Notes under the pieces: generated by a model
What the model saw: only the letters and a program-made list of their open reading frames with translations
What the model was told of the DNA's origin: nothing
Databases searched by the model: none
Part shown: piece by piece, positions 1-64,000 of the stretch
Layout of the letters: each line of letters opens with the position of its first letter
How positions within the stretch are numbered: position 1 is the stretch's first letter
Position numbers and translations under genes: made by a program
Virus record (IMG/VR): IMGVR_UViG_2667527228_000001
Location: 1-64,000 of that record
Strand: one strand, 5' to 3'
From: a virus
Taxonomy: Duplodnaviria; Caudoviricetes
Length of the DNA: 64,000 bases

Positions 1-1197
1 TCATCCCGTTTTCCTCCTCAAGATGGTCAGCGCCGGTCCTCGCGAATCGGTGGCTGACACTTTGTTTGCCGCCTCAATCAAATGCTCAAGCTCTGCGGTA
101 GAATAGTGGCTCGTAATGCTGCCGTTCTTGTGTCCAAGCAGTGCCTTTCGATCTTCCTCTGTCACGCCCGCTGCACGTAGCCTTCTGCCAAAGGTGTGCT
201 TCAAGTCGTGAACCCTGATCGATCGGAACCCAGGGTGAGCTGGCGACTTGTGTTCCTTCTCCCATTTCGCCGCCGCCCTGATCCTGGCACTCTTCCATGC
301 GCTGTCATTCATCCGGTGAACGGCGGTCGGGCCGTACTGATCAGGATGCCCATATGGGAAGACGAAGGTTTTGTGCAAGCCTCGCTGCCCATCGATGATC
401 GACATCGCGACACGGTTCAGCACCACCAGCCTCTCGTCCCTGTTTTTCACCCCCGCCTTCTCATGCCTACCGCCGAACTCCGACGGAATCAGAAACACGC
501 TCGTTCCCAGCTCAGGCACTCGTATCTCCCAATCCCACCGAAGTTTGCACACTTCCTGCTCCCGGCATCCCGTGTTCACCTTGTAGAGAGCCATCCTCAA
601 TAGGTGATCGGGGATTTCGGCGAACAGCATCGATTGCTCTTCCCACGACAGAGGGTAGGGCTTCCTGCTCGACTTCCTTTCCTCCAGCATCGAGATCATC
701 GGCACGCTATCCAGCCACGGCCGCTTCTCTGCGTCTCGCCACTTCCTGTGGCACAGGTTCAATATCCGGACGACTCGCTGCAGGGCGATGTTCACCGTCC
801 TGTTCGATACGCCTGGCTTCACCTTCCCATTTTCTGCTTTCGTCGGTTTCTGCCGATCGCGCTTGAAGGCGGCCAGGGTGCCGTCGTCGATATGCGTAAT
901 CGGCAGATCACCGATGTAAGGATCAAGCTGGTCAATGTGGGAAGCGGAAAGCGCGATCGAGGCCTGGTCCTTGAAATCCACCAGAAATTTGGTGGCTGCC
1001 TCCCGCCAGGTTCGCACCTGGCGCACGCCATATACCTTTTCCTGCCTGAGCTTCTCCAGGCGGTGAATCAGGTACTGCTCCGCTTCCTGCCTTTCGCTTG
1101 TTCCAGTGCTTTCCTGAAGTCGCTGACCTCGGACGACTTTGTCGATGTGCCAAATCCCGTTCCTCTCGTAGAGTCCGGAGATTGTTTTTCGCGCCAT
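1..1197 (-). CDS. int: Tyrosine recombinase / phage integrase
   Basis: TGCREQE (R), HDLKH, LLGH and HY catalytic motifs. Confidence 0.93.
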   Translation of the reverse strand: MARKTISGLYERNGIWHIDKVVRGQRLQESTGTSERQEAEQYLIHRLEKLRQEKVYGVRQVRTWREAATKFLVDFKDQASIALSASHIDQLDPYIGDLPITHIDDGTLAAFKRDRQKPTKAENGKVKPGVSNRTVNIALQRVVRILNLCHRKWRDAEKRPWLDSVPMISMLEERKSSRKPYPLSWEEQSMLFAEIPDHLLRMALYKVNTGCREQEVCKLRWDWEIRVPELGTSVFLIPSEFGGRHEKAGVKNRDERLVVLNRVAMSIIDGQRGLHKTFVFPYGHPDQYGPTAVHRMNDSAWKSARIRAAAKWEKEHKSPAHPGFRSIRVHDLKHTFGRRLRAAGVTEEDRKALLGHKNGSITSHYSTAELEHLIEAANKVSATDSRGPALTILRRKTG

Positions 1198-1454
1198 TTA
1201 TTAGCTCCTTGGCGCCCACTGCGGGGCGGATTGTTGTCCTCATTGCTGGCTTTTTCAATTGCCATCGACTCGACGTAGGCATTCGCCCACGCGTCCAGCT
1301 CAAGCCGATCGAAGGCAACCCCCTGTTTTCCAATGGGGAACTCCCTGACGTGGGGGCGGACGGTGTTTTTGAACTCGGCTCGGCACATGCCGAGATAGGC
1401 GGGCGCATCGGTCGCGCGGATAAAGCGGGGAAGCAGGGCAAGTTCTGCGCTCAT
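1068..1454 (-). CDS. xis: Excisionase-like DNA-binding protein
   Basis: Immediately upstream of and overlapping int; RATDAPAYLGM...FDRLELDAW resembles an HTH excisionase. Confidence 0.6.
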   Translation of the reverse strand: MSAELALLPRFIRATDAPAYLGMCRAEFKNTVRPHVREFPIGKQGVAFDRLELDAWANAYVESMAIEKASNEDNNPPRSGRQGANKWREKQSPDSTRGTGFGTSTKSSEVSDFRKALEQAKGRKRSST

Positions 1455-1660
1455 GCCTTCCTCCAGGTGCCAGCCGAAGCCTCGGCCCAGCGCGTGGCCG
1501 GGACGATGATGAAGTCGCGAAGGCCAGTCAGGACCGGGAACAGGTCGCCGTCAAACTCGACGAACTGTCCGTTGCTGTGATGTTCGGGTTGCCGGTCGAT
1601 GACGTCGAGCAGGCGGCCGACACCGCCATCCTCACGACGCTCGTGGATGTCGTACTGCAT
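1451..1660 (-). CDS. Hypothetical phage protein
   Basis: GGAG RBS; stop overlaps the xis start (ATGA). Confidence 0.6.
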   Translation of the reverse strand: MQYDIHERREDGGVGRLLDVIDRQPEHHSNGQFVEFDGDLFPVLTGLRDFIIVPATRWAEASAGTWRKA

Positions 1661-1700
1661 GATGATGCTCCACGCCGCGCATGGCGGCAGAAGGTGGTTT

Positions 1701-1994
1701 TTAATGTTTGATGAGGCGAAGGCCCGTGCCGTCGGCAACGATGTTGATTCGGCTGGCCTCGAACGAAGGCGATCGCAAGACGGTAGCGATCAGATCCGGT
1801 AGAGCCTGGAGAAGCTCGGGTCGCATCTGGTTGTAGTCGACGCAGTGCAGGGTGTGCAGGATGCTGTAAGCCTCCCTGTCTGGTTTGACATCCATCATTT
1901 TTATGATGGTGTCGAGCGTGCAGATACTGAAATGCGAGCTCTGCACCATATTCTTGAGCGCGGCTTCGGCCGCCATTACTTTCAGATCAGACAC
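1701..1994 (-). CDS. Hypothetical phage protein
   Basis: GTG start after GAGGA RBS; co-oriented with the early operon. Confidence 0.6.
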   Translation of the reverse strand: MSDLKVMAAEAALKNMVQSSHFSICTLDTIIKMMDVKPDREAYSILHTLHCVDYNQMRPELLQALPDLIATVLRSPSFEASRINIVADGTGLRLIKH

Positions 1995-2044
1995 GTGGAT
2001 TCCTCGCCCGCCGTTCACCGGCAGGCTGGTAGGTGGAAGAGGGG

Positions 2045-3265
2045 TTAGGCGGTGCCGAATAGATCGAGCTGATCAGATTCGGCTTGCAGCTCTTGCTGTC
2101 GGGTGATTTCGTGATCGATACGCGCCCGGGCGATCGCCGCGTACTGCTCGTCGATCTCGCAGCCGGTGAACTAGAAACCTTCGCGCATTGCGGCTTTGCC
2201 GGTGCTTCCGCTGCCCATGAATGGATCTAGAACGACGCCGCCGGCCGGTGTCACCAAGCGCAGCAGGTAGGCCATCAGATCGGTGGGCTTGACCGTGGGA
2301 TGACTGTTACCGTTTCGAGCACTCCACTCGGCTGTTTCGCAGTCGCGCATGGTTGCATCCTTGGCGACAGCGGGAGCGTCCGAGCTGAGCAGGCCCTCGT
2401 TTCGGTCTTTGCGGCTGGTTTTGGCGCAGTAGAAGAATCGGGCGGCGCTTCCGCTGTCGAGCCGTCGTGCGCCGGGCTTCATTTGAAAGCCGACAACTCC
2501 TGCATTTTCGTTGTTGGCACTGGCCTCGGTGCCTCGTCCGCGCTTCATGTTGCCGTAAACGTTCTGTCCGGCGCGCTGGGTGTCGCTGGTGCTGGTGGCG
2601 GCGAGTTGTCCGGGCGCATCCGGAAACGCGGCGATGACCTCAGCGCTTCCGTCGTGAATCAAGTTTGCCGGCCACCGGCCGAGATCCGAAGCTTCGGCCG
2701 TACGGGGTATTTTTCCCGACTTGCCCCCGACATAGTTCCCGCCACGCATATCAACGGTGGTCAGTCTGTTCCAGTTCTTTGCCAAGGTCATTGCGTCTGC
2801 GGCGCGCACGCGGCACCCGTCAATGTTCAATGCTCCTGTACCGTGGACCTGGACATTTGCGACCACCGTTCCAGAGAACGGTTTGCGTGCCACAGTGATT
2901 GGCTCCAGCGCTGGCTTCAGTGCCGTGCCCCAACCGTCGTGCTCCCCGTCGAGGTTGTGCGACTTCGGGAATCCGGAGCCGTACACCCAGGCGATCATGT
3001 CGCGGATCTCGAACCCGGCGTCCTCGATGCGGACAGCCATGCGATGCTGGGTGCGAGTACCGGCGAAGGCGAGCAAGTGCCCGCCGGGCTTCAGCACGCG
3101 CAAGCACTCTGCCCACACTTCAGTTGCCGGCACGTCGTAGTCCCATTTCTTTCCCATGAAGGAGATGCCGTACGGTGGGTCAGTCACGACGCTGTCGACG
3201 CTGCTGTCCGGCATTCGCCGTAGGAGCTCCAAGCAATCGCCGACCATGATGGTGTAGTCGCTCAT
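2045..3265 (-). pseudogene. N4-C/N6-A DNA methyltransferase (beta class) interrupted by an amber stop
   Basis: DPPY and DPFMGSGS motifs; in-frame TAG at 2171-2173 is followed by FTGCEIDEQYAAIARARI... to TAA at 2045-2047. Confidence 0.85.
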
Positions 3266-3342
3266 CCGATCACCGCCTTTATGGTCAGGGCCAATGGAAG
3301 CCAGAAGAAGAGGGCGCAGACGGCCATGCAGGTCAGGAGCAT
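3262..3342 (-). CDS. 26-aa hydrophobic micro-protein
   Basis: MLLTCMAVCALFFWLPLALTIKAVIG; TGATG and ATGA overlaps with both neighbours. Confidence 0.6.
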   Translation of the reverse strand: MLLTCMAVCALFFWLPLALTIKAVIG

Positions 3343-3788
3343 CAGTAATCCCCCCAGCCCAGGCCCTGAATGTATTCGCTCGGAATTGTCACGGCCCCGG
3401 CCGGGATCGTGCTTTCAACTTCGAGGTTGCCGAAATACCCAATGGCCGCCAGGGCTCGCTCCATCGACAATTGCGCATGGCGCAGCTGCCATGACTTGCG
3501 CGCTTTGTACGAGCGAAGCGCCAAGGCCTTATCCGTGTAGGCGAAGCGACGGCCCCAGGTGCCGCCTTCCTTCAGGACGCGTTTTCGGTGCTTCTTCACT
3601 GCGTCTGCGGTCCAGCTGTATTGCGGGCCGTTGACCAGATCGCAGGTGTGCTTGTCGCCGATGTAGTAGCACTGCGCTGTTTCACCGATCACCTGGTAGG
3701 TGATGCAGTGCACCTCAAGACCTTCTGGCCCGATGGTGTCGATATAGCGGTAGTGCTCTGGCCAAGCCGGTTTATTTTCTTCAGGCAT
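3342..3788 (-). CDS. Hypothetical phage protein (MPEENKP start)
   Basis: 148-aa ORF; AAGGA RBS behind a hairpin. Confidence 0.7.
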   Translation of the reverse strand: MPEENKPAWPEHYRYIDTIGPEGLEVHCITYQVIGETAQCYYIGDKHTCDLVNGPQYSWTADAVKKHRKRVLKEGGTWGRRFAYTDKALALRSYKARKSWQLRHAQLSMERALAAIGYFGNLEVESTIPAGAVTIPSEYIQGLGWGDY

Positions 3789-3809
3789 GACTTCGTCCTT
3801 GCCGCTATA

Positions 3810-3869
3810 GCGGCTGACTTTGAAGGGGGAGGGAGTAGATTTGCGGGTGGAGTACAGATGTACTCCTAT
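3810..3869. repeat. 60-bp intergenic element, copy 1, with palindrome GGAGTACAGATGTACTCC
   Basis: 57/60 identical to 50436-50495. Confidence 0.85.
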
Positions 3870-4459
3870 CGGGATTTGGCGGCACGCTTTCGAAACTCGT
3901 AGACCATGCTGCGCAGATCCACCAGTGACTCCTGCAGGTCGCCGCGGGCGGACCCTATATTCTCCAGCAGCTCATCCTCGCCATCGTCGACGCCCTCATC
4001 TACGGCGAGCAGAGCCAGTCCATACACCTGGAACTTCGCCAGCACGTCATCCGCTGACTTGGCCATGTACTCGGCATGCTCAATTGCATAGTCCTCTGGA
4101 GAACGATCGTGCTGCTCGGCCGCCAGCGGGTTTTGTGAGAAGCGCAAGGCTGACTTGTATGCGGCATCGAGCGCGTCATCCAAATCACCGCCGCTCTTCC
4201 TGGCTTCGTTGAACGCAATGATCATCTTCGCGCGGACGTCGTAGCAGCGCTCAACCGGCATATATGCCACCTGCTCGCCCTGGGGCTTGGTCAGCTCATC
4301 AATCCGCTGATCCGCTGCGTTCAGGCGCAGCTGCAGGGCTTCACGCTCGGCGGTGACCCGGTCGAAGTCACCGGCATAAACGTATTCTCCGGCAGCGCCT
4401 TTGAATCGGTAACGCTTCACTTCGGTATGAAGCTCGGACGGCTTGTTTTCTGTGGGCAT
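3866..4459 (-). CDS. Hypothetical phage protein (MPTENKP start, coiled coil)
   Basis: Shares its N-terminus and ALQLRLNAADQRIDELT with 50791-51162. Confidence 0.75.
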   Translation of the reverse strand: MPTENKPSELHTEVKRYRFKGAAGEYVYAGDFDRVTAEREALQLRLNAADQRIDELTKPQGEQVAYMPVERCYDVRAKMIIAFNEARKSGGDLDDALDAAYKSALRFSQNPLAAEQHDRSPEDYAIEHAEYMAKSADDVLAKFQVYGLALLAVDEGVDDGEDELLENIGSARGDLQESLVDLRSMVYEFRKRAAKSR

Positions 4460-4517
4460 GGGGATACCTCGCCAATACTCAGCTAAATTGTTTTGTAAAT
4501 CGAAGGAGGGGGCAGCG

Positions 4518-4691
4518 ATGGCTTACTCAGACATGACGAAATACTTCATTTGGTGCGGAGTGTTGCAGTTTGTAGTTATCTGGAATGCGGTCGAACATAA
4601 GGCTTGGGACATTGTTTTGCTTGGTCTGCTGCCCGTGATTGTGGGTGCGTTTTTCATTCGAGAAGCTCGGCGCTGCGACGACCCTAAATGA
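4518..4691 (+). CDS. Small two-TM membrane protein (moron)
   Basis: AGGAGG RBS, two hydrophobic segments, opposite strand to the operon. Confidence 0.6.
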   Translation: MAYSDMTKYFIWCGVLQFVVIWNAVEHKAWDIVLLGLLPVIVGAFFIREARRCDDPK

Positions 4692-4741
4692 ATTCAAGCG
4701 GATAACTCAGCGGGCCATGTCGGTTTTCTGTGGGCACGGGG

Positions 4742-5226
4742 CTATTTCCCGTGGTTGGAGTGGTAGCCGTTCTGGCTTTCGAATGATTTACGAGCTGCCG
4801 CCGCATCGAGCAGCGATTGGTATCGACCGAGTGCCAAATAGCGGCCGCCGAGATAGCCGTATGCTCGCCACCATGAGCGCTGATCCCACATGACGCCCGG
4901 CAATCCGGTTGAGTTTGTTCGGTGGAGCCGCTGGTTTCTGGCGTTGTCGATCGCAGTCGCCGCCCGTAGATTCAACCAGCGGTTGTCTGTGCGGTCACCA
5001 TTGATATGGTCGACGCAGTCCGGCACCTCCTGACCCATGAAGGCAAAGGCCATGCGGTGCAGGCTCTGGTACTTCTTGTCGACCATCACGACCAAGTAGC
5101 CATTGGTGGCTTGGTTGCCGCGACCGATCCAGCCCTCGCACTGCCTTGGTCAACGCGCCACGTGAACAGCCCGCTGCCAGGGTCGTAGCTCAGCAACTCT
5201 ACGAGGTAGTCTTGATTTTTGAACAT
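4742..5226 (-). pseudogene. HNH homing endonuclease with a 1-bp frameshift
   Basis: LSYDPGSGLFTWR in one frame, NGYLVV...DHINGDRTDNRWLNLR in another; span is 485 nt. Confidence 0.8.
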
Positions 5227-5338
5227 GCGAGTCCTATGCCGGGTCATGCCCGGGCGGTGGAGGGTGCTGGAATCAATTGGCCTTCTACATGGACAGGAAT
5301 TGTCCTTGTCCTCTTAGAGCCAATTGAGGGTTCAAAAA

Positions 5339-5413
5339 ATGAACAAATGGATAAACCTGATCACTGCCGTTGTCGGACTGATCGACTCGATCATCCGTAT
5401 GGGCTGGCTGTGA
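5339..5413 (+). CDS. 24-aa amphipathic peptide, candidate type I toxin
   Basis: MNKWINLITAVVGLIDSIIRMGWL; GAGG RBS adjoins an upstream inverted repeat. Confidence 0.4.
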   Translation: MNKWINLITAVVGLIDSIIRMGWL

Positions 5414-7019
5414 TCTGCTTGAGGATCCGCTGGCCGATCCAGCGAACGACGGTGACGGCCTTGCTGTTGCCGATCGCCTTGTAGCGCGGCCCGTCTGGGC
5501 ATTCCGCAGCGGGCTTGCCGCGCCAAGGGATCAGCGTGTAGTCGTCGGGCTGACCCTGGAGACGCTCGCACTCGCGGGGGGTGAGGCGGCGAACTGCTGG
5601 GCCACCAACCAACATATCGGCCTCGGTAACCGGATTACTGTTGTTGCGCATGTTTCCGGAGCGCAACGTAGGCGAAAGCTCAGCAACGATGTTTGGCCCC
5701 AACGCCGAGTTCGTGTTGTCCAACTGCTTTCCATAATTGCTGGTAATGGTCTGAGCCACGTCGCGGCAGTGAATATAATTTTGCTGTTGAGCACCTGCCT
5801 CTGCGGCAAGAGTTCCGACTACTTGCCCGTCAGTACCGATGTAGCGAACCTCGCTGCGGCTGTTCTGGGTAAACGCCAGTACCGCATTCTCCTGCCCGTT
5901 GTTTCGGCCCAGGGTGTGGGCTTGTTCAATGCTGATGCAAGGGTCTTGTGTTCCGTGCACTACGAGGTGGCTGTGACCGTGGTTCGCATCCTGGCCTGAG
6001 CAGCCTTGAAGCCGGCCGTAGCTCGCATCAAGTGTCGCGGCAACGCAGGGCACATCGTCGTAGCTGTATCCGCCAGACTTGCGAGCGCCCTCGGCAAGCG
6101 TCGGTGCGACGAAGAACGTCTCGCTTTCCATGTCCATGCGGGTGTCTTTGGCCGTCAGGGTGGCCGCCTGCTCGATCGAGCCGACCAGGCTGTGCCCGCC
6201 GAACGCCGGTATCCCGCCGAACATCGAGACCGCCGGGCCTTCGTCCCCTTCGCAATTTACGCAGCCGTACGGTCCGAGTTCTTCGGCGAAAACTTCTCCG
6301 CATCCGCACTGGAGCGCAGGGCCGAAAGGAGCTGTTCCGGTAACGTCTTGCCCCTGGCCTCGGCGCGGCGCAGTATCCCGGCGCAGGCCTTCTCGCTCAA
6401 AAAGTACCTCGGTGGGATCGAATCCGTCTCGAGCACTTGCGACAACGAACACACGGCGGCGTCGTTGGGCCAGTCCGAAATATTGGGCGTCCAGGACCCG
6501 CCACGCGATTGTTCTTTTGGGTCCATACACACAACCAGCGTTCGGCCATTTTTTCCCTGAAGGCTGCAGTTCGCAGTCTTCCCCAGCAAGCGCGCCAAGA
6601 AAGCATCCGAAGGCGTTCCCTTTGTCACTGAGGACACCTGGGACGTTTTCCCAGACGACAACGCAGGCGGGCTTTCGCTGGCCGGCGCGAACATAGTCAG
6701 TTGCATCTGCAAGCTCCACGTATTTGATGGTGAGGGCGCCGCGCGGGTCGAGCAGACCCTGGCGCATGCCGGCGACGCTGAACGCTTGGCATGGGGTGCC
6801 GCCGACCAGTACGTCGGGTGCGGCGATCTTGCCGGCCAGGACCAGGGCCCCGAGCTTCGTCATGTCGCCGAGGTTCGGCGTGTTCGGGTAATGGTGGGCC
6901 AGCACCGCGCTGGGGAAAGCCTCAATCTCGGCGAACCAGGCGGCTCGCATGCCGAGTGGCTTCCATGCAAGCGTTGCCGCCTCGATGCCGGAGCAGACCG
7001 AGCCGTAAGTGATTTCCAT
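5391..7019 (-). CDS. DNA (cytosine-5) methyltransferase with a long variable region
   Basis: CSGI (motif I), GTPCQ, ENV, QRRRR, RRLTPRECERLQG and GNS motifs. Confidence 0.93.
   Translation of the reverse strand: MEITYGSVCSGIEAATLAWKPLGMRAAWFAEIEAFPSAVLAHHYPNTPNLGDMTKLGALVLAGKIAAPDVLVGGTPCQAFSVAGMRQGLLDPRGALTIKYVELADATDYVRAGQRKPACVVVWENVPGVLSDKGNAFGCFLGALAGEDCELQPSGKKWPNAGCVYGPKRTIAWRVLDAQYFGLAQRRRRVFVVASARDGFDPTEVLFEREGLRRDTAPRRGQGQDVTGTAPFGPALQCGCGEVFAEELGPYGCVNCEGDEGPAVSMFGGIPAFGGHSLVGSIEQAATLTAKDTRMDMESETFFVAPTLAEGARKSGGYSYDDVPCVAATLDASYGRLQGCSGQDANHGHSHLVVHGTQDPCISIEQAHTLGRNNGQENAVLAFTQNSRSEVRYIGTDGQVVGTLAAEAGAQQQNYIHCRDVAQTITSNYGKQLDNTNSALGPNIVAELSPTLRSGNMRNNSNPVTEADMLVGGPAVRRLTPRECERLQGQPDDYTLIPWRGKPAAECPDGPRYKAIGNSKAVTVVRWIGQRILKQITASPYG
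6257..6706 (-). CDS. Nested alternative-frame ORF (EcoHK31I beta-like polypeptide candidate)
   Basis: 149 codons inside the MTase gene, own GGAG RBS, SLSQVLE...RYFLSEKACAGILRRAE. Confidence 0.55.
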   Translation of the reverse strand: MQLTMFAPASESPPALSSGKTSQVSSVTKGTPSDAFLARLLGKTANCSLQGKNGRTLVVCMDPKEQSRGGSWTPNISDWPNDAAVCSLSQVLETDSIPPRYFLSEKACAGILRRAEARGKTLPEQLLSALRSSADAEKFSPKNSDRTAA

Positions 7020-7041
7020 AAGGCTTCCTCGGCGGAGTGGT

Positions 7042-7329
7042 TCAGGTTTTTTCGAATTCGCGAGCGTGAGCGGGGAATTTCAGCCGCTGCTGAATGCCGA
7101 GCATCAGCGTGCTGACCTTGGTGCCTTTGCAGAACACCGTGGCCGGGGGAAGCTTCACGTCGCAGGGCAGCACCTGTTCGCCCTGAGCCAGCGACGCCTC
7201 AACGTGCCGCGCCATGTCCGACCAGACGTGAGACTCAAGGCGAACTTCTGCACGCACAGCCTCGATGATCCACATAGGAAGGGTGACCAGGCGCTCATCG
7301 CGGGAGGCCGGAGATTGTTCTTCGGACAT
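7042..7329 (-). CDS. Hypothetical phage protein
   Basis: GAGGA RBS; in operon. Confidence 0.65.
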   Translation of the reverse strand: MSEEQSPASRDERLVTLPMWIIEAVRAEVRLESHVWSDMARHVEASLAQGEQVLPCDVKLPPATVFCKGTKVSTLMLGIQQRLKFPAHAREFEKT

Positions 7330-7372
7330 AGGGGATCCTCGCCGGCTGGCGTGATTCGTTGAAGGGGACGGG

Positions 7373-8533
7373 TTATTTCTTCGCGTAAGTCTTGGTCAGC
7401 GCCGCGTTTACCGTGTTGCCGCGCTTCAGCACGACATTTGCCAGGGCTGCGCGGTGCTTCTGGCTGTGGCTGGCCTGACTGAGCAGGCCGAAGTAGCTGT
7501 TGGCGGTTTCGCGAAGGTCCTCGGCGGGCGCTGAGGCTGTTCGCTTCAGTGCCTGGGCCAGTGATCGCTTGCGGGTTGTTCGGCGCCATGGCTTGATGAC
7601 GTGGCCCACGAAATCGACGCCTCGATCCACCGGTTGCAGGATGGTCTTCGTCGGGTTCAGCTTGGCGCCCAGGCTGGGAAGGAAGGCTTCGACCTGGGCC
7701 AGCCACTGGTTGAGCTGCTGCGGCGATTCATGCAGGAACACGAAGTCATCGACGTAGCGGACGTAATGCTTGGCGCCGAGCTGGTGCTTGGCGAACTGGT
7801 CCAGCGCGTCGAGGTAGACGTTGGCGAAGAACTGCGACGAAAGATTGCCGATCGGCAGGCCGAGTCGGGCAGGCTGCGCGGTGAGTCGCTTGTGCTGCGG
7901 TACCCGGTTGAACAGGTGGGCCGGACTGCGTACTTCGTAGTCTTCGCGAGGGTCGTGCATCAGGATTTGTTCAGCGAGTGCCAGCCACCATGGCTCGGTG
8001 ATCTTGGCGGCCAGCTGCTGGCGCAGGACTTCTTTGTCGATGGCGACGAAGAAGTTGGCCAGGTCGCACTTCAGGTAGAAGATCGGCTTCGACCAGTTCT
8101 GGCTGGCGCTGCGGATCTTCGCCTCAAGTCGCTTCGCTGCGTACAGCGTGCCGCGCCCAGGAATGCATGCACAACTGTCCGCTATGAAGCTGGCGTAGAA
8201 GCGCGGTGCCACACGGTTGTACAGCAGGTGGTGGACGACGCGATCCCGGAACGCTGCCGCCCAAACCTCGCGGGCTTTCGGTCTGGTGACCACGAAGCAG
8301 ATGGAGCGGCCTAGCCGGTAGGTGCCGGCGATCAGGTCGCTGTGAAGTCCGATCAGGTTCTTTTCCAGATCCATCTCGAAGGCCAATGCGCTGGCGCTAT
8401 TGCGCTTCGTGCGGCGGCAGTCGTAGTAGGCCTGAACAAGCTCGCTGAATGGGTAGGGGCCAACAGTCGAATCTGCGGACGGGGCGGACGCGGAGCTCGT
8501 TGTTCTTGTCGTTGTTGTTCTGATTGCCATCAT
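7373..8533 (-). CDS. DGR reverse transcriptase
   Basis: FRDRVVH, LKCDLANFF, GLPIGNLSSQ, YVRYVDD and GVDFVG motifs; adjacent TR and avd. Start uncertain because it lies inside the TR. Confidence 0.96.
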   Translation of the reverse strand: MMAIRTTTTRTTSSASAPSADSTVGPYPFSELVQAYYDCRRTKRNSASALAFEMDLEKNLIGLHSDLIAGTYRLGRSICFVVTRPKAREVWAAAFRDRVVHHLLYNRVAPRFYASFIADSCACIPGRGTLYAAKRLEAKIRSASQNWSKPIFYLKCDLANFFVAIDKEVLRQQLAAKITEPWWLALAEQILMHDPREDYEVRSPAHLFNRVPQHKRLTAQPARLGLPIGNLSSQFFANVYLDALDQFAKHQLGAKHYVRYVDDFVFLHESPQQLNQWLAQVEAFLPSLGAKLNPTKTILQPVDRGVDFVGHVIKPWRRTTRKRSLAQALKRTASAPAEDLRETANSYFGLLSQASHSQKHRAALANVVLKRGNTVNAALTKTYAKK

Positions 8534-8573
8534 CGAAGTTCATGTTGAATGCGTTGTTGGCGGAGCGCTGCGA
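8469..8573 (-). repeat. DGR template repeat (TR)
   Basis: 105 bp with 10 AAY codons in the VR frame; matches both VRs except at adenines. Confidence 0.97.
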
Positions 8574-8744
8574 CCTATCGTGCTATCTACGTCGCCACAC
8601 CGAAGGCAAAGCCGATCGGCGAGGAAACTGCGCGGGACCTGCGCGGACGCTTTAGACCGTCGGTATCCCTGATGCGCATGGCGGTGACCCAGAGGTCAGC
8701 GGCACGACCAGATTCAATTCGCACAGACCTGAAAGCCGTGACTC

Positions 8745-9101
8745 TCAGGTGGCGGGCGCGGTTGGGGTGGAGCGTTTCCAGGCATTCGCCTGTTTGCCAA
8801 TCGAGGTTGTGACCTCTATTGCATTGGCATGCTGCGGGACGCTGATGAATCGACTTTCTTTGAATAGCCGCATCAAGAACTCGATCACCTGGACCTTTTC
8901 AACCAACAAGGTCAGGTGTGGGCGCTTGTCCGGGGTCGAATTGGCCCGGGCAATCAACATCAGCACGTCGATGCACTCATCGATCACGCGCTTCCCGAGA
9001 GACTGCTTCAGATCTCGGGGTATGTTGCGGGTGAGGTTCGTGGCCATCTGAAGCAGGCCAAGCGAAGCCTTGTAGATTTGCAAGTCCGTGTGCATCGCCA
9101 T
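8745..9101 (-). CDS. avd: DGR accessory variability determinant (four-helix bundle)
   Basis: 118 aa, basic and helical; IPRDLKQSLG...IGKQANAW pattern; lies between the targets and the TR. Confidence 0.88.
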   Translation of the reverse strand: MAMHTDLQIYKASLGLLQMATNLTRNIPRDLKQSLGKRVIDECIDVLMLIARANSTPDKRPHLTLLVEKVQVIEFLMRLFKESRFISVPQHANAIEVTTSIGKQANAWKRSTPTAPAT

Positions 9102-9122
9102 GGGCGCGCTCTCCAAGAGCAA

Positions 9123-9140
9123 CCGGCCGCAAGCGGCCGG
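9123..9140. promoter_or_regulatory. GC hairpin/cruciform downstream of VR1 (DGR homing element)
   Basis: CCGGCCGC-AA-GCGGCCGG perfect inverted repeat 14 nt past the target stop. Confidence 0.75.
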
Positions 9141-9154
9141 ATTAAATAAACGAA

Positions 9155-9775
9155 TTAATCAATCAATTGACTGCGGACGGGGCGGACGCGGAGCTCGATG
9201 ACCTTGCCGAAGCTGTACTGACCGCCACCATCGAAGTGCATGACGAATGCGTCGTTGGCGGAGCGCTGCGAACTCGACCAGTACCAGGTGGGCTTGAAGG
9301 CTTCAGCGCCACCAACCTGGAAGGCTTCCAGCGTGGTCTGTGTTGGCGAATCTTCGGTGTGCAGCAGGCCAACAGGCTCGCTGTTTGGGTTGTCGCCGCT
9401 GCGCCCATACTGCCAGTTCGCTTCCGTGGTCGGTTTGAAGTGGCGGTACTGCAACTCCTGCTGATCGCGTGCCGGGATCGCCCAGTCATCGTAACCACCG
9501 ATGCGCAGTGCCAGAGCCTTCTGAGCCAACTCGCTGCCAGCGGCGGCCATGGCCTCGGTATTGGCCCGGCCATTGGTGAAGCTGTCAGCGCCCTCGATCT
9601 TCTCGCCGTATTTGCCCCAGGCACCGATCAATTCGTGCTCGGCGCCGGCGGTGATGTTCAGATAGCGCTTGCCGGTGTCCGGGTCGCGGGTGATGCCGGA
9701 GAAGAAGCCGCCGCCATAGGGCTGGCCGATTGCGGGGAGGGTCACTACTGGTGCTGCTTGAGCTGCTGCGGTCAT
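9155..9775 (-). CDS. DGR target protein 1 (DUF1566/CLec-like)
   Basis: WAIPARDQ, WYWSSSQ and VRPVR motifs; C-terminal VR1. Confidence 0.92.
   Translation of the reverse strand: MTAAAQAAPVVTLPAIGQPYGGGFFSGITRDPDTGKRYLNITAGAEHELIGAWGKYGEKIEGADSFTNGRANTEAMAAAGSELAQKALALRIGGYDDWAIPARDQQELQYRHFKPTTEANWQYGRSGDNPNSEPVGLLHTEDSPTQTTLEAFQVGGAEAFKPTWYWSSSQRSANDAFVMHFDGGGQYSFGKVIELRVRPVRSQLID
9170..9271 (-). repeat. Variable repeat VR1
   Basis: 15 internal mismatches to TR plus one at the 3' edge, all at TR adenines. Confidence 0.97.
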
Positions 9776-9801
9776 GGGTCTTTCCTCTTTTCGAAGGCAA
9801 C

Positions 9802-9830
9802 AAAAAAGGCGCTGCTGCGCCCGGTGCCGG
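9802..9830 (-). terminator. Hairpin plus U-tract between the two targets
   Basis: CCGGCACCGGGCGC-AGCA-GCGCC-TTTTTT on the minus strand. Confidence 0.5.
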
Positions 9831-9853
9831 ATCAAGAACGAATGAATGAAGGA

Positions 9854-10456
9854 TTAAATGAAGAATCTGCGGACGGGGCGGACGCGGAGCTCGTTGCTCT
9901 TGCCGTAGTTGCCCTGAAGGCCATCACCGAAGAGCATGACGAATGCGCCGTAGGCGGAGCGCTGCGAACTCGACCAGTACCAGCAGTCCTGGGCGAACAC
10001 CTCGGGACAGTTCAGCCAGCCCTGATACAGTTCGGCAGCGGCCGGCAGGAAGAAGTCGCTGTGCCCGTCGGCCGCGTAATCGTCAGCGGCATTTGCCGCA
10101 GGATGATCACCGTCGGCCAGTAGGATCAGGCTGTTTGCGTGGCCATCCGTCTTGCTGGTGGCGCCTGAATCCTTCCCGCGATTGCCCCATTCATGGTTGC
10201 CAACGTCTTTTTCGGCGAAGATCAGGTAGTGGGCGGGAACATCGCCGCGCGCTGAGACGAAACCGCCATTGATGCCGCCTTGGCCCGGCCAGTACTCGCC
10301 GACGGCGGGAATGGCGGAAGGCGCAATCGGCTGAACATTCGCTACCGGTGGCAGCGCCTGGGTGAGCAGGCCGGCGATCAGCAGTTGGGCCATCCGATCG
10401 GACGGTCCCTTTATCTTGAAGTCGTCAATCTTGATTGAAGCTGTTTTGGCTTTCAT
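9854..10456 (-). CDS. DGR target protein 2 (DUF1566/CLec-like)
   Basis: FFLPAAAELY, WYWSSSQ and VRPVR motifs; C-terminal VR2. Confidence 0.92.
   Translation of the reverse strand: MKAKTASIKIDDFKIKGPSDRMAQLLIAGLLTQALPPVANVQPIAPSAIPAVGEYWPGQGGINGGFVSARGDVPAHYLIFAEKDVGNHEWGNRGKDSGATSKTDGHANSLILLADGDHPAANAADDYAADGHSDFFLPAAAELYQGWLNCPEVFAQDCWYWSSSQRSAYGAFVMLFGDGLQGNYGKSNELRVRPVRRFFI
9863..9967 (-). repeat. Variable repeat VR2
   Basis: 15 mismatches to TR, all at TR adenines. Confidence 0.97.
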
Positions 10457-10478
10457 AGTGAAACCTCACAGGGTGAAA

Positions 10479-10790
10479 TTATTCGTCATGGGCGATGCGC
10501 AAGGCTTCGCGGTCGTGGGCGAGTTTCAATTTCCGCGACACGTTTTCGGGTATCACGTATTTGTGTCGCGGCGGGGTGAGCAGGGGAAGGGATCCGCCCG
10601 GGCCAAGGCCGTGCAGGTGGTGAATCATTAGGGTGATGGCCTCGCCCTGTTCCTCGATGCCGCTCCAGGCCATCAGTTCAGCAAGGGCTTGGCGAGTGCC
10701 GGGAAGGCAGTGCAGCCTGATTTCCTCTTCGCCGCGCTCCTTCCTCTTCGCCGAGGCTTTCGCTGAGCGATCCGCATTGCTCTTGGCCAT
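10479..10790 (-). CDS. Hypothetical phage protein
   Basis: GAGG RBS; basic N-terminus; possibly DNA-binding. Confidence 0.7.
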   Translation of the reverse strand: MAKSNADRSAKASAKRKERGEEEIRLHCLPGTRQALAELMAWSGIEEQGEAITLMIHHLHGLGPGGSLPLLTPPRHKYVIPENVSRKLKLAHDREALRIAHDE

Positions 10791-10875
10791 GGCCTGCCTC
10801 TTCAATTCCGTGGGCCGGTATATCCAGCCATGTCTGTCTTCGGCGCTGGCGCACCTGGTTGCTGATGCGCTTCAT
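10678..10875 (-). CDS. Small Arg-rich peptide (MKRISNQVRQRRRQ)
   Basis: Start coupled to the upstream stop; similar N-terminus at 55288-55425. Confidence 0.45.
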   Translation of the reverse strand: MKRISNQVRQRRRQTWLDIPAHGIEEAGHGQEQCGSLSESLGEEEGARRRGNQAALPSRHSPSPC

Positions 10876-11228
10876 GCTGATGCCGGGAAGTCGAGCGAGA
10901 AGTCGGCGATCAACCGCCGGCACAACGTTTCGCTGATTTCCAGATGTCTGCTGGCCTTGTAGCGCGTCATGCCAGCGGCCTTGCACTCCATCAGCTGGGC
11001 GGCCAGCGCCGCTCTGTCCTCATCACCGATGACCCGGCCGCGCTTGCTCTTCTGCGCCTCGATCGTCCGGTAGCCGTAGGCTGGCTTTGGCGCCTGCACG
11101 ACGCCCGGGCTGTCCTTGCCAACGCCGGTCGGAATCAGTTGAGCCTGGCCACCAGAGGCAAAAAAGGCAGCTTTCGCCGCCTCCAATGCACTTTGCCGCT
11201 CAAGGGCTTTTTCGATTGCTGGGTCCAT
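10872..11228 (-). CDS. Hypothetical phage protein with C-terminal HTH
   Basis: FFASGG motif; TRYKASRHLEISE HTH-like. Confidence 0.7.
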   Translation of the reverse strand: MDPAIEKALERQSALEAAKAAFFASGGQAQLIPTGVGKDSPGVVQAPKPAYGYRTIEAQKSKRGRVIGDEDRAALAAQLMECKAAGMTRYKASRHLEISETLCRRLIADFSLDFPASA

Positions 11229-11229
11229 A

Positions 11230-11664
11230 TCAAGATGCTCGTGAGTTGAGGGTGATGCCGTGGTAGCGGGCGATGCGCCGCAGGACAATGCGACCAATGC
11301 CGAGTTGCTCGGCGATTGCCATCTGGCTCATGTTGGCCTTGGCCATCCGCCGAATGCGCGGTACCAGCTTCGCCTCTTCCTTGCGGCGCTCCTCCAGGGT
11401 GGCACTGGTGGGCGTGGCGAACTTGATGCCGTACAGCGCGGCGATGTAGTTGATGGTTCGGGTGGATTTGCCCAGGCCCTTGGCTGCGGCGCAGACGCCG
11501 AGTGTGGTGTAACCACGAATCGCGTCGACCAGGTCGGCATCGATTGGCGGTACCGCCACACATAAAGGGTCTGGATAGGCCCTGAAGGAATCGGCGATGA
11601 CCTGCACCTGGCCGCCGGAGGCTTCGAACTTACTGATGGCTTGCTGGAGTTCGGCAGGGGTCAT
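11230..11664 (-). CDS. HTH DNA-binding phage protein
   Basis: FEASGG motif; SQMAIAEQLGIG HTH. Confidence 0.7.
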   Translation of the reverse strand: MTPAELQQAISKFEASGGQVQVIADSFRAYPDPLCVAVPPIDADLVDAIRGYTTLGVCAAAKGLGKSTRTINYIAALYGIKFATPTSATLEERRKEEAKLVPRIRRMAKANMSQMAIAEQLGIGRIVLRRIARYHGITLNSRAS

Positions 11665-11671
11665 GGCAGCC

Positions 11672-12235
11672 TCACTTGATCCGGATCGAACTGTCGCCGC
11701 GCTCCAAGTGTGCGTAGGCAGGCTCTTCGATGAGTTCATGTTCCGCGTCTTCGCCGGCGGCCATGCGCTTGCGCACTGCTTCGTTGTGCTCGCGGATTTC
11801 CTTGAGTTTCGCGGCAATCGCGGTCTTGTCCGGGGCGATGCTGGACTTCACGACCGTCAGTTCATCTGGAACGGCGTCCTCGTTGTCGACGATAACTTTC
11901 TCGCGGCCGGCGGCAAGGGTGATGGTGAACAGTGGTCGCTTGATCGTCTTGATGTTCGCGGCTTCCATGTTCCGGCGCAGGTAGTCGCTGATCTGCGTGA
12001 CACTGTTCGACTTGATGCGCTTGAGTTCGGCCAAGCGCTCGATCTCGTTGTCGATGGCGGTTACGTCGCTTTCGATGTTCCGGCGCAGCATGACGATGTT
12101 GTCGGCCTTCTCGTTGAAGTCGCCGGCGATCTCGTCCATGGCGTGCTGCAGGGCCTCTTTCAGGCCCTCATCATCGGTGTCGGCCATGGCCTGAAGTTCG
12201 GCGAGCTTGCCGGTGAGTGCGTAGAGCTGGGTCAT
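11672..12235 (-). CDS. Siphovirus Gp157-family protein
   Basis: LYALT N-terminus, coiled coil, PDKTAI...AHLERGDSSIRIK C-terminus; next to the recombinase. Confidence 0.85.
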   Translation of the reverse strand: MTQLYALTGKLAELQAMADTDDEGLKEALQHAMDEIAGDFNEKADNIVMLRRNIESDVTAIDNEIERLAELKRIKSNSVTQISDYLRRNMEAANIKTIKRPLFTITLAAGREKVIVDNEDAVPDELTVVKSSIAPDKTAIAAKLKEIREHNEAVRKRMAAGEDAEHELIEEPAYAHLERGDSSIRIK

Positions 12236-12969
12236 GCTGCGTTCTCCTTACCAGCATTGAGCGATGCTTGTCGCTCTTCAAATGCGCGAGTTATCCGGGC
12301 GATGAAAGTCGGCTCATTGCGCCGAGTCGCCTCCCGGATGTATTTGACGTTCAGCATTTTCAGCTCATGACTAGTCACGGCCTTGCCGATTGTTTCGACT
12401 GCTGAGTTGAGCCAATCCAGACGCTCCTGCTTCTGACGCAGGATCTCGGCATCCTTGTCTGCGGCTTGCTCGATGGCCTGCTCCTCTTTGAGCTGGTCGA
12501 CGTAGGTCTGGTCGTCAAACAGGCCAAGGAACACGTCGGCGCTGAAGCCGAGCATCGACAGGGCCTTCTTGATGGCGTCGGTCAGCGATTTCTTTGGCGC
12601 CTCGCCATCAGTCGTCATGCCGTAGCTGGTCTTGTACTGATAGCGGGTGCAGCCATACTGCTCGATCTCGCCGCGCTGGCCGTCCTGCATAAACCAAAGG
12701 GCAATTTTTACCGTGTGCCCGATCTCGCGACCGATGCATGCGCGCTTGTCGCCTTCGCCGGTGAAGATTTCGTGCCCCTCATCGAAGCGTTCTTCGATAA
12801 TCTTCCAGCCCCAGCCGATGCCGACCGGACCAAACAGCTCGGTGGCCTTCATGACCATCGCGGTACCGCTCAGGCTGGTAATGTCCTGCCCGTTGACCTT
12901 GGCTTTCTTGGTGAACCGGGTGTCGGTCTTCTCGACCTGGCCCCAGATCCGCATATTCTGTTCGGACAT
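12232..12969 (-). CDS. Single-strand annealing recombinase (Rad52/Sak-like)
   Basis: FGPVGIGWG and KKSLTDAIKKALSMLG motifs; recombination module position. Confidence 0.65.
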   Translation of the reverse strand: MSEQNMRIWGQVEKTDTRFTKKAKVNGQDITSLSGTAMVMKATELFGPVGIGWGWKIIEERFDEGHEIFTGEGDKRACIGREIGHTVKIALWFMQDGQRGEIEQYGCTRYQYKTSYGMTTDGEAPKKSLTDAIKKALSMLGFSADVFLGLFDDQTYVDQLKEEQAIEQAADKDAEILRQKQERLDWLNSAVETIGKAVTSHELKMLNVKYIREATRRNEPTFIARITRAFEERQASLNAGKENAA

Positions 12970-12982
12970 GATTGCTCTCCAG

Positions 12983-13288
12983 TTACAGGCCGGTGCGCGC
13001 GCCATCCAGCTTTTGAGGCCAGAAGTCGAAGGCGAATGCGGAAAGGGCCATGTGCATTTTGTTGGCTTGCTCGCGACCTGGTCGGCGCAGTTCGTCTTGC
13101 AGGAAGCACCACTGCATCTCGCCGAAGCCGTACGCGTGCGGGCTGGATGCCTCGATGTGATTGGCGAGCGACTCGAAGAAGTCAGCCTGTTGCTGGGTGT
13201 CCATCCCCCAAAATGCTTTGGCGAGAATTTCCGGCGTGATCTCTACGGCAAAGTCGGAAACGGTTACTTCAACCGGTGAATTTTCCAT
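12983..13288 (-). CDS. Hypothetical phage protein
   Basis: AAGGA RBS; 101 aa. Confidence 0.7.
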   Translation of the reverse strand: MENSPVEVTVSDFAVEITPEILAKAFWGMDTQQQADFFESLANHIEASSPHAYGFGEMQWCFLQDELRRPGREQANKMHMALSAFAFDFWPQKLDGARTGL

Positions 13289-13331
13289 GGGTGATCCTTG
13301 CCGCGACGTGCGCAGCGATTGAAGGTGTGAG

Positions 13332-13448
13332 TTATTGAGTGACGCGATCAGCCAAAGCGCTGATCAGCATCCAGATGGTGAAGAAGGCGATGGCGGGGAA
13401 GCTGCCGCGCCAGATCAGCAGCCGACGTGCACGCTGGTGACTGGTCAT
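13332..13448 (-). CDS. 38-aa single-TM micro-protein
   Basis: MTSHQRARRLLIW...; ATGA coupling. Confidence 0.6.
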   Translation of the reverse strand: MTSHQRARRLLIWRGSFPAIAFFTIWMLISALADRVTQ

Positions 13449-13558
13449 CGCGACACCGCCATCGGCAACTGGGCCTGCAAATGAATCTCGCGCATTTCGG
13501 CGTACATGCCCCACCAGAAGACAGTGAAGACAACGAGCAGCCAGTAGAAGGGCTTCAT
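13445..13558 (-). CDS. 37-aa hydrophobic micro-protein
   Basis: MKPFYWLLVVFTVFWWGM...; GGAGGT RBS; TGATG coupling. Confidence 0.6.
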   Translation of the reverse strand: MKPFYWLLVVFTVFWWGMYAEMREIHLQAQLPMAVSR

Positions 13559-13692
13559 CAATCACCTCCCCAGTATTGAAGCGGGACGAACGTGTACTGC
13601 TCCTGACCGTGGTGGCGTACTCGCCAGTATTCGAGGTCAATACGGTTCAGCAGCTCTTGAAAGGTGTAGGAGCGGGTAGCCAGGCGCTTCAC
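13558..13692 (-). CDS. 44-aa micro-protein
   Basis: GTGA coupling to the upstream ORF. Confidence 0.55.
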   Translation of the reverse strand: MKRLATRSYTFQELLNRIDLEYWRVRHHGQEQYTFVPLQYWGGD

Positions 13693-13823
13693 GACAGCCT
13701 CACAACCAGCATGCCGCGCCGGACCTGAACCTTGATGCGCTTTGGCAAATCAGTGACCAGAAAAAAGCCCTGACGATTCAGGGCTTCGGTCATTGCTTTG
13801 GCGTTTCTCGCGATGATGGTCAT
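13689..13823 (-). CDS. 44-aa micro-protein
   Basis: GGAG RBS; ATGA coupling. Confidence 0.55.
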   Translation of the reverse strand: MTIIARNAKAMTEALNRQGFFLVTDLPKRIKVQVRRGMLVVRLS

Positions 13824-14047
13824 GACGCTCTCCCGAGTGCTTGTGCTCTGCCTTCTGATTGAGCCTCGTAGATTCGATTGAGGCGAAGATTGTAGGTGCG
13901 ATGTTCGTCCATACAGATCGCGCCGAGTGAGTGAGCCATTTCAATGGCCATGCTCGTTTCGGCATGCAGGGTGGCAGTTGAGTTGCCGGCGTTCAGCGCC
14001 TCGAAGCGCGAATCAATCATGCCGACGGCGATATCATGCTTGCTCAT
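13820..14047 (-). CDS. Hypothetical phage protein
   Basis: MSKHDIAV...; GGAGG RBS; coupled. Confidence 0.65.
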   Translation of the reverse strand: MSKHDIAVGMIDSRFEALNAGNSTATLHAETSMAIEMAHSLGAICMDEHRTYNLRLNRIYEAQSEGRAQALGRAS

Positions 14048-14361
14048 GCTGCCTCCCAGTCGCCGTAATCGCGGTCTTCGTAGTCGCAGGCATCCTCCCG
14101 CTCTGCGGCAACTTGCTCCCACAGCTTTTCCTCGATCTCTTCGGCCAGGCGCTCGGCAATCGCAGCACAACCGTTCTTGCCGATATCCACGACGTTGTCG
14201 CTCTCGTCGTAGGTGTAACCAGAGACGATTTCGAACTCCATTTCGCTGTAGCCGTAGTAATCGTCCGGACTAGCCCAAGACGTTGGATCGCCCTTCACTG
14301 AAACGCAGTGCGTTACGTTGCACTGGAGGACGAACTCCTCGATGGTCACTTCGTAGGTCAT
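14044..14361 (-). CDS. Acidic hypothetical phage protein
   Basis: MTYEVTIEE...; GGAGG RBS. Confidence 0.7.
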   Translation of the reverse strand: MTYEVTIEEFVLQCNVTHCVSVKGDPTSWASPDDYYGYSEMEFEIVSGYTYDESDNVVDIGKNGCAAIAERLAEEIEEKLWEQVAAEREDACDYEDRDYGDWEAA

Positions 14362-14601
14362 GGTCGCCTCCAGATCGGCGGGGTGTTTATCCAAGTCCAC
14401 TCGAAAGCACTCAGCTGCCCGCTCTATGCCGTTGGGCGCAGGGGTGAGTGCTTGCGGGTGAGGTGGAGGGGGAAGGGGATGCAGGGGGCCGCGTTGCGCG
14501 GTGTGGACTCTTCCGCATCGGTTTGCACTCAACCCAAGCTACTTATGGGCGGCCTGCCAGCCACGTTATGGCAGTAACGCTGAGTGCAAACCGATGCGCT
14601 C

Positions 14602-14799
14602 TCATAGAGAGGATCGGGCGGCAGCCTTGCAATCGGCTGCCGTCATTCGAAGTCCGTCTTCGCACTCAACAACACGCACGCCGCTGGTGAGTCCGCGTTC
14701 AGCGTTGAGCCTGTTCGCCTCTCGGATGCAGGCATTCAGGTCGGCGTCGGCGAAGACCTGCAGCTCACCGCGCAGGGTGATGTGAATGACCTTGTTCAT
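14602..14799 (-). CDS. Hypothetical phage protein, first gene of the leftward operon
   Basis: GGAG RBS; 65 aa. Confidence 0.65.
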   Translation of the reverse strand: MNKVIHITLRGELQVFADADLNACIREANRLNAERGLTSGVRVVECEDGLRMTAADCKAAARSSL

Positions 14800-15293
14800 C
14801 GTCTTGCTCCGGTTGGTTGATTTCCCGTCTGGCCCTATTGCGAAGGCCTATCGGTGAAATCCCGGTCACGCTACTGGCGTCAGACCGGGGTTGTTGCTTC
14901 AGCGGTGTTAGCCAGTTGCCCGCTGCTGATTGCAGGGCTGGCCGTCGTCTTCGTGGGTGGGCTTCGAGCTTCCTACCATGGTGTCAATCAGCATCTGTTC
15001 GCCATGGGTCACAGGTCCTTACAACATGCACGCTACAGCTCTGAATGCCCGATTGAATGGGGCAGGGTGCATGAGGTCCGGCGTTCCCAGCCGAGGCTAT
15101 CGGGACCGCTAATTCTTGAATTCGGTGCTTCATCTCTCAGGCCCGGCTCGCTCACACCGGATCACGCTTCCCACATCGCTTGGGGCCTGCGTGCCACTTG
15201 GATGACAGCTTCAGGGCTGTCACACCTGATCGCAGCCGTCGCACTTGTTGTGCTGGCTGGCCTGCTATGCCTGCAGGCTCGGCGGTCTATCAA

Positions 15294-15325
15294 TGTTAAA
15301 GAGCGGTCGGGGCTTCTTCAGGCCC
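15294..15325 (-). promoter_or_regulatory. boxA (CGCTCTTTAACA) with an upstream boxB-like hairpin
   Basis: Consensus boxA just downstream of the pL region; GGGCCTGAAGAAGCCC hairpin. Confidence 0.6.
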
Positions 15326-15361
15326 TGGCGCCTCGTTGTTCTGTGGCGTTGAGACAAATCT

Positions 15362-15450
15362 ACAACCTGAAGTTACAGCGCGCAAGTGTTTAGGTTGTAA
15401 ATTTTTCGAAGAAAAGTTGTAGTCATGAAAAATCAGTAACTTAAAGTTGT
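15362..15450. promoter_or_regulatory. OL operators of prophage 1 (YAAC-N5-GTTR)
   Basis: ACAACCTGAAGTTAC, GTAACTTAAAGTTGT and GTTGT half-sites. Confidence 0.65.
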
Positions 15451-15461
15451 TTTTGAGGGCG

Positions 15462-15487
15462 AAAAAAAGCCCGCTGGATGGCGGGCT
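15462..15487 (-). terminator. Rho-independent terminator after cI
   Basis: AGCCCGC-CATCCA-GCGGGCT followed by a T run. Confidence 0.75.
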
Positions 15488-15508
15488 ATCGCTGAAATGG
15501 AGGCTACA

Positions 15509-16216
15509 TCAATGAAATCCGCCAGACCAGAAGACCCGGCCGAGTACGACAAGCTCCTGATCCTGCACCTGCTGTGCCGTGTACTCCTCGTCTGGGTGCT
15601 CGTCACGATTGAAGCTGCGCAACCGAAGGCCACCACCAGGGAGTCGGTACAGCTGCTTCACCCGTAGCTGACCAGCGTGGTCAATGGCGTACATGTCGCC
15701 GTCTAGAACGCGCGTATTGCCTGTGTCCACCGCCACGGTAGAGCCATTGCGCAATACCGGCTCCATGCTATTCCCCGCGACCGTTACGCATTTCGCGCTT
15801 CCCGGATCGACACCCTTGTTTCTGAGGCTTATCCGGCCAAACCGCAGCTTACGGTTCGAGGATTCCTGAACTGCCGTCCTGCCGCAGCCAGCCGACAACT
15901 CTACTTCCTTGAGGAACGGCACATAGACCTCGTCGTCTTCCAGCGGGGTGCTGTCATCCCAGACATCGATGGGGCCGAGCATTTCTGCGTTGGAATCAAT
16001 GGTTGGTCTTGCAGGGGCATCCCCAGTAACGAGAAACCCAACTGTGGTTGATAAGGCCAAGGCTATCTCATCCAGCCGCCGGCCGCGCGGAACGGACACT
16101 TCAGACTCCCATTTCTGAACAGCCTGAGGGGATACAGAAAGGCGCCTCGCCAGCTCTGACTGGTTCAAGCCTGCTTGTTCTCTTTTGCGCGCAATGCGCT
16201 TGCCTAATGTGCTCAT
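15509..16216 (-). CDS. cI: CI-like repressor (XRE HTH + S24 peptidase)
   Basis: LNQSELARRLSVSPQAVQKWE; AG cleavage site; GNSMEP and VKQL catalytic Ser/Lys. Confidence 0.93.
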   Translation of the reverse strand: MSTLGKRIARKREQAGLNQSELARRLSVSPQAVQKWESEVSVPRGRRLDEIALALSTTVGFLVTGDAPARPTIDSNAEMLGPIDVWDDSTPLEDDEVYVPFLKEVELSAGCGRTAVQESSNRKLRFGRISLRNKGVDPGSAKCVTVAGNSMEPVLRNGSTVAVDTGNTRVLDGDMYAIDHAGQLRVKQLYRLPGGGLRLRSFNRDEHPDEEYTAQQVQDQELVVLGRVFWSGGFH

Positions 16217-16227
16217 GCGCCAATCAT

Positions 16228-16320
16228 GCAACCCGCAGTTGTGGTTTTCACTGTGAATGTAAGTTGTGGTTTTTCCAATCGTGCGATAACCTCTGGTTGT
16301 AACTGTAACTTTGAGGTTCA
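16228..16320. promoter_or_regulatory. OR operators and pR/pRM region
   Basis: GCAACCCGCAGTTGT and ATAACCTCTGGTTGT between divergent cI and cro. Confidence 0.65.
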
Positions 16321-16322
16321 AA

Positions 16323-16526
16323 ATGGAAGAGCTACCGATCTGTAAGGCAGCCAAGGCTGCTGGCGGCCAATCCGCCCTTGCTCGCCTCCTCAAGGTCACT
16401 CCTCAGGCGGTGCAGAAAATGTGCGCCTCTGGGCGTGTGCCTGCCGAGCGAGTTCTCGAAATTGAAAAGGCTACTGGCGTCTCCCGCCATGAGCTTCGCC
16501 CTGATATCTACCCCGTTGCCGCCTAA
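16323..16526 (+). CDS. cro: Cro/YdaS-like regulator
   Basis: GGQSALARLLKVTPQAV...ELRPDIY. Confidence 0.88.
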   Translation: MEELPICKAAKAAGGQSALARLLKVTPQAVQKMCASGRVPAERVLEIEKATGVSRHELRPDIYPVAA

Positions 16527-16556
16527 CCAAATTTCAACCACGCAAGGAATCACTAA

Positions 16557-16760
16557 ATGGCTTTCGTAAATCCAGAGCACAAGCGCATCAAGGATCGCAA
16601 GGTCCGCTTCAACAGCACGCTTGATCGAATTCTCGGCCGCGCCGCACAGCGCGCAGAAAGACAGCACGCCACCTATCTGTTTGAGGTGATCGAGTGGGCA
16701 GTCGAGAACGGTGTGATCGAAGCCCTGAGCAAGGACGAGAAGAAGTCTAGCGCGGCTTAA
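16557..16760 (+). CDS. Small DNA-binding protein in the CII position
   Basis: AAGGA RBS; basic, RHH-like. Confidence 0.6.
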   Translation: MAFVNPEHKRIKDRKVRFNSTLDRILGRAAQRAERQHATYLFEVIEWAVENGVIEALSKDEKKSSAA

Positions 16761-16779
16761 CGGCCCTATGGAGGGCCAA

Positions 16780-16983
16780 ATGCCTGAGTTCGATTACGAG
16801 GGGCTCAGCCCCGGCGCAAAAACAAAGATTGCTGCCCTGGCCCTGAAGAAGGGCTGGAGCATTGAGCAAGCCATTGAGGCTATTGGGATTGAATTCGTCG
16901 CCATGGGCGGCCCGACCCTGATGTATCGACAAAAAGGGAAGCTGTATCAGCTGGCCCCTAAAGAGACCCTCGATAGGTCCTAA
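16780..16983 (+). CDS. Hypothetical phage protein
   Basis: GGAGG RBS. Confidence 0.6.
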   Translation: MPEFDYEGLSPGAKTKIAALALKKGWSIEQAIEAIGIEFVAMGGPTLMYRQKGKLYQLAPKETLDRS

Positions 16984-17001
16984 ATAGCGCAGGAGAAGGG
17001 T

Positions 17002-17187
17002 ATGAAAGCCACAAGGCAACCAACAGCTTCAGAAATTGAAACGCTTCGTGAGGTTCTGGTGCTGAGCCTCTCGAAGGCCTGCCAGCAAGACATGAAAGAC
17101 CTGGCCATTGAATGCGCCAAGTCTATCAAGGCTGCCTTTGATGAGCTTTACGGCGTTAGCGAGTCAAGCCCTGAGAAATGTTCATAG
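17002..17187 (+). CDS. Hypothetical protein
   Basis: AGGAG RBS. Confidence 0.5.
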   Translation: MKATRQPTASEIETLREVLVLSLSKACQQDMKDLAIECAKSIKAAFDELYGVSESSPEKCS

Positions 17188-17356
17188 GAGCCTTCTTGAT
17201 GGACTCGAAATGCTCCGTCAGCTGTTTGTGGACATCGATGATCGTGCTGGCCTTTTCATCGGCAACGCTGAGCTTCAGCTCCCCCGCACGAATTAGCTCG
17301 ATAACAACTTCCAACGCCGCAGTTGCTGACTGTGTAGCGAGACTTTTGTCTGTCAT
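17156..17356 (-). CDS. Hypothetical protein antisense to the right operon
   Basis: GGAGG RBS before MTDKSLAT. Confidence 0.5.
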   Translation of the reverse strand: MTDKSLATQSATAALEVVIELIRAGELKLSVADEKASTIIDVHKQLTEHFESIKKAPMNISQGLTR

Positions 17357-17494
17357 GTCCGGCCTCCAAGGCCTTCGTTTGTGGAAATTCGAAACTACCA
17401 CGGAAGCGCCGGACACCTATAGCGCCTGAATTTCAGGCACAAAAAAGCCACCGGGCATGGTGGCTGATTCGTTGACGCTTTGAGCGAGGTAACT

Positions 17495-18364
17495 ATGACA
17501 AACATCATTCCCATTGACAAGTCCAGGGGGTTCACCCGAATGGACAACAGCCTCATGGAGTCGTTGGCCACGGTTGATCTGCCTGCGCGAGACCTGCGCG
17601 TTCTGATGGCCATTGCGCGCCAGACGATTGGCTATCAGCTGGACACCAAGCGTCTCACTGCCGACGAGATCGGCAAGCTCACCAACATGCGCCGGGATGT
17701 CACCTCCAAATCGATCAGTCATCTGCTCGAGCGCCGGATCATCTACCGGGTCGGCGGAAGCCGTGGCGACATCGGTATTTCCCCCATCTCCGAATGGTCG
17801 TTTTTCGAAGAGAAAGCACCTCGTCTCACTGAGACCAAAACGTCTCACTCAGCCCAAATCGTCTCACTGAGATCAGATGCGAGTGAGACCAAATCGGCAA
17901 CTTGCCTTCTTTATACAAAGAAAGAACCCCTATTAACTCTTCCTTCGGAAGAGATTAATCCGCCCCAAGCAGAATTGGCTGAGCCTGGTGCTGAAAAACC
18001 AGCACGCAAGAAACCTTTCGGGCTCAAGCAGATGATCGCCGACAACCCGCACGCCATCCCTGAGCAACTGCTCGTTGACTGGCTATCCCTCCGCAAGACC
18101 AAGCGCGCAGCGACTACTTCTACGGTCTGGGATTCCCTGAATGCTGAAATCGCCAAGTGCCAATCTGAGTTTGGTATCGACGCCACCACCGCGATGACCG
18201 AAGCGCTGTTGGCTGGCTGGCAAGGATTCCGAGCCGCCTGGATTGCCAAGCGTCTTGCTGAGGCTTTGCCACAACCTACCACACAGTCCCGGCACGCCGG
18301 ATTCGATCAACGCGACTACCACGCCGGCCTGATCCAGCGTGAGGACGGTTCCTATGCGTTCTGA
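17495..18364 (+). CDS. Phage replication initiator (lambda O-like)
   Basis: GFTRMDN...RVLMAIARQTIGY; internal iterons. Confidence 0.9.
   Translation: MTNIIPIDKSRGFTRMDNSLMESLATVDLPARDLRVLMAIARQTIGYQLDTKRLTADEIGKLTNMRRDVTSKSISHLLERRIIYRVGGSRGDIGISPISEWSFFEEKAPRLTETKTSHSAQIVSLRSDASETKSATCLLYTKKEPLLTLPSEEINPPQAELAEPGAEKPARKKPFGLKQMIADNPHAIPEQLLVDWLSLRKTKRAATTSTVWDSLNAEIAKCQSEFGIDATTAMTEALLAGWQGFRAAWIAKRLAEALPQPTTQSRHAGFDQRDYHAGLIQREDGSYAF
17822..17960. repeat. Replication origin: iterons plus an AT-rich tract
   Basis: Repeated CGTCTCACT / TGAGACCAAA units inside the O gene. Confidence 0.75.
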
Positions 18365-19160
18365 GCCAGCCGTATCCCTTGTGGAAAACGCCCCGGGCGA
18401 GCGCATCCAGCCTGCGGAGTGTGAGACCCATGGCGCATTCGAGCAGAAGGTCATCGTGATGCTCGGCCGTGAATTCAAAATCGGATGCCCTGAGTGCTCC
18501 CGCATTCGTGCCGAAGAGGAAGCCGAGCGCAAGCAGGCTCAGGAAGCAATGGTGGTGCGGATGCGGATGGCTGAGAAGCTCGGCGCCGCCCTGATCCCGA
18601 AACGCTTCGCCATCAAGACCTTTGAAAACTACATCGCCGAGAGCGCAGGGCAAACCAAGGCACTCGCAAAGTGCCAGAGCTACGCCAAGTCCTTTGGCGA
18701 GCACTTCAAGGCTGGTCGTTGCATGCTGCTGCTGGGCAAGCCAGGCACTGGCAAAACGCACCTCGCCGTGGCGATTGCAAACGAGATCATGGCCACCAGT
18801 TCGGCTACCGCCGTTTACCGAACGATAGGCTCGATCTTGCAGGCTATCCGGGCCACCTATGACCACTCCAGTGACCGCACTGAAGCCGGGATCTACTCCA
18901 GCCTCATAGAGCCATCGCTCCTGATTCTTGATGAGATCGGCGCCTCCAAGGAAAAGCCCAGCGAGTTCGAGCTGTCGACGCTGTTCGCCATCATCAACGG
19001 CCGGTACGAAGAACAGCTACCGACCATCATTGTTTCCAACCTCGGCGCCCAAGAGCTGCCGGCCGCCATCGGCGAGCGCTGTGCTGACCGCTTGCGCGAG
19101 GGCGGCGTGATCGTTCTGCCATTCACCTGGGAATCACAACGCGGCAAGGAGGGATTCTGA
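18354..19160 (+). CDS. DnaC/IstB-like helicase loader ATPase
   Basis: Zn motif, GKPGTGKT, LLILDE, IIVSN. Confidence 0.9.
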   Translation: MRSEPAVSLVENAPGERIQPAECETHGAFEQKVIVMLGREFKIGCPECSRIRAEEEAERKQAQEAMVVRMRMAEKLGAALIPKRFAIKTFENYIAESAGQTKALAKCQSYAKSFGEHFKAGRCMLLLGKPGTGKTHLAVAIANEIMATSSATAVYRTIGSILQAIRATYDHSSDRTEAGIYSSLIEPSLLILDEIGASKEKPSEFELSTLFAIINGRYEEQLPTIIVSNLGAQELPAAIGERCADRLREGGVIVLPFTWESQRGKEGF

Positions 19161-19378
19161 TGGCCAATCCAGCACAGAAAACAGCCATGGCCGCAGAAGA
19201 CCTTGTGCGCCTGCGCGATGAGATCGCAATGCACGCCTTGAACGGCTTGCTGATCAATGCGCAATGGGGCTACACGAATAGCGAAGGCATTCGGAAGGTT
19301 TATCAAACACAGCAGGAATATACCGATCAAGCGTATCGCCTTGCCGATGAAATGCTGGCTTCTCGGGAGCGCATCTGA
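19160..19378 (+). CDS. Hypothetical phage protein
   Basis: LRDEIAMHAL...AYRLADEMLASR; coupled. Confidence 0.7.
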   Translation: MANPAQKTAMAAEDLVRLRDEIAMHALNGLLINAQWGYTNSEGIRKVYQTQQEYTDQAYRLADEMLASRERI

Positions 19379-19473
19379 TGATTCCTCAATCAGCAATGAC
19401 ACTGCTCTGCACCCTGGCCGGTTTTGCCATAGGTGTGTTCTGCGTCCTGATCACAATGGCGGTGACAGCATGA
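19378..19473 (+). CDS. 31-aa hydrophobic micro-protein
   Basis: MIPQSAMTLLCTLAGFAIGVFCVLITMAVTA; coupled at both ends. Confidence 0.55.
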   Translation: MIPQSAMTLLCTLAGFAIGVFCVLITMAVTA

Positions 19474-19970
19474 GCGATTACAGCGAACTGAAGTTATTGG
19501 CTGAGGCATTCCCGGCCGACCTGGATTGGGACAGCAACACCGAACCATTCTTTAACGGTCCTTCTGGCGAATCGCTTGGTGGCGGCGCGACTGGTTTTTA
19601 CTCCGTCTACGGCAAGCCATTCCGTCTCGAAGGTGATGACTATGACTACGACGGGCCTACCTATGTCGAGGCATGCAACGCTGATTTCGCCAAGTTCATG
19701 GTTGCTGCGCGTGATGGCGTGCTGGCCCTGATCAAAGAACTGGAATCGCACAAACGTATGCTTCTGGCGGTTGCTTGCGACATTGGCGCGATTGGTAAAG
19801 CACTCAAGGCCGATATGAACGCTGACGGCGATGAGTTGCTTGGCATGGTCATCGACCTGAAAGCACAGAACAGCCGCATGCTTGGCTGGGTCAAAGACAT
19901 CAGCAAAACATCTGGTGACAAGGGTGCCGTCATGGGCGCGCGCCAATTGCTCAAGGAGTTCGCCGAATGA
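19470..19970 (+). CDS. Ead/Ea22-like protein
   Basis: MSDYSELKLLAEA...AKFMVAARDGVLALI. Confidence 0.6.
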   Translation: MSDYSELKLLAEAFPADLDWDSNTEPFFNGPSGESLGGGATGFYSVYGKPFRLEGDDYDYDGPTYVEACNADFAKFMVAARDGVLALIKELESHKRMLLAVACDIGAIGKALKADMNADGDELLGMVIDLKAQNSRMLGWVKDISKTSGDKGAVMGARQLLKEFAE

Positions 19971-20533
19971 ATGACTTCCGAGACTTGAAAGCGATTGCCG
20001 AAGCGTGCCAGCAGCACCAGACGCTGCGCTTCATGCCCAGCCACGGCGCGCTTTACATCCGCAACGACAACGGCATCGTCTTTGACGTGCATCAGAACCG
20101 GTCATTCCCCGAGTTCATGGCGCAGAACAAGGACTATGCGGACCTGATACTTGCCGCTAGTCCATCGATCATTCTGGCCCTGATCGCCGAGAACGAGCGG
20201 CTTCAAGACTGTGAAGACGTTCTGCGACAGCTCGCCAGCTACGTTGGCGCCGGAGGCTACAACGCGCCAGAAGTAGACCCTGAAGTCTTCGCCCGAAAGA
20301 TCCTCGACGGAATCAACATCCTGAACGATCCACTTGCCCAGTTGGTGATCGAGAAAGGTGAGCGGATCGCTCAGCTCAAGGCCGAGTGCGAGGCGCTGCG
20401 CAATGCCGCGGTAAAAGTGATCGAGATGAACCGACAGCATGCCAAAGATCAATACGGTGATGCAGAAAAGGCTGAGTCATGGTCATGCGTCACTGTATTG
20501 CGCGCCGCCATAGGCAACGGGGAGCAGTCATGA
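19967..20533 (+). CDS. Ead/Ea22-like protein
   Basis: LKAIAEA...AASPSIILALIAENERL. Confidence 0.6.
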   Translation: MNDFRDLKAIAEACQQHQTLRFMPSHGALYIRNDNGIVFDVHQNRSFPEFMAQNKDYADLILAASPSIILALIAENERLQDCEDVLRQLASYVGAGGYNAPEVDPEVFARKILDGINILNDPLAQLVIEKGERIAQLKAECEALRNAAVKVIEMNRQHAKDQYGDAEKAESWSCVTVLRAAIGNGEQS

Positions 20534-20931
20534 ATCCCGAATACACGATCCGCGACCTGCGCGACGTCAACCGCCTTGCGGGTGTGCTGCATACCATCGA
20601 CCTGACGAAGCCGAAGGTGGTGGTGATCCGCGACGAGAAACGCCCGGACATCTGCAACCGGAAGATGTGGGCGATGCTCAAGGACGTCTCCAACCAGGTC
20701 GAGTGGTACGGCAAGAAGCTTTCGGACGAGGACTGGAAGCACGTTTTCAGCTCCGCACTGATGAAGCAGGACGTGGTGCCAGGTATCGATGGTGGCTACG
20801 TCGTCTTAGGCGTATCGACCCGCAAGCAGTCGCAGAAGTGGTTCAGTGATCTGTTCGAGCTGATGCACGCCTTCGGCGCCGAGCATGGCGTGCGCTGGAC
20901 CGAGCAGGACAAGTGGGGAGGGCGGTACTGA
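20530..20931 (+). CDS. ninB: NinB recombination protein
   Basis: NRKMWAMLKDVSNQVEW...FGAEHGVRW. Confidence 0.9.
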   Translation: MNPEYTIRDLRDVNRLAGVLHTIDLTKPKVVVIRDEKRPDICNRKMWAMLKDVSNQVEWYGKKLSDEDWKHVFSSALMKQDVVPGIDGGYVVLGVSTRKQSQKWFSDLFELMHAFGAEHGVRWTEQDKWGGRY

Positions 20932-21512
20932 TGCGCGTAGCCCCCAAACCGCCGCGACCGAAGAAGTGCAAGAACCCTGAGTGTGCATTGGAATTCATCC
21001 CGTTCAGCACCACGCAGAAGGTGTGTCACTGGAAGTGCGGCCTTGCCATCAAGGAAGTGAACGAGGCGAAGGCACGCAAGGCCATCGCCGACCTCGGCCG
21101 TAGGGAGATCCGCGCAGCCCGGGAGCGAATCAAGACCCGCGGCGACCACACGAAGGAAGCCCAGGCTGCGTTCAACGAGTGGGTCCGCCTGCGTGACGCT
21201 GCGCTGCCATGTATCAGCTGCGGCCGGCACCACCAAGGCAAGTACGACGCCGGGCATTACCGCACTGTAGGGAGTAATCCTGCGCTGCGATTCGAGCCGC
21301 TCAACTGCCACAAGCAGTGCGTGCCGTGTAACCAGCACAAGTCTGGCGACATCGTGAATTACCGAATCAACCTGTTGCAGCGGATCGGCGCCGAAATGGT
21401 TGCATGGATCGAAGGGCCTCATGAGCCCCGGCGCTACACCATCGAAGAGTTGAAGGCCATCAAGGCGAAGTATCGGGCATTGACCAGGGAACTGAAGGGA
21501 GCGCAAGCATGA
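20931..21512 (+). CDS. ninG: NinG (Rap) endonuclease
   Basis: CISCG, DAGHYR, NCHKQCVPCN. Confidence 0.92.
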   Translation: MRVAPKPPRPKKCKNPECALEFIPFSTTQKVCHWKCGLAIKEVNEAKARKAIADLGRREIRAARERIKTRGDHTKEAQAAFNEWVRLRDAALPCISCGRHHQGKYDAGHYRTVGSNPALRFEPLNCHKQCVPCNQHKSGDIVNYRINLLQRIGAEMVAWIEGPHEPRRYTIEELKAIKAKYRALTRELKGAQA

Positions 21513-22111
21513 TGAAACTCAATTCGGCGCGGGCAGCTTGGCATGATGCGCTCTACACCCCATGGGATAGCCAGGGCTCCCACGTCGAGCAGATTGGCCT
21601 GCTCGGTTGCTCGGTGCAGAAGACCGAGAAGTCGGTGAACAGCCGGCACGCTATGCAGCAGTCCGTTTCGGCTCGGATTCAAATCGCCATCGCCTCGCTC
21701 CCTGACGACCTGCGTGCATTCGGCAACCACATGTACAGCCCGCTGGCCACGGACGACGAAAAGGACGAAGCGGAGGACCTGTTGTTTCAGGTTGCCTACC
21801 AGAACTCCTCGCGGCTCGCGGTGATGTCAGCCGCCAAGATGATGCGGGCCCGGTACGTGTGCGCCGCCATCCTGCACCGGTACCGCCAAATCAATCAGGG
21901 CGGCCAAGGGGAGGGCATCGATCCACTGCCCACCGTGTTCAAGCTTCGGGTGTGGATCTACGACACCTACGGTATCGAGCTACCAGGTGACCAATGGGCG
22001 CGTGATTGGGGGGATTTCGTGGAGCATTGTTTCGACGCATGCAACTGGCTGGACAAGGAGGCGCTTGTGCCAGTTTCCGGCGCAATCAAAATGATGAAGG
22101 AAGCTGCTTGA
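21509..22111 (+). CDS. Putative late antiterminator (Q position)
   Basis: Follows ninG; its stop overlaps the -35 of the late promoter. Confidence 0.6.
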   Translation: MMKLNSARAAWHDALYTPWDSQGSHVEQIGLLGCSVQKTEKSVNSRHAMQQSVSARIQIAIASLPDDLRAFGNHMYSPLATDDEKDEAEDLLFQVAYQNSSRLAVMSAAKMMRARYVCAAILHRYRQINQGGQGEGIDPLPTVFKLRVWIYDTYGIELPGDQWARDWGDFVEHCFDACNWLDKEALVPVSGAIKMMKEAA

Positions 22112-22136
22112 CGCCATGTCGGCGTTTTGGCACTAT
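22108..22136 (+). promoter_or_regulatory. Late promoter pR'-like
   Basis: TTGACG-N17-CACTAT followed by a terminator. Confidence 0.6.
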
Positions 22137-22183
22137 TTCGCCACTGTTAGAGTTTTGCCTACGGCAACTTACTCGAATCATTC

Positions 22184-22213
22184 AAAAAGCCCAGCCATCG
22201 CGCTGGGCTTTTC
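22184..22213 (+). terminator. tR'-like terminator
   Basis: AAAAGCCCAGC-CATCGC-GCTGGGCTTTT. Confidence 0.75.
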
Positions 22214-22331
22214 CGTTTTCGGCTCCACCACACCCATTGCTCCGAGCTGGGAGTGCTGCTGGAGCTGATTCAATCCGCAGGCGAAAGACCGGAAAGACCC
22301 TCCTGCCTATTCGACATAAGAGGATCTACCG

Positions 22332-22571
22332 ATGACTCACATCATTCGCTGCAAAATGACTCTGCGCTCCAAAGGCCTTGTTCAGGGCTCGTCGGAATCA
22401 CTGACCCGTCTGCACTTCGGCGCAGTATGGTCAGCCAATCCGACCGAAGAAGACGCGATCTATGGCAAATACACCCCTTACGGCGAATACGTCGTGAACG
22501 TGGCTGCAGATCGCGCCGAGCATTTCGAAGAAGGTAAGGACTACTACTTCGACATCTCGCCAGCTTTCTGA
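22332..22571 (+). CDS. Hypothetical phage protein
   Basis: GAGGA RBS; 79 aa. Confidence 0.7.
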   Translation: MTHIIRCKMTLRSKGLVQGSSESLTRLHFGAVWSANPTEEDAIYGKYTPYGEYVVNVAADRAEHFEEGKDYYFDISPAF

Positions 22572-22695
22572 ATTCTGCGCTGCTCCGTGCTGCACTTGGC
22601 CGCCACCTGACGGCCCTTTTATTCGGGCTCCCTCGACAGAGATAGCCACGCTTTAACCGGGTCTCAATAGGCCCTCATATTCCTCGGAGACTCCA

Positions 22696-23019
22696 ATGGC
22701 TGAACCAGCAAGCACTGCTGCCAGTGTTCTGGTGGCGAAATACGGCATTGTGATTGGCGCCTTCCTTGGAGCGATCCTTTCCCTCGGCTTCCTGAAGGAC
22801 CTCACCCGAGGCCAGGCGGCCTTTGCCGTATTGACCGGGTTCTTCTTCTCGATCTTCCTCACGCTGCCTGTGAGCAGTTGGCTCGCCCCTAGGCTTGACC
22901 TCCCGCTGGATGACTACTTCCTCTGTGGAGTGTCATTCGTGCTTGGCCTGACGGCGATGAACATCATCCCGGCCATCAAGGCGGCAATGGGCGCCTTTGT
23001 AACGGCGCGAGGTGTTTGA
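22696..23019 (+). CDS. Holin
   Basis: Three TM helices; early in the late operon. Confidence 0.75.
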   Translation: MAEPASTAASVLVAKYGIVIGAFLGAILSLGFLKDLTRGQAAFAVLTGFFFSIFLTLPVSSWLAPRLDLPLDDYFLCGVSFVLGLTAMNIIPAIKAAMGAFVTARGV

Positions 23020-23020
23020 C

Positions 23021-23362
23021 ATGAGCACTATTCTCACTGCAATCGATGCACTGCTCTGCGTCCTGGTGGTGCTGGCAGCACTGGAATACTTGCGTGCGGT
23101 CGACTTTATGAAGCATCCGGTGTTGGCCATCGCGTTCTACCTCGTAGCTATTGGTGCCTTCGGCCTGCTCGTCGAAATGATTCGGGGTAGCAGCGCTTCA
23201 TTTTTCTCCGTGACCCTGCACTCGGGCGTCGTCCTGTACGCCTGGGCACGCCGCCAGTACATCTTCACTCAGGACTGGAGCTGGAAAGGGGAAGAGCGGC
23301 GCAACAGCTATGAGTCTGTTGGCCTTATCCAAAACTCAAAGGCGCCAGGTCGCAATCCCTAA
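23021..23362 (+). CDS. Holin/antiholin-like membrane protein
   Basis: Three hydrophobic segments; adjacent to the holin. Confidence 0.6.
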   Translation: MSTILTAIDALLCVLVVLAALEYLRAVDFMKHPVLAIAFYLVAIGAFGLLVEMIRGSSASFFSVTLHSGVVLYAWARRQYIFTQDWSWKGEERRNSYESVGLIQNSKAPGRNP

Positions 23363-23409
23363 GCCGCGACACGTTTCGCGAAACATAAAATTGTGTCGCA
23401 ACACTGGAG

Positions 23410-24039
23410 GTGTTTGTGGATCGGCCCATGCCTCCAGCTTCACTGCTTAAATTGTCGGATCTATCGGACTTCGGCATCCGGCTCGCTCCTGCGCCTGAAG
23501 TGTGGGAGTGGCTGAGCGCCGAGATCCTCGCCGACACCGGCAAAATTCACAACGAAGACCATGCGCACCTGTTGGATGCAGACATCCAGATCATGTGGGC
23601 GTCATCTCATTTCGAGAAGCAAGGTCGTACGGTCCTCGGTCAAGCCGAGCAGGTCGCATTCCGTGCAGGTGGCTGGCAGAAGGCCCGGATGGAACAGCAG
23701 ATGCGTGACTGGTTCGGCGGTGTGCCGGCTTTCATCATCACGCTGGCTGCCGACTACTGCGATCAGTGCAGCGACCTTGAGTTCTGTGCCCTGATCGAGC
23801 ACGAGCTCTACCACATCGCCCAGGCGACGGATAAGTACGGCCAGCCAGCTTTCACCGAGGAAGGCATGCCCAAGCTCAAGATACGTGGACACGACGTGGA
23901 AGAGTTCGTCGGAGTGGTTCGCCGCTACGGTGCGAGTCATGACGTTCAAGCGTTGGTGGATGCAGCGAACAGTCCTGCCGAGGTGGGGAAATTGAACATT
24001 GCGAGGGCCTGCGGAACCTGCCTGCTGAAGCTGGCCTGA
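23410..24039 (+). CDS. Putative phage metallopeptidase
   Basis: HELYH zinc motif; HDVEEFVGVVRRYG. Confidence 0.8.
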   Translation: MFVDRPMPPASLLKLSDLSDFGIRLAPAPEVWEWLSAEILADTGKIHNEDHAHLLDADIQIMWASSHFEKQGRTVLGQAEQVAFRAGGWQKARMEQQMRDWFGGVPAFIITLAADYCDQCSDLEFCALIEHELYHIAQATDKYGQPAFTEEGMPKLKIRGHDVEEFVGVVRRYGASHDVQALVDAANSPAEVGKLNIARACGTCLLKLA

Positions 24040-24070
24040 TATCAGACAGGCATCGGACAGGTGAGAATCT

Positions 24071-24547
24071 ATGGCAGTCCTCCAGCGTGAGGTGAAGGCT
24101 TTTATCGTTCAGGCCTTGGCGTGCTTCGACACACCTTCCCAGGTGGCTGAGGCAGTCCAGAAAGAATTCGGCTTGACGATCACTCGGCAGCAGGTCGAAT
24201 CACACGACCCGACGAAGACATCAGGGAAGTGCCTGGCCAAGCGCTGGGTGACCCTGTTCCACGACACCCGCCAGCGATTCCGAGACGACACCGCAGACAT
24301 ACCGATTGCCAACCGGGCGTTCCGTCTGCGTGCCCTTGGCCGAATGGCTGAACGCGCTGAAAGCATCAAGAACCTTGCACTGGCCGCACAACTCATGGAG
24401 CAGGCAGCCAAAGAGACTGGCGGGGCATACACGAACAAGCAACAGGTGGATTTGAGTTCCGCTGATGGCTCGATGAGTCCCAAGGCGGCGCCAACCGGAG
24501 TAGATGCGGCCCTCGTTAAGGCCCTGGTAGACAAGCTGGTTGACTGA
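24071..24547 (+). CDS. Terminase small subunit (DUF2280-like)
   Basis: IVQALACFDTPSQV...AAKETGG; precedes TerL. Confidence 0.8.
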   Translation: MAVLQREVKAFIVQALACFDTPSQVAEAVQKEFGLTITRQQVESHDPTKTSGKCLAKRWVTLFHDTRQRFRDDTADIPIANRAFRLRALGRMAERAESIKNLALAAQLMEQAAKETGGAYTNKQQVDLSSADGSMSPKAAPTGVDAALVKALVDKLVD

Positions 24548-26097
24548 TGGCTATCAAACCGATCGAGTGGGACACGCTTTCCGTTGACGAGCGTGCCGCC
24601 TTGATCGCAGCGGGCGAGCATAGCCCTCTGGCCTTCACCAGCCTCTGGTTCAACATCACCCAGGGCGACAGCTTCAGAACGAACTGGCACCACCACTACT
24701 TCGACTACGCCGCCCGTAAGATGCTTGCCGGCGAAGCGCAGAACATCGTCGTCAACATTCCACCAGGTGGCACCAAGACCGAGTTCTGGTCGGTGCACCT
24801 GCCGGTCTACACGATGGTCAAGCACCGCCGGGTGCGCATCCTCAACACCAGCTACTCCAAGAACCTGGTCGACGAGAACAGCGAGCGCAGTCGCGCCCTG
24901 GTCAAGTCCTCCGAGTTCCGCGAGTTCTACCCCTTCGACATCGAGAAGGACAAGGTAGACGACTGGACGCTGGCCAAGGATGGGAAGCGCGTACACCAAC
25001 TGTTCAGCCGCTCGAGTGGCGGCCAGATCACGGGTGTCCGTGGCGGCTACATGGGCGACGGCTACACCGGCCACATCCAGGCGGATGACTGGGACAAGAT
25101 CGACGACCTGTTCAGCGAGGCCAAGCGGCGCAAGTCTCACACGCGCTTGGTGAACACCCTGCGCAGCCGGAAGGCGCACAGCGGCACGCCATTCGTTGCG
25201 ATCCAGCAGCGTGGACACGTCGATGACTCGACCGCGTTCCTGCTATCCGGCGGCATGGGCCTGAAGATCGATCTTCACATCAAGATCCCGGCCCTGGTCA
25301 ATCAGGAGTACATCGATAGCCTGCCTGACGGCATCCGCGAGCGCTGCATCAAGTGCGTATGCGGATCGGAGCAGGTGGACGGCTACTGGTCGTACTGGCC
25401 GGCCAAGGAAAACGTTCACGACCTGATAGCGCTGCGCACGGCTCACCCGTACACGTTCAGCAGCCAGTACATGCAGAACCCCGACACGCTCGACGGCGGG
25501 ATCTTCTCGGCTGAAGACTTCCAGTACTACGGCGACGTAGATGCCGGGGCCGATCTGCCTCTGCCGGAGAAGTTCGACTATCGCTTCATCACCGCAGACA
25601 CCGCCCAGAAGACCAATACTTGGAACGATTGGACTGTGTTCGGGGAGTGGGGCGTGGCCGAGGGACGCATCTACCGACTGAGCATGAAGCGCGGACGTAT
25701 GGATGCGAAGACCCTGCGCCGCGAGTTCGAGGCATTCGTCAAAGGTGCTTGGGCCAAGAACGGGAAAGCCAACGGCATCCTGCGTCGGGTCTACGTCGAG
25801 GACAAATCAAGCGGTACCGGCCTGATCCAGGAGATGGAGAAGCGGCTGCCGCTCAAGGTGACGCCTGTCCCTCGGGATCGCGACAAGCTGACCCGCGCAC
25901 TCGACGTGCAGGGCTTCCATGCTGCCAAGCTGGTCTGCCTTCCATACGACGACAGCCAAAACTACGAGTTCGTGTGTGAGGTCGCATCCTTCACTGCCGA
26001 CGACAGCCACAAGTACGACGACCAGACCGACGTGATGATCGACGCCTTGTCCGAGGTTTACATCAAAGGCAAGCGCTCAATCCGCGACCTCCTATAA
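24547..26097 (+). CDS. Terminase large subunit
   Basis: NIPPGGTKT Walker A; DTAQK, EDKSSG and DDQTD nuclease motifs. Confidence 0.93.
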   Translation: MAIKPIEWDTLSVDERAALIAAGEHSPLAFTSLWFNITQGDSFRTNWHHHYFDYAARKMLAGEAQNIVVNIPPGGTKTEFWSVHLPVYTMVKHRRVRILNTSYSKNLVDENSERSRALVKSSEFREFYPFDIEKDKVDDWTLAKDGKRVHQLFSRSSGGQITGVRGGYMGDGYTGHIQADDWDKIDDLFSEAKRRKSHTRLVNTLRSRKAHSGTPFVAIQQRGHVDDSTAFLLSGGMGLKIDLHIKIPALVNQEYIDSLPDGIRERCIKCVCGSEQVDGYWSYWPAKENVHDLIALRTAHPYTFSSQYMQNPDTLDGGIFSAEDFQYYGDVDAGADLPLPEKFDYRFITADTAQKTNTWNDWTVFGEWGVAEGRIYRLSMKRGRMDAKTLRREFEAFVKGAWAKNGKANGILRRVYVEDKSSGTGLIQEMEKRLPLKVTPVPRDRDKLTRALDVQGFHAAKLVCLPYDDSQNYEFVCEVASFTADDSHKYDDQTDVMIDALSEVYIKGKRSIRDLL

Positions 26098-26113
26098 CCC
26101 AATCGGTGACCCC

Positions 26114-27490
26114 ATGAGCAAGAAGGGCTTAGTGCCAGCAGACAAAAAGCTGGGCAAAGCCCTTGTTCGGGCTGCTCAGAAGTACGAGGCGCAGATCAAG
26201 TCGTCGAGTGACGGCCTGGTGAACGTCGTGTCGGGTCTCGGCACTCAGAAGGCAAAGCGCTCACACAACCAGTTCCAGTACGGATTCCTCAACGACTTCC
26301 AGCAGCTGGACGCGGCCTATCAGACGAGCTGGCTTGCTCGGGCGATCGTGGACTATCCAGCCGAGGACATGACCCGCGAGTGGCGCACCCTCAAGTGCGA
26401 CGACGCGGATGTGATCCGGGCTGAAGAGGATCGCCTGAACCTGCCGGCCATGGTCAGCGAGGCAACCAGCTGGGCGCGCCTGTACGGTGGCGCTGGCATC
26501 CTCATGCTAACCAATCAGGACCTGACCAAGCCGCTCAAGCCGGAAAAGATCAAGAAGGGCGACCTGTACCGCCTGCTGGTGATCGACCGCTTCGACATGA
26601 CGGCGATGGACCTGAACCAGACCAACATCCTGGCCGCGAACTATTTACAGCCGGAGTTCTACACCATTTCCGCAGGTGCACAGCAAATCCACTGGACGCA
26701 CTTCGCCCGGTTCGCCGGTGCCAAGCTGCCACGTCGCCAGCGCGCACAGACGCAGGGGTGGGGCGACTCAGAGCTGCGCAAGTGCCTCGACGACGTCATG
26801 GACATCGTCGCCAGCAAGGACGGCATTGCCGAGCTGATGCAGGAGGCGAACGTCGACATCATCAAGCGTGTCGGACTCTCGGATGAGTTGGCCAGCGATC
26901 AGGACGAAGCCATCACGGCGCGCTACGCCCTGTTCAGCATGATGAAGTCCTCGATCAATTTGGCGCTTCTGGACGACGAAGAGACCTATGACCGCAAGAC
27001 GCTTGACCTGTCCGGTGTGGCGCCGGTGCTCGACCTGCTGATGACGTGGATTGCTGGCGCTGCCGGCATCCCGGTGACTCGCCTGTTCGGCGAATCTGCG
27101 AAGGGCCTCGGCAACACCGGAGAGGGTGATGACACCAACTACCACAACCAGCTGTCCTCGAAGCGCTTGACCCAGATCGACCCAGGTCTTCGCCAACTCG
27201 ACGAAGTTCTGGTGCGCTCGGCTACCGGGCAGTGGATCAACGACTTCAACTACGTCTGGAACCCGTTCAAGCAGCCCGACCTTGTCCAGATCGCCCAAGC
27301 CAACAAGGCCAAGGCCGAGACCGACATCCTGTACAAGGACGCCGCCATCGTCACCACCAGCCAGATTCAGCGCCGGCTGCAGGCCGAAGAGCTCTATCAG
27401 TTCGACGACGACAAGATCGCCGCCCTGGAAGAGGACGAAGACCTGACCATGTTCAACGACCCGCCAAACGATGGCGATAAGGACGAATGA
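26114..27490 (+). CDS. Portal protein (DUF1073-like)
   Basis: Position after TerL; WARLYGG and IPVTRLFG. Confidence 0.85.
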   Translation: MSKKGLVPADKKLGKALVRAAQKYEAQIKSSSDGLVNVVSGLGTQKAKRSHNQFQYGFLNDFQQLDAAYQTSWLARAIVDYPAEDMTREWRTLKCDDADVIRAEEDRLNLPAMVSEATSWARLYGGAGILMLTNQDLTKPLKPEKIKKGDLYRLLVIDRFDMTAMDLNQTNILAANYLQPEFYTISAGAQQIHWTHFARFAGAKLPRRQRAQTQGWGDSELRKCLDDVMDIVASKDGIAELMQEANVDIIKRVGLSDELASDQDEAITARYALFSMMKSSINLALLDDEETYDRKTLDLSGVAPVLDLLMTWIAGAAGIPVTRLFGESAKGLGNTGEGDDTNYHNQLSSKRLTQIDPGLRQLDEVLVRSATGQWINDFNYVWNPFKQPDLVQIAQANKAKAETDILYKDAAIVTTSQIQRRLQAEELYQFDDDKIAALEEDEDLTMFNDPPNDGDKDE

Positions 27491-27493
27491 CGC

Positions 27494-28309
27494 ATGGACA
27501 TGATCGGCATCCAGTACAACGCCAAGCTGCAGCGGCTGGTGAAGCAGGTAAAAGCCGATATCTCGGCCGAGATCATGCCTCTGGTCCGCCAGCTTGCCCC
27601 GGAGTATACGCAGGACGCAGTGGTCACGACTGATGCCTGGTCTGACCTAATCCTGAGTGCGATGTCCCGACTGATGCAGAAGTGGCAGTCGGAATGGGTC
27701 AGTGCTGGCGCAAACCGGATAGCCGCCGAGTTCGTCCAGTCGTCGCTGAAGAAGTCCGAACGAGACCTGAAGAAGTCGGCCGGCATCGACGTGTACAGCG
27801 GCAACAGCGCATTGCAGGACTACCTGAAGGCATCGGCCCAGCAGAACGCCCAGCTGATCAAATCCATCCCCGCCAAGTACCTGGAAGAGGTGCAGACGCT
27901 GGTGATGGCGAACATGCGCTCAGGCATGCGCCCCGGCTACATCGAGAAGGCGTTGCAGGAGCAGTTCGGGGTGACGCAGCGCCGGGCCAAGATGATCGCC
28001 CGCGACCAGACGTCCAAGATCCAGGGTGAGCTGGCCGAGAAGCAGCAGAAAGGCGCCGGCTTTGAGTACTTCCAGTGGATCGACTCCGACGACCGCCGTG
28101 TGCGTCACCGGCACCACGAAATCGCCAACAAGGTCACCGCGTACGGTAAAGGGATCTACCGCTGGGACGACCTGCCGCTGAGTGACGACGGCAAGCCGAT
28201 CAAACCCGGTTCCGACTATCAGTGCCGATGCATCGCGCGCCCAGTGAGCGCACGCGAGGTCAAGGCCAATCAAGACGCCGGACGCACAGCGCCTGGCGTA
28301 CTTCGCTAA
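27494..28309 (+). CDS. Minor head protein (SPP1 gp7 / Mu F)
   Basis: IARDQT...DRRVRHRH...PGSDYQCRC. Confidence 0.88.
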   Translation: MDMIGIQYNAKLQRLVKQVKADISAEIMPLVRQLAPEYTQDAVVTTDAWSDLILSAMSRLMQKWQSEWVSAGANRIAAEFVQSSLKKSERDLKKSAGIDVYSGNSALQDYLKASAQQNAQLIKSIPAKYLEEVQTLVMANMRSGMRPGYIEKALQEQFGVTQRRAKMIARDQTSKIQGELAEKQQKGAGFEYFQWIDSDDRRVRHRHHEIANKVTAYGKGIYRWDDLPLSDDGKPIKPGSDYQCRCIARPVSAREVKANQDAGRTAPGVLR

Positions 28310-28334
28310 ATCATCCAATCCGCGAGGCCGCAAC

Positions 28335-29492
28335 ATGAAGTGCACGGTTTTCGACCGGGCTGGGTATCGCATCACCCAGCGAGAGTACACCGACGAGGGT
28401 TTTCTCAAGGTTCCGGGTCGGGTTGCCCGCACCGGCATTCAGGAGTACCTGGCCCGCGAGCTTGGGCTCGATGGCGACCCTAACCGCATTGTGCGCGTGT
28501 ACAGACCGCCCGAAGAGGTTTTTGCGCCCGATTCGTTGAGCACCTACGACGCCAGCGACATCACCAACGACCACCCGAAAGAACTGGTCACGGCGCTCAC
28601 TTACAAGGGCGTTGCGGTTGGTGTGGTTCGAGGGCCTGGGCGCCAAGACGGGGATTTTGTTGCTGCCGACCTGATCGTCAAAGACCAGAAGACCATCACC
28701 GACATTAATGCCGGCAAGTGCGAGATCTCCGCCGGCTACACCGCAATTTACGACGAAGCACCAGGCGTCACCGAAGACGGCCAGGCGTACCACTACATCC
28801 AACGTGAAATTCGAATCAACCACGTTGCGATCGTTGATAGAGCAAGGGCGGGCGCCAATGCCCGCGTTTTTGACCACAACCCAGGAGGCAACACAATGCC
28901 TGTACTTATCACCACCGATAGCGGGCGCAGCGTTGATGTTGCTGATCCTGCGAACGCCCAAGTGGTCGCCGACTCGTTCGACCGACTGTTGAAGCGTGCA
29001 ACCGATGCGGAATCCAAGGCTGATAAGGCCCAGGCTGCCGCTGACTCTGCCACTGAGAAACTCGGCGAGGCGGTCAAGGCTTCGAGCGACGAGGCCATCA
29101 AGGCTCGCGTCACCGCGATCTCCAGCACCCACGCACTGGCCCGCAAGGTCGCTGGCGACAGCTTCACCTGCGACAGCCTCGACGTGATCGAGATCAAGCG
29201 CGCCGCGCTGGCCGTGGCCCTGCCGAAGCGCGACTGGTCGGACAAGTCCGCCGGCTACGTTGAAGCCGCCTTCGACGCTGAGTCCGACAAGGACGAGGAA
29301 GAAGAGGAAGACGACGACAAAGGCGAAAAGAAACCGAAAGCGCCAACCGGTGACACCGCCGCACTGTTCGCCCAGTTCGTTCAGCTGGCCAAGGACGGTG
29401 CAACCACCCCCGCGACCACCGATGCCGCACCGACCCCGTACCAGGCGCACAAGAAAAGCTTGTCCGGCGCCCACAAACAGAAAGGAGCCTAA
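28335..29492 (+). CDS. Prohead protease/scaffold (DUF2213-like)
   Basis: ARTGIQEY, ISAGY, NHVAIVDRARAG. Confidence 0.85.
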   Translation: MKCTVFDRAGYRITQREYTDEGFLKVPGRVARTGIQEYLARELGLDGDPNRIVRVYRPPEEVFAPDSLSTYDASDITNDHPKELVTALTYKGVAVGVVRGPGRQDGDFVAADLIVKDQKTITDINAGKCEISAGYTAIYDEAPGVTEDGQAYHYIQREIRINHVAIVDRARAGANARVFDHNPGGNTMPVLITTDSGRSVDVADPANAQVVADSFDRLLKRATDAESKADKAQAAADSATEKLGEAVKASSDEAIKARVTAISSTHALARKVAGDSFTCDSLDVIEIKRAALAVALPKRDWSDKSAGYVEAAFDAESDKDEEEEEDDDKGEKKPKAPTGDTAALFAQFVQLAKDGATTPATTDAAPTPYQAHKKSLSGAHKQKGA

Positions 29493-29494
29493 CC

Positions 29495-30007
29495 ATGCCA
29501 GTTCAAGGTGGTAACGCAATCAACCACGGCGTCGCGTACGCGGGCATGGTCGCTGATGGCGAAGTGTCCAACGGCGTCTCCAAGGTCAACAAAGGCACTG
29601 TCAACATCGCTTACGGCCTGGGCGTGGTGAGCGACGGTGACGACGGCGCCAAGCTGCCTGTAGCCGCTTCGACCGCCGCTCAGTTCATCGGCGTCGTGAA
29701 GCGCGAGCTGAACCGTGCCTACACCCAGGCTGATGTCTTCGGCGCAGTCGCCAAGCGCGACATGACCGTCGAGACCATGGCGTCTATCTGGGTGACTGCT
29801 CGCGTAGCCGTTGCCAAGGATGACCCTGTGTACCTGGTCGTCGGCGACGGCACCGGCACCAACCAGGGCCAGTTCTCCAACGTGGTCGGCGCTGCCGCCA
29901 CCCTGGCAGTCCTGATCCCGAACGCCAAATGGGTCAGCACCGCCGGCGCCGGCGCACTGGTTAAAATTTCTCTGAAGGTCGGGGCTAATCGACATGACTC
30001 AGCTTAA
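29495..30007 (+). CDS. Capsid decoration/cement protein
   Basis: Between scaffold and major capsid protein; beta-rich. Confidence 0.7.
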   Translation: MPVQGGNAINHGVAYAGMVADGEVSNGVSKVNKGTVNIAYGLGVVSDGDDGAKLPVAASTAAQFIGVVKRELNRAYTQADVFGAVAKRDMTVETMASIWVTARVAVAKDDPVYLVVGDGTGTNQGQFSNVVGAAATLAVLIPNAKWVSTAGAGALVKISLKVGANRHDSA

Positions 30008-31022
30008 GAAAATCGTCGTAGCCATCGATGCCGCTATCGCGCACCAGATCGGCCGCGATGCGTACCAAGTGACCTTCAACGACGGTCTGCCGACTCTCGA
30101 TGACGGCCTGGCGTTCTACATCAGCCAGTTGGCTAGCCTGGAATCTCGTATCTACGAGGCCAAGTATGCCGCTATCAACTACATGGAGCTGATCCCGGTC
30201 GACACCTCTCTTCCTGAGTGGGTCGATCAGTGGGACTACATCAGCTACGACGGCGTGACCATCGGCAAGTTCATCGGCGCCAGCGCTGACGACCTGCCCG
30301 ATGTGACGGTCAACGCGAACAAGTCGGTTGTGCCGATCGGCTACGCGGGAAACAAGTACAGCTACAGCCTGGATGAACTGCGCAAGTCGCAACAGCTTCG
30401 TATCCCGCTGGACACCACCAAGGCACGACTGGCCTTCCGTGGCGCCCAGGAGCACACCCAGCGCGTGGCTTACTTCGGTGACGCCGCTCGCGGCATGACC
30501 GGCCTGTTCAACAACCCGAACCTGGCACTGTCGAACTCCACGCTGAACTGGTACGACCCAGCAACCACTGGTGACCAGATCGTCGCTGACCTGAATAAGA
30601 TCCTGGTTGATGTCTACATCAATTCGGCCACCGTTCACGTCCCCGACACCATCATCTTGGATGCTGCCCGCTTCGCGTTCATCTCGAATAAGCGGATGGG
30701 CACCATCACCGACAAGACGATGCTGGAGTACTTCCGAACCAACAACCAGTTCACCGCTCTGACTGGTCGTCCGATCAACATCTTCAGCCGTCTGCAACTG
30801 TCCGCTGCCCAACTGGCCGCCGCCGGCGTGTCCAACGGTAACAAGGACCGTATCGTCGCTTACGAGCTGAACGACGAGAACCTGGGCATGCAGGTGCCGA
30901 TCCCGTGGCGCTCCCTGGCTCCGCAGATGTTGAACCTTAAGGTCAACGTGCCGTGCGAATACAAGATCAGCGGCGTTGAATTCCGCTATCCGTTCTCTGG
31001 CGCATACCGCGACCAGTTCTAA
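29994..31022 (+). CDS. Major capsid protein (DUF2184-like)
   Basis: 342 aa; YFGD...GLFNNP; head module position. Confidence 0.85.
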   Translation: MTQLKKIVVAIDAAIAHQIGRDAYQVTFNDGLPTLDDGLAFYISQLASLESRIYEAKYAAINYMELIPVDTSLPEWVDQWDYISYDGVTIGKFIGASADDLPDVTVNANKSVVPIGYAGNKYSYSLDELRKSQQLRIPLDTTKARLAFRGAQEHTQRVAYFGDAARGMTGLFNNPNLALSNSTLNWYDPATTGDQIVADLNKILVDVYINSATVHVPDTIILDAARFAFISNKRMGTITDKTMLEYFRTNNQFTALTGRPINIFSRLQLSAAQLAAAGVSNGNKDRIVAYELNDENLGMQVPIPWRSLAPQMLNLKVNVPCEYKISGVEFRYPFSGAYRDQF

Positions 31023-31090
31023 CCAGACGATCCATGGCCGCCTCTGCTATGCCCGGGGCGGCGGCCAATGATTCCGGGCGAGGATTCGAC

Positions 31091-31420
31091 ATGTTCCTGA
31101 AGAACGAAGCAGCACGACTGATCACCATCAACCACCTGGCGGATGGCGTTGAAACCAGCTACCCGATCCTGCCAGGTGAAAACCCGTCGGTCGAAGTGCC
31201 GGACGCAGTGGCCAAAATCGATTTCGTGAAGGCTCTGTTGAATAGCGGTGATCTGCGCCGCGTTGGCGCTGATGAGCTTGAAAGCGAAGATGATGATGAA
31301 GGCGACGACGACATCGAGGCGCTGCGCGAACAGGCAGGCCGAGCCGGCGTAAAGGTCAACAAGACCTGGGGCAAGGCTCGCCTGCTGGAAGAGATCGCCA
31401 AGGCCTCCAAGACCGAGTAA
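31091..31420 (+). CDS. Hypothetical virion protein
   Basis: GAGGA RBS; C-terminal Rho-N/HeH-like segment. Confidence 0.65.
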   Translation: MFLKNEAARLITINHLADGVETSYPILPGENPSVEVPDAVAKIDFVKALLNSGDLRRVGADELESEDDDEGDDDIEALREQAGRAGVKVNKTWGKARLLEEIAKASKTE

Positions 31421-31462
31421 TACCCGGGCGCCTGGCGCCCACCCATTCAAACCGGAGAGCCC

Positions 31463-31882
31463 ATGTTAATCACCCCCGAGATGATTGCGGCTTTTCGCAG
31501 CAATCCCGTGCTGAAGGCGTTCGCAGATCCCGCGAAGTGGCCAGACGAGTACATCGTCGAGGCCCTTTGTGAGGCTGGCACCGAAACCGGCTCAAGCCGC
31601 TGGGGTGCTCTCGAACTGACCTGCGACAACTTCAAGTGGCGCGGCATGCAGTACTTCGCCGCTCACTGGCTGGCTACCAACTTTTCCACCCTCGGCTCAA
31701 CGGCACCGCCAGGCTCCGATGCGCGTCTCAACGTGGCCCAGAAGTCGGTCGGTGATGAATCGATTGCCTACCGCGTTCCGCAAATGATGGACGCTGGCAC
31801 CGACTGGCTGACCTACACCAACTACGGCCAGCAGTTCTACAGGCTCAAGAAGCGCGCCGGGATGGGTGCCAAGGCGGTTTAG
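31463..31882 (+). CDS. Head-tail adaptor (DUF4054-like)
   Basis: AAHWL...TNYGQQF. Confidence 0.8.
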   Translation: MLITPEMIAAFRSNPVLKAFADPAKWPDEYIVEALCEAGTETGSSRWGALELTCDNFKWRGMQYFAAHWLATNFSTLGSTAPPGSDARLNVAQKSVGDESIAYRVPQMMDAGTDWLTYTNYGQQFYRLKKRAGMGAKAV

Positions 31883-32482
31883 ATGATTACTCTCGACATC
31901 CAGGGCTTTCAGGAACTGCAGGACGAGCTGGCGAAAGAGCTGGACGCGCTGAAGTCGAACAAGGTTGTCACCGTCGGCATCCATGAGGAAGCCGGCGACG
32001 TTGAGTCGGGCGACCTGACCATGGCCAGCCTTGGCGCGATCAACGAGTTCGGCGCCGACATAAAACACCCAGGCGGAACGTCCTACGGCTACGCCAGCAA
32101 GGCTGCTGCCGACCGCGATGAGGTTCGCTTCCTAAAGACCGGCAAGGGCTACATGGAACTGGGCATTACCCAAGCGCACACGATCAACATCCCGGCCAGG
32201 CCATGGCTTGAACCGGGGGTTGCGAGCGCAACGCCTGAGGTACTGCTGACCATCCAGGATGGCATGGAGGCCGGTCATTCGATGGATCAGATCCTTGAAG
32301 CGGTCGGCGTGGTAGCTGCGGGCAAAGTGAAGGTCTACATGACCGAACTGAAGACCCCACCCAACGCGGCCGCGACCATCCGTAAGAAAGGCAGCTCAAA
32401 CCCGCTGATTGATACCGGCGCCATGCGCCAGTCGGTCACGCACAAAGTGTCTATTGGCCCGGCCGAGGAGGGATTAGATTGA
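31883..32482 (+). CDS. Neck / tail completion protein
   Basis: IPARPWL...PLIDTGAMRQSVT. Confidence 0.75.
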   Translation: MITLDIQGFQELQDELAKELDALKSNKVVTVGIHEEAGDVESGDLTMASLGAINEFGADIKHPGGTSYGYASKAAADRDEVRFLKTGKGYMELGITQAHTINIPARPWLEPGVASATPEVLLTIQDGMEAGHSMDQILEAVGVVAAGKVKVYMTELKTPPNAAATIRKKGSSNPLIDTGAMRQSVTHKVSIGPAEEGLD

Positions 32483-32850
32483 GCCTTTCAATGGAAGGCC
32501 ACATTGATGACGTATTCGTCAGTGTTGCCGCAAGCCGCACTGTGGATATCGGTGGTGGCTGGGTAGATGGCATATGGACTCCTGGAGTGCCTGACACCAA
32601 GCCCTACGTCGTCAACATACAGGCCGCCAGTGACCGCGAAGTCGATTTCATCCGCCAGGGCGGCGAGCGGATCACCGACTTGCGCCGGATCTACATCAAC
32701 CAGGGCGACATGCAGCTGATCGACCAGACCGGCACCTGGACGTTCCTGGGCCAGCAGTGGAAGGTCGTCAAGTGCGACAACAGGTATTGGCGGAACTACT
32801 GCAAGGTTCTCGTTATGAGGATTGACGATCAGTCGGGCGGCCCAGCATGA
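32479..32850 (+). CDS. Head closure protein
   Basis: Position and size. Confidence 0.6.
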   Translation: MSLSMEGHIDDVFVSVAASRTVDIGGGWVDGIWTPGVPDTKPYVVNIQAASDREVDFIRQGGERITDLRRIYINQGDMQLIDQTGTWTFLGQQWKVVKCDNRYWRNYCKVLVMRIDDQSGGPA

Positions 32851-33392
32851 CCAACGAAGAGCTGTTCAAGAAGCTGCGACCGATTGTGATGCTGGCTACC
32901 GGCGTGCCCGAGTGCTTGCTGGCCGATCAGGTCGGTCCTGGCAGCATGCCTGCGCCAAAGGGTGCCTACGCCACGATCACGCCCAGGCAGTCCGTCAGCG
33001 AGCGCGGCCAGGCCAATATCGTTTCGCGCAACGTGCCTGGCGAATTGGTGGAGGTGGATGTGCGAGCGCAGATCATGTGCTCGGCCAGCGTCAACTTCTA
33101 CCGCGGCGAGGCCCTGATGTACGCCGAGCGCCTAAAGCAGGCCAACAAGCGGCCCGACGTGAGCATGATGCTGTTCAAGTCCAAGATCGGCTGGAACAGC
33201 ACGGACGCCGTCAACAACCTCACCAGTCTACAGTCGGCCAACTTCGAGCAGCGGGCGCAGATCACCATCCGCCTGATGTACGAAACCAGCAGCCTGCCGG
33301 TTGTGAACAACATCCAGAGTGTCGAAGTGGCGCTTGAGAACGAAAAGGCACGGGTCCTTGAGACCTTCACCGTCGAAATTGACCCCGCATAA
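32847..33392 (+). CDS. Tail terminator / neck protein
   Basis: Precedes the sheath gene. Confidence 0.6.
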   Translation: MTNEELFKKLRPIVMLATGVPECLLADQVGPGSMPAPKGAYATITPRQSVSERGQANIVSRNVPGELVEVDVRAQIMCSASVNFYRGEALMYAERLKQANKRPDVSMMLFKSKIGWNSTDAVNNLTSLQSANFEQRAQITIRLMYETSSLPVVNNIQSVEVALENEKARVLETFTVEIDPA

Positions 33393-33409
33393 CCATTGGA
33401 GCTCTCGAG

Positions 33410-34552
33410 ATGAGTTATCCCGCCTCAGAAATTATTCGCATCAACGCAAGAATCAGCCCTGCCGGACTGGGCACTGCGAACTTCGCCAGCGCCATGCTGT
33501 TCGCGCCAGAAACCGAATTACCGGAAGGATTTGATCCTGATACATACCGGACCTATTCAACGCTGGTAGCGCTGTCTACTGACTTCGCAGACACAACCGA
33601 GACCTACAAGGCGGCTCAGCGCTGGCTTGGCGGCACACCGGCAACGCGCCAGATTCAGGTTTGGGGAACAGCAACAGCAGACGCAACCCGCGCCGCCACA
33701 CTGAACAAAGCCCGCAACATGCTCTGGTGGTATTGGACCATGTGGACAGCAGATGTTCTTGCCGTGAAACTGGACGTTCTCGCGATCGCAAGCTGGTGTG
33801 ATGAAAACACTAGCATGTTTATCGACAACCAGACCGGCGCTAATGTGGCTGAAATTCGCGACCCTGCCGAAGACGAAGATATCGCCAGCGGCCTAACGGC
33901 GCTAGGGTTCCGCCACGCTTACACCGCCGCACACGCCACCGACGCCTATTCCGGCTCGGCCCTGGCCAAGCACTTTGCAGCGGTGAACTACAGCGCCGAT
34001 CGCTCGACCATCACTGGTGAGTTCAAGAAGTCGCCCGGTGTGCTCGCTGAATCTTTGACCGGTACCGCTTATGCGGCTATGCAGAGCGATACGAAGAAGG
34101 CCGTCTTCTACACCATAGTGGACAACCAAGGATCTACTGATTCTGGCCGGTGGCTGAACACGCTCACGCACAGCTTTTACGGCGAGTTCATCGACGATGT
34201 GGTGAACCTTGATGCGTGCATCAACTTCCTGACCACGTCGCTCTACGGCGCAGTCGCCAACCAGACCACCAAGCTTGCTCAGACCCCCGTCGGCCAAGCG
34301 GTACTGATCGGCGCTGCGCGGGCGACCATGCAGCAGTTCATCAGCAACGGCTACCTGGGTCCGCGGAACTACATCGACCCGGACGATGGATTGGAAAAAT
34401 ACACCGCCGGCTTCGAGATCCTGACCAAGCCTGAGGACATCCTCGACCTTTCGGACGCTGACCGTGACGCTCGCAAGTCCGCACCTCTGCGAATCCGACT
34501 GTTCCGCGCTGGCGCCATCCATGTGGTTGACGTTGATCTCGACGTTTATTGA
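33410..34552 (+). CDS. Tail sheath (DUF3383-like)
   Basis: C-terminal RDARKS...AGAIH. Confidence 0.8.
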   Translation: MSYPASEIIRINARISPAGLGTANFASAMLFAPETELPEGFDPDTYRTYSTLVALSTDFADTTETYKAAQRWLGGTPATRQIQVWGTATADATRAATLNKARNMLWWYWTMWTADVLAVKLDVLAIASWCDENTSMFIDNQTGANVAEIRDPAEDEDIASGLTALGFRHAYTAAHATDAYSGSALAKHFAAVNYSADRSTITGEFKKSPGVLAESLTGTAYAAMQSDTKKAVFYTIVDNQGSTDSGRWLNTLTHSFYGEFIDDVVNLDACINFLTTSLYGAVANQTTKLAQTPVGQAVLIGAARATMQQFISNGYLGPRNYIDPDDGLEKYTAGFEILTKPEDILDLSDADRDARKSAPLRIRLFRAGAIHVVDVDLDVY

Positions 34553-34564
34553 TAGGTGATCTGA

Positions 34565-34972
34565 ATGTCCCTGAATAATTTCTCTAACGACCTGACCGTC
34601 GTCACCATCAATGGCCGGCAAATCCAGGACTGGGGCGACACTGCCACCCCATACACAGATGCGCCGATCGATCCTCGCAGTCAGCTGCGCCGTGGCCAGG
34701 GCGGCAACGCTGTCCGTCTCGATCGCCAGAACCCAGGCCGTGAGGTGAACGTCTACCTCAATCCGGGCTCATCCGACTCAGCATACGTGCAGGGCCTGCT
34801 GAACTCGAACGCCAACATCACTCTGACCTTCACGCAGATCGGCACGCTCGAAACGGCCCTTGGCTCGGAAGGCGTGCTGGTGAACGACGGCCAGCGTGGT
34901 CGCGCCGGTTCAACCATCACGGACGATCAGTTCACGATGCAGTTCAACATCTGGGAAGCGACAAGGGGCTAA
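34565..34972 (+). CDS. Tail tube protein
   Basis: 135 aa, follows the sheath gene. Confidence 0.7.
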   Translation: MSLNNFSNDLTVVTINGRQIQDWGDTATPYTDAPIDPRSQLRRGQGGNAVRLDRQNPGREVNVYLNPGSSDSAYVQGLLNSNANITLTFTQIGTLETALGSEGVLVNDGQRGRAGSTITDDQFTMQFNIWEATRG

Positions 34973-34975
34973 TAG

Positions 34976-35377
34976 ATGAGCGTGAAACCATTCACCATTG
35001 GCGGTGTGCAGTACAACGCAGCCATGGCCAGCGCTGTCGATCAAGACCGGCTCATGTCCATGTTGTCCGGCGCCGTGCTTGAGCGATTTGCAACGGCGGC
35101 GCATGCCGGCTTGGAAGTTGACGGCCAGGTCCTCTGTGCGATGTTCATGTCGATGCGCCAGGACGTGAAGGCTCAGGTCTCGCAGATGCTCATGGGAAAA
35201 GTCCTCATCAACGGCACCGAGCGCCCGGTAACTGTCGCTGACTTCGGCGGCAGGATGGTGCAGTACAACCAGTTGCTCGCCGAACTGCTGCTATGGAACC
35301 TCTCCGATTTTTTCGACTGGCTGCCCAGCGGCGCAAAAGACGCTCGGCAGGACGAGGTGGTAGGCGCAGCGCAATAA
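34976..35377 (+). CDS. Tail assembly chaperone
   Basis: Between tube and tape measure; slippery T TTT TTC at 35308-35314. Confidence 0.75.
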   Translation: MSVKPFTIGGVQYNAAMASAVDQDRLMSMLSGAVLERFATAAHAGLEVDGQVLCAMFMSMRQDVKAQVSQMLMGKVLINGTERPVTVADFGGRMVQYNQLLAELLLWNLSDFFDWLPSGAKDARQDEVVGAAQ

Positions 35378-35541
35378 ATTGGTTCCTGATGCGCCCATGC
35401 GTCGGTATTACCGGAATCTGCCCCCCACTGTGCACATGGTCCCAACTGGCTGATGGCTCTCTGTCTATCGCAGATGTGGAGCGATTTAACCAGGCCATGG
35501 ACGAGATGTGGGATCAATACGAGGCTGTGAAGAATGGCTAG
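35314..35541 (+). CDS. -1 frameshift extension of the tail assembly chaperone
   Basis: Open -1 frame NWFLMRP...LCTWSQLADG. Confidence 0.6.
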   Translation, partial: RLAAQRRKRRSAGRGGRRSAINWFLMRPCVGITGICPPLCTWSQLADGSLSIADVERFNQAMDEMWDQYEAVKNG

Positions 35542-36985
35542 TAAGGTTCTGAAGTCGTTCCTGATCGGCATCGGCTACGACACCAAAGCCCTGGATGCGG
35601 GCGACAAGAAGATTAACGCCAGCCTTAACGGGATCAAGTCCAACGCCCTCGGAATCTCAGCGGCACTGGTCGGAGCATTTGGGGCTGGCGCCGGGGCAAT
35701 CGTCGGTGTAGCCAATCGCGTAGACAAGCTGGCCATGTCCACACAGAACCTGCGCACCTCGCAGGCTGCCGTATACAACTATGGCAACGCCCTAAAGCTC
35801 ATGGGTGGCGATGCAGCGGACGCTGTCGAGACCTTGGCGCATTTCGAAGAGATTCAAAATAATCTCCGACTCAAAGGTGATGCTGGTCCAATCAATGATT
35901 TGGCTACGGCTGGCATTGATGTCAGCTCGCTGTATAAGACGAGCACTGGTGAAGAGTTCATGCGCGCCCTCGCAAGCATGATTCCAAACCTCGACGAAGG
36001 TCAGCGCGCACAAGTACAAAGCTCGCTCGGGCTATCTGACGGTGTGTTCCGCTCGCTGGCCGGCGGGGTTGATAAGCTCGACGATGCGATGAAGCGCGCC
36101 AGCGGCCTCACTGGCAGTGTCGATCAGTTGACTGACAATGCACGGAAGCTCGCGGAAAACTCCGCAGAGTTCAGCCTGATCCTGGAAGGCATCAACAATG
36201 AGCTTTCTGAGAAGTTCATGAAAAGCCTGGTTGGGGCTGGTAGTGCGCTGAACAACTTCCTCAAGGACCACCGCGAGAGCGTGAGCGGCGTTATTGATTA
36301 CGCCTCAGACAATCCGGTCGCTACAGCGACATTGGGTACTTCCGCAGTTGCAGCCGTCGTTGGGGCAACATTTGCGAAACTTGGTCTTGCATCGATTGGC
36401 GGGCTGGTCAGCAAAACTGGAACCGCTGGCGTTGCCATCACCGGTGGCGCGATTGGGTCAAACCTGATCAACAGGTCTCTAAACGAATATGTGCCGGGTT
36501 ACGGCGATGCTGCTCGCGGCTTTGATGAACTTCTCAAGGATGTGACCGGCTTAGATCGAATCAAAGGGCCGATGGAGCTTATGTATGGGGGGGATGGGAA
36601 TGCAACCCAGAGTCGAAGCGATATCAGGTATGAAAAGCCGCAGGAATATACGGGGAAAGTAATCCGATCACAGAAAGACATCGACTATCTGAATCGACGA
36701 GACGAACCTCCGGTCGAGGTCTCTCGGCCCGCAGAGTCGGTCTACGGCGAAAGGTCAGCGGCAGACATCATCCCGCCGGCCGAAGCAACCAGTCGCGAAG
36801 ATGAGCGAAATGCGAATGCCGATGCACTTGCAGGCGCGCTGAGTCGTACTCCGATCAAGGTGCAAAACCAGCTTGGCGTGACGCTTCAGTTGGACGGGCA
36901 GGCGCTTGAGTCGAAAATCACGCAGGTCAACGAGCGGCAAAACTACGAGACCCTTGGCGACCTGAAGACCACTACGGAGCGATAG
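35534..36985 (+). CDS. Tape measure protein
   Basis: Ala/Gly-rich helical ORF after the chaperone. Confidence 0.8.
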   Translation: MASKVLKSFLIGIGYDTKALDAGDKKINASLNGIKSNALGISAALVGAFGAGAGAIVGVANRVDKLAMSTQNLRTSQAAVYNYGNALKLMGGDAADAVETLAHFEEIQNNLRLKGDAGPINDLATAGIDVSSLYKTSTGEEFMRALASMIPNLDEGQRAQVQSSLGLSDGVFRSLAGGVDKLDDAMKRASGLTGSVDQLTDNARKLAENSAEFSLILEGINNELSEKFMKSLVGAGSALNNFLKDHRESVSGVIDYASDNPVATATLGTSAVAAVVGATFAKLGLASIGGLVSKTGTAGVAITGGAIGSNLINRSLNEYVPGYGDAARGFDELLKDVTGLDRIKGPMELMYGGDGNATQSRSDIRYEKPQEYTGKVIRSQKDIDYLNRRDEPPVEVSRPAESVYGERSAADIIPPAEATSREDERNANADALAGALSRTPIKVQNQLGVTLQLDGQALESKITQVNERQNYETLGDLKTTTER

Positions 36986-36987
36986 CC

Positions 36988-37644
36988 TTGAGCATCATCA
37001 ACATCTTCACGCGCCAGGCTCCGACCATCGCGGGCTACTCGTTTGACGCGGTGCTGGAAGATACGTTCGAGGCCACGGTAAACATCACGTCCTTCCCGAT
37101 TGAGTCAGGCGTGAGGATTTCGGATCACCGAATCCTTAACCCGTTCAAGTGGACAATGACCGGCGCAATCAGCAATAACCCGGTAAAGGTCCAGCTGACC
37201 GACTTTCTAGGTGGTGCACTCTCCAACCTCACCAGCAACCCGATCGTTTCAACGGTAGCCGGTCTTTCAGCCGGTTTCTTGGCAGGCAGCGATGAAACAC
37301 GGGCAAGCTCTACGCTCGAGTTTCTTGTCTGGCTGATGCAGTCCTATGACCCGTTCGATATTGATGCTGGCGACATCCTGCTCAAGAACATGGCGATCAC
37401 GCGACTATCTCGAACCAAGGAGCCGCGGAACGAGGGTGGCCTTGAGTTCGTCGTGGAGCTTCAGGAAGTTATCGAACTGGACCGAATCGCCCGTGATGCA
37501 GAGTGCTCGATTCCTCAACTCCGGGATGGCGACCCGTCACAGAGTGCTCTTGCCCGTGCGATCAGGCGGGGGCAGGCCATTGCCAAGGAGGCAACGGATA
37601 CTGTGGCGAGTGCAGTGAACAACGTTCTTGATGGGGTGGTTTGA
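36988..37644 (+). CDS. Baseplate / tube initiator protein
   Basis: FPIESGVRISDH motif. Confidence 0.7.
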   Translation: MSIINIFTRQAPTIAGYSFDAVLEDTFEATVNITSFPIESGVRISDHRILNPFKWTMTGAISNNPVKVQLTDFLGGALSNLTSNPIVSTVAGLSAGFLAGSDETRASSTLEFLVWLMQSYDPFDIDAGDILLKNMAITRLSRTKEPRNEGGLEFVVELQEVIELDRIARDAECSIPQLRDGDPSQSALARAIRRGQAIAKEATDTVASAVNNVLDGVV

Positions 37645-37952
37645 TGTTCGTGATTCCGTTGCGCGCCGGCGCCGAAAATGCTCATCAGCGATTTGCTGTG
37701 CAGCTGGGTGACAACCTGATCGACTTCGAGGTGGATTTCATCTCGTACCTTGATTATCCGGCCTGGTCGATGAACCTGGTGCGAGACGGAACCCGTCTTG
37801 TGGCAGGCGCAATGCTGGAGCCTGGTAGCGACGTGATTCAGAGCTACCGGACCGCAATAGGCCAAATGGTTTTCACGGGTGCAGATGTCACGCTGGACAA
37901 CCTGGGCGTCGAAAACTTTCTGGTCTGGATTCCCCCTACGGTGGACACATGA
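37644..37952 (+). CDS. Baseplate protein
   Basis: Position. Confidence 0.6.
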   Translation: MFVIPLRAGAENAHQRFAVQLGDNLIDFEVDFISYLDYPAWSMNLVRDGTRLVAGAMLEPGSDVIQSYRTAIGQMVFTGADVTLDNLGVENFLVWIPPTVDT

Positions 37953-39364
37953 GACAGCGAGTGTGGTCGGTCGACATAAACGGCAATCCATACATCAGCC
38001 AGCAGGCCGGGCAGCGTCAGTTCAGAATTCAATTCAACGTCGATATCTCGCCTGGTGATGCGGTCTCATTTGCCGACATCCGCCTCTACAACATGAACAA
38101 GAGATCAGCCATCGCCCAGCGATCCAGCATTGTTCTGCGTGCCGGATACAGCGACAACATCGATGCGATTTTCACAGGGTTTGTGACCAACACCCTGCGC
38201 GAGCGTGAGCCTGGATCGCCTGAGATCATTACCCGCCTGATTTGTCGCTCTGGGCAGCCAGCGACTGATCGATTATCTGCACAGCTTTCATTCGGGGTCG
38301 GCTCTCGTGTTGAAGAAGTGATTCGGGCTCTGGCAAGGGCGTGGCCCCTGCCGGTTGATATCGATAATGCTCAGTTCGCCGACACTCCAGCGCTGACATC
38401 AGGGTTGGTTGTTGATGGCGATATCCCTTCCGCCATGGCTGATCTGGCTTATGCCTACAAGTTTGAATGGATGCAGGATCGTGGGCGGATCGTGGTTACC
38501 AAGCCAAATATGCCACGCTCAACCACCATCGTTCAGGTTGACCAGTTCAGCGGAATGATCGGTATTCCCGAGGTTTCTCGCGGTCCTGATGGGCTTGGCG
38601 TATTCGTGGCAGTCCAACTGAGCCCATCGCTGCGTATCAACGGGAAAATCAACGTAGAGAGCGAGTTTGCGACGTTCAACACAGGGAATCTGTTCGTCTC
38701 CGAGCTGAGCGGTGACGCCACTGCGAACGGTGAGTACAACGTGCTCGCAATGAAGCATTCCGGGGATTCGCATAGTGATCAGTGGCGCACGGAGATTGAT
38801 GGCCTCCGGGCTGGTACGGCGCCAGCGGCTACCGAGGTCGCCACCTCCGAGAACGGGAAACTCATCTGGGGCGCCCGGGTAGAACAGGCGTTCCGGGTCA
38901 AGGTGCGGGAGATTTCCGGAAACTTGTCCATAGATCCCAACTGGCTGATGGCCGTGATGGGGTTCGAAACCGGATACACGTTCAGTCCCGCCGCACGAAA
39001 TCCAGGCAGCACAGCAACCGGGCTTATCCAGTTCGTTGAGTCGACGGCTAGGAGCCTTGGCACGTCCACAGCGCAACTAGCGCGTATGACCGCAGTGCGG
39101 CAGCTGGATTATGTTGAGGGCTATTACCGCCCATATAACGGTCGCATCCGTAACCTTGGCGACGCCTATCTCGCTGTCCTGTGGCCGTCAGCGGTTGGCA
39201 GGCCGGATTCCTACGTGATGTGGGAGCGTGACTCCGGGCCTTACCAGCGCGAGTATGCCGCCAACTCCGGCCTCGATGTGAACCACGATGGTGTCATCAC
39301 CCGTGGAGAGGCAGTCTCATCGGTGAACACGTCCTACATGCGCGGACAGCAGTTCATGCGATAG
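37949..39364 (+). CDS. Baseplate hub with a C-terminal lytic transglycosylase domain
   Basis: IRLYNM...LRAGY hub segment; AVMGFETG...ATGLIQF lysozyme-fold motif. Confidence 0.75.
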   Translation: MRQRVWSVDINGNPYISQQAGQRQFRIQFNVDISPGDAVSFADIRLYNMNKRSAIAQRSSIVLRAGYSDNIDAIFTGFVTNTLREREPGSPEIITRLICRSGQPATDRLSAQLSFGVGSRVEEVIRALARAWPLPVDIDNAQFADTPALTSGLVVDGDIPSAMADLAYAYKFEWMQDRGRIVVTKPNMPRSTTIVQVDQFSGMIGIPEVSRGPDGLGVFVAVQLSPSLRINGKINVESEFATFNTGNLFVSELSGDATANGEYNVLAMKHSGDSHSDQWRTEIDGLRAGTAPAATEVATSENGKLIWGARVEQAFRVKVREISGNLSIDPNWLMAVMGFETGYTFSPAARNPGSTATGLIQFVESTARSLGTSTAQLARMTAVRQLDYVEGYYRPYNGRIRNLGDAYLAVLWPSAVGRPDSYVMWERDSGPYQREYAANSGLDVNHDGVITRGEAVSSVNTSYMRGQQFMR

Positions 39365-39458
39365 GCCCTTGGTTGAGCTCAGACCAACTGATACATTTTT
39401 CACCTGAATTCAGCTTCTGTTTGGCTGATAATATGTTTTTAACCCGCGGACTGGTGCG

Positions 39459-40067
39459 ATGAAAAGTTATCTAGTGGCTTTGATTTTTTTGATAGTTACT
39501 CCGGCTATCGCAGCTTCCGATAATGCTAAAAATCAAATAGATTTTCTCGATACGCCCTACGCGGTAACGCACCTAAGTGATTTTGATATCGATTGCGTGT
39601 GGACAAAAGACGATCAAGGAAGGCTGAAAAGTGAGGCGATGGGGCCAGATGGTCCGGGCGTGTGCTGGGACAAAAAATCAGTTGATCAGGTTAGAAAACT
39701 GGATGAAGAGGGTAAGTTAACCTGGCATAACCCGACCGGCAGCGACCATACAGGTGGAAATGAAAGTGAACGAAGGGTCGAGTTCGGCGGGTATGTTGCT
39801 ACTAAAAATAATCTACTCGGATCCGTGTTGCTTGCCTGCTACACCGGCAGCTTAGACAGCGACGGCCTGCTGGTTTCTAAAGAAGAGCAAGAAAATAGAT
39901 ATATGGCTTTGCTGGGTTTATACGAAGGCGAGCCATCGAGCATTAAAAAAGTAACTAATGCGTATAGTTTTGCACGCCGAAATCTTAGTGACCGTTACCC
40001 GCTAGATACAAGGGGTCAGTATCGCGCCGCTGTTTGCGATCAGATGGTAAAGAAGGGAAAGCTTTAA
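39459..40067 (+). CDS. Exported hypothetical protein (moron)
   Basis: Signal peptide (AIA-A); AT-richer DNA; own terminator. Confidence 0.75.
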   Translation: MKSYLVALIFLIVTPAIAASDNAKNQIDFLDTPYAVTHLSDFDIDCVWTKDDQGRLKSEAMGPDGPGVCWDKKSVDQVRKLDEEGKLTWHNPTGSDHTGGNESERRVEFGGYVATKNNLLGSVLLACYTGSLDSDGLLVSKEEQENRYMALLGLYEGEPSSIKKVTNAYSFARRNLSDRYPLDTRGQYRAAVCDQMVKKGKL

Positions 40068-40106
40068 AGATTCCCGTATGTGATAGATAACCATGAATTA
40101 ATAAAC

Positions 40107-40129
40107 AAACCCGCTCCGGCGGGTTTTTT
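40107..40129 (+). terminator. Rho-independent terminator
   Basis: AAACCCGC-TCCG-GCGGGTTTTTT. Confidence 0.8.
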
Positions 40130-40156
40130 ATTACCTGCGGTAAATGGAGAGCCTTA

Positions 40157-40864
40157 ATGCTTGAATCAGAAGGCCGCGCAAAGCAGGCGAAACTGATCCG
40201 CGATGCATTCCGCGAGGTCATGAAAGGTGTGAGTACTTCGATACCTGGGCACGTTCTTACCTTCAGCCCGTTGACCCAGCTTGCTCAGGTACAGCCAGGC
40301 ATTGCGCGGGTGGACATCAATGGAGCCGAGTTCAAGGTGCCACCAATCATCGAGGTTCCGGTCTATTTCCCGGGAGGTGACTTCTGTGTCGAGTATCAGA
40401 TTGACCCCCAATGCGAGGGCGACATCCTGTTCTCTCAACGCTGCATCGATGGATGGATCCAGAGCGGCGGAATTGCTGCAAACCCGATCGGGCGTTTCCA
40501 CAACATGCAGGACGCAATGTTCCTTCCTGGCTTCCGCTCGCAACCGAATGTGTTGCCGGAGTTCCAAAACAACGGCGTGCGCATGCGCAACAAGGCTGGC
40601 ACGCAGTTCGTCTGGCTGAAGAACGACAACAGCATCTCCATGGATAACGGGGTCGCGAAGTTTGACGTGCTGGCGGACGGCACAACTCTGATGCAAAACG
40701 GCGCTGGCAGCTTTCGGTTGCAGGCAGACGGATCGTTCCTGATCAACGGCCTGAAGATTACGCCTGACGGCGACGTGATCACGGCTACCGGCATTTCCCT
40801 CAAAAATCACAGAACGTCCGGTGTTACGCCTGGATCTGGAACAAGTGGAGTGCCAGTTATATGA
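40157..40864 (+). CDS. Baseplate spike (Gp138-like)
   Basis: FSQRCIDGW; C-terminal SLKNHRTSGV. Confidence 0.8.
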   Translation: MLESEGRAKQAKLIRDAFREVMKGVSTSIPGHVLTFSPLTQLAQVQPGIARVDINGAEFKVPPIIEVPVYFPGGDFCVEYQIDPQCEGDILFSQRCIDGWIQSGGIAANPIGRFHNMQDAMFLPGFRSQPNVLPEFQNNGVRMRNKAGTQFVWLKNDNSISMDNGVAKFDVLADGTTLMQNGAGSFRLQADGSFLINGLKITPDGDVITATGISLKNHRTSGVTPGSGTSGVPVI

Positions 40865-41208
40865 CCGTGCGCAAATTGGACGACAACGGCGACATCGTGA
40901 CTCGTGGCCAGCAGTTCCTAGGCGGAAAAGAAGAGATCGCCCAGACGGTGATGACCAGGCTTCGGTTGTTCCTCGGCGAGTACTTTCGCGACATCACGGA
41001 CGGCACGCCTTGGTACGAGCAGATCCTCGGCAAATTCGCCAGCCTCTCTGCTGCCGAAGCCGCGCTAAGGGCAAGGATCGCCAACACTCCCGGCGTCATC
41101 CGCCTCACCAGCTTCTCCGCTGACTTCGACATCAACGCCCGCCGTTACAGCGTGACCGCTGGAATTCTCACCGCGTTCGGCCTGGAAGAGGTAACACTGG
41201 ATGGCTAG
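40861..41208 (+). CDS. Baseplate wedge protein
   Basis: RLRLFLGEYF...GTPW. Confidence 0.7.
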   Translation: MTVRKLDDNGDIVTRGQQFLGGKEEIAQTVMTRLRLFLGEYFRDITDGTPWYEQILGKFASLSAAEAALRARIANTPGVIRLTSFSADFDINARRYSVTAGILTAFGLEEVTLDG

Positions 41209-42421
41209 CCTGACCGCAAATGGCTACGTGCTGCAGACGCAAAATGACTGGTTCGCGCAGGAGCGGCAGTTCTACCTCGATATCGACCCGCTTTGGAATC
41301 TTGACCCTTCCACCCCTGACGGCTTGAAGATGGCGCATGACGCCGAGATCTTCTATTCGTTGGATGAGACCCTTCAGCAGGCCTACAACTCGAAAGACCC
41401 TAACAAGGCGAAGCGCACGGATCTGGATATCGTCTGCTCGCTGACAGGGACAACCCGCTCGAATGGTTCTGGTTCCAGCGTACAGCTGACACTAACGGCC
41501 ACCGCAGGCACGGTGATATTCGCGGGAAACCGCTTTGAGTCAACCGTCACCGGTAGCCGCTGGACGACAGATCAGACGGTTACAGCGGACGTATCTGGTC
41601 TCGCCATTATCAATGCGACCTGCACCGTGGTCGGGCCAACGCAGGCCGATACGGGCACCATCACTCGCATCGTAGACGTGGTCGCTGGCCTGTCTGCCGT
41701 CACGAACGCGGCCCCAGCTACGCCAGGCATCGACGCGCAGACCGATGAGCAACTGCGCGTGACCAGGGCAACCGCCGTCGGCAGACCTGGCAACAACCAG
41801 ATCGATTCGATGCTTGGTGAGATTTTCAGCGTCGCCGGCGTCCGAAGGGTAAAGGTCTACGAGAACGACACGAACAGCGCGGCGGTTTCTTCGGATAACC
41901 CATACGGGCTTCCGGCTCACTCTATTGCGCCGGTAATCGACGGCGGTGTTGACGCTGATGTGGCCATGGCCATTTACCTGAAGAAGAACCCAGGTGCACT
42001 GCTTTTTCAGGCCGGCACCCCATTTTCGGTTCTGGTGACATCGCCGAAGTATCCCAGCAACAAGAAACTGATCAAGGCCAGTCGCCCGGTCTATGTCGAC
42101 GCCATCCTGAATATCACCCTTGTCAACGACGGAACGCTCCCGTCAACGATCATCCAGGAGATCAAGGACGCGGTTGTCGAGTTCGGTCAGGGCGAGCTCA
42201 TTCCGGCAGATGTCGGATTCAAGATCACCGGCTTCGATATCGGCGAATCGGTCCCGTTCAGCACGGCACTTACGCCTGTCAACAAGGTGATCGGCTCGTA
42301 CGGGAATAGCTACGTCAATATAGCCTCGTCGAACCTGAACGGATCCACAGGCACGCTGGCGATTGCCTACAACCAGATGTCGCGGTGGACCTTGGCCAAC
42401 GTCAACGTGACGGTGACTTGA
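41201..42421 (+). CDS. Baseplate J-like protein
   Basis: TDEQLR...VYENDT...PAHSI. Confidence 0.82.
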   Translation: MASLTANGYVLQTQNDWFAQERQFYLDIDPLWNLDPSTPDGLKMAHDAEIFYSLDETLQQAYNSKDPNKAKRTDLDIVCSLTGTTRSNGSGSSVQLTLTATAGTVIFAGNRFESTVTGSRWTTDQTVTADVSGLAIINATCTVVGPTQADTGTITRIVDVVAGLSAVTNAAPATPGIDAQTDEQLRVTRATAVGRPGNNQIDSMLGEIFSVAGVRRVKVYENDTNSAAVSSDNPYGLPAHSIAPVIDGGVDADVAMAIYLKKNPGALLFQAGTPFSVLVTSPKYPSNKKLIKASRPVYVDAILNITLVNDGTLPSTIIQEIKDAVVEFGQGELIPADVGFKITGFDIGESVPFSTALTPVNKVIGSYGNSYVNIASSNLNGSTGTLAIAYNQMSRWTLANVNVTVT

Positions 42422-43062
42422 TGAACATTCCAGATCGGGTCTATGCCCAGTATCAGAACAAGCCGAAGGCGGTCGCGTGGTTCTCGATCGCTCGTTCACT
42501 CGGAGGCGATATCGAAGCCGCAACCGAAGCGGTCCGCAAAAGCTACGACATCGATAGCGCCGAAGGAGAGGTGCTCAACGTCATCGGGCGTATCGTGGTG
42601 GCCCCGCGCAGTTTCCTGGGCGCGGTCGATATGAACCCCGGGTTTTTCGATCTTATAGACGGATCTGAGTTTGGCGACGAAGACGCGATGTTCAGCCCTC
42701 TGAGCATTGATCAGGACGGAAAGCTTTCCGATGAGCTCTACCGCTTGGTGATCAAAGCCAAGATCGTCAAGAACAATGGCGACGCGACAATAGAAAACAT
42801 CCTTGAGGGGATAAATTTCCTTTTACCGAACGCCGACGTGTTGCGCGTCACTGACGGTGAAGACATGTCGTTCAGCATCGAGTTCTATGGAGAGATTTCC
42901 GATCTTGAGCGATTTGCTCTGCTCAATGCCGGCCTTGTACCGAAGCCTCAGGCAGTCCAGTTCAATGGATTCCTTGAGGGATTCGGAATGTTCGAGTTCG
43001 GTGATACAGATGCCGAGTTCGGTGATGAAAGCGCAGAATTTGCAGGATACATAGGGGCTTAA
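42421..43062 (+). CDS. Baseplate protein (DUF2612-like)
   Basis: AEGEVLNVIGRIV...LSDELYR. Confidence 0.75.
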   Translation: MNIPDRVYAQYQNKPKAVAWFSIARSLGGDIEAATEAVRKSYDIDSAEGEVLNVIGRIVVAPRSFLGAVDMNPGFFDLIDGSEFGDEDAMFSPLSIDQDGKLSDELYRLVIKAKIVKNNGDATIENILEGINFLLPNADVLRVTDGEDMSFSIEFYGEISDLERFALLNAGLVPKPQAVQFNGFLEGFGMFEFGDTDAEFGDESAEFAGYIGA

Positions 43063-43063
43063 C

Positions 43064-44359
43064 ATGTCACTGAAGCTTAACGAACGCTACCCGGGTCGAT
43101 TCAACAACCCATCCGCTGACTACCCACAGGGCTATTTCAAGAACAGAACAAGCCCCACCGCGAAGGACGGTTCGTATCTTGAGCAAGATTGGGCAAACGA
43201 TAAGGAAGGTTTCTTTCAGTCCTTGATTTCTGTGGCAGGGTTAGTCCCAAACGGATTGGTCGACAAGGTCGGTGCATCTCAGTATTACGATGCCTTGCTG
43301 AACGTTCTGTACGCCGCAGCCCGGAAAACCCCTGTTCTAAACGACACCGGAACTGCTGGCGTCTACGCAGCCGCGAACACCCCGGCACTTACTGCATTGC
43401 CGGCCACCGGCTATATGCAACGGGTGAAGATCGCCAACCTTAACCCAGGGGCGTCCACCTACGCACCAGACGGCCTTGCCGCTAAACCGATTTATGGCCT
43501 TGGCCTTCAGCCACTTCAGGGCGGTGAGCTTCCCGCCGGTGTGGCAGTTCTTATGTACCTGGTGCAAGCCGGCGTAAACGGCGGTAACGGGGCGTGGATT
43601 ATTATCGAGTCCCTTGGCGGGGCCCAACAAGTTGCGGCGGCTACCAAGTCCCAGCATGCCATGCAGTTCGGCCAAGCCACTGGACGGCTGTTGCGCACCA
43701 CGATCTACATCAACAACGGCGGTACCCTGCAAGCATCGGTCGATGGCGGTGCGTTCGCCAACGTCAGCTCAACCTTCACACCACACCCATTGGCGTTAAC
43801 CGCCGAAGGTGAGGTCCAAGGGGGTGGTGGAGGTGGGGGGAATGCCGCATCCACTGGCGCTAGCCAAGTGTCCGCCGGAGCTGGCGGTGCCGCTGGAGGA
43901 TACGCGCGAAAGCGTGGAGCGATCGCCTCATTCGCTGGACAGACTATTTCGGTTGGCGCCGGTGGCTCCGCATCAGTAGGCGGGTCCAGTGCTATCGGGT
44001 TATTGGTCTCCGCTTCAGGTGGCGGGCTTGGTCAAACCGGCGCAGCAGGCTCAGCCACGAATAATCCCTTCGGCGGATCAAATGGAGGGGTTGGGACTGG
44101 CGGGGACTTAAACGCATTGGGTGGCGGTGGAATATACGCGCTCTATGCCACTGCTCCTATTAGCGGAAAGGGCGGGGCTTCTCTATTCGGTGATGGTGGC
44201 CCACCTACAGGCGGTCCGCCAACCACAGGCAGCCCAGGGAACGCAGCTGTAAGTTATGGCGCTGGTGGTTCTGGAGCGGCTAATGGTGCCTCAGTGGCCA
44301 CGAATAGTTTTGGCGGTGCTGGAAAAGGTGGCTTAGTAATTATTCGGGAGTACGCATAA
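43064..44359 (+). CDS. Tail fibre protein with Gly-rich C-terminus
   Basis: Position after the baseplate genes; GGGGGG and GAGG repeats. Confidence 0.8.
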   Translation: MSLKLNERYPGRFNNPSADYPQGYFKNRTSPTAKDGSYLEQDWANDKEGFFQSLISVAGLVPNGLVDKVGASQYYDALLNVLYAAARKTPVLNDTGTAGVYAAANTPALTALPATGYMQRVKIANLNPGASTYAPDGLAAKPIYGLGLQPLQGGELPAGVAVLMYLVQAGVNGGNGAWIIIESLGGAQQVAAATKSQHAMQFGQATGRLLRTTIYINNGGTLQASVDGGAFANVSSTFTPHPLALTAEGEVQGGGGGGGNAASTGASQVSAGAGGAAGGYARKRGAIASFAGQTISVGAGGSASVGGSSAIGLLVSASGGGLGQTGAAGSATNNPFGGSNGGVGTGGDLNALGGGGIYALYATAPISGKGGASLFGDGGPPTGGPPTTGSPGNAAVSYGAGGSGAANGASVATNSFGGAGKGGLVIIREYA

Positions 44360-44820
44360 TGTTTAAAATTTACGCGCGGATTGATAATGGTGTGTACGTG
44401 GAGTTCATCGCTCCAGCGGACCCATATGATACTGAGGCCCCGGACTGGGAAGAGGGTGAGCCAAGCCGGATAGGGACTGAGCGACCAATTGAAGTAAGGT
44501 TCCCGGCTGAAATCGTCGCGACCATGGTCGACATAACAGGCATGGATCCCATGCCGCAGCCAGGTTGGACGTATAACGACGGCTTGTTCGCCGGTCCGGC
44601 AACACCAGTGATTGACTACACAGCAATAAATTCGGCATTCCTGCAGCAACTTAGCATGCAGGCTTCGCAGTCCATGACGCCTTATTTTTTGGCTTTGAAC
44701 CTTGGAAACGCTACGGATGAAGAGACGTTGAAAGCCAAGGAATGGCAGATGTATTACCGAGATCTTCAGGTCGTTGATATCACCGAAGAGTCGCCGGCAT
44801 GGCCTGTACCACCCACTTGA
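44359..44820 (+). CDS. Tail fibre assembly chaperone
   Basis: C-terminal WQMYYRDL...WPVPP. Confidence 0.8.
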   Translation: MFKIYARIDNGVYVEFIAPADPYDTEAPDWEEGEPSRIGTERPIEVRFPAEIVATMVDITGMDPMPQPGWTYNDGLFAGPATPVIDYTAINSAFLQQLSMQASQSMTPYFLALNLGNATDEETLKAKEWQMYYRDLQVVDITEESPAWPVPPT

Positions 44821-44836
44821 TGGAATAGCAGTATCT

Positions 44837-45967
44837 TCATTCCGCCACAGTTTTTGCCTTCTGAGTTCTGCCGATTCGAATTATTCCGTTCAGGTAATCA
44901 CGGCAGGGCTTTTCTACGGCCAGATGTAATCCAATCGACATCGTTATTATCAACCCAAGAAAAAACAATTCAAATGCTATGTTCGTTAAAAGTGAGCCGG
45001 TTACTTTGCTGTCGAATATCGGCCGTGCGATAAGATGGATCATATAGAAAGCGAACGAAGATTCTCCCAGGAACACTATCTTTTTGTTGGAGAGCGCAAG
45101 GCTCATCAGGCTTTTCTGATCCATAGCCAACGAAAAAATAAGTAAGGCGAAAACCAAGGCGTAGGCAGCGTCCCAACTATAAGCAGAGTAGAAGAGATCC
45201 TTTGAGGTCATTATCAAAAAAACGGCAGCGATGCTTACTAGTGATATCAACCGCCATACTGGTTTTTTATCGCCAGACTTCGCGTGCCTGCAAAAAAATA
45301 TGGCAGCAAGCACGCCGAGGCCAAAGTCAAATACTCGGAACAATGGAAAATTATAAAGCCAACGGTGTGCAGAGTCTGGATTGGAAATCGCAAGATCATT
45401 CCGCGGCGGTAATGACAGGTAGGCTGCAAGAGAAAATTGAACAATCACAAACAGTATCGCAAGGCCAATTATTCTGAATTTAGATTTCATAATCCCTATT
45501 TTTGTAAAAAAAACCATGATAAATGGAAATGAAATATAAAGGAAAAACTCTACACTTATGCTCCACGCAGGGCTATTAAGACCGCCGATCACTGGTATGT
45601 CTGGGTGCCAAGCCTGTAATGCGAACAAGTAAATAAGGATTGGGCCGTCGGCACCTTGTAGAAACCAAACGAAAGCCATTGTTATAAAATATACTGGGTA
45701 TACCCTGCTAAATCTCGCCCATAAATATTTCGGAGTTTCGGCTACTGGGCTGATTTCAAATCTATTTGAGTAGTTATAAGCAATGATGAAGCCAGACAGA
45801 ACGAAAAAGAAAGTAACCCCAGAGTAGCCTGATGCAAAAAATATGCTGAAGCTGTCATTAACGCCGGCAATTGGATAGTGCGAAAAGAAAACCATCAATG
45901 CCGCGAAGAAGCGTAGGCCAGTAAGAGCCGGAATAGCTTCGATTCGGTTTAATGCTGTCGGCATCAT
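44837..45967 (-). CDS. Acyltransferase family 3 (OafA/YrhL-like) moron
   Basis: LTGLRFFAA..H, FFVLSGF, RFSRVYP, WSISVE, GESSF; multi-TM; AT-rich. Confidence 0.9.
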   Translation of the reverse strand: MMPTALNRIEAIPALTGLRFFAALMVFFSHYPIAGVNDSFSIFFASGYSGVTFFFVLSGFIIAYNYSNRFEISPVAETPKYLWARFSRVYPVYFITMAFVWFLQGADGPILIYLFALQAWHPDIPVIGGLNSPAWSISVEFFLYISFPFIMVFFTKIGIMKSKFRIIGLAILFVIVQFSLAAYLSLPPRNDLAISNPDSAHRWLYNFPLFRVFDFGLGVLAAIFFCRHAKSGDKKPVWRLISLVSIAAVFLIMTSKDLFYSAYSWDAAYALVFALLIFSLAMDQKSLMSLALSNKKIVFLGESSFAFYMIHLIARPIFDSKVTGSLLTNIAFELFFLGLIITMSIGLHLAVEKPCRDYLNGIIRIGRTQKAKTVAE

Positions 45968-46026
45968 GCCCTCCTTATTTTCGCGGGATTCTACAGCAAT
46001 TCGGATTTAACAAAACGGAGAACCGT

Positions 46027-46560
46027 ATGCCCATCAATGCGCAGCAGCTGCTTCAGATTCTCCCGAACGCCGGCGCCAAAGCCGGCGTTTTTGTTCCTTT
46101 CCTCAACACGGCAATGCAGCGGCACCAGATCGTCGGCAGCAAGCGCGTTGCCGCGTTCATTGCACAGATCGGCCATGAGTCCGGTCAGTTGCGCTACGTC
46201 CGTGAGATCTGGGGGCCGACCCCGGCCCAGACGAAGTACGAGGGGCGTGCGGACCTGGGCAACACAGTAATCGGCGATGGGTTCAAGTATCGCGGTCGCG
46301 GCCTGATCCAGGTGACGGGCCGGGCGAACTACGCCGCGTGCGGCGAGGCGCTGGGCGTGGACCTGGTCAAACAGCCTGAGCTGCTGGAGCAGCCGCAATA
46401 CGCCTGTTTGTCGGCCGCTTGGTTCTGGGCGACGAAGGGGCTCAACACCCTGGCCGATGCCGGCGATTTCGAACGGATCACCCGACGTATCAACGGCGGG
46501 CTCAATGGACAGGCTGACAGGCTGGTTCTGTGGAAGAAAGCCACTGAGGTATTGGCATGA
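46027..46560 (+). CDS. Endolysin, glycoside hydrolase family 19
   Basis: AQIGHES, RGRGLIQVTG, INGG. Confidence 0.92.
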   Translation: MPINAQQLLQILPNAGAKAGVFVPFLNTAMQRHQIVGSKRVAAFIAQIGHESGQLRYVREIWGPTPAQTKYEGRADLGNTVIGDGFKYRGRGLIQVTGRANYAACGEALGVDLVKQPELLEQPQYACLSAAWFWATKGLNTLADAGDFERITRRINGGLNGQADRLVLWKKATEVLA

Positions 46561-47087
46561 CCTCGATCTGGCTGCGAGCCCTTCCTTATATAGTCGCGAT
46601 CGCGTTGGTGCTTGGCGCGCTGTTTGCCGCCTATCAACACGGCGTGACGGTCACGGATAAGAGTTGGCAGGCCCAATGGAACGACCGCAACACCCTGGAC
46701 GCCAAGGCACTCGCCGCGCGCGAGACGGCGGAGCGGGCAAAAGAGCAGGCCTACCAACAATCAATCAACAAGGCGGTACAGGATGGGCAACGCAACATCG
46801 ATCAAGCGACGGCTGATGCAGCTACCGCTCGCGCTTCTGCTGACGGCCTGCGCGGGGCAGCAGACAACCTTGCCGCTCGGCTCGCAGCCAGTGAAGCCAG
46901 CGGTAATTCCTGCACTGCCGACGCAAGCAAGGCAGCTACCCGCGCCGCCGCAGTGCTCGCCGACGTGCTCAAGCGCGCTGATCAGCGAGCGGGCGATCTG
47001 GCTGCAATTGCTGACCAGGCCAGGGCCCGGGGAGTGACCTGCGAGCAGGCATATGATGGACTGATCCGTTCGTCAGCGCTTCATTGA
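46557..47087 (+). CDS. Rz: Inner-membrane spanin (DUF2514-like)
   Basis: N-terminal TM, coiled coil, CEQAY. Confidence 0.8.
   Translation: MTSIWLRALPYIVAIALVLGALFAAYQHGVTVTDKSWQAQWNDRNTLDAKALAARETAERAKEQAYQQSINKAVQDGQRNIDQATADAATARASADGLRGAADNLAARLAASEASGNSCTADASKAATRAAAVLADVLKRADQRAGDLAAIADQARARGVTCEQAYDGLIRSSALH
46783..47037 (+). CDS. Rz1: Outer-membrane spanin lipoprotein nested in Rz
   Basis: LLLTAC lipobox, Pro-rich, +1 frame. Confidence 0.75.
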   Translation: MGNATSIKRRLMQLPLALLLTACAGQQTTLPLGSQPVKPAVIPALPTQARQLPAPPQCSPTCSSALISERAIWLQLLTRPGPGE

Positions 47088-47110
47088 TCGGCTGCATATG
47101 GATTACGATA

Positions 47111-47126
47111 CTGTTTATTTATCCAG
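47111..47126. promoter_or_regulatory. LexA (SOS) box
   Basis: CTGTTTATTTATCCAG (CTG-N10-CAG). Confidence 0.65.
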
Positions 47127-47139
47127 TATCGAGCGGGAC

Positions 47140-47439
47140 ATGTATTTCACCATTACGCGCATGAGAGACAAGGGTGTTGCCAGGGACTGGAAAGCGATCA
47201 AGCAGACGCCAGGCATCCGCGCCGACATCAACATCAGAAACGAGATGTGCGAACTTTTGAACCGAACCAGCGACATTGCCCGGCTTCGGCCGCAGGGAAT
47301 GCCGCTCGACGCGGTCCCTATCCCGCCGCTGCTGGATGCCCGAGTTTCAGGCATGGCAACCAACGCTTTCACGCTGAGCGGCCTTGAGGAAATCGACGGC
47401 TGCCTGTATGCGCAGTCGTGGTGGTGCAGGGATGTTTGA
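47140..47439 (+). CDS. Hypothetical protein, probably SOS-regulated
   Basis: 99 aa ending YAQSWWC; SOS box directly upstream. Confidence 0.7.
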   Translation: MYFTITRMRDKGVARDWKAIKQTPGIRADINIRNEMCELLNRTSDIARLRPQGMPLDAVPIPPLLDARVSGMATNAFTLSGLEEIDGCLYAQSWWCRDV

Positions 47440-47595
47440 ATTTCGGCAGAACGCCGCAGGGCAGGGACTTTCTCGACGAAAGCCTGTAGGGACTTTTGCG
47501 GGGAAACGTGAAACAAAGCTGAACCACGTTGAGCATCGATTGCAGTGGGCGCCCACGTAGAAGGTTGTTCTTTAAAGCATTTCAGCGCCCCTGCA

Positions 47596-47643
47596 AGCAT
47601 GGGGTGCTAGGGGTCGAGTGTTCGAATCACTCCGTCCCGACCA
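47596..47643 (+). tRNA. 3' fragment of tRNA-Pro(GGG); att core between the two prophages
   Basis: Anticodon loop ATGGGGT, T-arm GAGTG-TTCGAAT-CACTC, CCA end; no 5' acceptor strand or D-arm upstream. Confidence 0.88.
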
Positions 47644-47669
47644 TTATTCCTGAGCAAAATCAGACACTT

Positions 47670-47696
47670 AAGCCGATCAACTAGATCGGCTTTTTT
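47670..47696. terminator. Terminator hairpin after the tRNA fragment
   Basis: AAGCCGATC-AACTA-GATCGGCTTTTTT. Confidence 0.75.
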
Positions 47697-47702
47697 GTGC
47701 CT

Positions 47703-47733
47703 GCGCAAAACCCGCGCAAAACTGGCGCAAAAC
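47703..47733. repeat. Three GCGCAAAAC direct repeats (integrase arm-type sites)
   Basis: Exact 11-bp period, next to att and the int stop. Confidence 0.65.
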
Positions 47734-48848
47734 TACCCGGTGATTTCGCTGATATTCAGATCCGGAATTGCCTCGGACCAGATGACTTCTGCGTGGTCCC
47801 GCTGGTAGTTTTTGGTCATGCTCTCGCTGGCATGTCCGGCGATCTTCTGCCCGTCCTTTCCGGCTTTCTGATACAGGTGCAGCGACAATGCTCGCACTTC
47901 GTGGAAGCCCGGCATTTCTTCTTCCTTCCATCCCTTGTAACAATCCGCCGCCTCCCGAGCCTCTTTGAAGGCCCGTGTCAAATATCGCTCTTCAACCTGC
48001 GTCCAATGATCCTTCGTCTGCGCCTGTTTCTGTTTTTTGCGGTCAGGCCGGCGGTGGACCAGGTACGGGGAGACGATGTCATCCCGGCACCGGCTAATCA
48101 CGGTCTGGAGTTCATCGGTCACTTTGAACCGTATCCACGCCGCATCACTGGCCTTGGCCGTCTTCTGCTGCACCACATACAGAAATCCCTCCCGAACCCC
48201 ATCGAATCGCATGTTGAGGATATCTGTGCGGCGCTGCGCGGTGATCAGGGCCAGATCGATAGCGTTCTGCAGCCAGGCCGGCGACTTCTCCCGAATAGCT
48301 TTCAAGCCCTCGATGGTGTGCCGCTTGCGCTGCTTCTTCTCGATCCGGTTAATGGTGCTGGCAGCCGGGTTGTCTGGGCACAACCCCTTCGCTGCGGCAT
48401 GGTTGAATATGTCGATCAGTAGGGCGCGGCACTGGTTCGCCGTGCGCGGGGTGAGGGCGTCCAGCATCTCCGCGATCATGCGGATCGTGATCTGGTCCAC
48501 GGCCTTGCCTTCGAAGTGCTTCCGAAAGCGCCGGAAGTGCACCGCATACAAGCCCAAGGTGCCCTTGGCCAACTCCCGCGGCGGAAGGACGTCGCGCTCG
48601 TAAGTGTCGAGAAAACCGGTGAACAGGTCTGATGTGTTGCCCATCACAGAGCCAACCAGGTCGGCGCCACGCATGAATTCAAGATTCAGCTGTCTCGCGG
48701 CATCAATGGCTTTGAGGCGGTCGGCGCCGAACGGAAACCACTTCCCGTCGGTTGGCCGCCGGTAGCGATAGGTCGAGCGCCGCGCGTCGAAGTACAGATT
48801 CTGCGGAAGTCCCTTGTTCGCAGGGTTGCGCGGCCGTGGCACCATCAT
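47733..48848 (-). CDS. int: Lambda-type integrase with arm-binding domain
   Basis: TAQRR, FHEVR, AGH, NY motifs. Confidence 0.93.
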   Translation of the reverse strand: MMVPRPRNPANKGLPQNLYFDARRSTYRYRRPTDGKWFPFGADRLKAIDAARQLNLEFMRGADLVGSVMGNTSDLFTGFLDTYERDVLPPRELAKGTLGLYAVHFRRFRKHFEGKAVDQITIRMIAEMLDALTPRTANQCRALLIDIFNHAAAKGLCPDNPAASTINRIEKKQRKRHTIEGLKAIREKSPAWLQNAIDLALITAQRRTDILNMRFDGVREGFLYVVQQKTAKASDAAWIRFKVTDELQTVISRCRDDIVSPYLVHRRPDRKKQKQAQTKDHWTQVEERYLTRAFKEAREAADCYKGWKEEEMPGFHEVRALSLHLYQKAGKDGQKIAGHASESMTKNYQRDHAEVIWSEAIPDLNISEITG

Positions 48849-49057
48849 GCGGCTCCTTTCAATACCATTGCGACCAGGTCGTTGCCATTCGAGCGGCTGA
48901 ATGCGTTCCAGTCAACGTACCAGAGTTTGCCGATCTGCTCGCCCGGCACCTGGCCGTTGCGTATGTGGTTGCGGATTGCCTGCGAGCAGAGCGGAGTGCC
49001 GCCTCTGCCCCAGCGCCGGCGTTGAAACTCGCTGATCTTGATCAGTTCTTTTTTCAT
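48845..49057 (-). CDS. xis: Excisionase-like protein
   Basis: IRNGQVPGEQIGKLWYVD; coupled to int. Confidence 0.7.
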   Translation of the reverse strand: MKKELIKISEFQRRRWGRGGTPLCSQAIRNHIRNGQVPGEQIGKLWYVDWNAFSRSNGNDLVAMVLKGAA

Positions 49058-49093
49058 TGGGTGCTCCATGCCGCGCGTGGCGACAGTGGGTGG

Positions 49094-49711
49094 TTATTCG
49101 GTGGCTTTTGCGATCGCGGCCCGGGCTTTCGATATCTCGGCGAGTTCGCGTTCATGCTCGGGGGTTGTGTACTTGAACTCGTTTGCCAGCAGAGTCCAAC
49201 GCTCAATGGCGAACTCAAGGGCCGAGACAAGCTTTTCCCGTTGGTTCTCTAGTTTCTTCAGCGCCAGGCGGATCTGGTCGGCGTCTTCCGCCAATTCATA
49301 AGCCATGATTTCGAAGTGTTCGGCAGGCTCCCAAGGTGAGGGGATAACGTTCGTTACCCAGTCATGCCAGTGTTCAACGCTTTCACCTTGAGCGATCCGT
49401 TCCTGCTTTATACGCTCGCCCATATCGCGCAGCTCATGTGCTCTCTGTTCGGCATCTTCCTTATTAAGGCAGGGGTACTCTTCACCCGGGCCGACGCTAT
49501 GGATTGCCCAAAGCTCAACCTTCGGCTCCGCCAGTACCTGTCGGAAAACGCAGACCTCCTGACAGAGTGAGGGGCCACCCTGGGCAATATCTGGATGGCT
49601 TTCCAGCAAGATCAGCGCCCGCTCGACACTGTTTCGGTCGAGGGTAATGACCTCGGCAGCCGGCGGAGGCGGTGCGGTCAAGGCTTCGATGATTCGTTCT
49701 ATTCCGGACAT
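49094..49711 (-). CDS. Hypothetical phage protein
   Basis: 205 aa; GAGGA RBS. Confidence 0.7.
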   Translation of the reverse strand: MSGIERIIEALTAPPPPAAEVITLDRNSVERALILLESHPDIAQGGPSLCQEVCVFRQVLAEPKVELWAIHSVGPGEEYPCLNKEDAEQRAHELRDMGERIKQERIAQGESVEHWHDWVTNVIPSPWEPAEHFEIMAYELAEDADQIRLALKKLENQREKLVSALEFAIERWTLLANEFKYTTPEHERELAEISKARAAIAKATE

Positions 49712-49842
49712 GCGAAATCCTCGCCCGCCTACACCGGCAGGCTCTTGTGTGGGGTAGGGGTTAGGCTGGGCGCTTAATTAAGATTGGGAGTTCTTTCACC
49801 ATGCTACGCTCCATGAAAATAGAGAAAATTTGGGGTGGGGAT

Positions 49843-50427
49843 ATGGCCGGCCTAGAACTGACCATTTCGGATTGGATGATTGTTACCGCCACGTTGCTGG
49901 GGCCAATACTTGCGGTGCAAGCACAGAAGTGGATCGAAAGATCCAGAGAGAGCAGAGCTAGGAAACTTCAGGTATTCCATACGTTGATGGCGACGCGCGG
50001 CGCACGTCTTTCCGCCGATCATGTTCGGGGGCTGAACATGATTGACCTGTCTTTTTACGGCTCTGTTCGATTGGGAAGGAGGTGGACCTCAAGCCGTGAT
50101 CAATCCGTTCTCAATGCATGGAAGGAATATCACGATCATCTAAGCGATTCTTCCAACCTGAATTTGAGTATGGAGGCACTTTGGGTTCAGCGCGATGAGC
50201 TGTTTGTGAACCTTCTTTTTGCGATGGGGCGGTCGCTTGGTTATCAGTTTGATCGGGTCCAATTGAAGAAGAGCTGGTACTCGCCAAACGCACATGTTCA
50301 AAACGAAGTTCGAATGGATAATCTTGTTACAGCCGCGACTGGAGTGCTTGAGGGCAGAACCCCGATACAGATTGTGCCAGGTAAATTGGAGCGCCCGAGT
50401 GGTGACGCGAATGCGACCACCCCTTGA
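49843..50427 (+). CDS. Membrane-anchored moron protein (DUF6680-like)
   Basis: N-terminal TM; LGPILAVQ...TLMATR...LNMID. Confidence 0.65.
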   Translation: MAGLELTISDWMIVTATLLGPILAVQAQKWIERSRESRARKLQVFHTLMATRGARLSADHVRGLNMIDLSFYGSVRLGRRWTSSRDQSVLNAWKEYHDHLSDSSNLNLSMEALWVQRDELFVNLLFAMGRSLGYQFDRVQLKKSWYSPNAHVQNEVRMDNLVTAATGVLEGRTPIQIVPGKLERPSGDANATTP

Positions 50428-50435
50428 CAGCCAGG

Positions 50436-50495
50436 GCGGCTGACTTTGAAGGGGGAGGGAGTAGAGTTGCGGGCGGAGTATAGATGTACTCCTAT
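50436..50495. repeat. 60-bp intergenic element, copy 2
   Basis: 57/60 identical to 3810-3869. Confidence 0.85.
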
Positions 50496-50506
50496 GCGGC
50501 TGGCGT

Positions 50507-50794
50507 TCACTTTTGCTCATGCTCCAGCTCAGAAGCGATCGCCGCTACCTCGGCGAACAGCTTCTGCTGCTTCAAGTTTCGCTCCTCGTAGATGGCTTTC
50601 AGGCTGCGATTCAAAGCGGCCAGTGCCGAAACGCGCGAGGTGTGAACCTGACTTTCATGGAGCATGTAGGTCCGGCCTGGGCCTTGGTAGCACTTCGGCC
50701 CTAAGCGGCGATTCTGATCGGCGCGTTGGTGCAATCTGATTTCCTCGACTCGCCGCATCCGGACGTTGATCATCCAAAGCCCGGGGCTGCTCAC
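50507..50794 (-). CDS. Hypothetical phage protein
   Basis: GTGA coupling. Confidence 0.6.
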   Translation of the reverse strand: MSSPGLWMINVRMRRVEEIRLHQRADQNRRLGPKCYQGPGRTYMLHESQVHTSRVSALAALNRSLKAIYEERNLKQQKLFAEVAAIASELEHEQK

Positions 50795-51162
50795 GGCTTC
50801 ACCATTTCGTCGGGATCGAATCCGAACCGCCGGCAGAGCGCATGCGCGACGCCGGATCCACAGCAGAAAGCGTCCTTCATCACTACCCAGCGCTGCGTGC
50901 CGCGCCGGCTGGTGCCGGTCACCATTCGAACGGCTGTACGGATAAGTTCGTGTTCGCTGAACTCGCAGCCCGACAGGGTGATTACGCGGCTTTCGGCTTG
51001 CTGCGAGGTCAGTTCATCAATCCGCTGATCCGCTGCGTTCAGGCGCAGTTGCAGGGCGTCATGCTCACGGATCGCCTGGGTATGCTTGTCTCGCCAGTAC
51101 AACACCGCGTCGAGTTCTTCAGCCGCTGTGACTGGTGCTGCAGGTTTGTTTTCTGTGGGCAT
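50791..51162 (-). CDS. Hypothetical phage protein (MPTENKP start)
   Basis: Mosaic relative of 3866-4459. Confidence 0.75.
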   Translation of the reverse strand: MPTENKPAAPVTAAEELDAVLYWRDKHTQAIREHDALQLRLNAADQRIDELTSQQAESRVITLSGCEFSEHELIRTAVRMVTGTSRRGTQRWVVMKDAFCCGSGVAHALCRRFGFDPDEMVKP

Positions 51163-51209
51163 GTGATACCTCTGCGAGTATATTCGTGTCCCGACGTAGG
51201 GAGCTGTGT

Positions 51210-51845
51210 ATGGATCGAGTGATAGTTTCTGGTTGTGTTTTGTTGGTCATCTTCGGAGTTACACTCGGTGTTTCGATAAACTTTCAAAGTGGTGCAAGCG
51301 AAACAGTAAAAAGCATTTTGGATACAACCGCAGCTATTGCAACGATAATTGCTGCAGGAGTGGCCGTATATGCTCTTACCTTGTGGAAATCAGAGTTCAG
51401 GCACGGTAAAAAATTTGAAGCCCTTGCAAGGCTTAAAGCTGCCGTTGATAGCCTAGGAGTCGCTCCGAGATTTATGCGCTACTCCATGATGCATGGCGTG
51501 CACAGTGCGAGAAGAAGAGCCCCGGAGTCACTTTTTCTAAATGAGGCTCTGAAAGGTGCTCGGGAAGCATGGAATTTAGCAGAGTCTGAATGTTTAGCTG
51601 CAATCGATGAATGCGAGTTCTTTATTGATGATTCAAAATTTCGTGAGCTTGTGATCCTGCAAATTGAACTGTATGGTTTGGTAGTCGGTTTTAAAGATGA
51701 GATGTTAGATTTAATGTTTCGAGAGGAAGAAATCGATGAGGCTTCTATACGGCAGCAGTACGCTATTGCTGAAAAGGAGTGCAGTTTTCGCATTGAGTAT
51801 TTACATGATCTTGTTAAGAGCTTGCGTGCGGGATTTCGCAAATAA
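51210..51845 (+). CDS. Two-TM moron protein
   Basis: AT-rich, opposite strand, GGAG RBS. Confidence 0.7.
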   Translation: MDRVIVSGCVLLVIFGVTLGVSINFQSGASETVKSILDTTAAIATIIAAGVAVYALTLWKSEFRHGKKFEALARLKAAVDSLGVAPRFMRYSMMHGVHSARRRAPESLFLNEALKGAREAWNLAESECLAAIDECEFFIDDSKFRELVILQIELYGLVVGFKDEMLDLMFREEEIDEASIRQQYAIAEKECSFRIEYLHDLVKSLRAGFRK

Positions 51846-51857
51846 GTTAGGTCAGAT

Positions 51858-52781
51858 TTACGCCGCTCGTATTAAAGCCTCAATTATCCGCTGCCCGGCT
51901 AACGGCGGAACCGCGTTCCCGGTCATGTGCATTGTCAGGCGGTGATTGTCCGGCCGAAGGGTATTGGCAGGAAAAGATTGAGCGGCCATCGCCTCGTTGG
52001 CAGTGATCATGCGCATCATGTCGCCGTCGACCACTGCCCAACGGTCCAGAGTGGTGATAGTGCCGATCGGGCGGTCAAGGCTGCGCCCGGTTAGTCCAGA
52101 TCCTGAGCCGTAATAGGGCATGACGAAGCGTTCGCCGAAGCGTTCGCGACCATTCTTCACACGGGTCATCGTTGACGCGGCGCGGCCTGGTTTGTTGATC
52201 GGCGACCACTTACCGGCGTCGAAATCGATAATCTCGCGGGCTGGCACGTGTTGGAAGCGGGGCAATTGCAAGTGCAGCGGTGCCCTGCTGCGCGAGCAGA
52301 CCATGAACAGGCGTACTCGGTGCTGCGGGACGCCAAGGTCAGCGCAATCCACTATGTGCGGGGCCAATGCGTAACCCAAGCGCTGCATCGCGTCTGCCCA
52401 CGCTGGGTATAGAACCCAGTCCATGAACTCCGGAACGTTCTCGATCACGGCGAACTCAGGCCGATTCACTTCGGCGTTCCCCACTGGGGCCCAAGCTGTC
52501 GATCGTGAGTTATCCCGTTTTGGGTCAGCTTGCGCCAGGCCGCGGGCCTTCGTGTGCCCTTGGCAGCATGGGGATGCCAGCATCACGTCATGTTTCGGCA
52601 CTTGCGACCAGTCAGCCTGGTGGAGGTCCTGGCACGCGTGAATGGTGTCCGGGTTGTTGCGGGTGTGCCACTCAACTGCCTCGGGCCAATGGTTTGCAGC
52701 CCAGAGAACATTGAGGCCTGCGTTGCGGCCGCCCTTAGTCCACCCGCCGAAGCCGGAGAACAAGTCGATTGCTGATTGCAT
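51858..52781 (-). CDS. DNA (cytosine-5) methyltransferase
   Basis: DLFSGFGG, SPCCQ, ENV, QHRVR, GNAV. Confidence 0.92.
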   Translation of the reverse strand: MQSAIDLFSGFGGWTKGGRNAGLNVLWAANHWPEAVEWHTRNNPDTIHACQDLHQADWSQVPKHDVMLASPCCQGHTKARGLAQADPKRDNSRSTAWAPVGNAEVNRPEFAVIENVPEFMDWVLYPAWADAMQRLGYALAPHIVDCADLGVPQHRVRLFMVCSRSRAPLHLQLPRFQHVPAREIIDFDAGKWSPINKPGRAASTMTRVKNGRERFGERFVMPYYGSGSGLTGRSLDRPIGTITTLDRWAVVDGDMMRMITANEAMAAQSFPANTLRPDNHRLTMHMTGNAVPPLAGQRIIEALIRAA

Positions 52782-52828
52782 AGGGGATCCTCGCCGGTAT
52801 AGTCACGGGTTTTAAATGGGGGTGGGTT

Positions 52829-53320
52829 GTGAGTTGGGAAACAGTTTCTTGCTGGATCGAAAGTCACCCAGGACTGGCATCATGGGTGCAAGCGGTGGGA
52901 TCAATTTTGGCAATACTGGCAGCAATTTGGATCGCGAATAGGGATTCGAGATTCAGGCGAAATGCCGACAGAGAAGCAAGGCTCGGCGCTCTTGTCCGTG
53001 CTATAACCGCTGTAACAGATGCAAAAAAGCGAGTCGTAGCCGGATTTGAAGGGATGAAAGAAATAGGCCCGTCGCGGGAACTTGTTGCCGCTATCAAATC
53101 TGATCTCCAAAAATCTGAGGAGCACCTGAAAGAAGCCATGTCGATTCATGGGGTGGATTCAGAAATCTATGTACATCTCTATGATGCTAGGATTGCCGTC
53201 GAATCTTCGGCTCAGATGCTGTATCTCGTCTCTTCCGGGGGGACTACGGGTGAAATTACGCTCGCAGGCCTAGATGCAGCACTTGATTCCCTCAAAAAAA
53301 TGCAAATCGCAAAAGGCTAA
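52829..53320 (+). CDS. Single-TM moron protein
   Basis: ASWVQAVGSILAI N-terminal TM. Confidence 0.7.
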   Translation: MSWETVSCWIESHPGLASWVQAVGSILAILAAIWIANRDSRFRRNADREARLGALVRAITAVTDAKKRVVAGFEGMKEIGPSRELVAAIKSDLQKSEEHLKEAMSIHGVDSEIYVHLYDARIAVESSAQMLYLVSSGGTTGEITLAGLDAALDSLKKMQIAKG

Positions 53321-53439
53321 ATCTACATTATTCTCAATGAAGCCGACGCCCGAAGTTTGGTGAGCCTGGCACCGATTGGCGTGATTCGTTGAAGTGGTGT
53401 ATTTGTGTTCTGCCCGGCATGGGGCTAGTAAGGGGGAGT

Positions 53440-54012
53440 GTGGTGGATTTGATTAGTGGGTTTAGCTCTGTTTTAACAGCAGCGCTGGGCGGGTTGATAT
53501 CGTCGGGCGTGATCACATATGTTTTAGGTGCTCGACGGGCAGAGAGAGAAGTGCTTCGGGGTAAACTTGAGTCGTTGTATACAGAGTTGTCTAAAGATAT
53601 GCGTCTAGTGCATGTTAGAGCCAACGCTTGCGTCGACGATGTCCAGAAGTTAGAACAGGATCAGTCTATTGATTCAGATGTTCCGGATAGCGCAAAGAAT
53701 ACTGAAAGTCAGCTGCCTTTTGACAGGTATTCATCGCTCATTAATATTTATTTTCCTAGTGTTGTTCCTGCCTATCAGAATTTTTTTTCAGTGTACCAAG
53801 CCGTCAATGCGCTACACATTAGAACTCAGGTTGATCTGTTGTTGAATGGAAAAACATCAGTATCTAGATTCGATGACATTCTAAAAAAAGCAAGTGAACT
53901 AGGTCCGTGTGCCATGGCCGTACATAGCGCGCTTCTATATGAGGCTGACAAAATTAATTGCCCATTATGGCGAAGACCATTTTTAAAGAAACGTCACGAT
54001 CCGACCGTATGA
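53440..54012 (+). CDS. Single-TM moron protein
   Basis: AT-rich, N-terminal TM; start uncertain. Confidence 0.65.
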   Translation: MVDLISGFSSVLTAALGGLISSGVITYVLGARRAEREVLRGKLESLYTELSKDMRLVHVRANACVDDVQKLEQDQSIDSDVPDSAKNTESQLPFDRYSSLINIYFPSVVPAYQNFFSVYQAVNALHIRTQVDLLLNGKTSVSRFDDILKKASELGPCAMAVHSALLYEADKINCPLWRRPFLKKRHDPTV

Positions 54013-54140
54013 CATTTAACAAACTCAACGGATCTTTCTTGGGGTGGAACTCCAAGGTAAGACCAGTTTGACGCGAATAACTTCGCCGATTGGCAGTGGG
54101 ATACTCGCGGTAGAACAAGCCGGTCGCCCGGCCTGATTAA

Positions 54141-54956
54141 TTACTTCGGATCGAACGCACCGAGGGAAAGCGATGCGTTGGTGCCAATCTTGTCCTGCAG
54201 CACTGTCTTGAACTCCTGCGCTATGTCTTCGCGCTGTACCTCTTCACCAACCCAGCGCAGCTTCAACGCCGGCACTGCGCCGCTGGTGATCACCGAAATG
54301 CGCAGATTGATCTGCTGCTCGGTCAAACCCTCGTAAGGGATGGTGCTGAACAACAGGGCCGCCGGCAGCGTTTCTTTGCTGCGAGCCTCAATCTGATCCA
54401 TGGCGCTACGGCTGGCGCTGGTATCGCCGACGGTGGTTTCAGATTCGCTGGATGCTTTGACTGTGATGGTTCGCACCGCCGCGATGGCCTTTGCAACGGG
54501 AATCGCTTTGCCTTCGTCATCCACCGGCGTCAGGTACTGGTGCCAGTCTTCGATCCAGTCGCTCAGATCCTTCTGCGTCATGGCCCGTCCGCCGATGGAC
54601 TGCGCGGCTTTGTAGCCTGCTGATGCCTTCAGCTTCAGCACAGCGCGGTCGTCGGCATGGCCTGGCTCGGAATCGTCACCCAGATTGAACAGCAGGGTGC
54701 AGGTCATTTCGTCCTGGTCGATGAAGCCCTTGGCGGTGGCGATCGCCCGATCAGCGACGTAGGTGCTGAAGTCGGCCAGCGAATGGGTGGAGTAAATGCC
54801 GCGGAAGCGGCTGCGACCGGACTGCCATTTTTCCAGGCTGACAACCTGGCAACCTTCCGGCAGAACCACTGTCGGCGTCAGGGTGTCCAGCGGCTTGCCG
54901 CTCGCTTCGAGCGCAGTGTCGGTGATGAGCTGGATCGCTTCTTTGGTCAGAGACAT
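54141..54956 (-). CDS. YfdQ / DUF2303-family protein
   Basis: RFRG...PGHAD...SDWIEDW. Confidence 0.8.
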   Translation of the reverse strand: MSLTKEAIQLITDTALEASGKPLDTLTPTVVLPEGCQVVSLEKWQSGRSRFRGIYSTHSLADFSTYVADRAIATAKGFIDQDEMTCTLLFNLGDDSEPGHADDRAVLKLKASAGYKAAQSIGGRAMTQKDLSDWIEDWHQYLTPVDDEGKAIPVAKAIAAVRTITVKASSESETTVGDTSASRSAMDQIEARSKETLPAALLFSTIPYEGLTEQQINLRISVITSGAVPALKLRWVGEEVQREDIAQEFKTVLQDKIGTNASLSLGAFDPK

Positions 54957-54982
54957 TGTTTAGGTCCTTGGTGGTTAAGCGG

Positions 54983-55330
54983 TTAGGTGCGAGGGGTGAT
55001 GGGAGCTTGTTCGCGGCTGAAAAGCTGGTCGTGTTTCTCCGCGAAGAGGGTGATCTTGCCGCCGGTACCAACGTGCATCGGCGTATCCAGGCTGGTGTTC
55101 TCGCTGCGGGTACCGCGCTTAGTCGGCACCTTGTAGTCGAGCTTGTGCTTGATCTTCACTTGGCTGGACTCGCCGATCTGGCTGAAGTCCAGGGTGATCA
55201 CCAGCTTGCCGGTCTTGCCATGGTCAACAACCCCGGCGGCAACTTCGGAAAGGGCGTGGCCGATCTGGCTGGCAAATGCGCCGCCGTTCAGTTCTTCGAG
55301 AAACTCGGCGGTGTCGGTTGGGGTTGGCAT
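54983..55330 (-). CDS. YfdP-like protein
   Basis: FLEELNGG...TPMHVGTGG; paired with YfdQ. Confidence 0.7.
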   Translation of the reverse strand: MPTPTDTAEFLEELNGGAFASQIGHALSEVAAGVVDHGKTGKLVITLDFSQIGESSQVKIKHKLDYKVPTKRGTRSENTSLDTPMHVGTGGKITLFAEKHDQLFSREQAPITPRT

Positions 55331-55421
55331 GGCTGTTTCTCCGGGATGGCCAAGAGGCCGCTGGGGGGAAGGTTGAATTGCGACTGGCGAAGGCGCTGGC
55401 GCACCTGGGTATTGATTCGTT

Positions 55422-55883
55422 TCACGCGGCGACCTTCACTTGGTGCCAGGCGCCGGCGGCGTAGAACAGCTTCGCGGCCTGTGCCTCGTCGAGCGATACC
55501 TCGGCAGGAACGGCGATCCAGCCCGACGCCACCAGGTGGTTCGGGTTGCAGCTGTCTCGCAGCTCCAGGTAGTAATGCTCGATGGCATCTGTCAGGCGCT
55601 CGACCTTGTAGATGCCCTCGGGCGAGATCTCTACCGACTTGACGTACTCGACGCCGCGATCATCGCGGCACATGGCGCTGAGGTAGATCGTCCAGCGGTA
55701 GGAGAAGTCGAACAGCGCGTTTGCGATGGCCAGGCTTCGGATCTGCCGGCAGCTCTTCCAGTTGGCCATGATCTGCGCGCCGCTGGGGTCAATGTTCACG
55801 ACGGCGACGTGATTGGTCCTGAGCAACGCCCGGCAGTTTCGTTCGGCACGGGCGAAGCCATTGTTCGGCTTGCGCTTGCTCAT
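55422..55883 (-). CDS. Hypothetical phage protein
   Basis: 153 aa; in operon. Confidence 0.75.
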   Translation of the reverse strand: MSKRKPNNGFARAERNCRALLRTNHVAVVNIDPSGAQIMANWKSCRQIRSLAIANALFDFSYRWTIYLSAMCRDDRGVEYVKSVEISPEGIYKVERLTDAIEHYYLELRDSCNPNHLVASGWIAVPAEVSLDEAQAAKLFYAAGAWHQVKVAA

Positions 55884-56113
55884 AGCGCCTCCGTGATTCG
55901 TCGCAGTGCGATCCGTTCGGCGTGGGATGGGGAAGGCCGCCGGCGTTTCAGTACGGTGTCCGGGTCGATCTTGTTGGAGCGGGAAGGGCGGGGCTCAGGC
56001 CTGAAGGCCGCTGCGGCTTCAGCCTTCCCACCGGCACCGAAGAACTCGGCGATTTTGCGTTCGATTTCGGTCAGTACCGCGGTGCGCGGGTCTGGCAGAG
56101 GACCGGTGTTCAT
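55880..56113 (-). CDS. Hypothetical phage protein
   Basis: FFGAGG motif like 10872-11228. Confidence 0.7.
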   Translation of the reverse strand: MNTGPLPDPRTAVLTEIERKIAEFFGAGGKAEAAAAFRPEPRPSRSNKIDPDTVLKRRRPSPSHAERIALRRITEAL

Positions 56114-56472
56114 CGTGAGACTCCCATGAAGGCGAATCCGGCGAGCATGACGGCGGACACGAATGCCCAACGGGTCATCAAGCGCGCCACGTAAGCGACG
56201 GTGCGCTGCGTAGTTTTGGTAGCGCGAGCCGCGCTTTCGAAATCCTCAGCCGACCGGCAGGCATTGAGGTGTCCGGCGATTTCGGCACGCTCGGTACCGG
56301 TCTGGCGATCAACTACGCCAAACAGATTGTTACCGTGTGGCACTACGGTGAAGCGCGGCGAAGCCACGGCGGCTGTAATCCCTGCCTTTTGGTAGAACTC
56401 GGCGGTGGCCAGGGTGGCGCGTTGACGCAGTCCGTCAAGGATGGCTCGGCTCAGTTGGATTGTCGGGTTCAT
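56110..56472 (-). CDS. Hypothetical phage protein with C-terminal TM
   Basis: AAGGA RBS; coupled. Confidence 0.65.
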   Translation of the reverse strand: MNPTIQLSRAILDGLRQRATLATAEFYQKAGITAAVASPRFTVVPHGNNLFGVVDRQTGTERAEIAGHLNACRSAEDFESAARATKTTQRTVAYVARLMTRWAFVSAVMLAGFAFMGVSR

Positions 56473-56547
56473 GTCCTTTCCTCAGTTCATTCGACAGGAA
56501 AAACTTTTCCGGTTAGGTGCAAAATGTTTCCGATGTGCTTACACCAC

Positions 56548-56931
56548 CTATGCATGGAGGTCGTAGGCCTCGGCGCGTTTCGCCGTCCGTACCTGGGCGA
56601 TTCGACGTTCAGGGACTCGGCGATCACGTCGCATGGAATCGCCATCAAGCATTGCGTGCATGGCGATCAGCGCTGCCAGCACGAAGCACATCGGGGAAAT
56701 GATTTGCCGGCGCATCGCCTCGGCTACCAATGCGGCGCGGCGGGTGACGCCGAGCTTGAACATTGCATTGGTGAGGCGTTTCGCGACGGTGGCCGGTGAA
56801 ATGCCGACCTCTCGCGCGATTTCCTTGGCGGTCAGCCCGAGGGCTACCCACAGAAGGAACTGAAGCTCTCGCGGCGCCAGGCCACGACCGAGGTGACCCT
56901 TCCATGTGCCATTTACGATTTCTGTTTCCAT
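56548..56931 (-). CDS. LuxR-type HTH regulator
   Basis: LAPRELQ...GLTAKEIA...KLGVTRR. Confidence 0.85.
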   Translation of the reverse strand: METEIVNGTWKGHLGRGLAPRELQFLLWVALGLTAKEIAREVGISPATVAKRLTNAMFKLGVTRRAALVAEAMRRQIISPMCFVLAALIAMHAMLDGDSMRRDRRVPERRIAQVRTAKRAEAYDLHA

Positions 56932-57187
56932 CGCGTTGACTCCCGGTTGTTTTCCCAATGCACCCGGGTAAGCAGGTGCATCAGTGAAAAACTCTGTGTC
57001 CCTTCGGCGCTGCTGGCGCGGTACGGGCTCAATCAAGTTGTTCGTCCGACCGCGACTCAGTCCGCCGGATAACTGTTTGCGGTGCTTTACGCTGCACACC
57101 TGGGTCAGTTGCCAACCCTCTGAACCATTGAGGCTGGTTCATCGCTGCCTTTCATATGGCCGGTTGTTATCCGGCAATGATGCAACA

Positions 57188-57227
57188 TTACCCATGGGTA
57201 ACATTATTGGTCAATACCTGTAGGTAA
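57188..57227. promoter_or_regulatory. OL operators of prophage 2 (TTACC-N4-GGTAA)
   Basis: TTACCCATGGGTAA; ATACCTGTAGGTAA. Confidence 0.75.
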
Positions 57228-57245
57228 TTATTTTTCTCGCGGGCG

Positions 57246-57276
57246 AAAAAAAACCCGCTGGAAAGGCGGGTTTTTT
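57246..57276. terminator. Bidirectional terminator after cI of prophage 2
   Basis: A8-CCCGC-TGGAAAG-GCGGG-T6. Confidence 0.75.
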
Positions 57277-57293
57277 GAGTGGCTTGATAGCGA

Positions 57294-58031
57294 TTAGAGA
57301 AGAACTGAGTACCAGAAGACCTTACCGATCACGATGATGTCTTTTTTTAGCATTTCCTCTGCGCTGTATTCTTCGTCCGGATGCTCGTCTCTGTTGTAGC
57401 TGCGCATTCTGATGCCGCCGCCAGGTGCGCGGTACAGGGTCTTCACCCTGAGTTGGCCTCCGTGATTCAAGGCGTACATTTTTCCATCAGTTATCGATGT
57501 GCAACCCTGGTCAACGCCAACAGTACTTCCATGAGGCAGCACCGGCTCCATGCTGTTTCCGGCCACGGAAACACATACCGCTTCGCTCGGCTGCACGTTC
57601 TGTCTACGAAGTGTTTGCTTGCCAAAACGCAGCTTTTGCTTATGCGATGGCTCTACCACGGTCTTTCCGCTACCTGCGGATAGTTCTACTTCCTTGAGGA
57701 ACGGCACGTACACCTCATCATCATCCAGCGGTGTGTCATCGTCCCAAACCGAGAATTGGCCCAGGTATTCGGCGTTGCTCTCAACTTTCTCCGCAGGTTG
57801 CATGCCCTGACGGTCAAGCTGATAACGCTCTAGGTTGAGCTTCGTCTCAATGTCCCGAGCGAAGTCTTCCCCGATGTTTTTGCTACCGGCTGAGGATGGC
57901 GCAGTCGAGAGGCAGCGGGATATGTAGTTGGCACTCTTTCCCAAAGCATCGGCCAACCTGGCCTGCTTTCCGTCAAAGCGCTGCTTCATGAGTGCCCGCA
58001 AATTTTCGCGGCGAATATCTGAAATTTCCAT
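57294..58031 (-). CDS. cI: CI-like repressor (S24 peptidase)
   Basis: RRENLRALM HTH region; SAG, GNSMEP, VKTL. Confidence 0.92.
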   Translation of the reverse strand: MEISDIRRENLRALMKQRFDGKQARLADALGKSANYISRCLSTAPSSAGSKNIGEDFARDIETKLNLERYQLDRQGMQPAEKVESNAEYLGQFSVWDDDTPLDDDEVYVPFLKEVELSAGSGKTVVEPSHKQKLRFGKQTLRRQNVQPSEAVCVSVAGNSMEPVLPHGSTVGVDQGCTSITDGKMYALNHGGQLRVKTLYRAPGGGIRMRSYNRDEHPDEEYSAEEMLKKDIIVIGKVFWYSVLL

Positions 58032-58051
58032 CCGCAAATCATCCATCACGG

Positions 58052-58104
58052 TTACCAATAGGTAAATTCCCTGTGGGTATTGCTTTGAGATTACCTAGAG
58101 GTAA
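58052..58104. promoter_or_regulatory. OR operators of prophage 2
   Basis: TTACCAATAGGTAA, TTCCCTGTGGGTAT, TTACCTAGAGGTAA. Confidence 0.75.
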
Positions 58105-58133
58105 TACTTTCTACGTCTACAAGGAGGGCCCGC

Positions 58134-58364
58134 ATGCGGACCAAAAAACCACAACTTCTCGTGTGGCTGAAAACTGCAAGTGACGCGGACGTCCTCAGTA
58201 CTGGGACTAGTCGCGCCTATTTGCGCCTGATCGCCTACGGCCATAAGACCGCTTCAGCCGAAATAGCTGCTCGCACTGAGTCAGCTACAGGGGGAAAGGT
58301 AACCAGAAAGGACCTTCGACCCGATGACTGGCAACAAATCTGGCCAGAGCTTTCTGGGGCTTGA
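58134..58364 (+). CDS. cro: Cro-like regulator
   Basis: GTSRAYLRLIAYG...LRPDDWQQIWPEL. Confidence 0.85.
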   Translation: MRTKKPQLLVWLKTASDADVLSTGTSRAYLRLIAYGHKTASAEIAARTESATGGKVTRKDLRPDDWQQIWPELSGA

Positions 58365-58437
58365 GCGTGCATCGATTCCCGTTTCGTTGAACCAATTATT
58401 CGGGAATTTGCATTTTGAAGCAGTACACCGTGCATAG

Positions 58438-58453
58438 CTGTTCATTTATACAG
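58438..58453. promoter_or_regulatory. LexA (SOS) box
   Basis: CTGT-TCATTTAT-ACAG. Confidence 0.7.
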
Positions 58454-58563
58454 CGCATAGGACATGGAGGCAGAAGGACGATGAAATCTAAAAGTGGCAA
58501 CTCGCCGGAAAAACGCCTTGGTCACCTCAAGGCATCGCCGGTTTCTGTCCAGGATGTTTCCGT

Positions 58564-59265
58564 ATGAGCACCGTCATCATGAGCGCGTGCTGGCCACTGC
58601 TCGGCATGAGCCCGGCTCAGAAGGCAGTCCTGATCTCTTTGGCCGACAACGCCAATGACGAGGGCGTTTGCTGGCCTTCCATTGCGACAATTGGAGTGCG
58701 CACTTGCCTGTCTGAGCGTGCGGTTCGCAACGCCTTGCGTTGGCTGGAGGAGGCGGGCGTGTTGGCGAGTAACCAACGTTTTGGCCGTTCGACCTGGTAT
58801 TCAATCACCCCGGCAGGATATGCCCCCGGCAGCAAATGCCCCCCGGCACCAGATGCCCCATCACCCCGGCAGGATATGCCGGACACCCCGGCACCAGATG
58901 CCCCCAGAACCGTAAGGGAACCGTCAATTGAACCGTCACAGGGTGGCAATCGCGTTCCGCGCTCGCCGTCTTGCCCGGTTCAGGACATCGTTGATTTGTT
59001 CAACCGACTGCTCACACCAGCTCTACCGACCGTAGTTCTCGTCTCCGAGGCACGCAAAAAGCAAATCCGTGCACGCTGGAACCAGAGCGACGTTCACCAG
59101 AATCTTGAGTTCTGGACGGAGTACTTCGCCACGGTCGCCCAGTCCGATTTCCTGATGGGCCGTGCTTCGGGTAAAAACGGCGGCGCACCTTTCCGGGCCA
59201 GCTTCGACTGGCTGATCGCCCCGAGCAACTTCGTCAAGGTTGTGGAGGGCAATTACAGTGCGTGA
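58564..59265 (+). CDS. Phage replication initiator (HTH)
   Basis: KAVLISLADNANDEGVCWPS; GGCACCAGATGCCCC iteron-like repeats; FDWLI...EGNY. Confidence 0.85.
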   Translation: MSTVIMSACWPLLGMSPAQKAVLISLADNANDEGVCWPSIATIGVRTCLSERAVRNALRWLEEAGVLASNQRFGRSTWYSITPAGYAPGSKCPPAPDAPSPRQDMPDTPAPDAPRTVREPSIEPSQGGNRVPRSPSCPVQDIVDLFNRLLTPALPTVVLVSEARKKQIRARWNQSDVHQNLEFWTEYFATVAQSDFLMGRASGKNGGAPFRASFDWLIAPSNFVKVVEGNYSA

Positions 59266-60637
59266 GCCCTACAGCATCGAGGCCGAGCACGGCCTGCTGG
59301 GCGCGATGATGCAGCGTCCTGAACTGATCGACTCCCTGAGCGACGACCTGTCCCCCGAATCGTTTTACTTTCCAGCAAACGCCGAGGTGTATCGGGGGAT
59401 TCTCGCGGTTCGCGATGCGGGTAAGTCTGTCGACTTTCTCACCGTGGGTAATCACGTTGGCAATTTGGCTGATGGCTCGCCAGCTTTCGCCTACTGCGCC
59501 GAGATCGTCCACGGTACGCCCAGTGTTGCCAGTGCGAAGACCTATGCGGGCATCGTGCGTGAAAGGGCTATCGAACGTTCCCTGTTTGAGCTTGGCACCC
59601 AGGCCATGGATATCGCGCACAGCGATCAGGACGTGCAGGCGAAAATCGCCGCCGTCCAAGCCGCTGCCATGGCGATTGATTGCGGTGCGGGTGATGACGA
59701 CATCGTCAAAGTGGGTGACGTGCTGGCCGATCAACTGGAGGTTTGGCAGGAGCGCCACGATCGCCATGCCCGTGGTGAAACGCTGATCGGCCTATCCACC
59801 GGCCTGAAAGACCTGGACGAGAAACTGGGCGGCTTGCAGCCGGATCACCTGTACATCGTTGCCGGCCGGCCCGCCATGGGCAAAACCACGCTCGCCATGG
59901 GCTTCGTCATCGACGCAGCGGTGCGCCAGTGCAAGTCAGCGCTCGTCATCAGCCTGGAGATGAACAAAGGCCAGCTGCTCGACCGGGCGATAGCATCCGA
60001 GGGGCGTGTCCCGCTCACGTTGGTGAAAAACGGCACGGCGTGCCAGAGCCACGGCGCGGAGCTTTCTGCTGCGGCCGGGATCCTGCGGCGCGCACCGCTT
60101 TACATCGCTGACCGAGCGGGTTCGTCGATTGGTCGCATCCGCTCCCTGGCCCGTCGCCACAAGATGCGTTACGGCCTGGACCTGCTGATGATCGATTACC
60201 TGCAATTGCTGGAAGGCGAGGGCGGTAACCGTACCGAAGAGGTCAGCAGCATCAGCCGGGGTTGCAAGCTGCTCGCCAAGGAGTTGGGCATTCCTGTCGT
60301 GTTGCTGAGCCAGCTTTCGCGCAAATGCGAAGAGCGCCCGAACAAGCGGCCTATCCCTTCCGATTTGCGGGAGTCCGGGGCCATCGAGCAGGACGCCGAC
60401 GTGATCCTGTTCGTGTACCGCGACGAGGTCTACCACGAAAACACTGATGCCAAAGGCATTGCCGAAATCATCATCGGCAAGGGGCGCGACATCGAAAAGG
60501 GCACCGTCCGTACAGCCTTCCTTGGGCAGTACAACCGTTTTGAAAACCTTGCTGCGGGGTGGAAGCCAGAGCCTGTCGAGCAGCCGGAGAAAGTCACCAG
60601 TCTGGCCAGCCGTTACCGTCAAAAGGAAAAATTCTGA
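59258..60637 (+). CDS. dnaB: Replicative helicase
   Basis: GRPAMGKT, IDYLQ, SQLSR, LRESGAIEQDAD. Confidence 0.95.
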   Translation: MREPYSIEAEHGLLGAMMQRPELIDSLSDDLSPESFYFPANAEVYRGILAVRDAGKSVDFLTVGNHVGNLADGSPAFAYCAEIVHGTPSVASAKTYAGIVRERAIERSLFELGTQAMDIAHSDQDVQAKIAAVQAAAMAIDCGAGDDDIVKVGDVLADQLEVWQERHDRHARGETLIGLSTGLKDLDEKLGGLQPDHLYIVAGRPAMGKTTLAMGFVIDAAVRQCKSALVISLEMNKGQLLDRAIASEGRVPLTLVKNGTACQSHGAELSAAAGILRRAPLYIADRAGSSIGRIRSLARRHKMRYGLDLLMIDYLQLLEGEGGNRTEEVSSISRGCKLLAKELGIPVVLLSQLSRKCEERPNKRPIPSDLRESGAIEQDADVILFVYRDEVYHENTDAKGIAEIIIGKGRDIEKGTVRTAFLGQYNRFENLAAGWKPEPVEQPEKVTSLASRYRQKEKF

Positions 60638-60846
60638 TGGATATTCAGCGACTCGCTGCACCCGCGTCATCGAACTACCGCTACGCGGTGTTTTGCTGCT
60701 CATTCAAATGGGAGCTGGGAAGTACCCCGGACCATGCAATGGCTTTGTTTGCCGACGAGGCCATGGCCAGGCGGTACGGCGCGTTGATGTGGCCCTCAAC
60801 CTTCGAGGTGGTGGATCGTTTTGCCCTGGCGGAGATGAAGGATTGA
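60637..60846 (+). CDS. Hypothetical phage protein
   Basis: TGATG coupling to dnaB. Confidence 0.65.
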   Translation: MDIQRLAAPASSNYRYAVFCCSFKWELGSTPDHAMALFADEAMARRYGALMWPSTFEVVDRFALAEMKD

Positions 60847-62138
60847 GCGCCCTGATCAAGACCTTGACCGTAAAGCTGTCCGACGCCGAAATTCTGCGTA
60901 ACGCCAAGCTAGAGCATGTGCGCGATCTGCGCGATGCCAGTCATCCCGCGCTGCACTTTCGCTTCGCGAAGAATCGCACGCACGGGTCGTGGTACCTGCT
61001 TAACAAGCGGCAGTGGCACCGCATCGGCGCCTTTCCCGCACTGTCCACCAAGCAAGTCATTGCGGCCCTGCCGGCGGTGCGTCTGCGGGTCGCGGCTGAT
61101 GGTGCTGCCAGCGTTTCGGGTTGGGTGACCGTCGGCGAGTTGCTGGACTGGTTTGCCGATCGCATGGCCCGTTCGCGTGCGCTCTCGACCAAACGGCGCT
61201 CGGCCGGCAAGTCGGCAATCAGCTGCCAGCTCAAGCCGCGTCTGGATGATTTGCTGCTTCGCGACGTGAATGCCCAGACCCTAGACCAGCTGCTGATGTG
61301 GCCGGCACAAGAAGAGTTGTCACTGTCCTACGTCCAGCAGCTCTACCGACTGCTCGCGGTGGCCTTTCGTCAGGCCCGTAAATTGGACCTGATCCCGGTC
61401 AACCCGATGGCCGAGCTCAAGTTCATCAACTTCACGACGGCCCGCATCCTGCCAAAGCCGGCACGTCTGCGCGATGTTCAGTTGCCCGAGTTGGTCGAGC
61501 AACTGACCGAGCAGTTTGACCGTTCGCCAGCTGACGCGATGCTGGCCCTGATGATGCTCTGCCACGGCACTCGCATCGGAGAAACCCGACAGGCACGTTG
61601 GGCCGATATCGCGTTGGCCGAGCGTGAGTGGTTCCTGCCGGCCGATCACACGAAGAGCAAAGCCGAGCTCCGGGTGCCGCTGACCGACCAGGTGTGCGCA
61701 TTGTTGCGCCGGTACCGGGATCGCCAAACAGCCACCGGTTACGAAGGTGCATTTCTGTTCCCGTCACGCCGAGGGAAAGCATTGAGCGATAACCAGGCCA
61801 GTGCCGTGTTCACCCGATTGGGGCAGGGCGCCTGGACCAGTCACGACCTGCGCAAAGTGGCGCGTACTGCCTGGACTGACCTCGGCGTCGACGGCCACAT
61901 CGGCGAGATGTTGCTGAACCACTCGTTGGGAAAGATCGCCTCGACCTACATCAACACCCAGGCCAAAGAACAGCGCCGGTTGGCTTTGGTGAAGTGGCAC
62001 AACTGGTTAGATGAACGCGGCTTCAAGGCGATCCATCAGCAGACAGGCGCTAGATATGAAGATTCGCAAAACCTCGTAGACGCCTTGAATAGCGCGGCCT
62101 GCGAGTCACTTCCGCAATTTGTTAAGGGCGAGGTTTAA
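60843..62138 (+). CDS. Second tyrosine recombinase, inside the replication operon
   Basis: GTRIGE, TKSK, HDLR, LNH, TY; TTG start. Confidence 0.88.
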   Translation: MSALIKTLTVKLSDAEILRNAKLEHVRDLRDASHPALHFRFAKNRTHGSWYLLNKRQWHRIGAFPALSTKQVIAALPAVRLRVAADGAASVSGWVTVGELLDWFADRMARSRALSTKRRSAGKSAISCQLKPRLDDLLLRDVNAQTLDQLLMWPAQEELSLSYVQQLYRLLAVAFRQARKLDLIPVNPMAELKFINFTTARILPKPARLRDVQLPELVEQLTEQFDRSPADAMLALMMLCHGTRIGETRQARWADIALAEREWFLPADHTKSKAELRVPLTDQVCALLRRYRDRQTATGYEGAFLFPSRRGKALSDNQASAVFTRLGQGAWTSHDLRKVARTAWTDLGVDGHIGEMLLNHSLGKIASTYINTQAKEQRRLALVKWHNWLDERGFKAIHQQTGARYEDSQNLVDALNSAACESLPQFVKGEV

Positions 62139-62140
62139 AA

Positions 62141-62347
62141 ATGATGATTTTGGTCGATCCCCGCTGCAGGTTGGCGGTGCAGGCAAGCGATATCAGTTCC
62201 ATGCAGTTGGTTCTGAAGCCTGGCGGAAGCTGTTCTCTGGTACTTCACATGACGTCCGGCCGTGAGATCGATATCCCGTCCTGGAACGATTCGGGCTTCC
62301 TCGACCTGAGCGCCGTTCATGCCAAGATCATGGGAGCCGGCAAATGA
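62141..62347 (+). CDS. Hypothetical phage protein
   Basis: GAGG RBS. Confidence 0.6.
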   Translation: MMILVDPRCRLAVQASDISSMQLVLKPGGSCSLVLHMTSGREIDIPSWNDSGFLDLSAVHAKIMGAGK

Positions 62348-62655
62348 AGAAGAACCATGGTCCGGGTTTTGTGCGCTGCTTGATCCCGCTCACCGACTGC
62401 CCGTCGTGTGCCGGCAAGGGGATCATCCAAGGCGTGTTTCATCAGCTCGACTGCATTGGTTGCCATGCCTCCGGCCAGGTCCATGCGGTGACGTTGGAAC
62501 CGCTGCCGGTGGAAGACCTGGTGGTGCAGTTGGGCATGCTGCTGCGTCGGGAGCGTCACCTCGCCACCCTGGCACCGTCGGCGAACGACACCGCCACGCA
62601 GTACCAGCAGAACAACAGTCGCGGCGCCGGCCGCTCGTCTTTCAAGGGGGATTGA
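62344..62655 (+). CDS. Zn-finger (CxxCxGxG) phage protein
   Basis: CPSCAGKG...CIGCHASG. Confidence 0.7.
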   Translation: MKKNHGPGFVRCLIPLTDCPSCAGKGIIQGVFHQLDCIGCHASGQVHAVTLEPLPVEDLVVQLGMLLRRERHLATLAPSANDTATQYQQNNSRGAGRSSFKGD

Positions 62656-62658
62656 TTC

Positions 62659-63012
62659 ATGGCGAGAACAAAGAACTTCACCGAGCGGACTGCTGAAGAC
62701 CTGCTGGAGCATTGGGGTCGCTGGGTCGTGTTGGGCTCTGGCGTGTCCTGCTGTGCGTCCCGGGAGAACACGCTGCACACTCCGATGATCACCGACGACG
62801 ACGCGCTGATGATCGATGGTTTGATGGGTCGACTGCTCAAGCGGTACCCGGAGTGCGGCAACGTGCTGATGAAGTACTACACCGCCCGCGACAAGGCGCT
62901 GGTCGATGTCGGCAAGAAACTCGGCTTCGGGGAAGAGAAAACTCGGCAGCTGTGGAAGGCCGGAATTGCCTGGATCGATGGTGCTTTAGATATTCGTCGC
63001 GAAGCTGCTTAA
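62659..63012 (+). CDS. Q: Antiterminator Q
   Basis: LLEHWGRW...ITDDDA...AWIDG. Confidence 0.85.
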   Translation: MARTKNFTERTAEDLLEHWGRWVVLGSGVSCCASRENTLHTPMITDDDALMIDGLMGRLLKRYPECGNVLMKYYTARDKALVDVGKKLGFGEEKTRQLWKAGIAWIDGALDIRREAA

Positions 63013-63067
63013 CGTCTTTGAGCTATTATCTGAAGACTCGATCAATTCACTTTAGTTGGTGGGCTAG

Positions 63068-63460
63068 ATGTCCAATTCCAGCATGGATTCGAAAAAATAC
63101 AGATGGTGGTTCGCAGGCATCTTTGCCGTTTCTCTTCTTGTTTTTTTGGCGGGTCAGGTTTGGGAGTTTGCTGCACCGTCGATCCAGTCAGCACCGCCTT
63201 CGCACGGTAATAACCAACCCTCGGATGGCATAAGTGCATTGAACCTTGTGTCCATCGCATCCCTCGCAACTTCGATTGCGTCCTTCTTCGGGTTTCTGAT
63301 CACGACCCGCATAGCTTGGCGCAAAGAGAGGCGCGAAGGAGAGTTTGCCGATCTCGATTTAGAAAGGAAGAAGTTGGAGCTTGAGTCACTGCGGCTCGAT
63401 ATGGAAAAAAAACGCAAGGAAGCGTCGTCTCGAACTGGAGGGCCGGATATTTCGCCATGA
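63068..63460 (+). CDS. Two-TM moron protein
   Basis: Two hydrophobic segments; charged coiled-coil tail. Confidence 0.65.
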   Translation: MSNSSMDSKKYRWWFAGIFAVSLLVFLAGQVWEFAAPSIQSAPPSHGNNQPSDGISALNLVSIASLATSIASFFGFLITTRIAWRKERREGEFADLDLERKKLELESLRLDMEKKRKEASSRTGGPDISP

Positions 63461-63493
63461 TCCGCTAGTGCAAAAATAGTTCTCAGGTGAGTG

Positions 63494-63522
63494 TTGACAC
63501 GCCCGGGCCTGATCTATAGATT
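63494..63522 (+). promoter_or_regulatory. Late promoter pR'-like
   Basis: TTGACA-N17-TAGATT. Confidence 0.6.
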
Positions 63523-63551
63523 TCTCGTTACTTTGCGGTTTTTCCGCGAGC

Positions 63552-63580
63552 AAAGCCCGACTCTGAAGTTGGGCTTTTTT
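63552..63580 (+). terminator. tR'-like terminator
   Basis: AAAGCCCGACT-CTGA-AGTTGGGCTTTTTT. Confidence 0.75.
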
Positions 63581-63616
63581 GTTTTCTGTGGTTCAGACAA
63601 CAAGCTGGAGTTTTCA

Positions 63617-64000
63617 GTGACACTGAAGTCGATTTGGAGAAGGGAGAGTGCCAAGCGTTCCCGATTTGCCAAAGAAAGGGAGCGATGTGATCGTAACTGG
63701 CCTTTCCATAAAGAAAGGGCTCGCGCAGTTTTCGAGGAGCTCACTTCTCTTTCAGATGACTTTCTAATCATCGATCATGAGCAGCAGATGAACGACCAGC
63801 GCGACTCGTTTCCGGCGCATTGGGGACAGGACAGCATCGCAATCTACGAGATTGCTCGCCTTACTGGTCAGCGAACTGTGTATACGAATGGAACCTCGGT
63901 TCACATCGATCACATGCGTGAGAGTGGAGGAGGCTTAGTAATCCACTATGGTTACGAGACTGCGCTTATCCAGATTTTTCTGGCCCCACCAAAAACTAGT
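63617..64000 (+). CDS. Hypothetical protein (truncated by the window edge)
   Basis: GGAG RBS and GTG start; 128 open codons to the edge. Confidence 0.5.
   Translation, partial: MTLKSIWRRESAKRSRFAKERERCDRNWPFHKERARAVFEELTSLSDDFLIIDHEQQMNDQRDSFPAHWGQDSIAIYEIARLTGQRTVYTNGTSVHIDHMRESGGGLVIHYGYETALIQIFLAPPKTS

Follow-up and report, generated by a model that had tools for sequence, protein, structure and literature searches.

What does a phage diversify when its DGR lies among recombination and methylase genes rather than beside its tail genes? To our knowledge, the phage DGRs that have been tested experimentally so far all target receptor-binding proteins. The window analyzed here, a stretch of 64,000 nucleotides, belongs to an 87,735-base provirus record (IMGVR_UViG_2667527228_000001) of a Pseudomonas-type prophage. 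Its minus strand carries, in this order, target 2 (T2), target 1 (T1), avd, the template repeat (TR), and a reverse transcriptase (RT) gene (Table 1). A first-pass annotation made from the sequence alone had described a two-target DGR with this order, and the open reading frames, Pfam matches, and alignments of TR with the variable regions (VRs) agree with that description. The cassette of T2, T1, avd, RT-15 RNA, TR, and RT is a genuine DGR. T1 was read from an ATG at 9775, a start inferred from relatives, to the stop at 9155.

Table 1 Features of the DGR cassette and its surroundings, in window coordinates
Feature	Position	Strand	Details
Integrase	1-1197	minus	Downstream of RT
Methyltransferase	2171-3265	minus	Downstream of RT
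HNH	4742-5095	minus	Downstream of RT
C5 methylase	5391-7019	minus	Downstream of RT
DGR reverse transcriptase	7373-8533	minus	386 aa; ATG inside TR; YVDD in translation
TR	8469-8573	minus	32 A in 105 nt; ten AAY codons in target frame
RT-15 RNA motif (RF03018)	8571-8761	minus	Directly 5' of TR; overlaps last 17 nt of avd
Avd accessory protein, four-helix bundle	8745-9122	minus	Pfam bAvd
GC-rich hairpin, 4-nt loop	9123-9140	minus	~30 nt after VR1
T1, single DUF1566/Lcl_C C-type-lectin-like domain	9155-9775	minus	206 aa
VR1, C-terminal 34 codons of T1	9170-9271	minus	15 A-site substitutions plus 1 at edge
Short hairpin (4-nt loop), then T-run	9807-9822	minus	~45 nt after VR2
T2	9854-10456	minus	200 aa; N-terminal module plus DUF1566 domain
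VR2, C-terminal codons of T2	9863-9967	minus	15/15 substitutions at TR adenines
108-aa protein immediately upstream of T2	10479-10805	minus	22-nt gap; phrog_5439, E 8.8e-40
Mu Gam-like protein	11672-12235	minus	phrog_253, E 9.2e-42
Exonuclease	12232-13005	minus	phrog_7838, E 1.5e-99
CI-like repressor, head of leftward arm	15509-16399	minus	phrog_4, E 9.3e-54

The RT matches Pfam RVT_1 (E 4.4e-17; 62.9 bits against a cut-off of 29.6) and is 31% identical over 332 amino acids to Brt of phage BPP-1 (E 3e-42) in an alignment that spans the IGxLxSQ and Y[VM]DD stretches; IGxxxSQ is a mark of DGR RTs. Avd scores above the cut-off for Pfam bAvd (E 2.6e-11; 44.4 bits, cut-off 40) and below that for NCBIfam DivGenRetAVD (E 9.3e-13; 48.4 bits, cut-off 80), and has no BLASTP similarity to BPP-1 Avd. 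The RT-15 RNA scores 182.4 bits against a gathering score of 82 (E 1.1e-45) and occupies the same place in all six cultured relatives that have the RT. It was the only RNA motif found in 7000-11000 at E ≤ 0.1; the Phage_DGR RNA (RF03022), which the same tool recovered in BPP-1, was not found in that interval, and structure prediction on seven sequences yielded nothing conserved 3' of TR. The hairpin after VR1, with a perfect stem of at least 6 bp and a 4-nt loop, stands at the same offset in 71 of 77 related VR1 loci. By the same criterion, a hairpin follows TR in 6 of 79 loci; after VR3, the variable region of a third target found in some relatives, one occurs in 3 of 19. The hairpin after VR2 is weakly conserved (perfect stem of at least 6 bp in 15/73 loci). 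Such hairpins are reportedly involved in target recognition, a role associated with work by Guo et al. in 2011.

A repeat search of the window revealed three direct 143-nt copies that constitute one repeat family, spaced by 698 and 696 nt. TR aligns without gaps to 9167-9271 and 9863-9967, and every mismatch of VR2 (15/15 over 105 nt) falls at a TR adenine. The same holds for the 15 mismatches of VR1 within its first 101 nt, and an additional A-to-T change lies at nucleotide 102, as the first-pass annotation had read the alignment. Because the final three nucleotides diverge from TR, VR1 homology stops at 9170, the boundary that had been drawn originally. With 32 adenines among 105 nt, the hypergeometric probability that 15 of 15 mismatches fall on A is 1.0e-9. 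Ten AAY codons, the number first counted as mutable, lie in frame with both T1 and T2. A GC-rich 3' element of 26 nt is identical in TR, VR1, and VR2 and occurs exactly three times in the window, against an expectation of 0 from 100 shuffles. In the whole provirus record, TR matches these three copies only and the Lcl_C profile matches only T1, T2, and TR; a third target is thus absent, and the tail fiber (43064-44359), in which the annotation, too, had seen no TR match, is not a target.

Relatives reveal how the cassette has varied. With 215 relatives in IMG/VR the family is large, and several cultured phages of Pseudomonas, Burkholderia, and Shewanella belong to it; diversity statistics rest on 79 related IMG/VR loci. 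In the adjacent VRs, 95-98% of mismatches to TR lie at TR adenines (VR1, 1035/1088; VR2, 1021/1046), and in VR3 the count is 278 of 311. Distinct sequences number 22 among 79 TRs, 71 among 77 VR1s, and 66 among 73 VR2s, and nucleotide entropy is 1.41 and 1.36 bits at A positions versus 0.21 and 0.18 elsewhere. At the protein level, across 55 T2 homologues, the 19 TR codons whose first or second base is A have an entropy of 1.88 bits, against 0.16 bits for the other 16 VR codons. The scaffolds are under purifying selection (median dN/dS 0.25 for T1 and 0.30 for T2). Two pairs of loci (L069/L089 and L033/L035) have identical TRs and 0 differences in their 504-nt and 498-nt scaffolds, while their VRs differ at 20+16 and 19+13 positions, respectively. 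The DGR family has been active recently, because these otherwise identical cassettes differ at 68 VR positions, 66 of them at TR adenines. Comparison of VRs across relatives had been named beforehand as able to refute activity; the A-specific variation is clear and favors it.

T1 and T2 both belong to phrog_4245 (E 6.7e-34 and 8.4e-31). Their scores against Pfam PF07603 (Lcl_C, DUF1566) are 27.0 and 21.3 bits, both below the gathering cut-off of 34.9; many close homologues carry PF07603 in a precomputed table, and longer relatives score 39-87 bits. T2 has 874 homologues at E ≤ 1e-3. In the AF2 model of T1 (pLDDT 96.0, pTM 0.91) the lectin fold is the sole domain. Its best PDB match is the C-terminal domain of Legionella Lcl (8q4e; E 2.7e-4), followed by weak matches to C-type lectin domains. 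T2 begins with a module of ~50 amino acids (β-hairpin, helix, and Pro-rich linker) that precedes the DUF1566 domain; its model is poor overall (pLDDT 53), with scores of 80-88 for residues 1-30. A similar arrangement, ~45 residues plus linker, is found on third targets of relatives, and these N-terminal modules could be docking elements. Simple rules detected no lipobox, Tat motif, or TM-grade hydrophobic stretch in T1 or T2, in which the annotation had seen no evident signal peptide or TM segment, and no export signals in 57 T1-family or 55 T2-family members.

The genomic position is consistent. The cassette lies between Gam and exonuclease genes on one side and methylase, HNH, and integrase genes on the other, ~32.6 kb from the tail fiber, in accord with the ~33 kb first estimated. 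Among the 79 related loci, the 108-amino acid protein (phrog_5439) precedes T2 in 32 and a homologue of the window integrase lies downstream on the same strand in 22. Seven virion-gene markers of the window were sought within 10 kb of these loci and a single one matched (baseplate wedge, 1 locus, +9952, other strand). The leftward arm holds the cassette in the window and in all six annotated RT-bearing cultured phages, namely Magia (Burkholderia), Cruim01, Haboob, phPA-G (Pseudomonas), vB_E192a, and QDWS, which share its gene order and RT-15 RNA. Indeed, the cassette was found on the CI-to-integrase arm in every context examined, in siphoviruses and myoviruses alike. The siphovirus Cruim01 has no homologue of either the sheath or the fiber in the window, yet its RT and T1 are 89% and 69% identical to those of the window. 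The cassette is a mobile module in the leftward arm of temperate Pseudomonas, Burkholderia, and Shewanella phages that have different virion types. Position in an early arm is not proof of early-only expression.

In comparing the window with known DGRs, we noted both likenesses and differences. BPP-1 (mtd-avd-TR-brt) shares the order of target, avd, TR, and RT, the adenine-specific differences between TR and VR, the VR at the C-terminus of a lectin-fold target, the GC-rich 3' element, and the hairpin that the window has after VR1. However, Mtd is a 381-amino acid tail-fiber tip protein encoded beside tail genes, whereas the window has two targets (three in some relatives) that are stand-alone DUF1566 proteins of 200-206 amino acids encoded in the leftward arm and show no BLASTP similarity to Mtd. 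Moreover, BPP-1 has the Phage_DGR RNA 3' of TR, whereas in the window's family the RT-15 RNA lies 5' of TR without a spacer and the RT starts inside TR, a layout that raises the question of how cDNA synthesis is primed. By target class, the window resembles the Legionella pneumophila DGR, whose target LdtA has a DUF1566/CLec2-type variable domain. In the published surveys the Legionella element falls in category 'd' of Wu et al., in which short single-domain proteins make up about half of the targets (PMC5758913), and in clade 3 of Roux et al. (target cluster PC_00009), a clade to which the window might belong; the preprint of Roux et al. includes prophage-encoded members with uncharacterized targets. 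LdtA is described in the available text as a surface lipoprotein, whereas T1, T2, and 112 aligned relatives have no lipobox.

The closest systems are in cultured phages. The RTs of the four relatives tested by tblastn (Cruim01, Magia, Haboob, and the IMG/VR locus L008) are 67-89% identical to that of the window. The cultured relatives have two or three small targets, shorter in Magia (120-155 amino acids), whereas the window has two adjacent targets and no remote third. The arrangement is less singular than the annotation implied, since the family is widespread, and the Magia announcement already mentioned a potential DGR whose targets lie in 'relatively short reading frames' (PMC7883833). This type of DGR is already in catalogues and in that announcement; we found no experimental test of DGR function in the literature for the six cultured phages and no paper describing the early-arm placement or a likely non-virion role. 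In the two-target DGRs of gut phages (Toutatisvirus, 'tentaclins') one TR is likewise paired with two targets, and targets there outlast loss of the DGR; unlike those of the window, they have DUF6273 and Ig-like domains and neighbor the tail genes, and the preprint interprets them as receptor-binding proteins (bioRxiv 10.1101/2024.10.15.618418).

DUF1566 homologues also occur in phages without a DGR. D3 orf68, FBPa42, Medea1, and PA5oct EST35_0104 resemble T1 in fold and size (31-69% identity) and are encoded in early or leftward regions, as are the window targets. In D3, orf68 is the gene next to cI on the left, the FBPa42 copy is on the left arm, and EST35_0104 of the jumbo phage PA5oct lies within the terminal repeat. 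Equivalents of the variable region are fixed in these four phages, because no RT, Avd, or TR is nearby. The accessible text on PA5oct states that most genes of the repeat (gp34-gp105) are early and names only gp39, gp48, and gp51 as structural (PMC7318152). The homologue would thus be absent from the structural proteins named for its region, assuming that EST35_0104 is gp104 and bearing in mind that 'most' does not mean all. The PMBT3 homologue follows a lysozyme gene, a context that is ambiguous.

We assign a probability of roughly 0.55 to the reading that the cassette is a functional, mobile DGR whose non-virion early targets serve as evolvable intracellular binders; the timing of expression, absence from virions, and ligand are the parts that we infer. 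By the BPP-1 model, TR RNA would be reverse-transcribed with random bases opposite adenines, and the common GC-rich 3' element would direct the cDNA to replace the last ~34 codons of each target. Ten AAY and three GAY codons would permit, by calculation, ~15^10 x 4^3 or ~4e13 protein variants per target. T1 and T2 would be stand-alone, soluble, probably cytoplasmic DUF1566 lectin-fold proteins that are most likely expressed as part of the leftward early operon without being incorporated into the virion. Their ligand may be a variable protein or glycan that they encounter in the cell as infection or induction proceeds; candidates are a host factor, a defense component, or a rival phage's protein. 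In favor of this reading, L010, L012, L013, and Medea1 have kept T1 and T2 intact although avd and RT are gone. An anti-defense adaptor role, to which only the neighboring orphan methylases and Gam point, is speculation.

Alternatively, T1 and T2 could be small adhesins that join the tail fiber, baseplate, or capsid after assembly, so that the DGR would be a BPP-1-like host-range switch acting in trans, odd in its gene location only. We consider this unlikely. The DUF1566 fold does tip long fiber-like phage proteins labeled S74 peptidase, collagen-repeat, or 'tail fiber', but T1 has no domain besides the lectin fold; T2 and VR3 targets do have an N-terminal module and Pro-rich linker, but the T2 module was found only within the T2 family (19/19 matches). 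Absence of a signal peptide is uninformative here, since virion proteins share it. Precedent favors host range: no characterized phage DGR is known to act on anything but receptor-binding proteins, in line with the preprint of Roux et al., and host-range alteration was suggested in the Magia announcement (PMC7883833). Nevertheless, a siphovirus and myoviruses that have no sheath or fiber in common carry near-identical cassettes. Together with the early-arm position distant from the fiber, the bare-lectin T1, and the PA5oct early-region homologue, which is not among the structural proteins named in the accessible text, these unrelated tails circumstantially support non-virion, intracellular targets.

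It is doubtful that the lysogen instead produces the targets, in the manner of lambda rexAB next to cI, and that they bind superinfecting-phage proteins and form a DGR-based repertoire for exclusion or immunity. On the same strand as CI and close to it are D3 orf68 and the third targets of 19 relatives, exclusion genes are generally common in left arms of temperate phages, and a hypothesis of DGR-based immunity has been published (PMC10053308). Yet the targets contain no effector domain, PADLOC matched 0/10 proteins (T1, T2, and eight neighbors), and strictly lytic jumbo phages carry homologues in their early region, which points to a role in infection. As weak evidence, no sigma-70-like promoter that could make the cassette autonomous was predicted in 6800-12400, where 1.4 would be expected by chance. 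That the window's cassette is an inactive relic with historical VR differences is very improbable: several relatives have lost avd and RT, but here the RT frame with YVDD, Avd, full-length RT-15, A-rich TR, identical 26-nt elements, and VR1 hairpin are intact and close relatives (RT 89-91% identical) have diversified both VRs with zero scaffold change, which suggests from sequence that the DGR is still functional.

Knowledge of how phage DGRs work and what they do comes entirely from receptor-binding proteins, and the DUF1566-target class of Proteobacterial prophages has been left 'uncharacterised' in DGR surveys. Here, this class proves to be large, recently active, modular, and situated among early anti-restriction-type genes, not tail genes. 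Its role is directly testable, because cultured phages carry the same cassette: Cruim01 grows on P. syringae, Haboob and phPA-G on P. aeruginosa, and Magia on B. cenocepacia. If the targets of this DGR are non-virion proteins, phages would evolve intracellular binders by targeted hypermutation, which would open new territory for DGRs and might supply programmable natural binders. It is tempting to speculate, though only tentatively, that in temperate Pseudomonas and Burkholderia phages two or three soluble hypermutated lectin-fold proteins, made first upon infection or induction, constitute a cytoplasmic antibody-like repertoire against variable host defense proteins or competing phages. Were this true, the element would be the first DGR known to serve the intracellular arms race of a phage rather than adsorption.

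A repeat search of the window recovered three direct copies of 143 nucleotides (nt) each that belong to one repeat family and are separated by 698 and 696 nt. These copies contain the template repeat (TR) of the DGR cassette and the variable regions VR1 and VR2 at the C-termini of its two targets, T1 and T2. VR2 differs from TR at 15 positions, all 15 of which are adenines in TR; with 32 adenines in 105 nt, the hypergeometric probability of this outcome is 1.0e-9. VR1 shows 15 differences from TR in its first 101 nt, likewise all at adenines, and an A-to-T change at nt 102. Homology stops past this point, which places VR1 at 9170–9271. Read in the target frame, TR contains ten AAY codons. The repeat search and the gap-free alignments thus reproduce the coordinates and substitution counts of the first-pass annotation. 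A GC-rich 3' element of 26 nt is common to TR and both VRs and occurs three times in the window, compared with 0 expected from 100 shuffles. TR has no match beyond the three known copies anywhere in the provirus record (87,735 bases), and matches to the Lcl_C profile in that record are confined to T1, T2, and TR. The earlier remark that the tail fibre contains no target therefore holds, as matches to TR, the 26-nt element, and Lcl_C are all restricted to the cassette. Under adenine mutagenesis, the TR codon AAG (Lys) at codon 186 of T2 can turn into TAG. With an entropy of 0.36 bits across 55 homologues, Lys is nearly invariant in this column, implying that TAG-creating variants would be selected against.

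Positions of genes and DGR elements in the window
Feature	Position	Strand	Remarks
Integrase	1–1197	minus	
Methyltransferase	2171–3265	minus	
HNH	4742–5095	minus	
C5 methylase	5391–7019	minus	
RT	7373–8533	minus	RVT_1, E = 4.4e-17; contains YVDD
TR	8469–8573	minus	Gap-free alignment to 9167–9271 (VR1) and 9863–9967 (VR2)
RT-15 RNA (RF03018)	between avd and TR		Full-length; 182 bits, gathering score 82
Avd	8745–9122	minus	Above Pfam bAvd cut-off
T2	9854–10456	minus	
Gam	11672–12235	minus	
Exonuclease	12232–13005	minus	
CI	15509–16399	minus	
Tail fibre	43064–44359	plus	Lysis genes then run to ~47.1 kb
Second prophage: lambda-type integrase	47733–48848	minus	
Second prophage: C5 methylase	51858–52781		
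Second prophage: DUF2303			
Second prophage: DnaB helicase	59240–60637		
Second prophage: further integrase-family gene	60447–62138		

The RT is 31% identical to Brt of Bordetella phage BPP-1, which carries the reference DGR (E = 3e-42). In an NCBIfam scan, a database that holds no DGR-RT model, all matches of the RT fell far under the cut-offs. The start codon (ATG) of the RT lies inside TR, leaving zero spacer between the two elements. RT-15 RNA is found at the equivalent position in all six cultured relatives that have the RT. This arrangement distinguishes the family from BPP-1, in which the Phage_DGR RNA lies 3' of TR, whereas RT-15 RNA lies 5' of TR (region concerned: 8469–8761, minus strand, in the window; 2750–2882 in L103). 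A spacer-like structure 3' of TR was not supported by RNAalifold, which returned a weak consensus of -11.8 kcal/mol for TR plus 155 nt downstream in seven sequences. In the window, VR1 and VR2 are each followed by a hairpin with a 4-nt loop. This hairpin is well conserved at VR1 only: it follows VR1 in 71 of 77 relatives, VR2 in 15 of 73, the remote third VR of some relatives (VR3) in 3 of 19, and TR in 6 of 79.

Using blastn, we found the cassette in the cultured phages SC_8_H2H8_2017, Cruim01, Haboob, phPA-G, Magia, vB_E192a, QDWS, and others; self-comparison revealed three A-biased VRs each in Cruim01 and Magia and two in Haboob. Scanning IMG/VR with the RT identified 215 relatives, 80 of which (RT at least 86% identical) were analyzed further. 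TR was present in 79 of these 80 loci, VR1 in 77, VR2 in 73, and VR3 in 19. When each VR was compared with the TR of its own locus, 1035 of 1088 mismatches in VR1, 1021 of 1046 in VR2, and 278 of 311 in VR3 fell on TR adenines. Sequences were distinct in 22 of 79 TRs, 71 of 77 VR1s, and 66 of 73 VR2s. Among 55 T2-family proteins, the 19 TR codons that carry A at position 1 or 2 showed an entropy of 1.88 bits, compared with 0.16 bits for the remaining 16 VR codons and 0.90 bits outside the VR. The comparison of VRs across related prophages, proposed in the first-pass annotation, thus disclosed A-specific variation in 79 loci, and it did so again in two pairs of loci (L069/L089 and L033/L035). 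Within each pair, the contig names carry the same genome number and the phage backbones are unlike; the only shared segment (3.4–4.6 kb) is the cassette, which is nearly identical. TR is identical and the target scaffolds (504 and 498 nt) show 0 differences, but the members of the two pairs differ from each other at 20 and 19 positions in VR1 and at 16 and 13 in VR2, with 66 of these 68 differences on TR adenines. These VR-only differences mean that the family diversified both targets very recently, and the DGR family is demonstrably active. Sharing of the cassette alone indicates that it passes between phages as a module and suggests that co-resident prophages may have exchanged it by recombination.

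None of the 80 analyzed loci has a target scaffold more than 88% identical to that of the window, so VR turnover is demonstrated in relatives rather than in the window's own lineage. No sequencing run contained half or more of the window's words (best share, 0.27); four runs yielded Logan contigs of relatives only, which ended at the repeated 26-nt element. The target scaffolds are under purifying selection, with median dN/dS values of 0.25 and 0.30 (150 pairs sampled, of which 138 and 146 could be used). In L010, L012, L013, and phage Medea1, T2 and T1 are full-length despite deleted or fragmentary avd and RT. In L080, which shares a contig with L011, the VRs nearly equal TR, with 1 and 4 mismatches; recent overwriting of the targets without mutagenesis, or their new acquisition, would produce such a pattern. 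The third VR of L045, ~6.3 kb upstream of TR, has 40 mismatches, 20 of them at A; the terminal peptide of its ORF resembles the RT-frame translation of TR, and this target is therefore probably frameshifted and decaying.

PHROG and Pfam scans revealed a lambdoid layout in the window. The plus strand encodes O and DnaC-like replication genes, terminase, portal, capsid, tail sheath, and baseplate, and the prophage is a temperate phage of the myovirus type. The DGR lies in the leftward arm, which runs from CI to integrase, 32.6 kb from the tail fibre. Only 22 nt separate the preceding gene from the start of T2 and no sigma-70-like promoter was predicted within 6800–12400, so the cassette looks like part of a long leftward operon, which by analogy with lambdoid architecture would be early. 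The genes that flank the cassette vary: of the 79 loci, 32 contain the 108-aa gene, 7 contain Gam and exonuclease, and 6 contain the C5 methylase. Elsewhere in the window, an Acyl_transf_3 acyltransferase (44837–45967, minus) is flanked by the tail-fibre chaperone and the endolysin, is encoded on the strand opposite to them, and coincides with a patch of low GC content (47.5%); it is probably an O-antigen-modifying moron for lysogenic conversion, and this surface-related cargo adjoins the fibre, unlike the DGR targets. A second, tandem prophage (47700–64000) directly follows the lysis genes of the first. Given its integrase and replication genes, the 87.7-kb "provirus" record is probably two phages.

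T1 comprises 206 amino acids (aa) when started at ATG 9775, a choice dictated by relatives in which the upstream stretch of the longer ORF is out of frame. Its model (pLDDT 96.0, pTM 0.91), built from an alignment of 56 of 150 listed representatives picked for a length of ~200 aa, depicts T1 as essentially little more than a lectin-type DUF1566 domain. In the PDB, the C-terminal domain of Legionella Lcl ranked first (8q4e; E = 2.7e-4), ahead of a Bacteroides fimbrial protein and weak matches to C-type lectin domains; 8q4e was also the sole, weak match in a PDB sequence search. Among viral models, T1 resembled small stand-alone DUF1566 proteins, one from phage D3, as well as long fibre-like proteins with an S74 peptidase domain, collagen repeats, or a "tail fiber" label. 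A conserved GG motif starts 14–35 residues from the N-terminus in 57 T1-family members. T2 begins with a module of ~50 aa, predicted to form a β-hairpin and a helix (pLDDT 80–88), and continues into a Pro-rich linker. The AF2 model of whole T2, based on 55 sequences (the query and 54 of 120 listed matches, of 874), was poor (pLDDT 53.1). At E<=1e-3, the T2 family comprises 874 members; each of the 120 listed measures 196–205 aa, and their named sources are Pseudomonas. In a search over near lengths, all 19 matches to the T2 module (residues 1–52) were T2-family proteins of 196–203 aa. The third targets that bear VR3 in relatives are paralogues of 160–232 aa located 3.3–9.5 kb upstream, on the CI side.

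Simple rules rather than a dedicated predictor detected no lipobox, Tat motif, or 19-residue stretch with a Kyte-Doolittle value above 1.6 in T1 and T2, in agreement with the initial view that neither target has an evident signal peptide or TM segment; the same type of rules found no lipobox in 57 T1 and 55 T2 relatives. PADLOC matched 0 of 10 proteins. Ten longer T1 relatives (278–798 aa, from 150 listed) contain no recognisable tail domain and consist of tandem Lcl_C or fn3 plus Lcl_C. Two Lcl_C stretches occur in 7 of the 10 scanned, two of which also carry fn3 (longer relatives P0123, P0124, P0126, P0132–P0134, P0138, and P0163). These two-domain fusions hint at a possible joint action of the neighbouring T2 and T1.

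The window element is a member of a catalogued DGR class. Wu et al. recognise a category of DUF1566 targets, about half of which are short single-domain proteins, exemplified by the Legionella lipoprotein LdtA (PMC5758913). In their preprint, Roux et al. assign the Legionella DGR to clade 3, alongside DGRs that are encoded by prophages and have uncharacterised targets (PC_00009), and name Pseudomonas as one of three genera that jointly account for 48% of genus-level affiliations of DGR contigs. The Magia announcement notes a potential DGR, describes its targets as located in "relatively short reading frames", and proposes adaptation or a change in host range (PMC7883833). The Cruim01 paper does not mention a DGR. 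Our literature search returned no paper that reports early or intracellular targets for a phage DGR or deals with RT-15 in DGRs, and none noting that the early-arm site is consistent, that the cassette is independent of tail type, that prophages exchange it as a module, or that RT-15 precedes TR. Both the biological reading of this DGR and its RNA architecture appear to be undescribed before.

The first-pass annotation had read the cassette as an early-arm DGR that diversifies non-virion proteins, possibly for anti-defence. Our analysis supports this reading in part. A real DGR, activity of the family, and a conserved early-arm site were confirmed; a non-virion function is plausible, and an anti-defence role stands as a hypothesis. 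We assign a probability of roughly 0.55–0.65 to the targets being non-virion proteins. In the window, as in all six annotated cultured phages with the RT, the cassette occupies the leftward arm; 22 of 79 IMG/VR loci have a homologue of the window integrase on the same strand, 2.3–7.6 kb downstream. A single structural-gene homologue was found within 10 kb across the 79 loci, a weak negative in divergent phages because the markers were the window's own proteins. The siphovirus Cruim01 encodes a tape measure, a major tail protein, and a fibre of 1093 aa, and neither the sheath nor the fibre of the window has a homologue there; its RT and T1 are 89% and 69% identical to those of the window. We count this pairing of an unlike tail with a near cassette toward a non-virion role, as free travel across tail types would not be expected of a protein docked on a specific tail structure. 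Location points the same way in D3, where orf68 is the first gene left of cI, in FBPa42, whose homologue is on the left arm, and in Medea1, which retains the T2/T1 pair at the equivalent site without the RT. Within its terminal repeat, the lytic jumbo phage PA5oct encodes a 163-aa homologue, EST35_0104, that shares 43% identity with T2 over 120 aa and that we infer to be gp104 of the PA5oct paper. According to that paper, most genes of the repeat (gp34–gp105) are early and only gp39, gp48, and gp51 are structural (PMC7318152). At least eight lytic Pseudomonas phages of the jumbo type (PA5oct, Callisto, 30-2, 30-3, Deifobo, Cassandra, Ettore, and Paride) encode small DUF1566 homologues, all annotated as hypothetical (matches H38–H48; locus L017, 2992–3483).

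A competing explanation is that the targets are adhesins on the phage particle. To our knowledge, every characterised phage DGR targets a receptor-binding protein. The target fold is found at fibre tips in other phage proteins, the N-terminal module of T2 could serve as a docking element, and the PMBT3 homologue comes after lysis genes. These points weigh against a non-virion role. In favour of a non-virion role, orphan methylases adjoin the cassette in the window, Cruim01, Haboob, vB_E192a, QDWS, and Medea1 and lie farther off in phPA-G, while Gam is present in the window; such neighbours are of the anti-restriction or host-takeover kind. The boldest proposition, that these phages encode a repertoire of intracellular binders, is tentative and rather unlikely. 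If the targets are indeed non-virion, we favour a role during infection or induction over protection of the lysogen, because lytic phages carry homologues in their early region.
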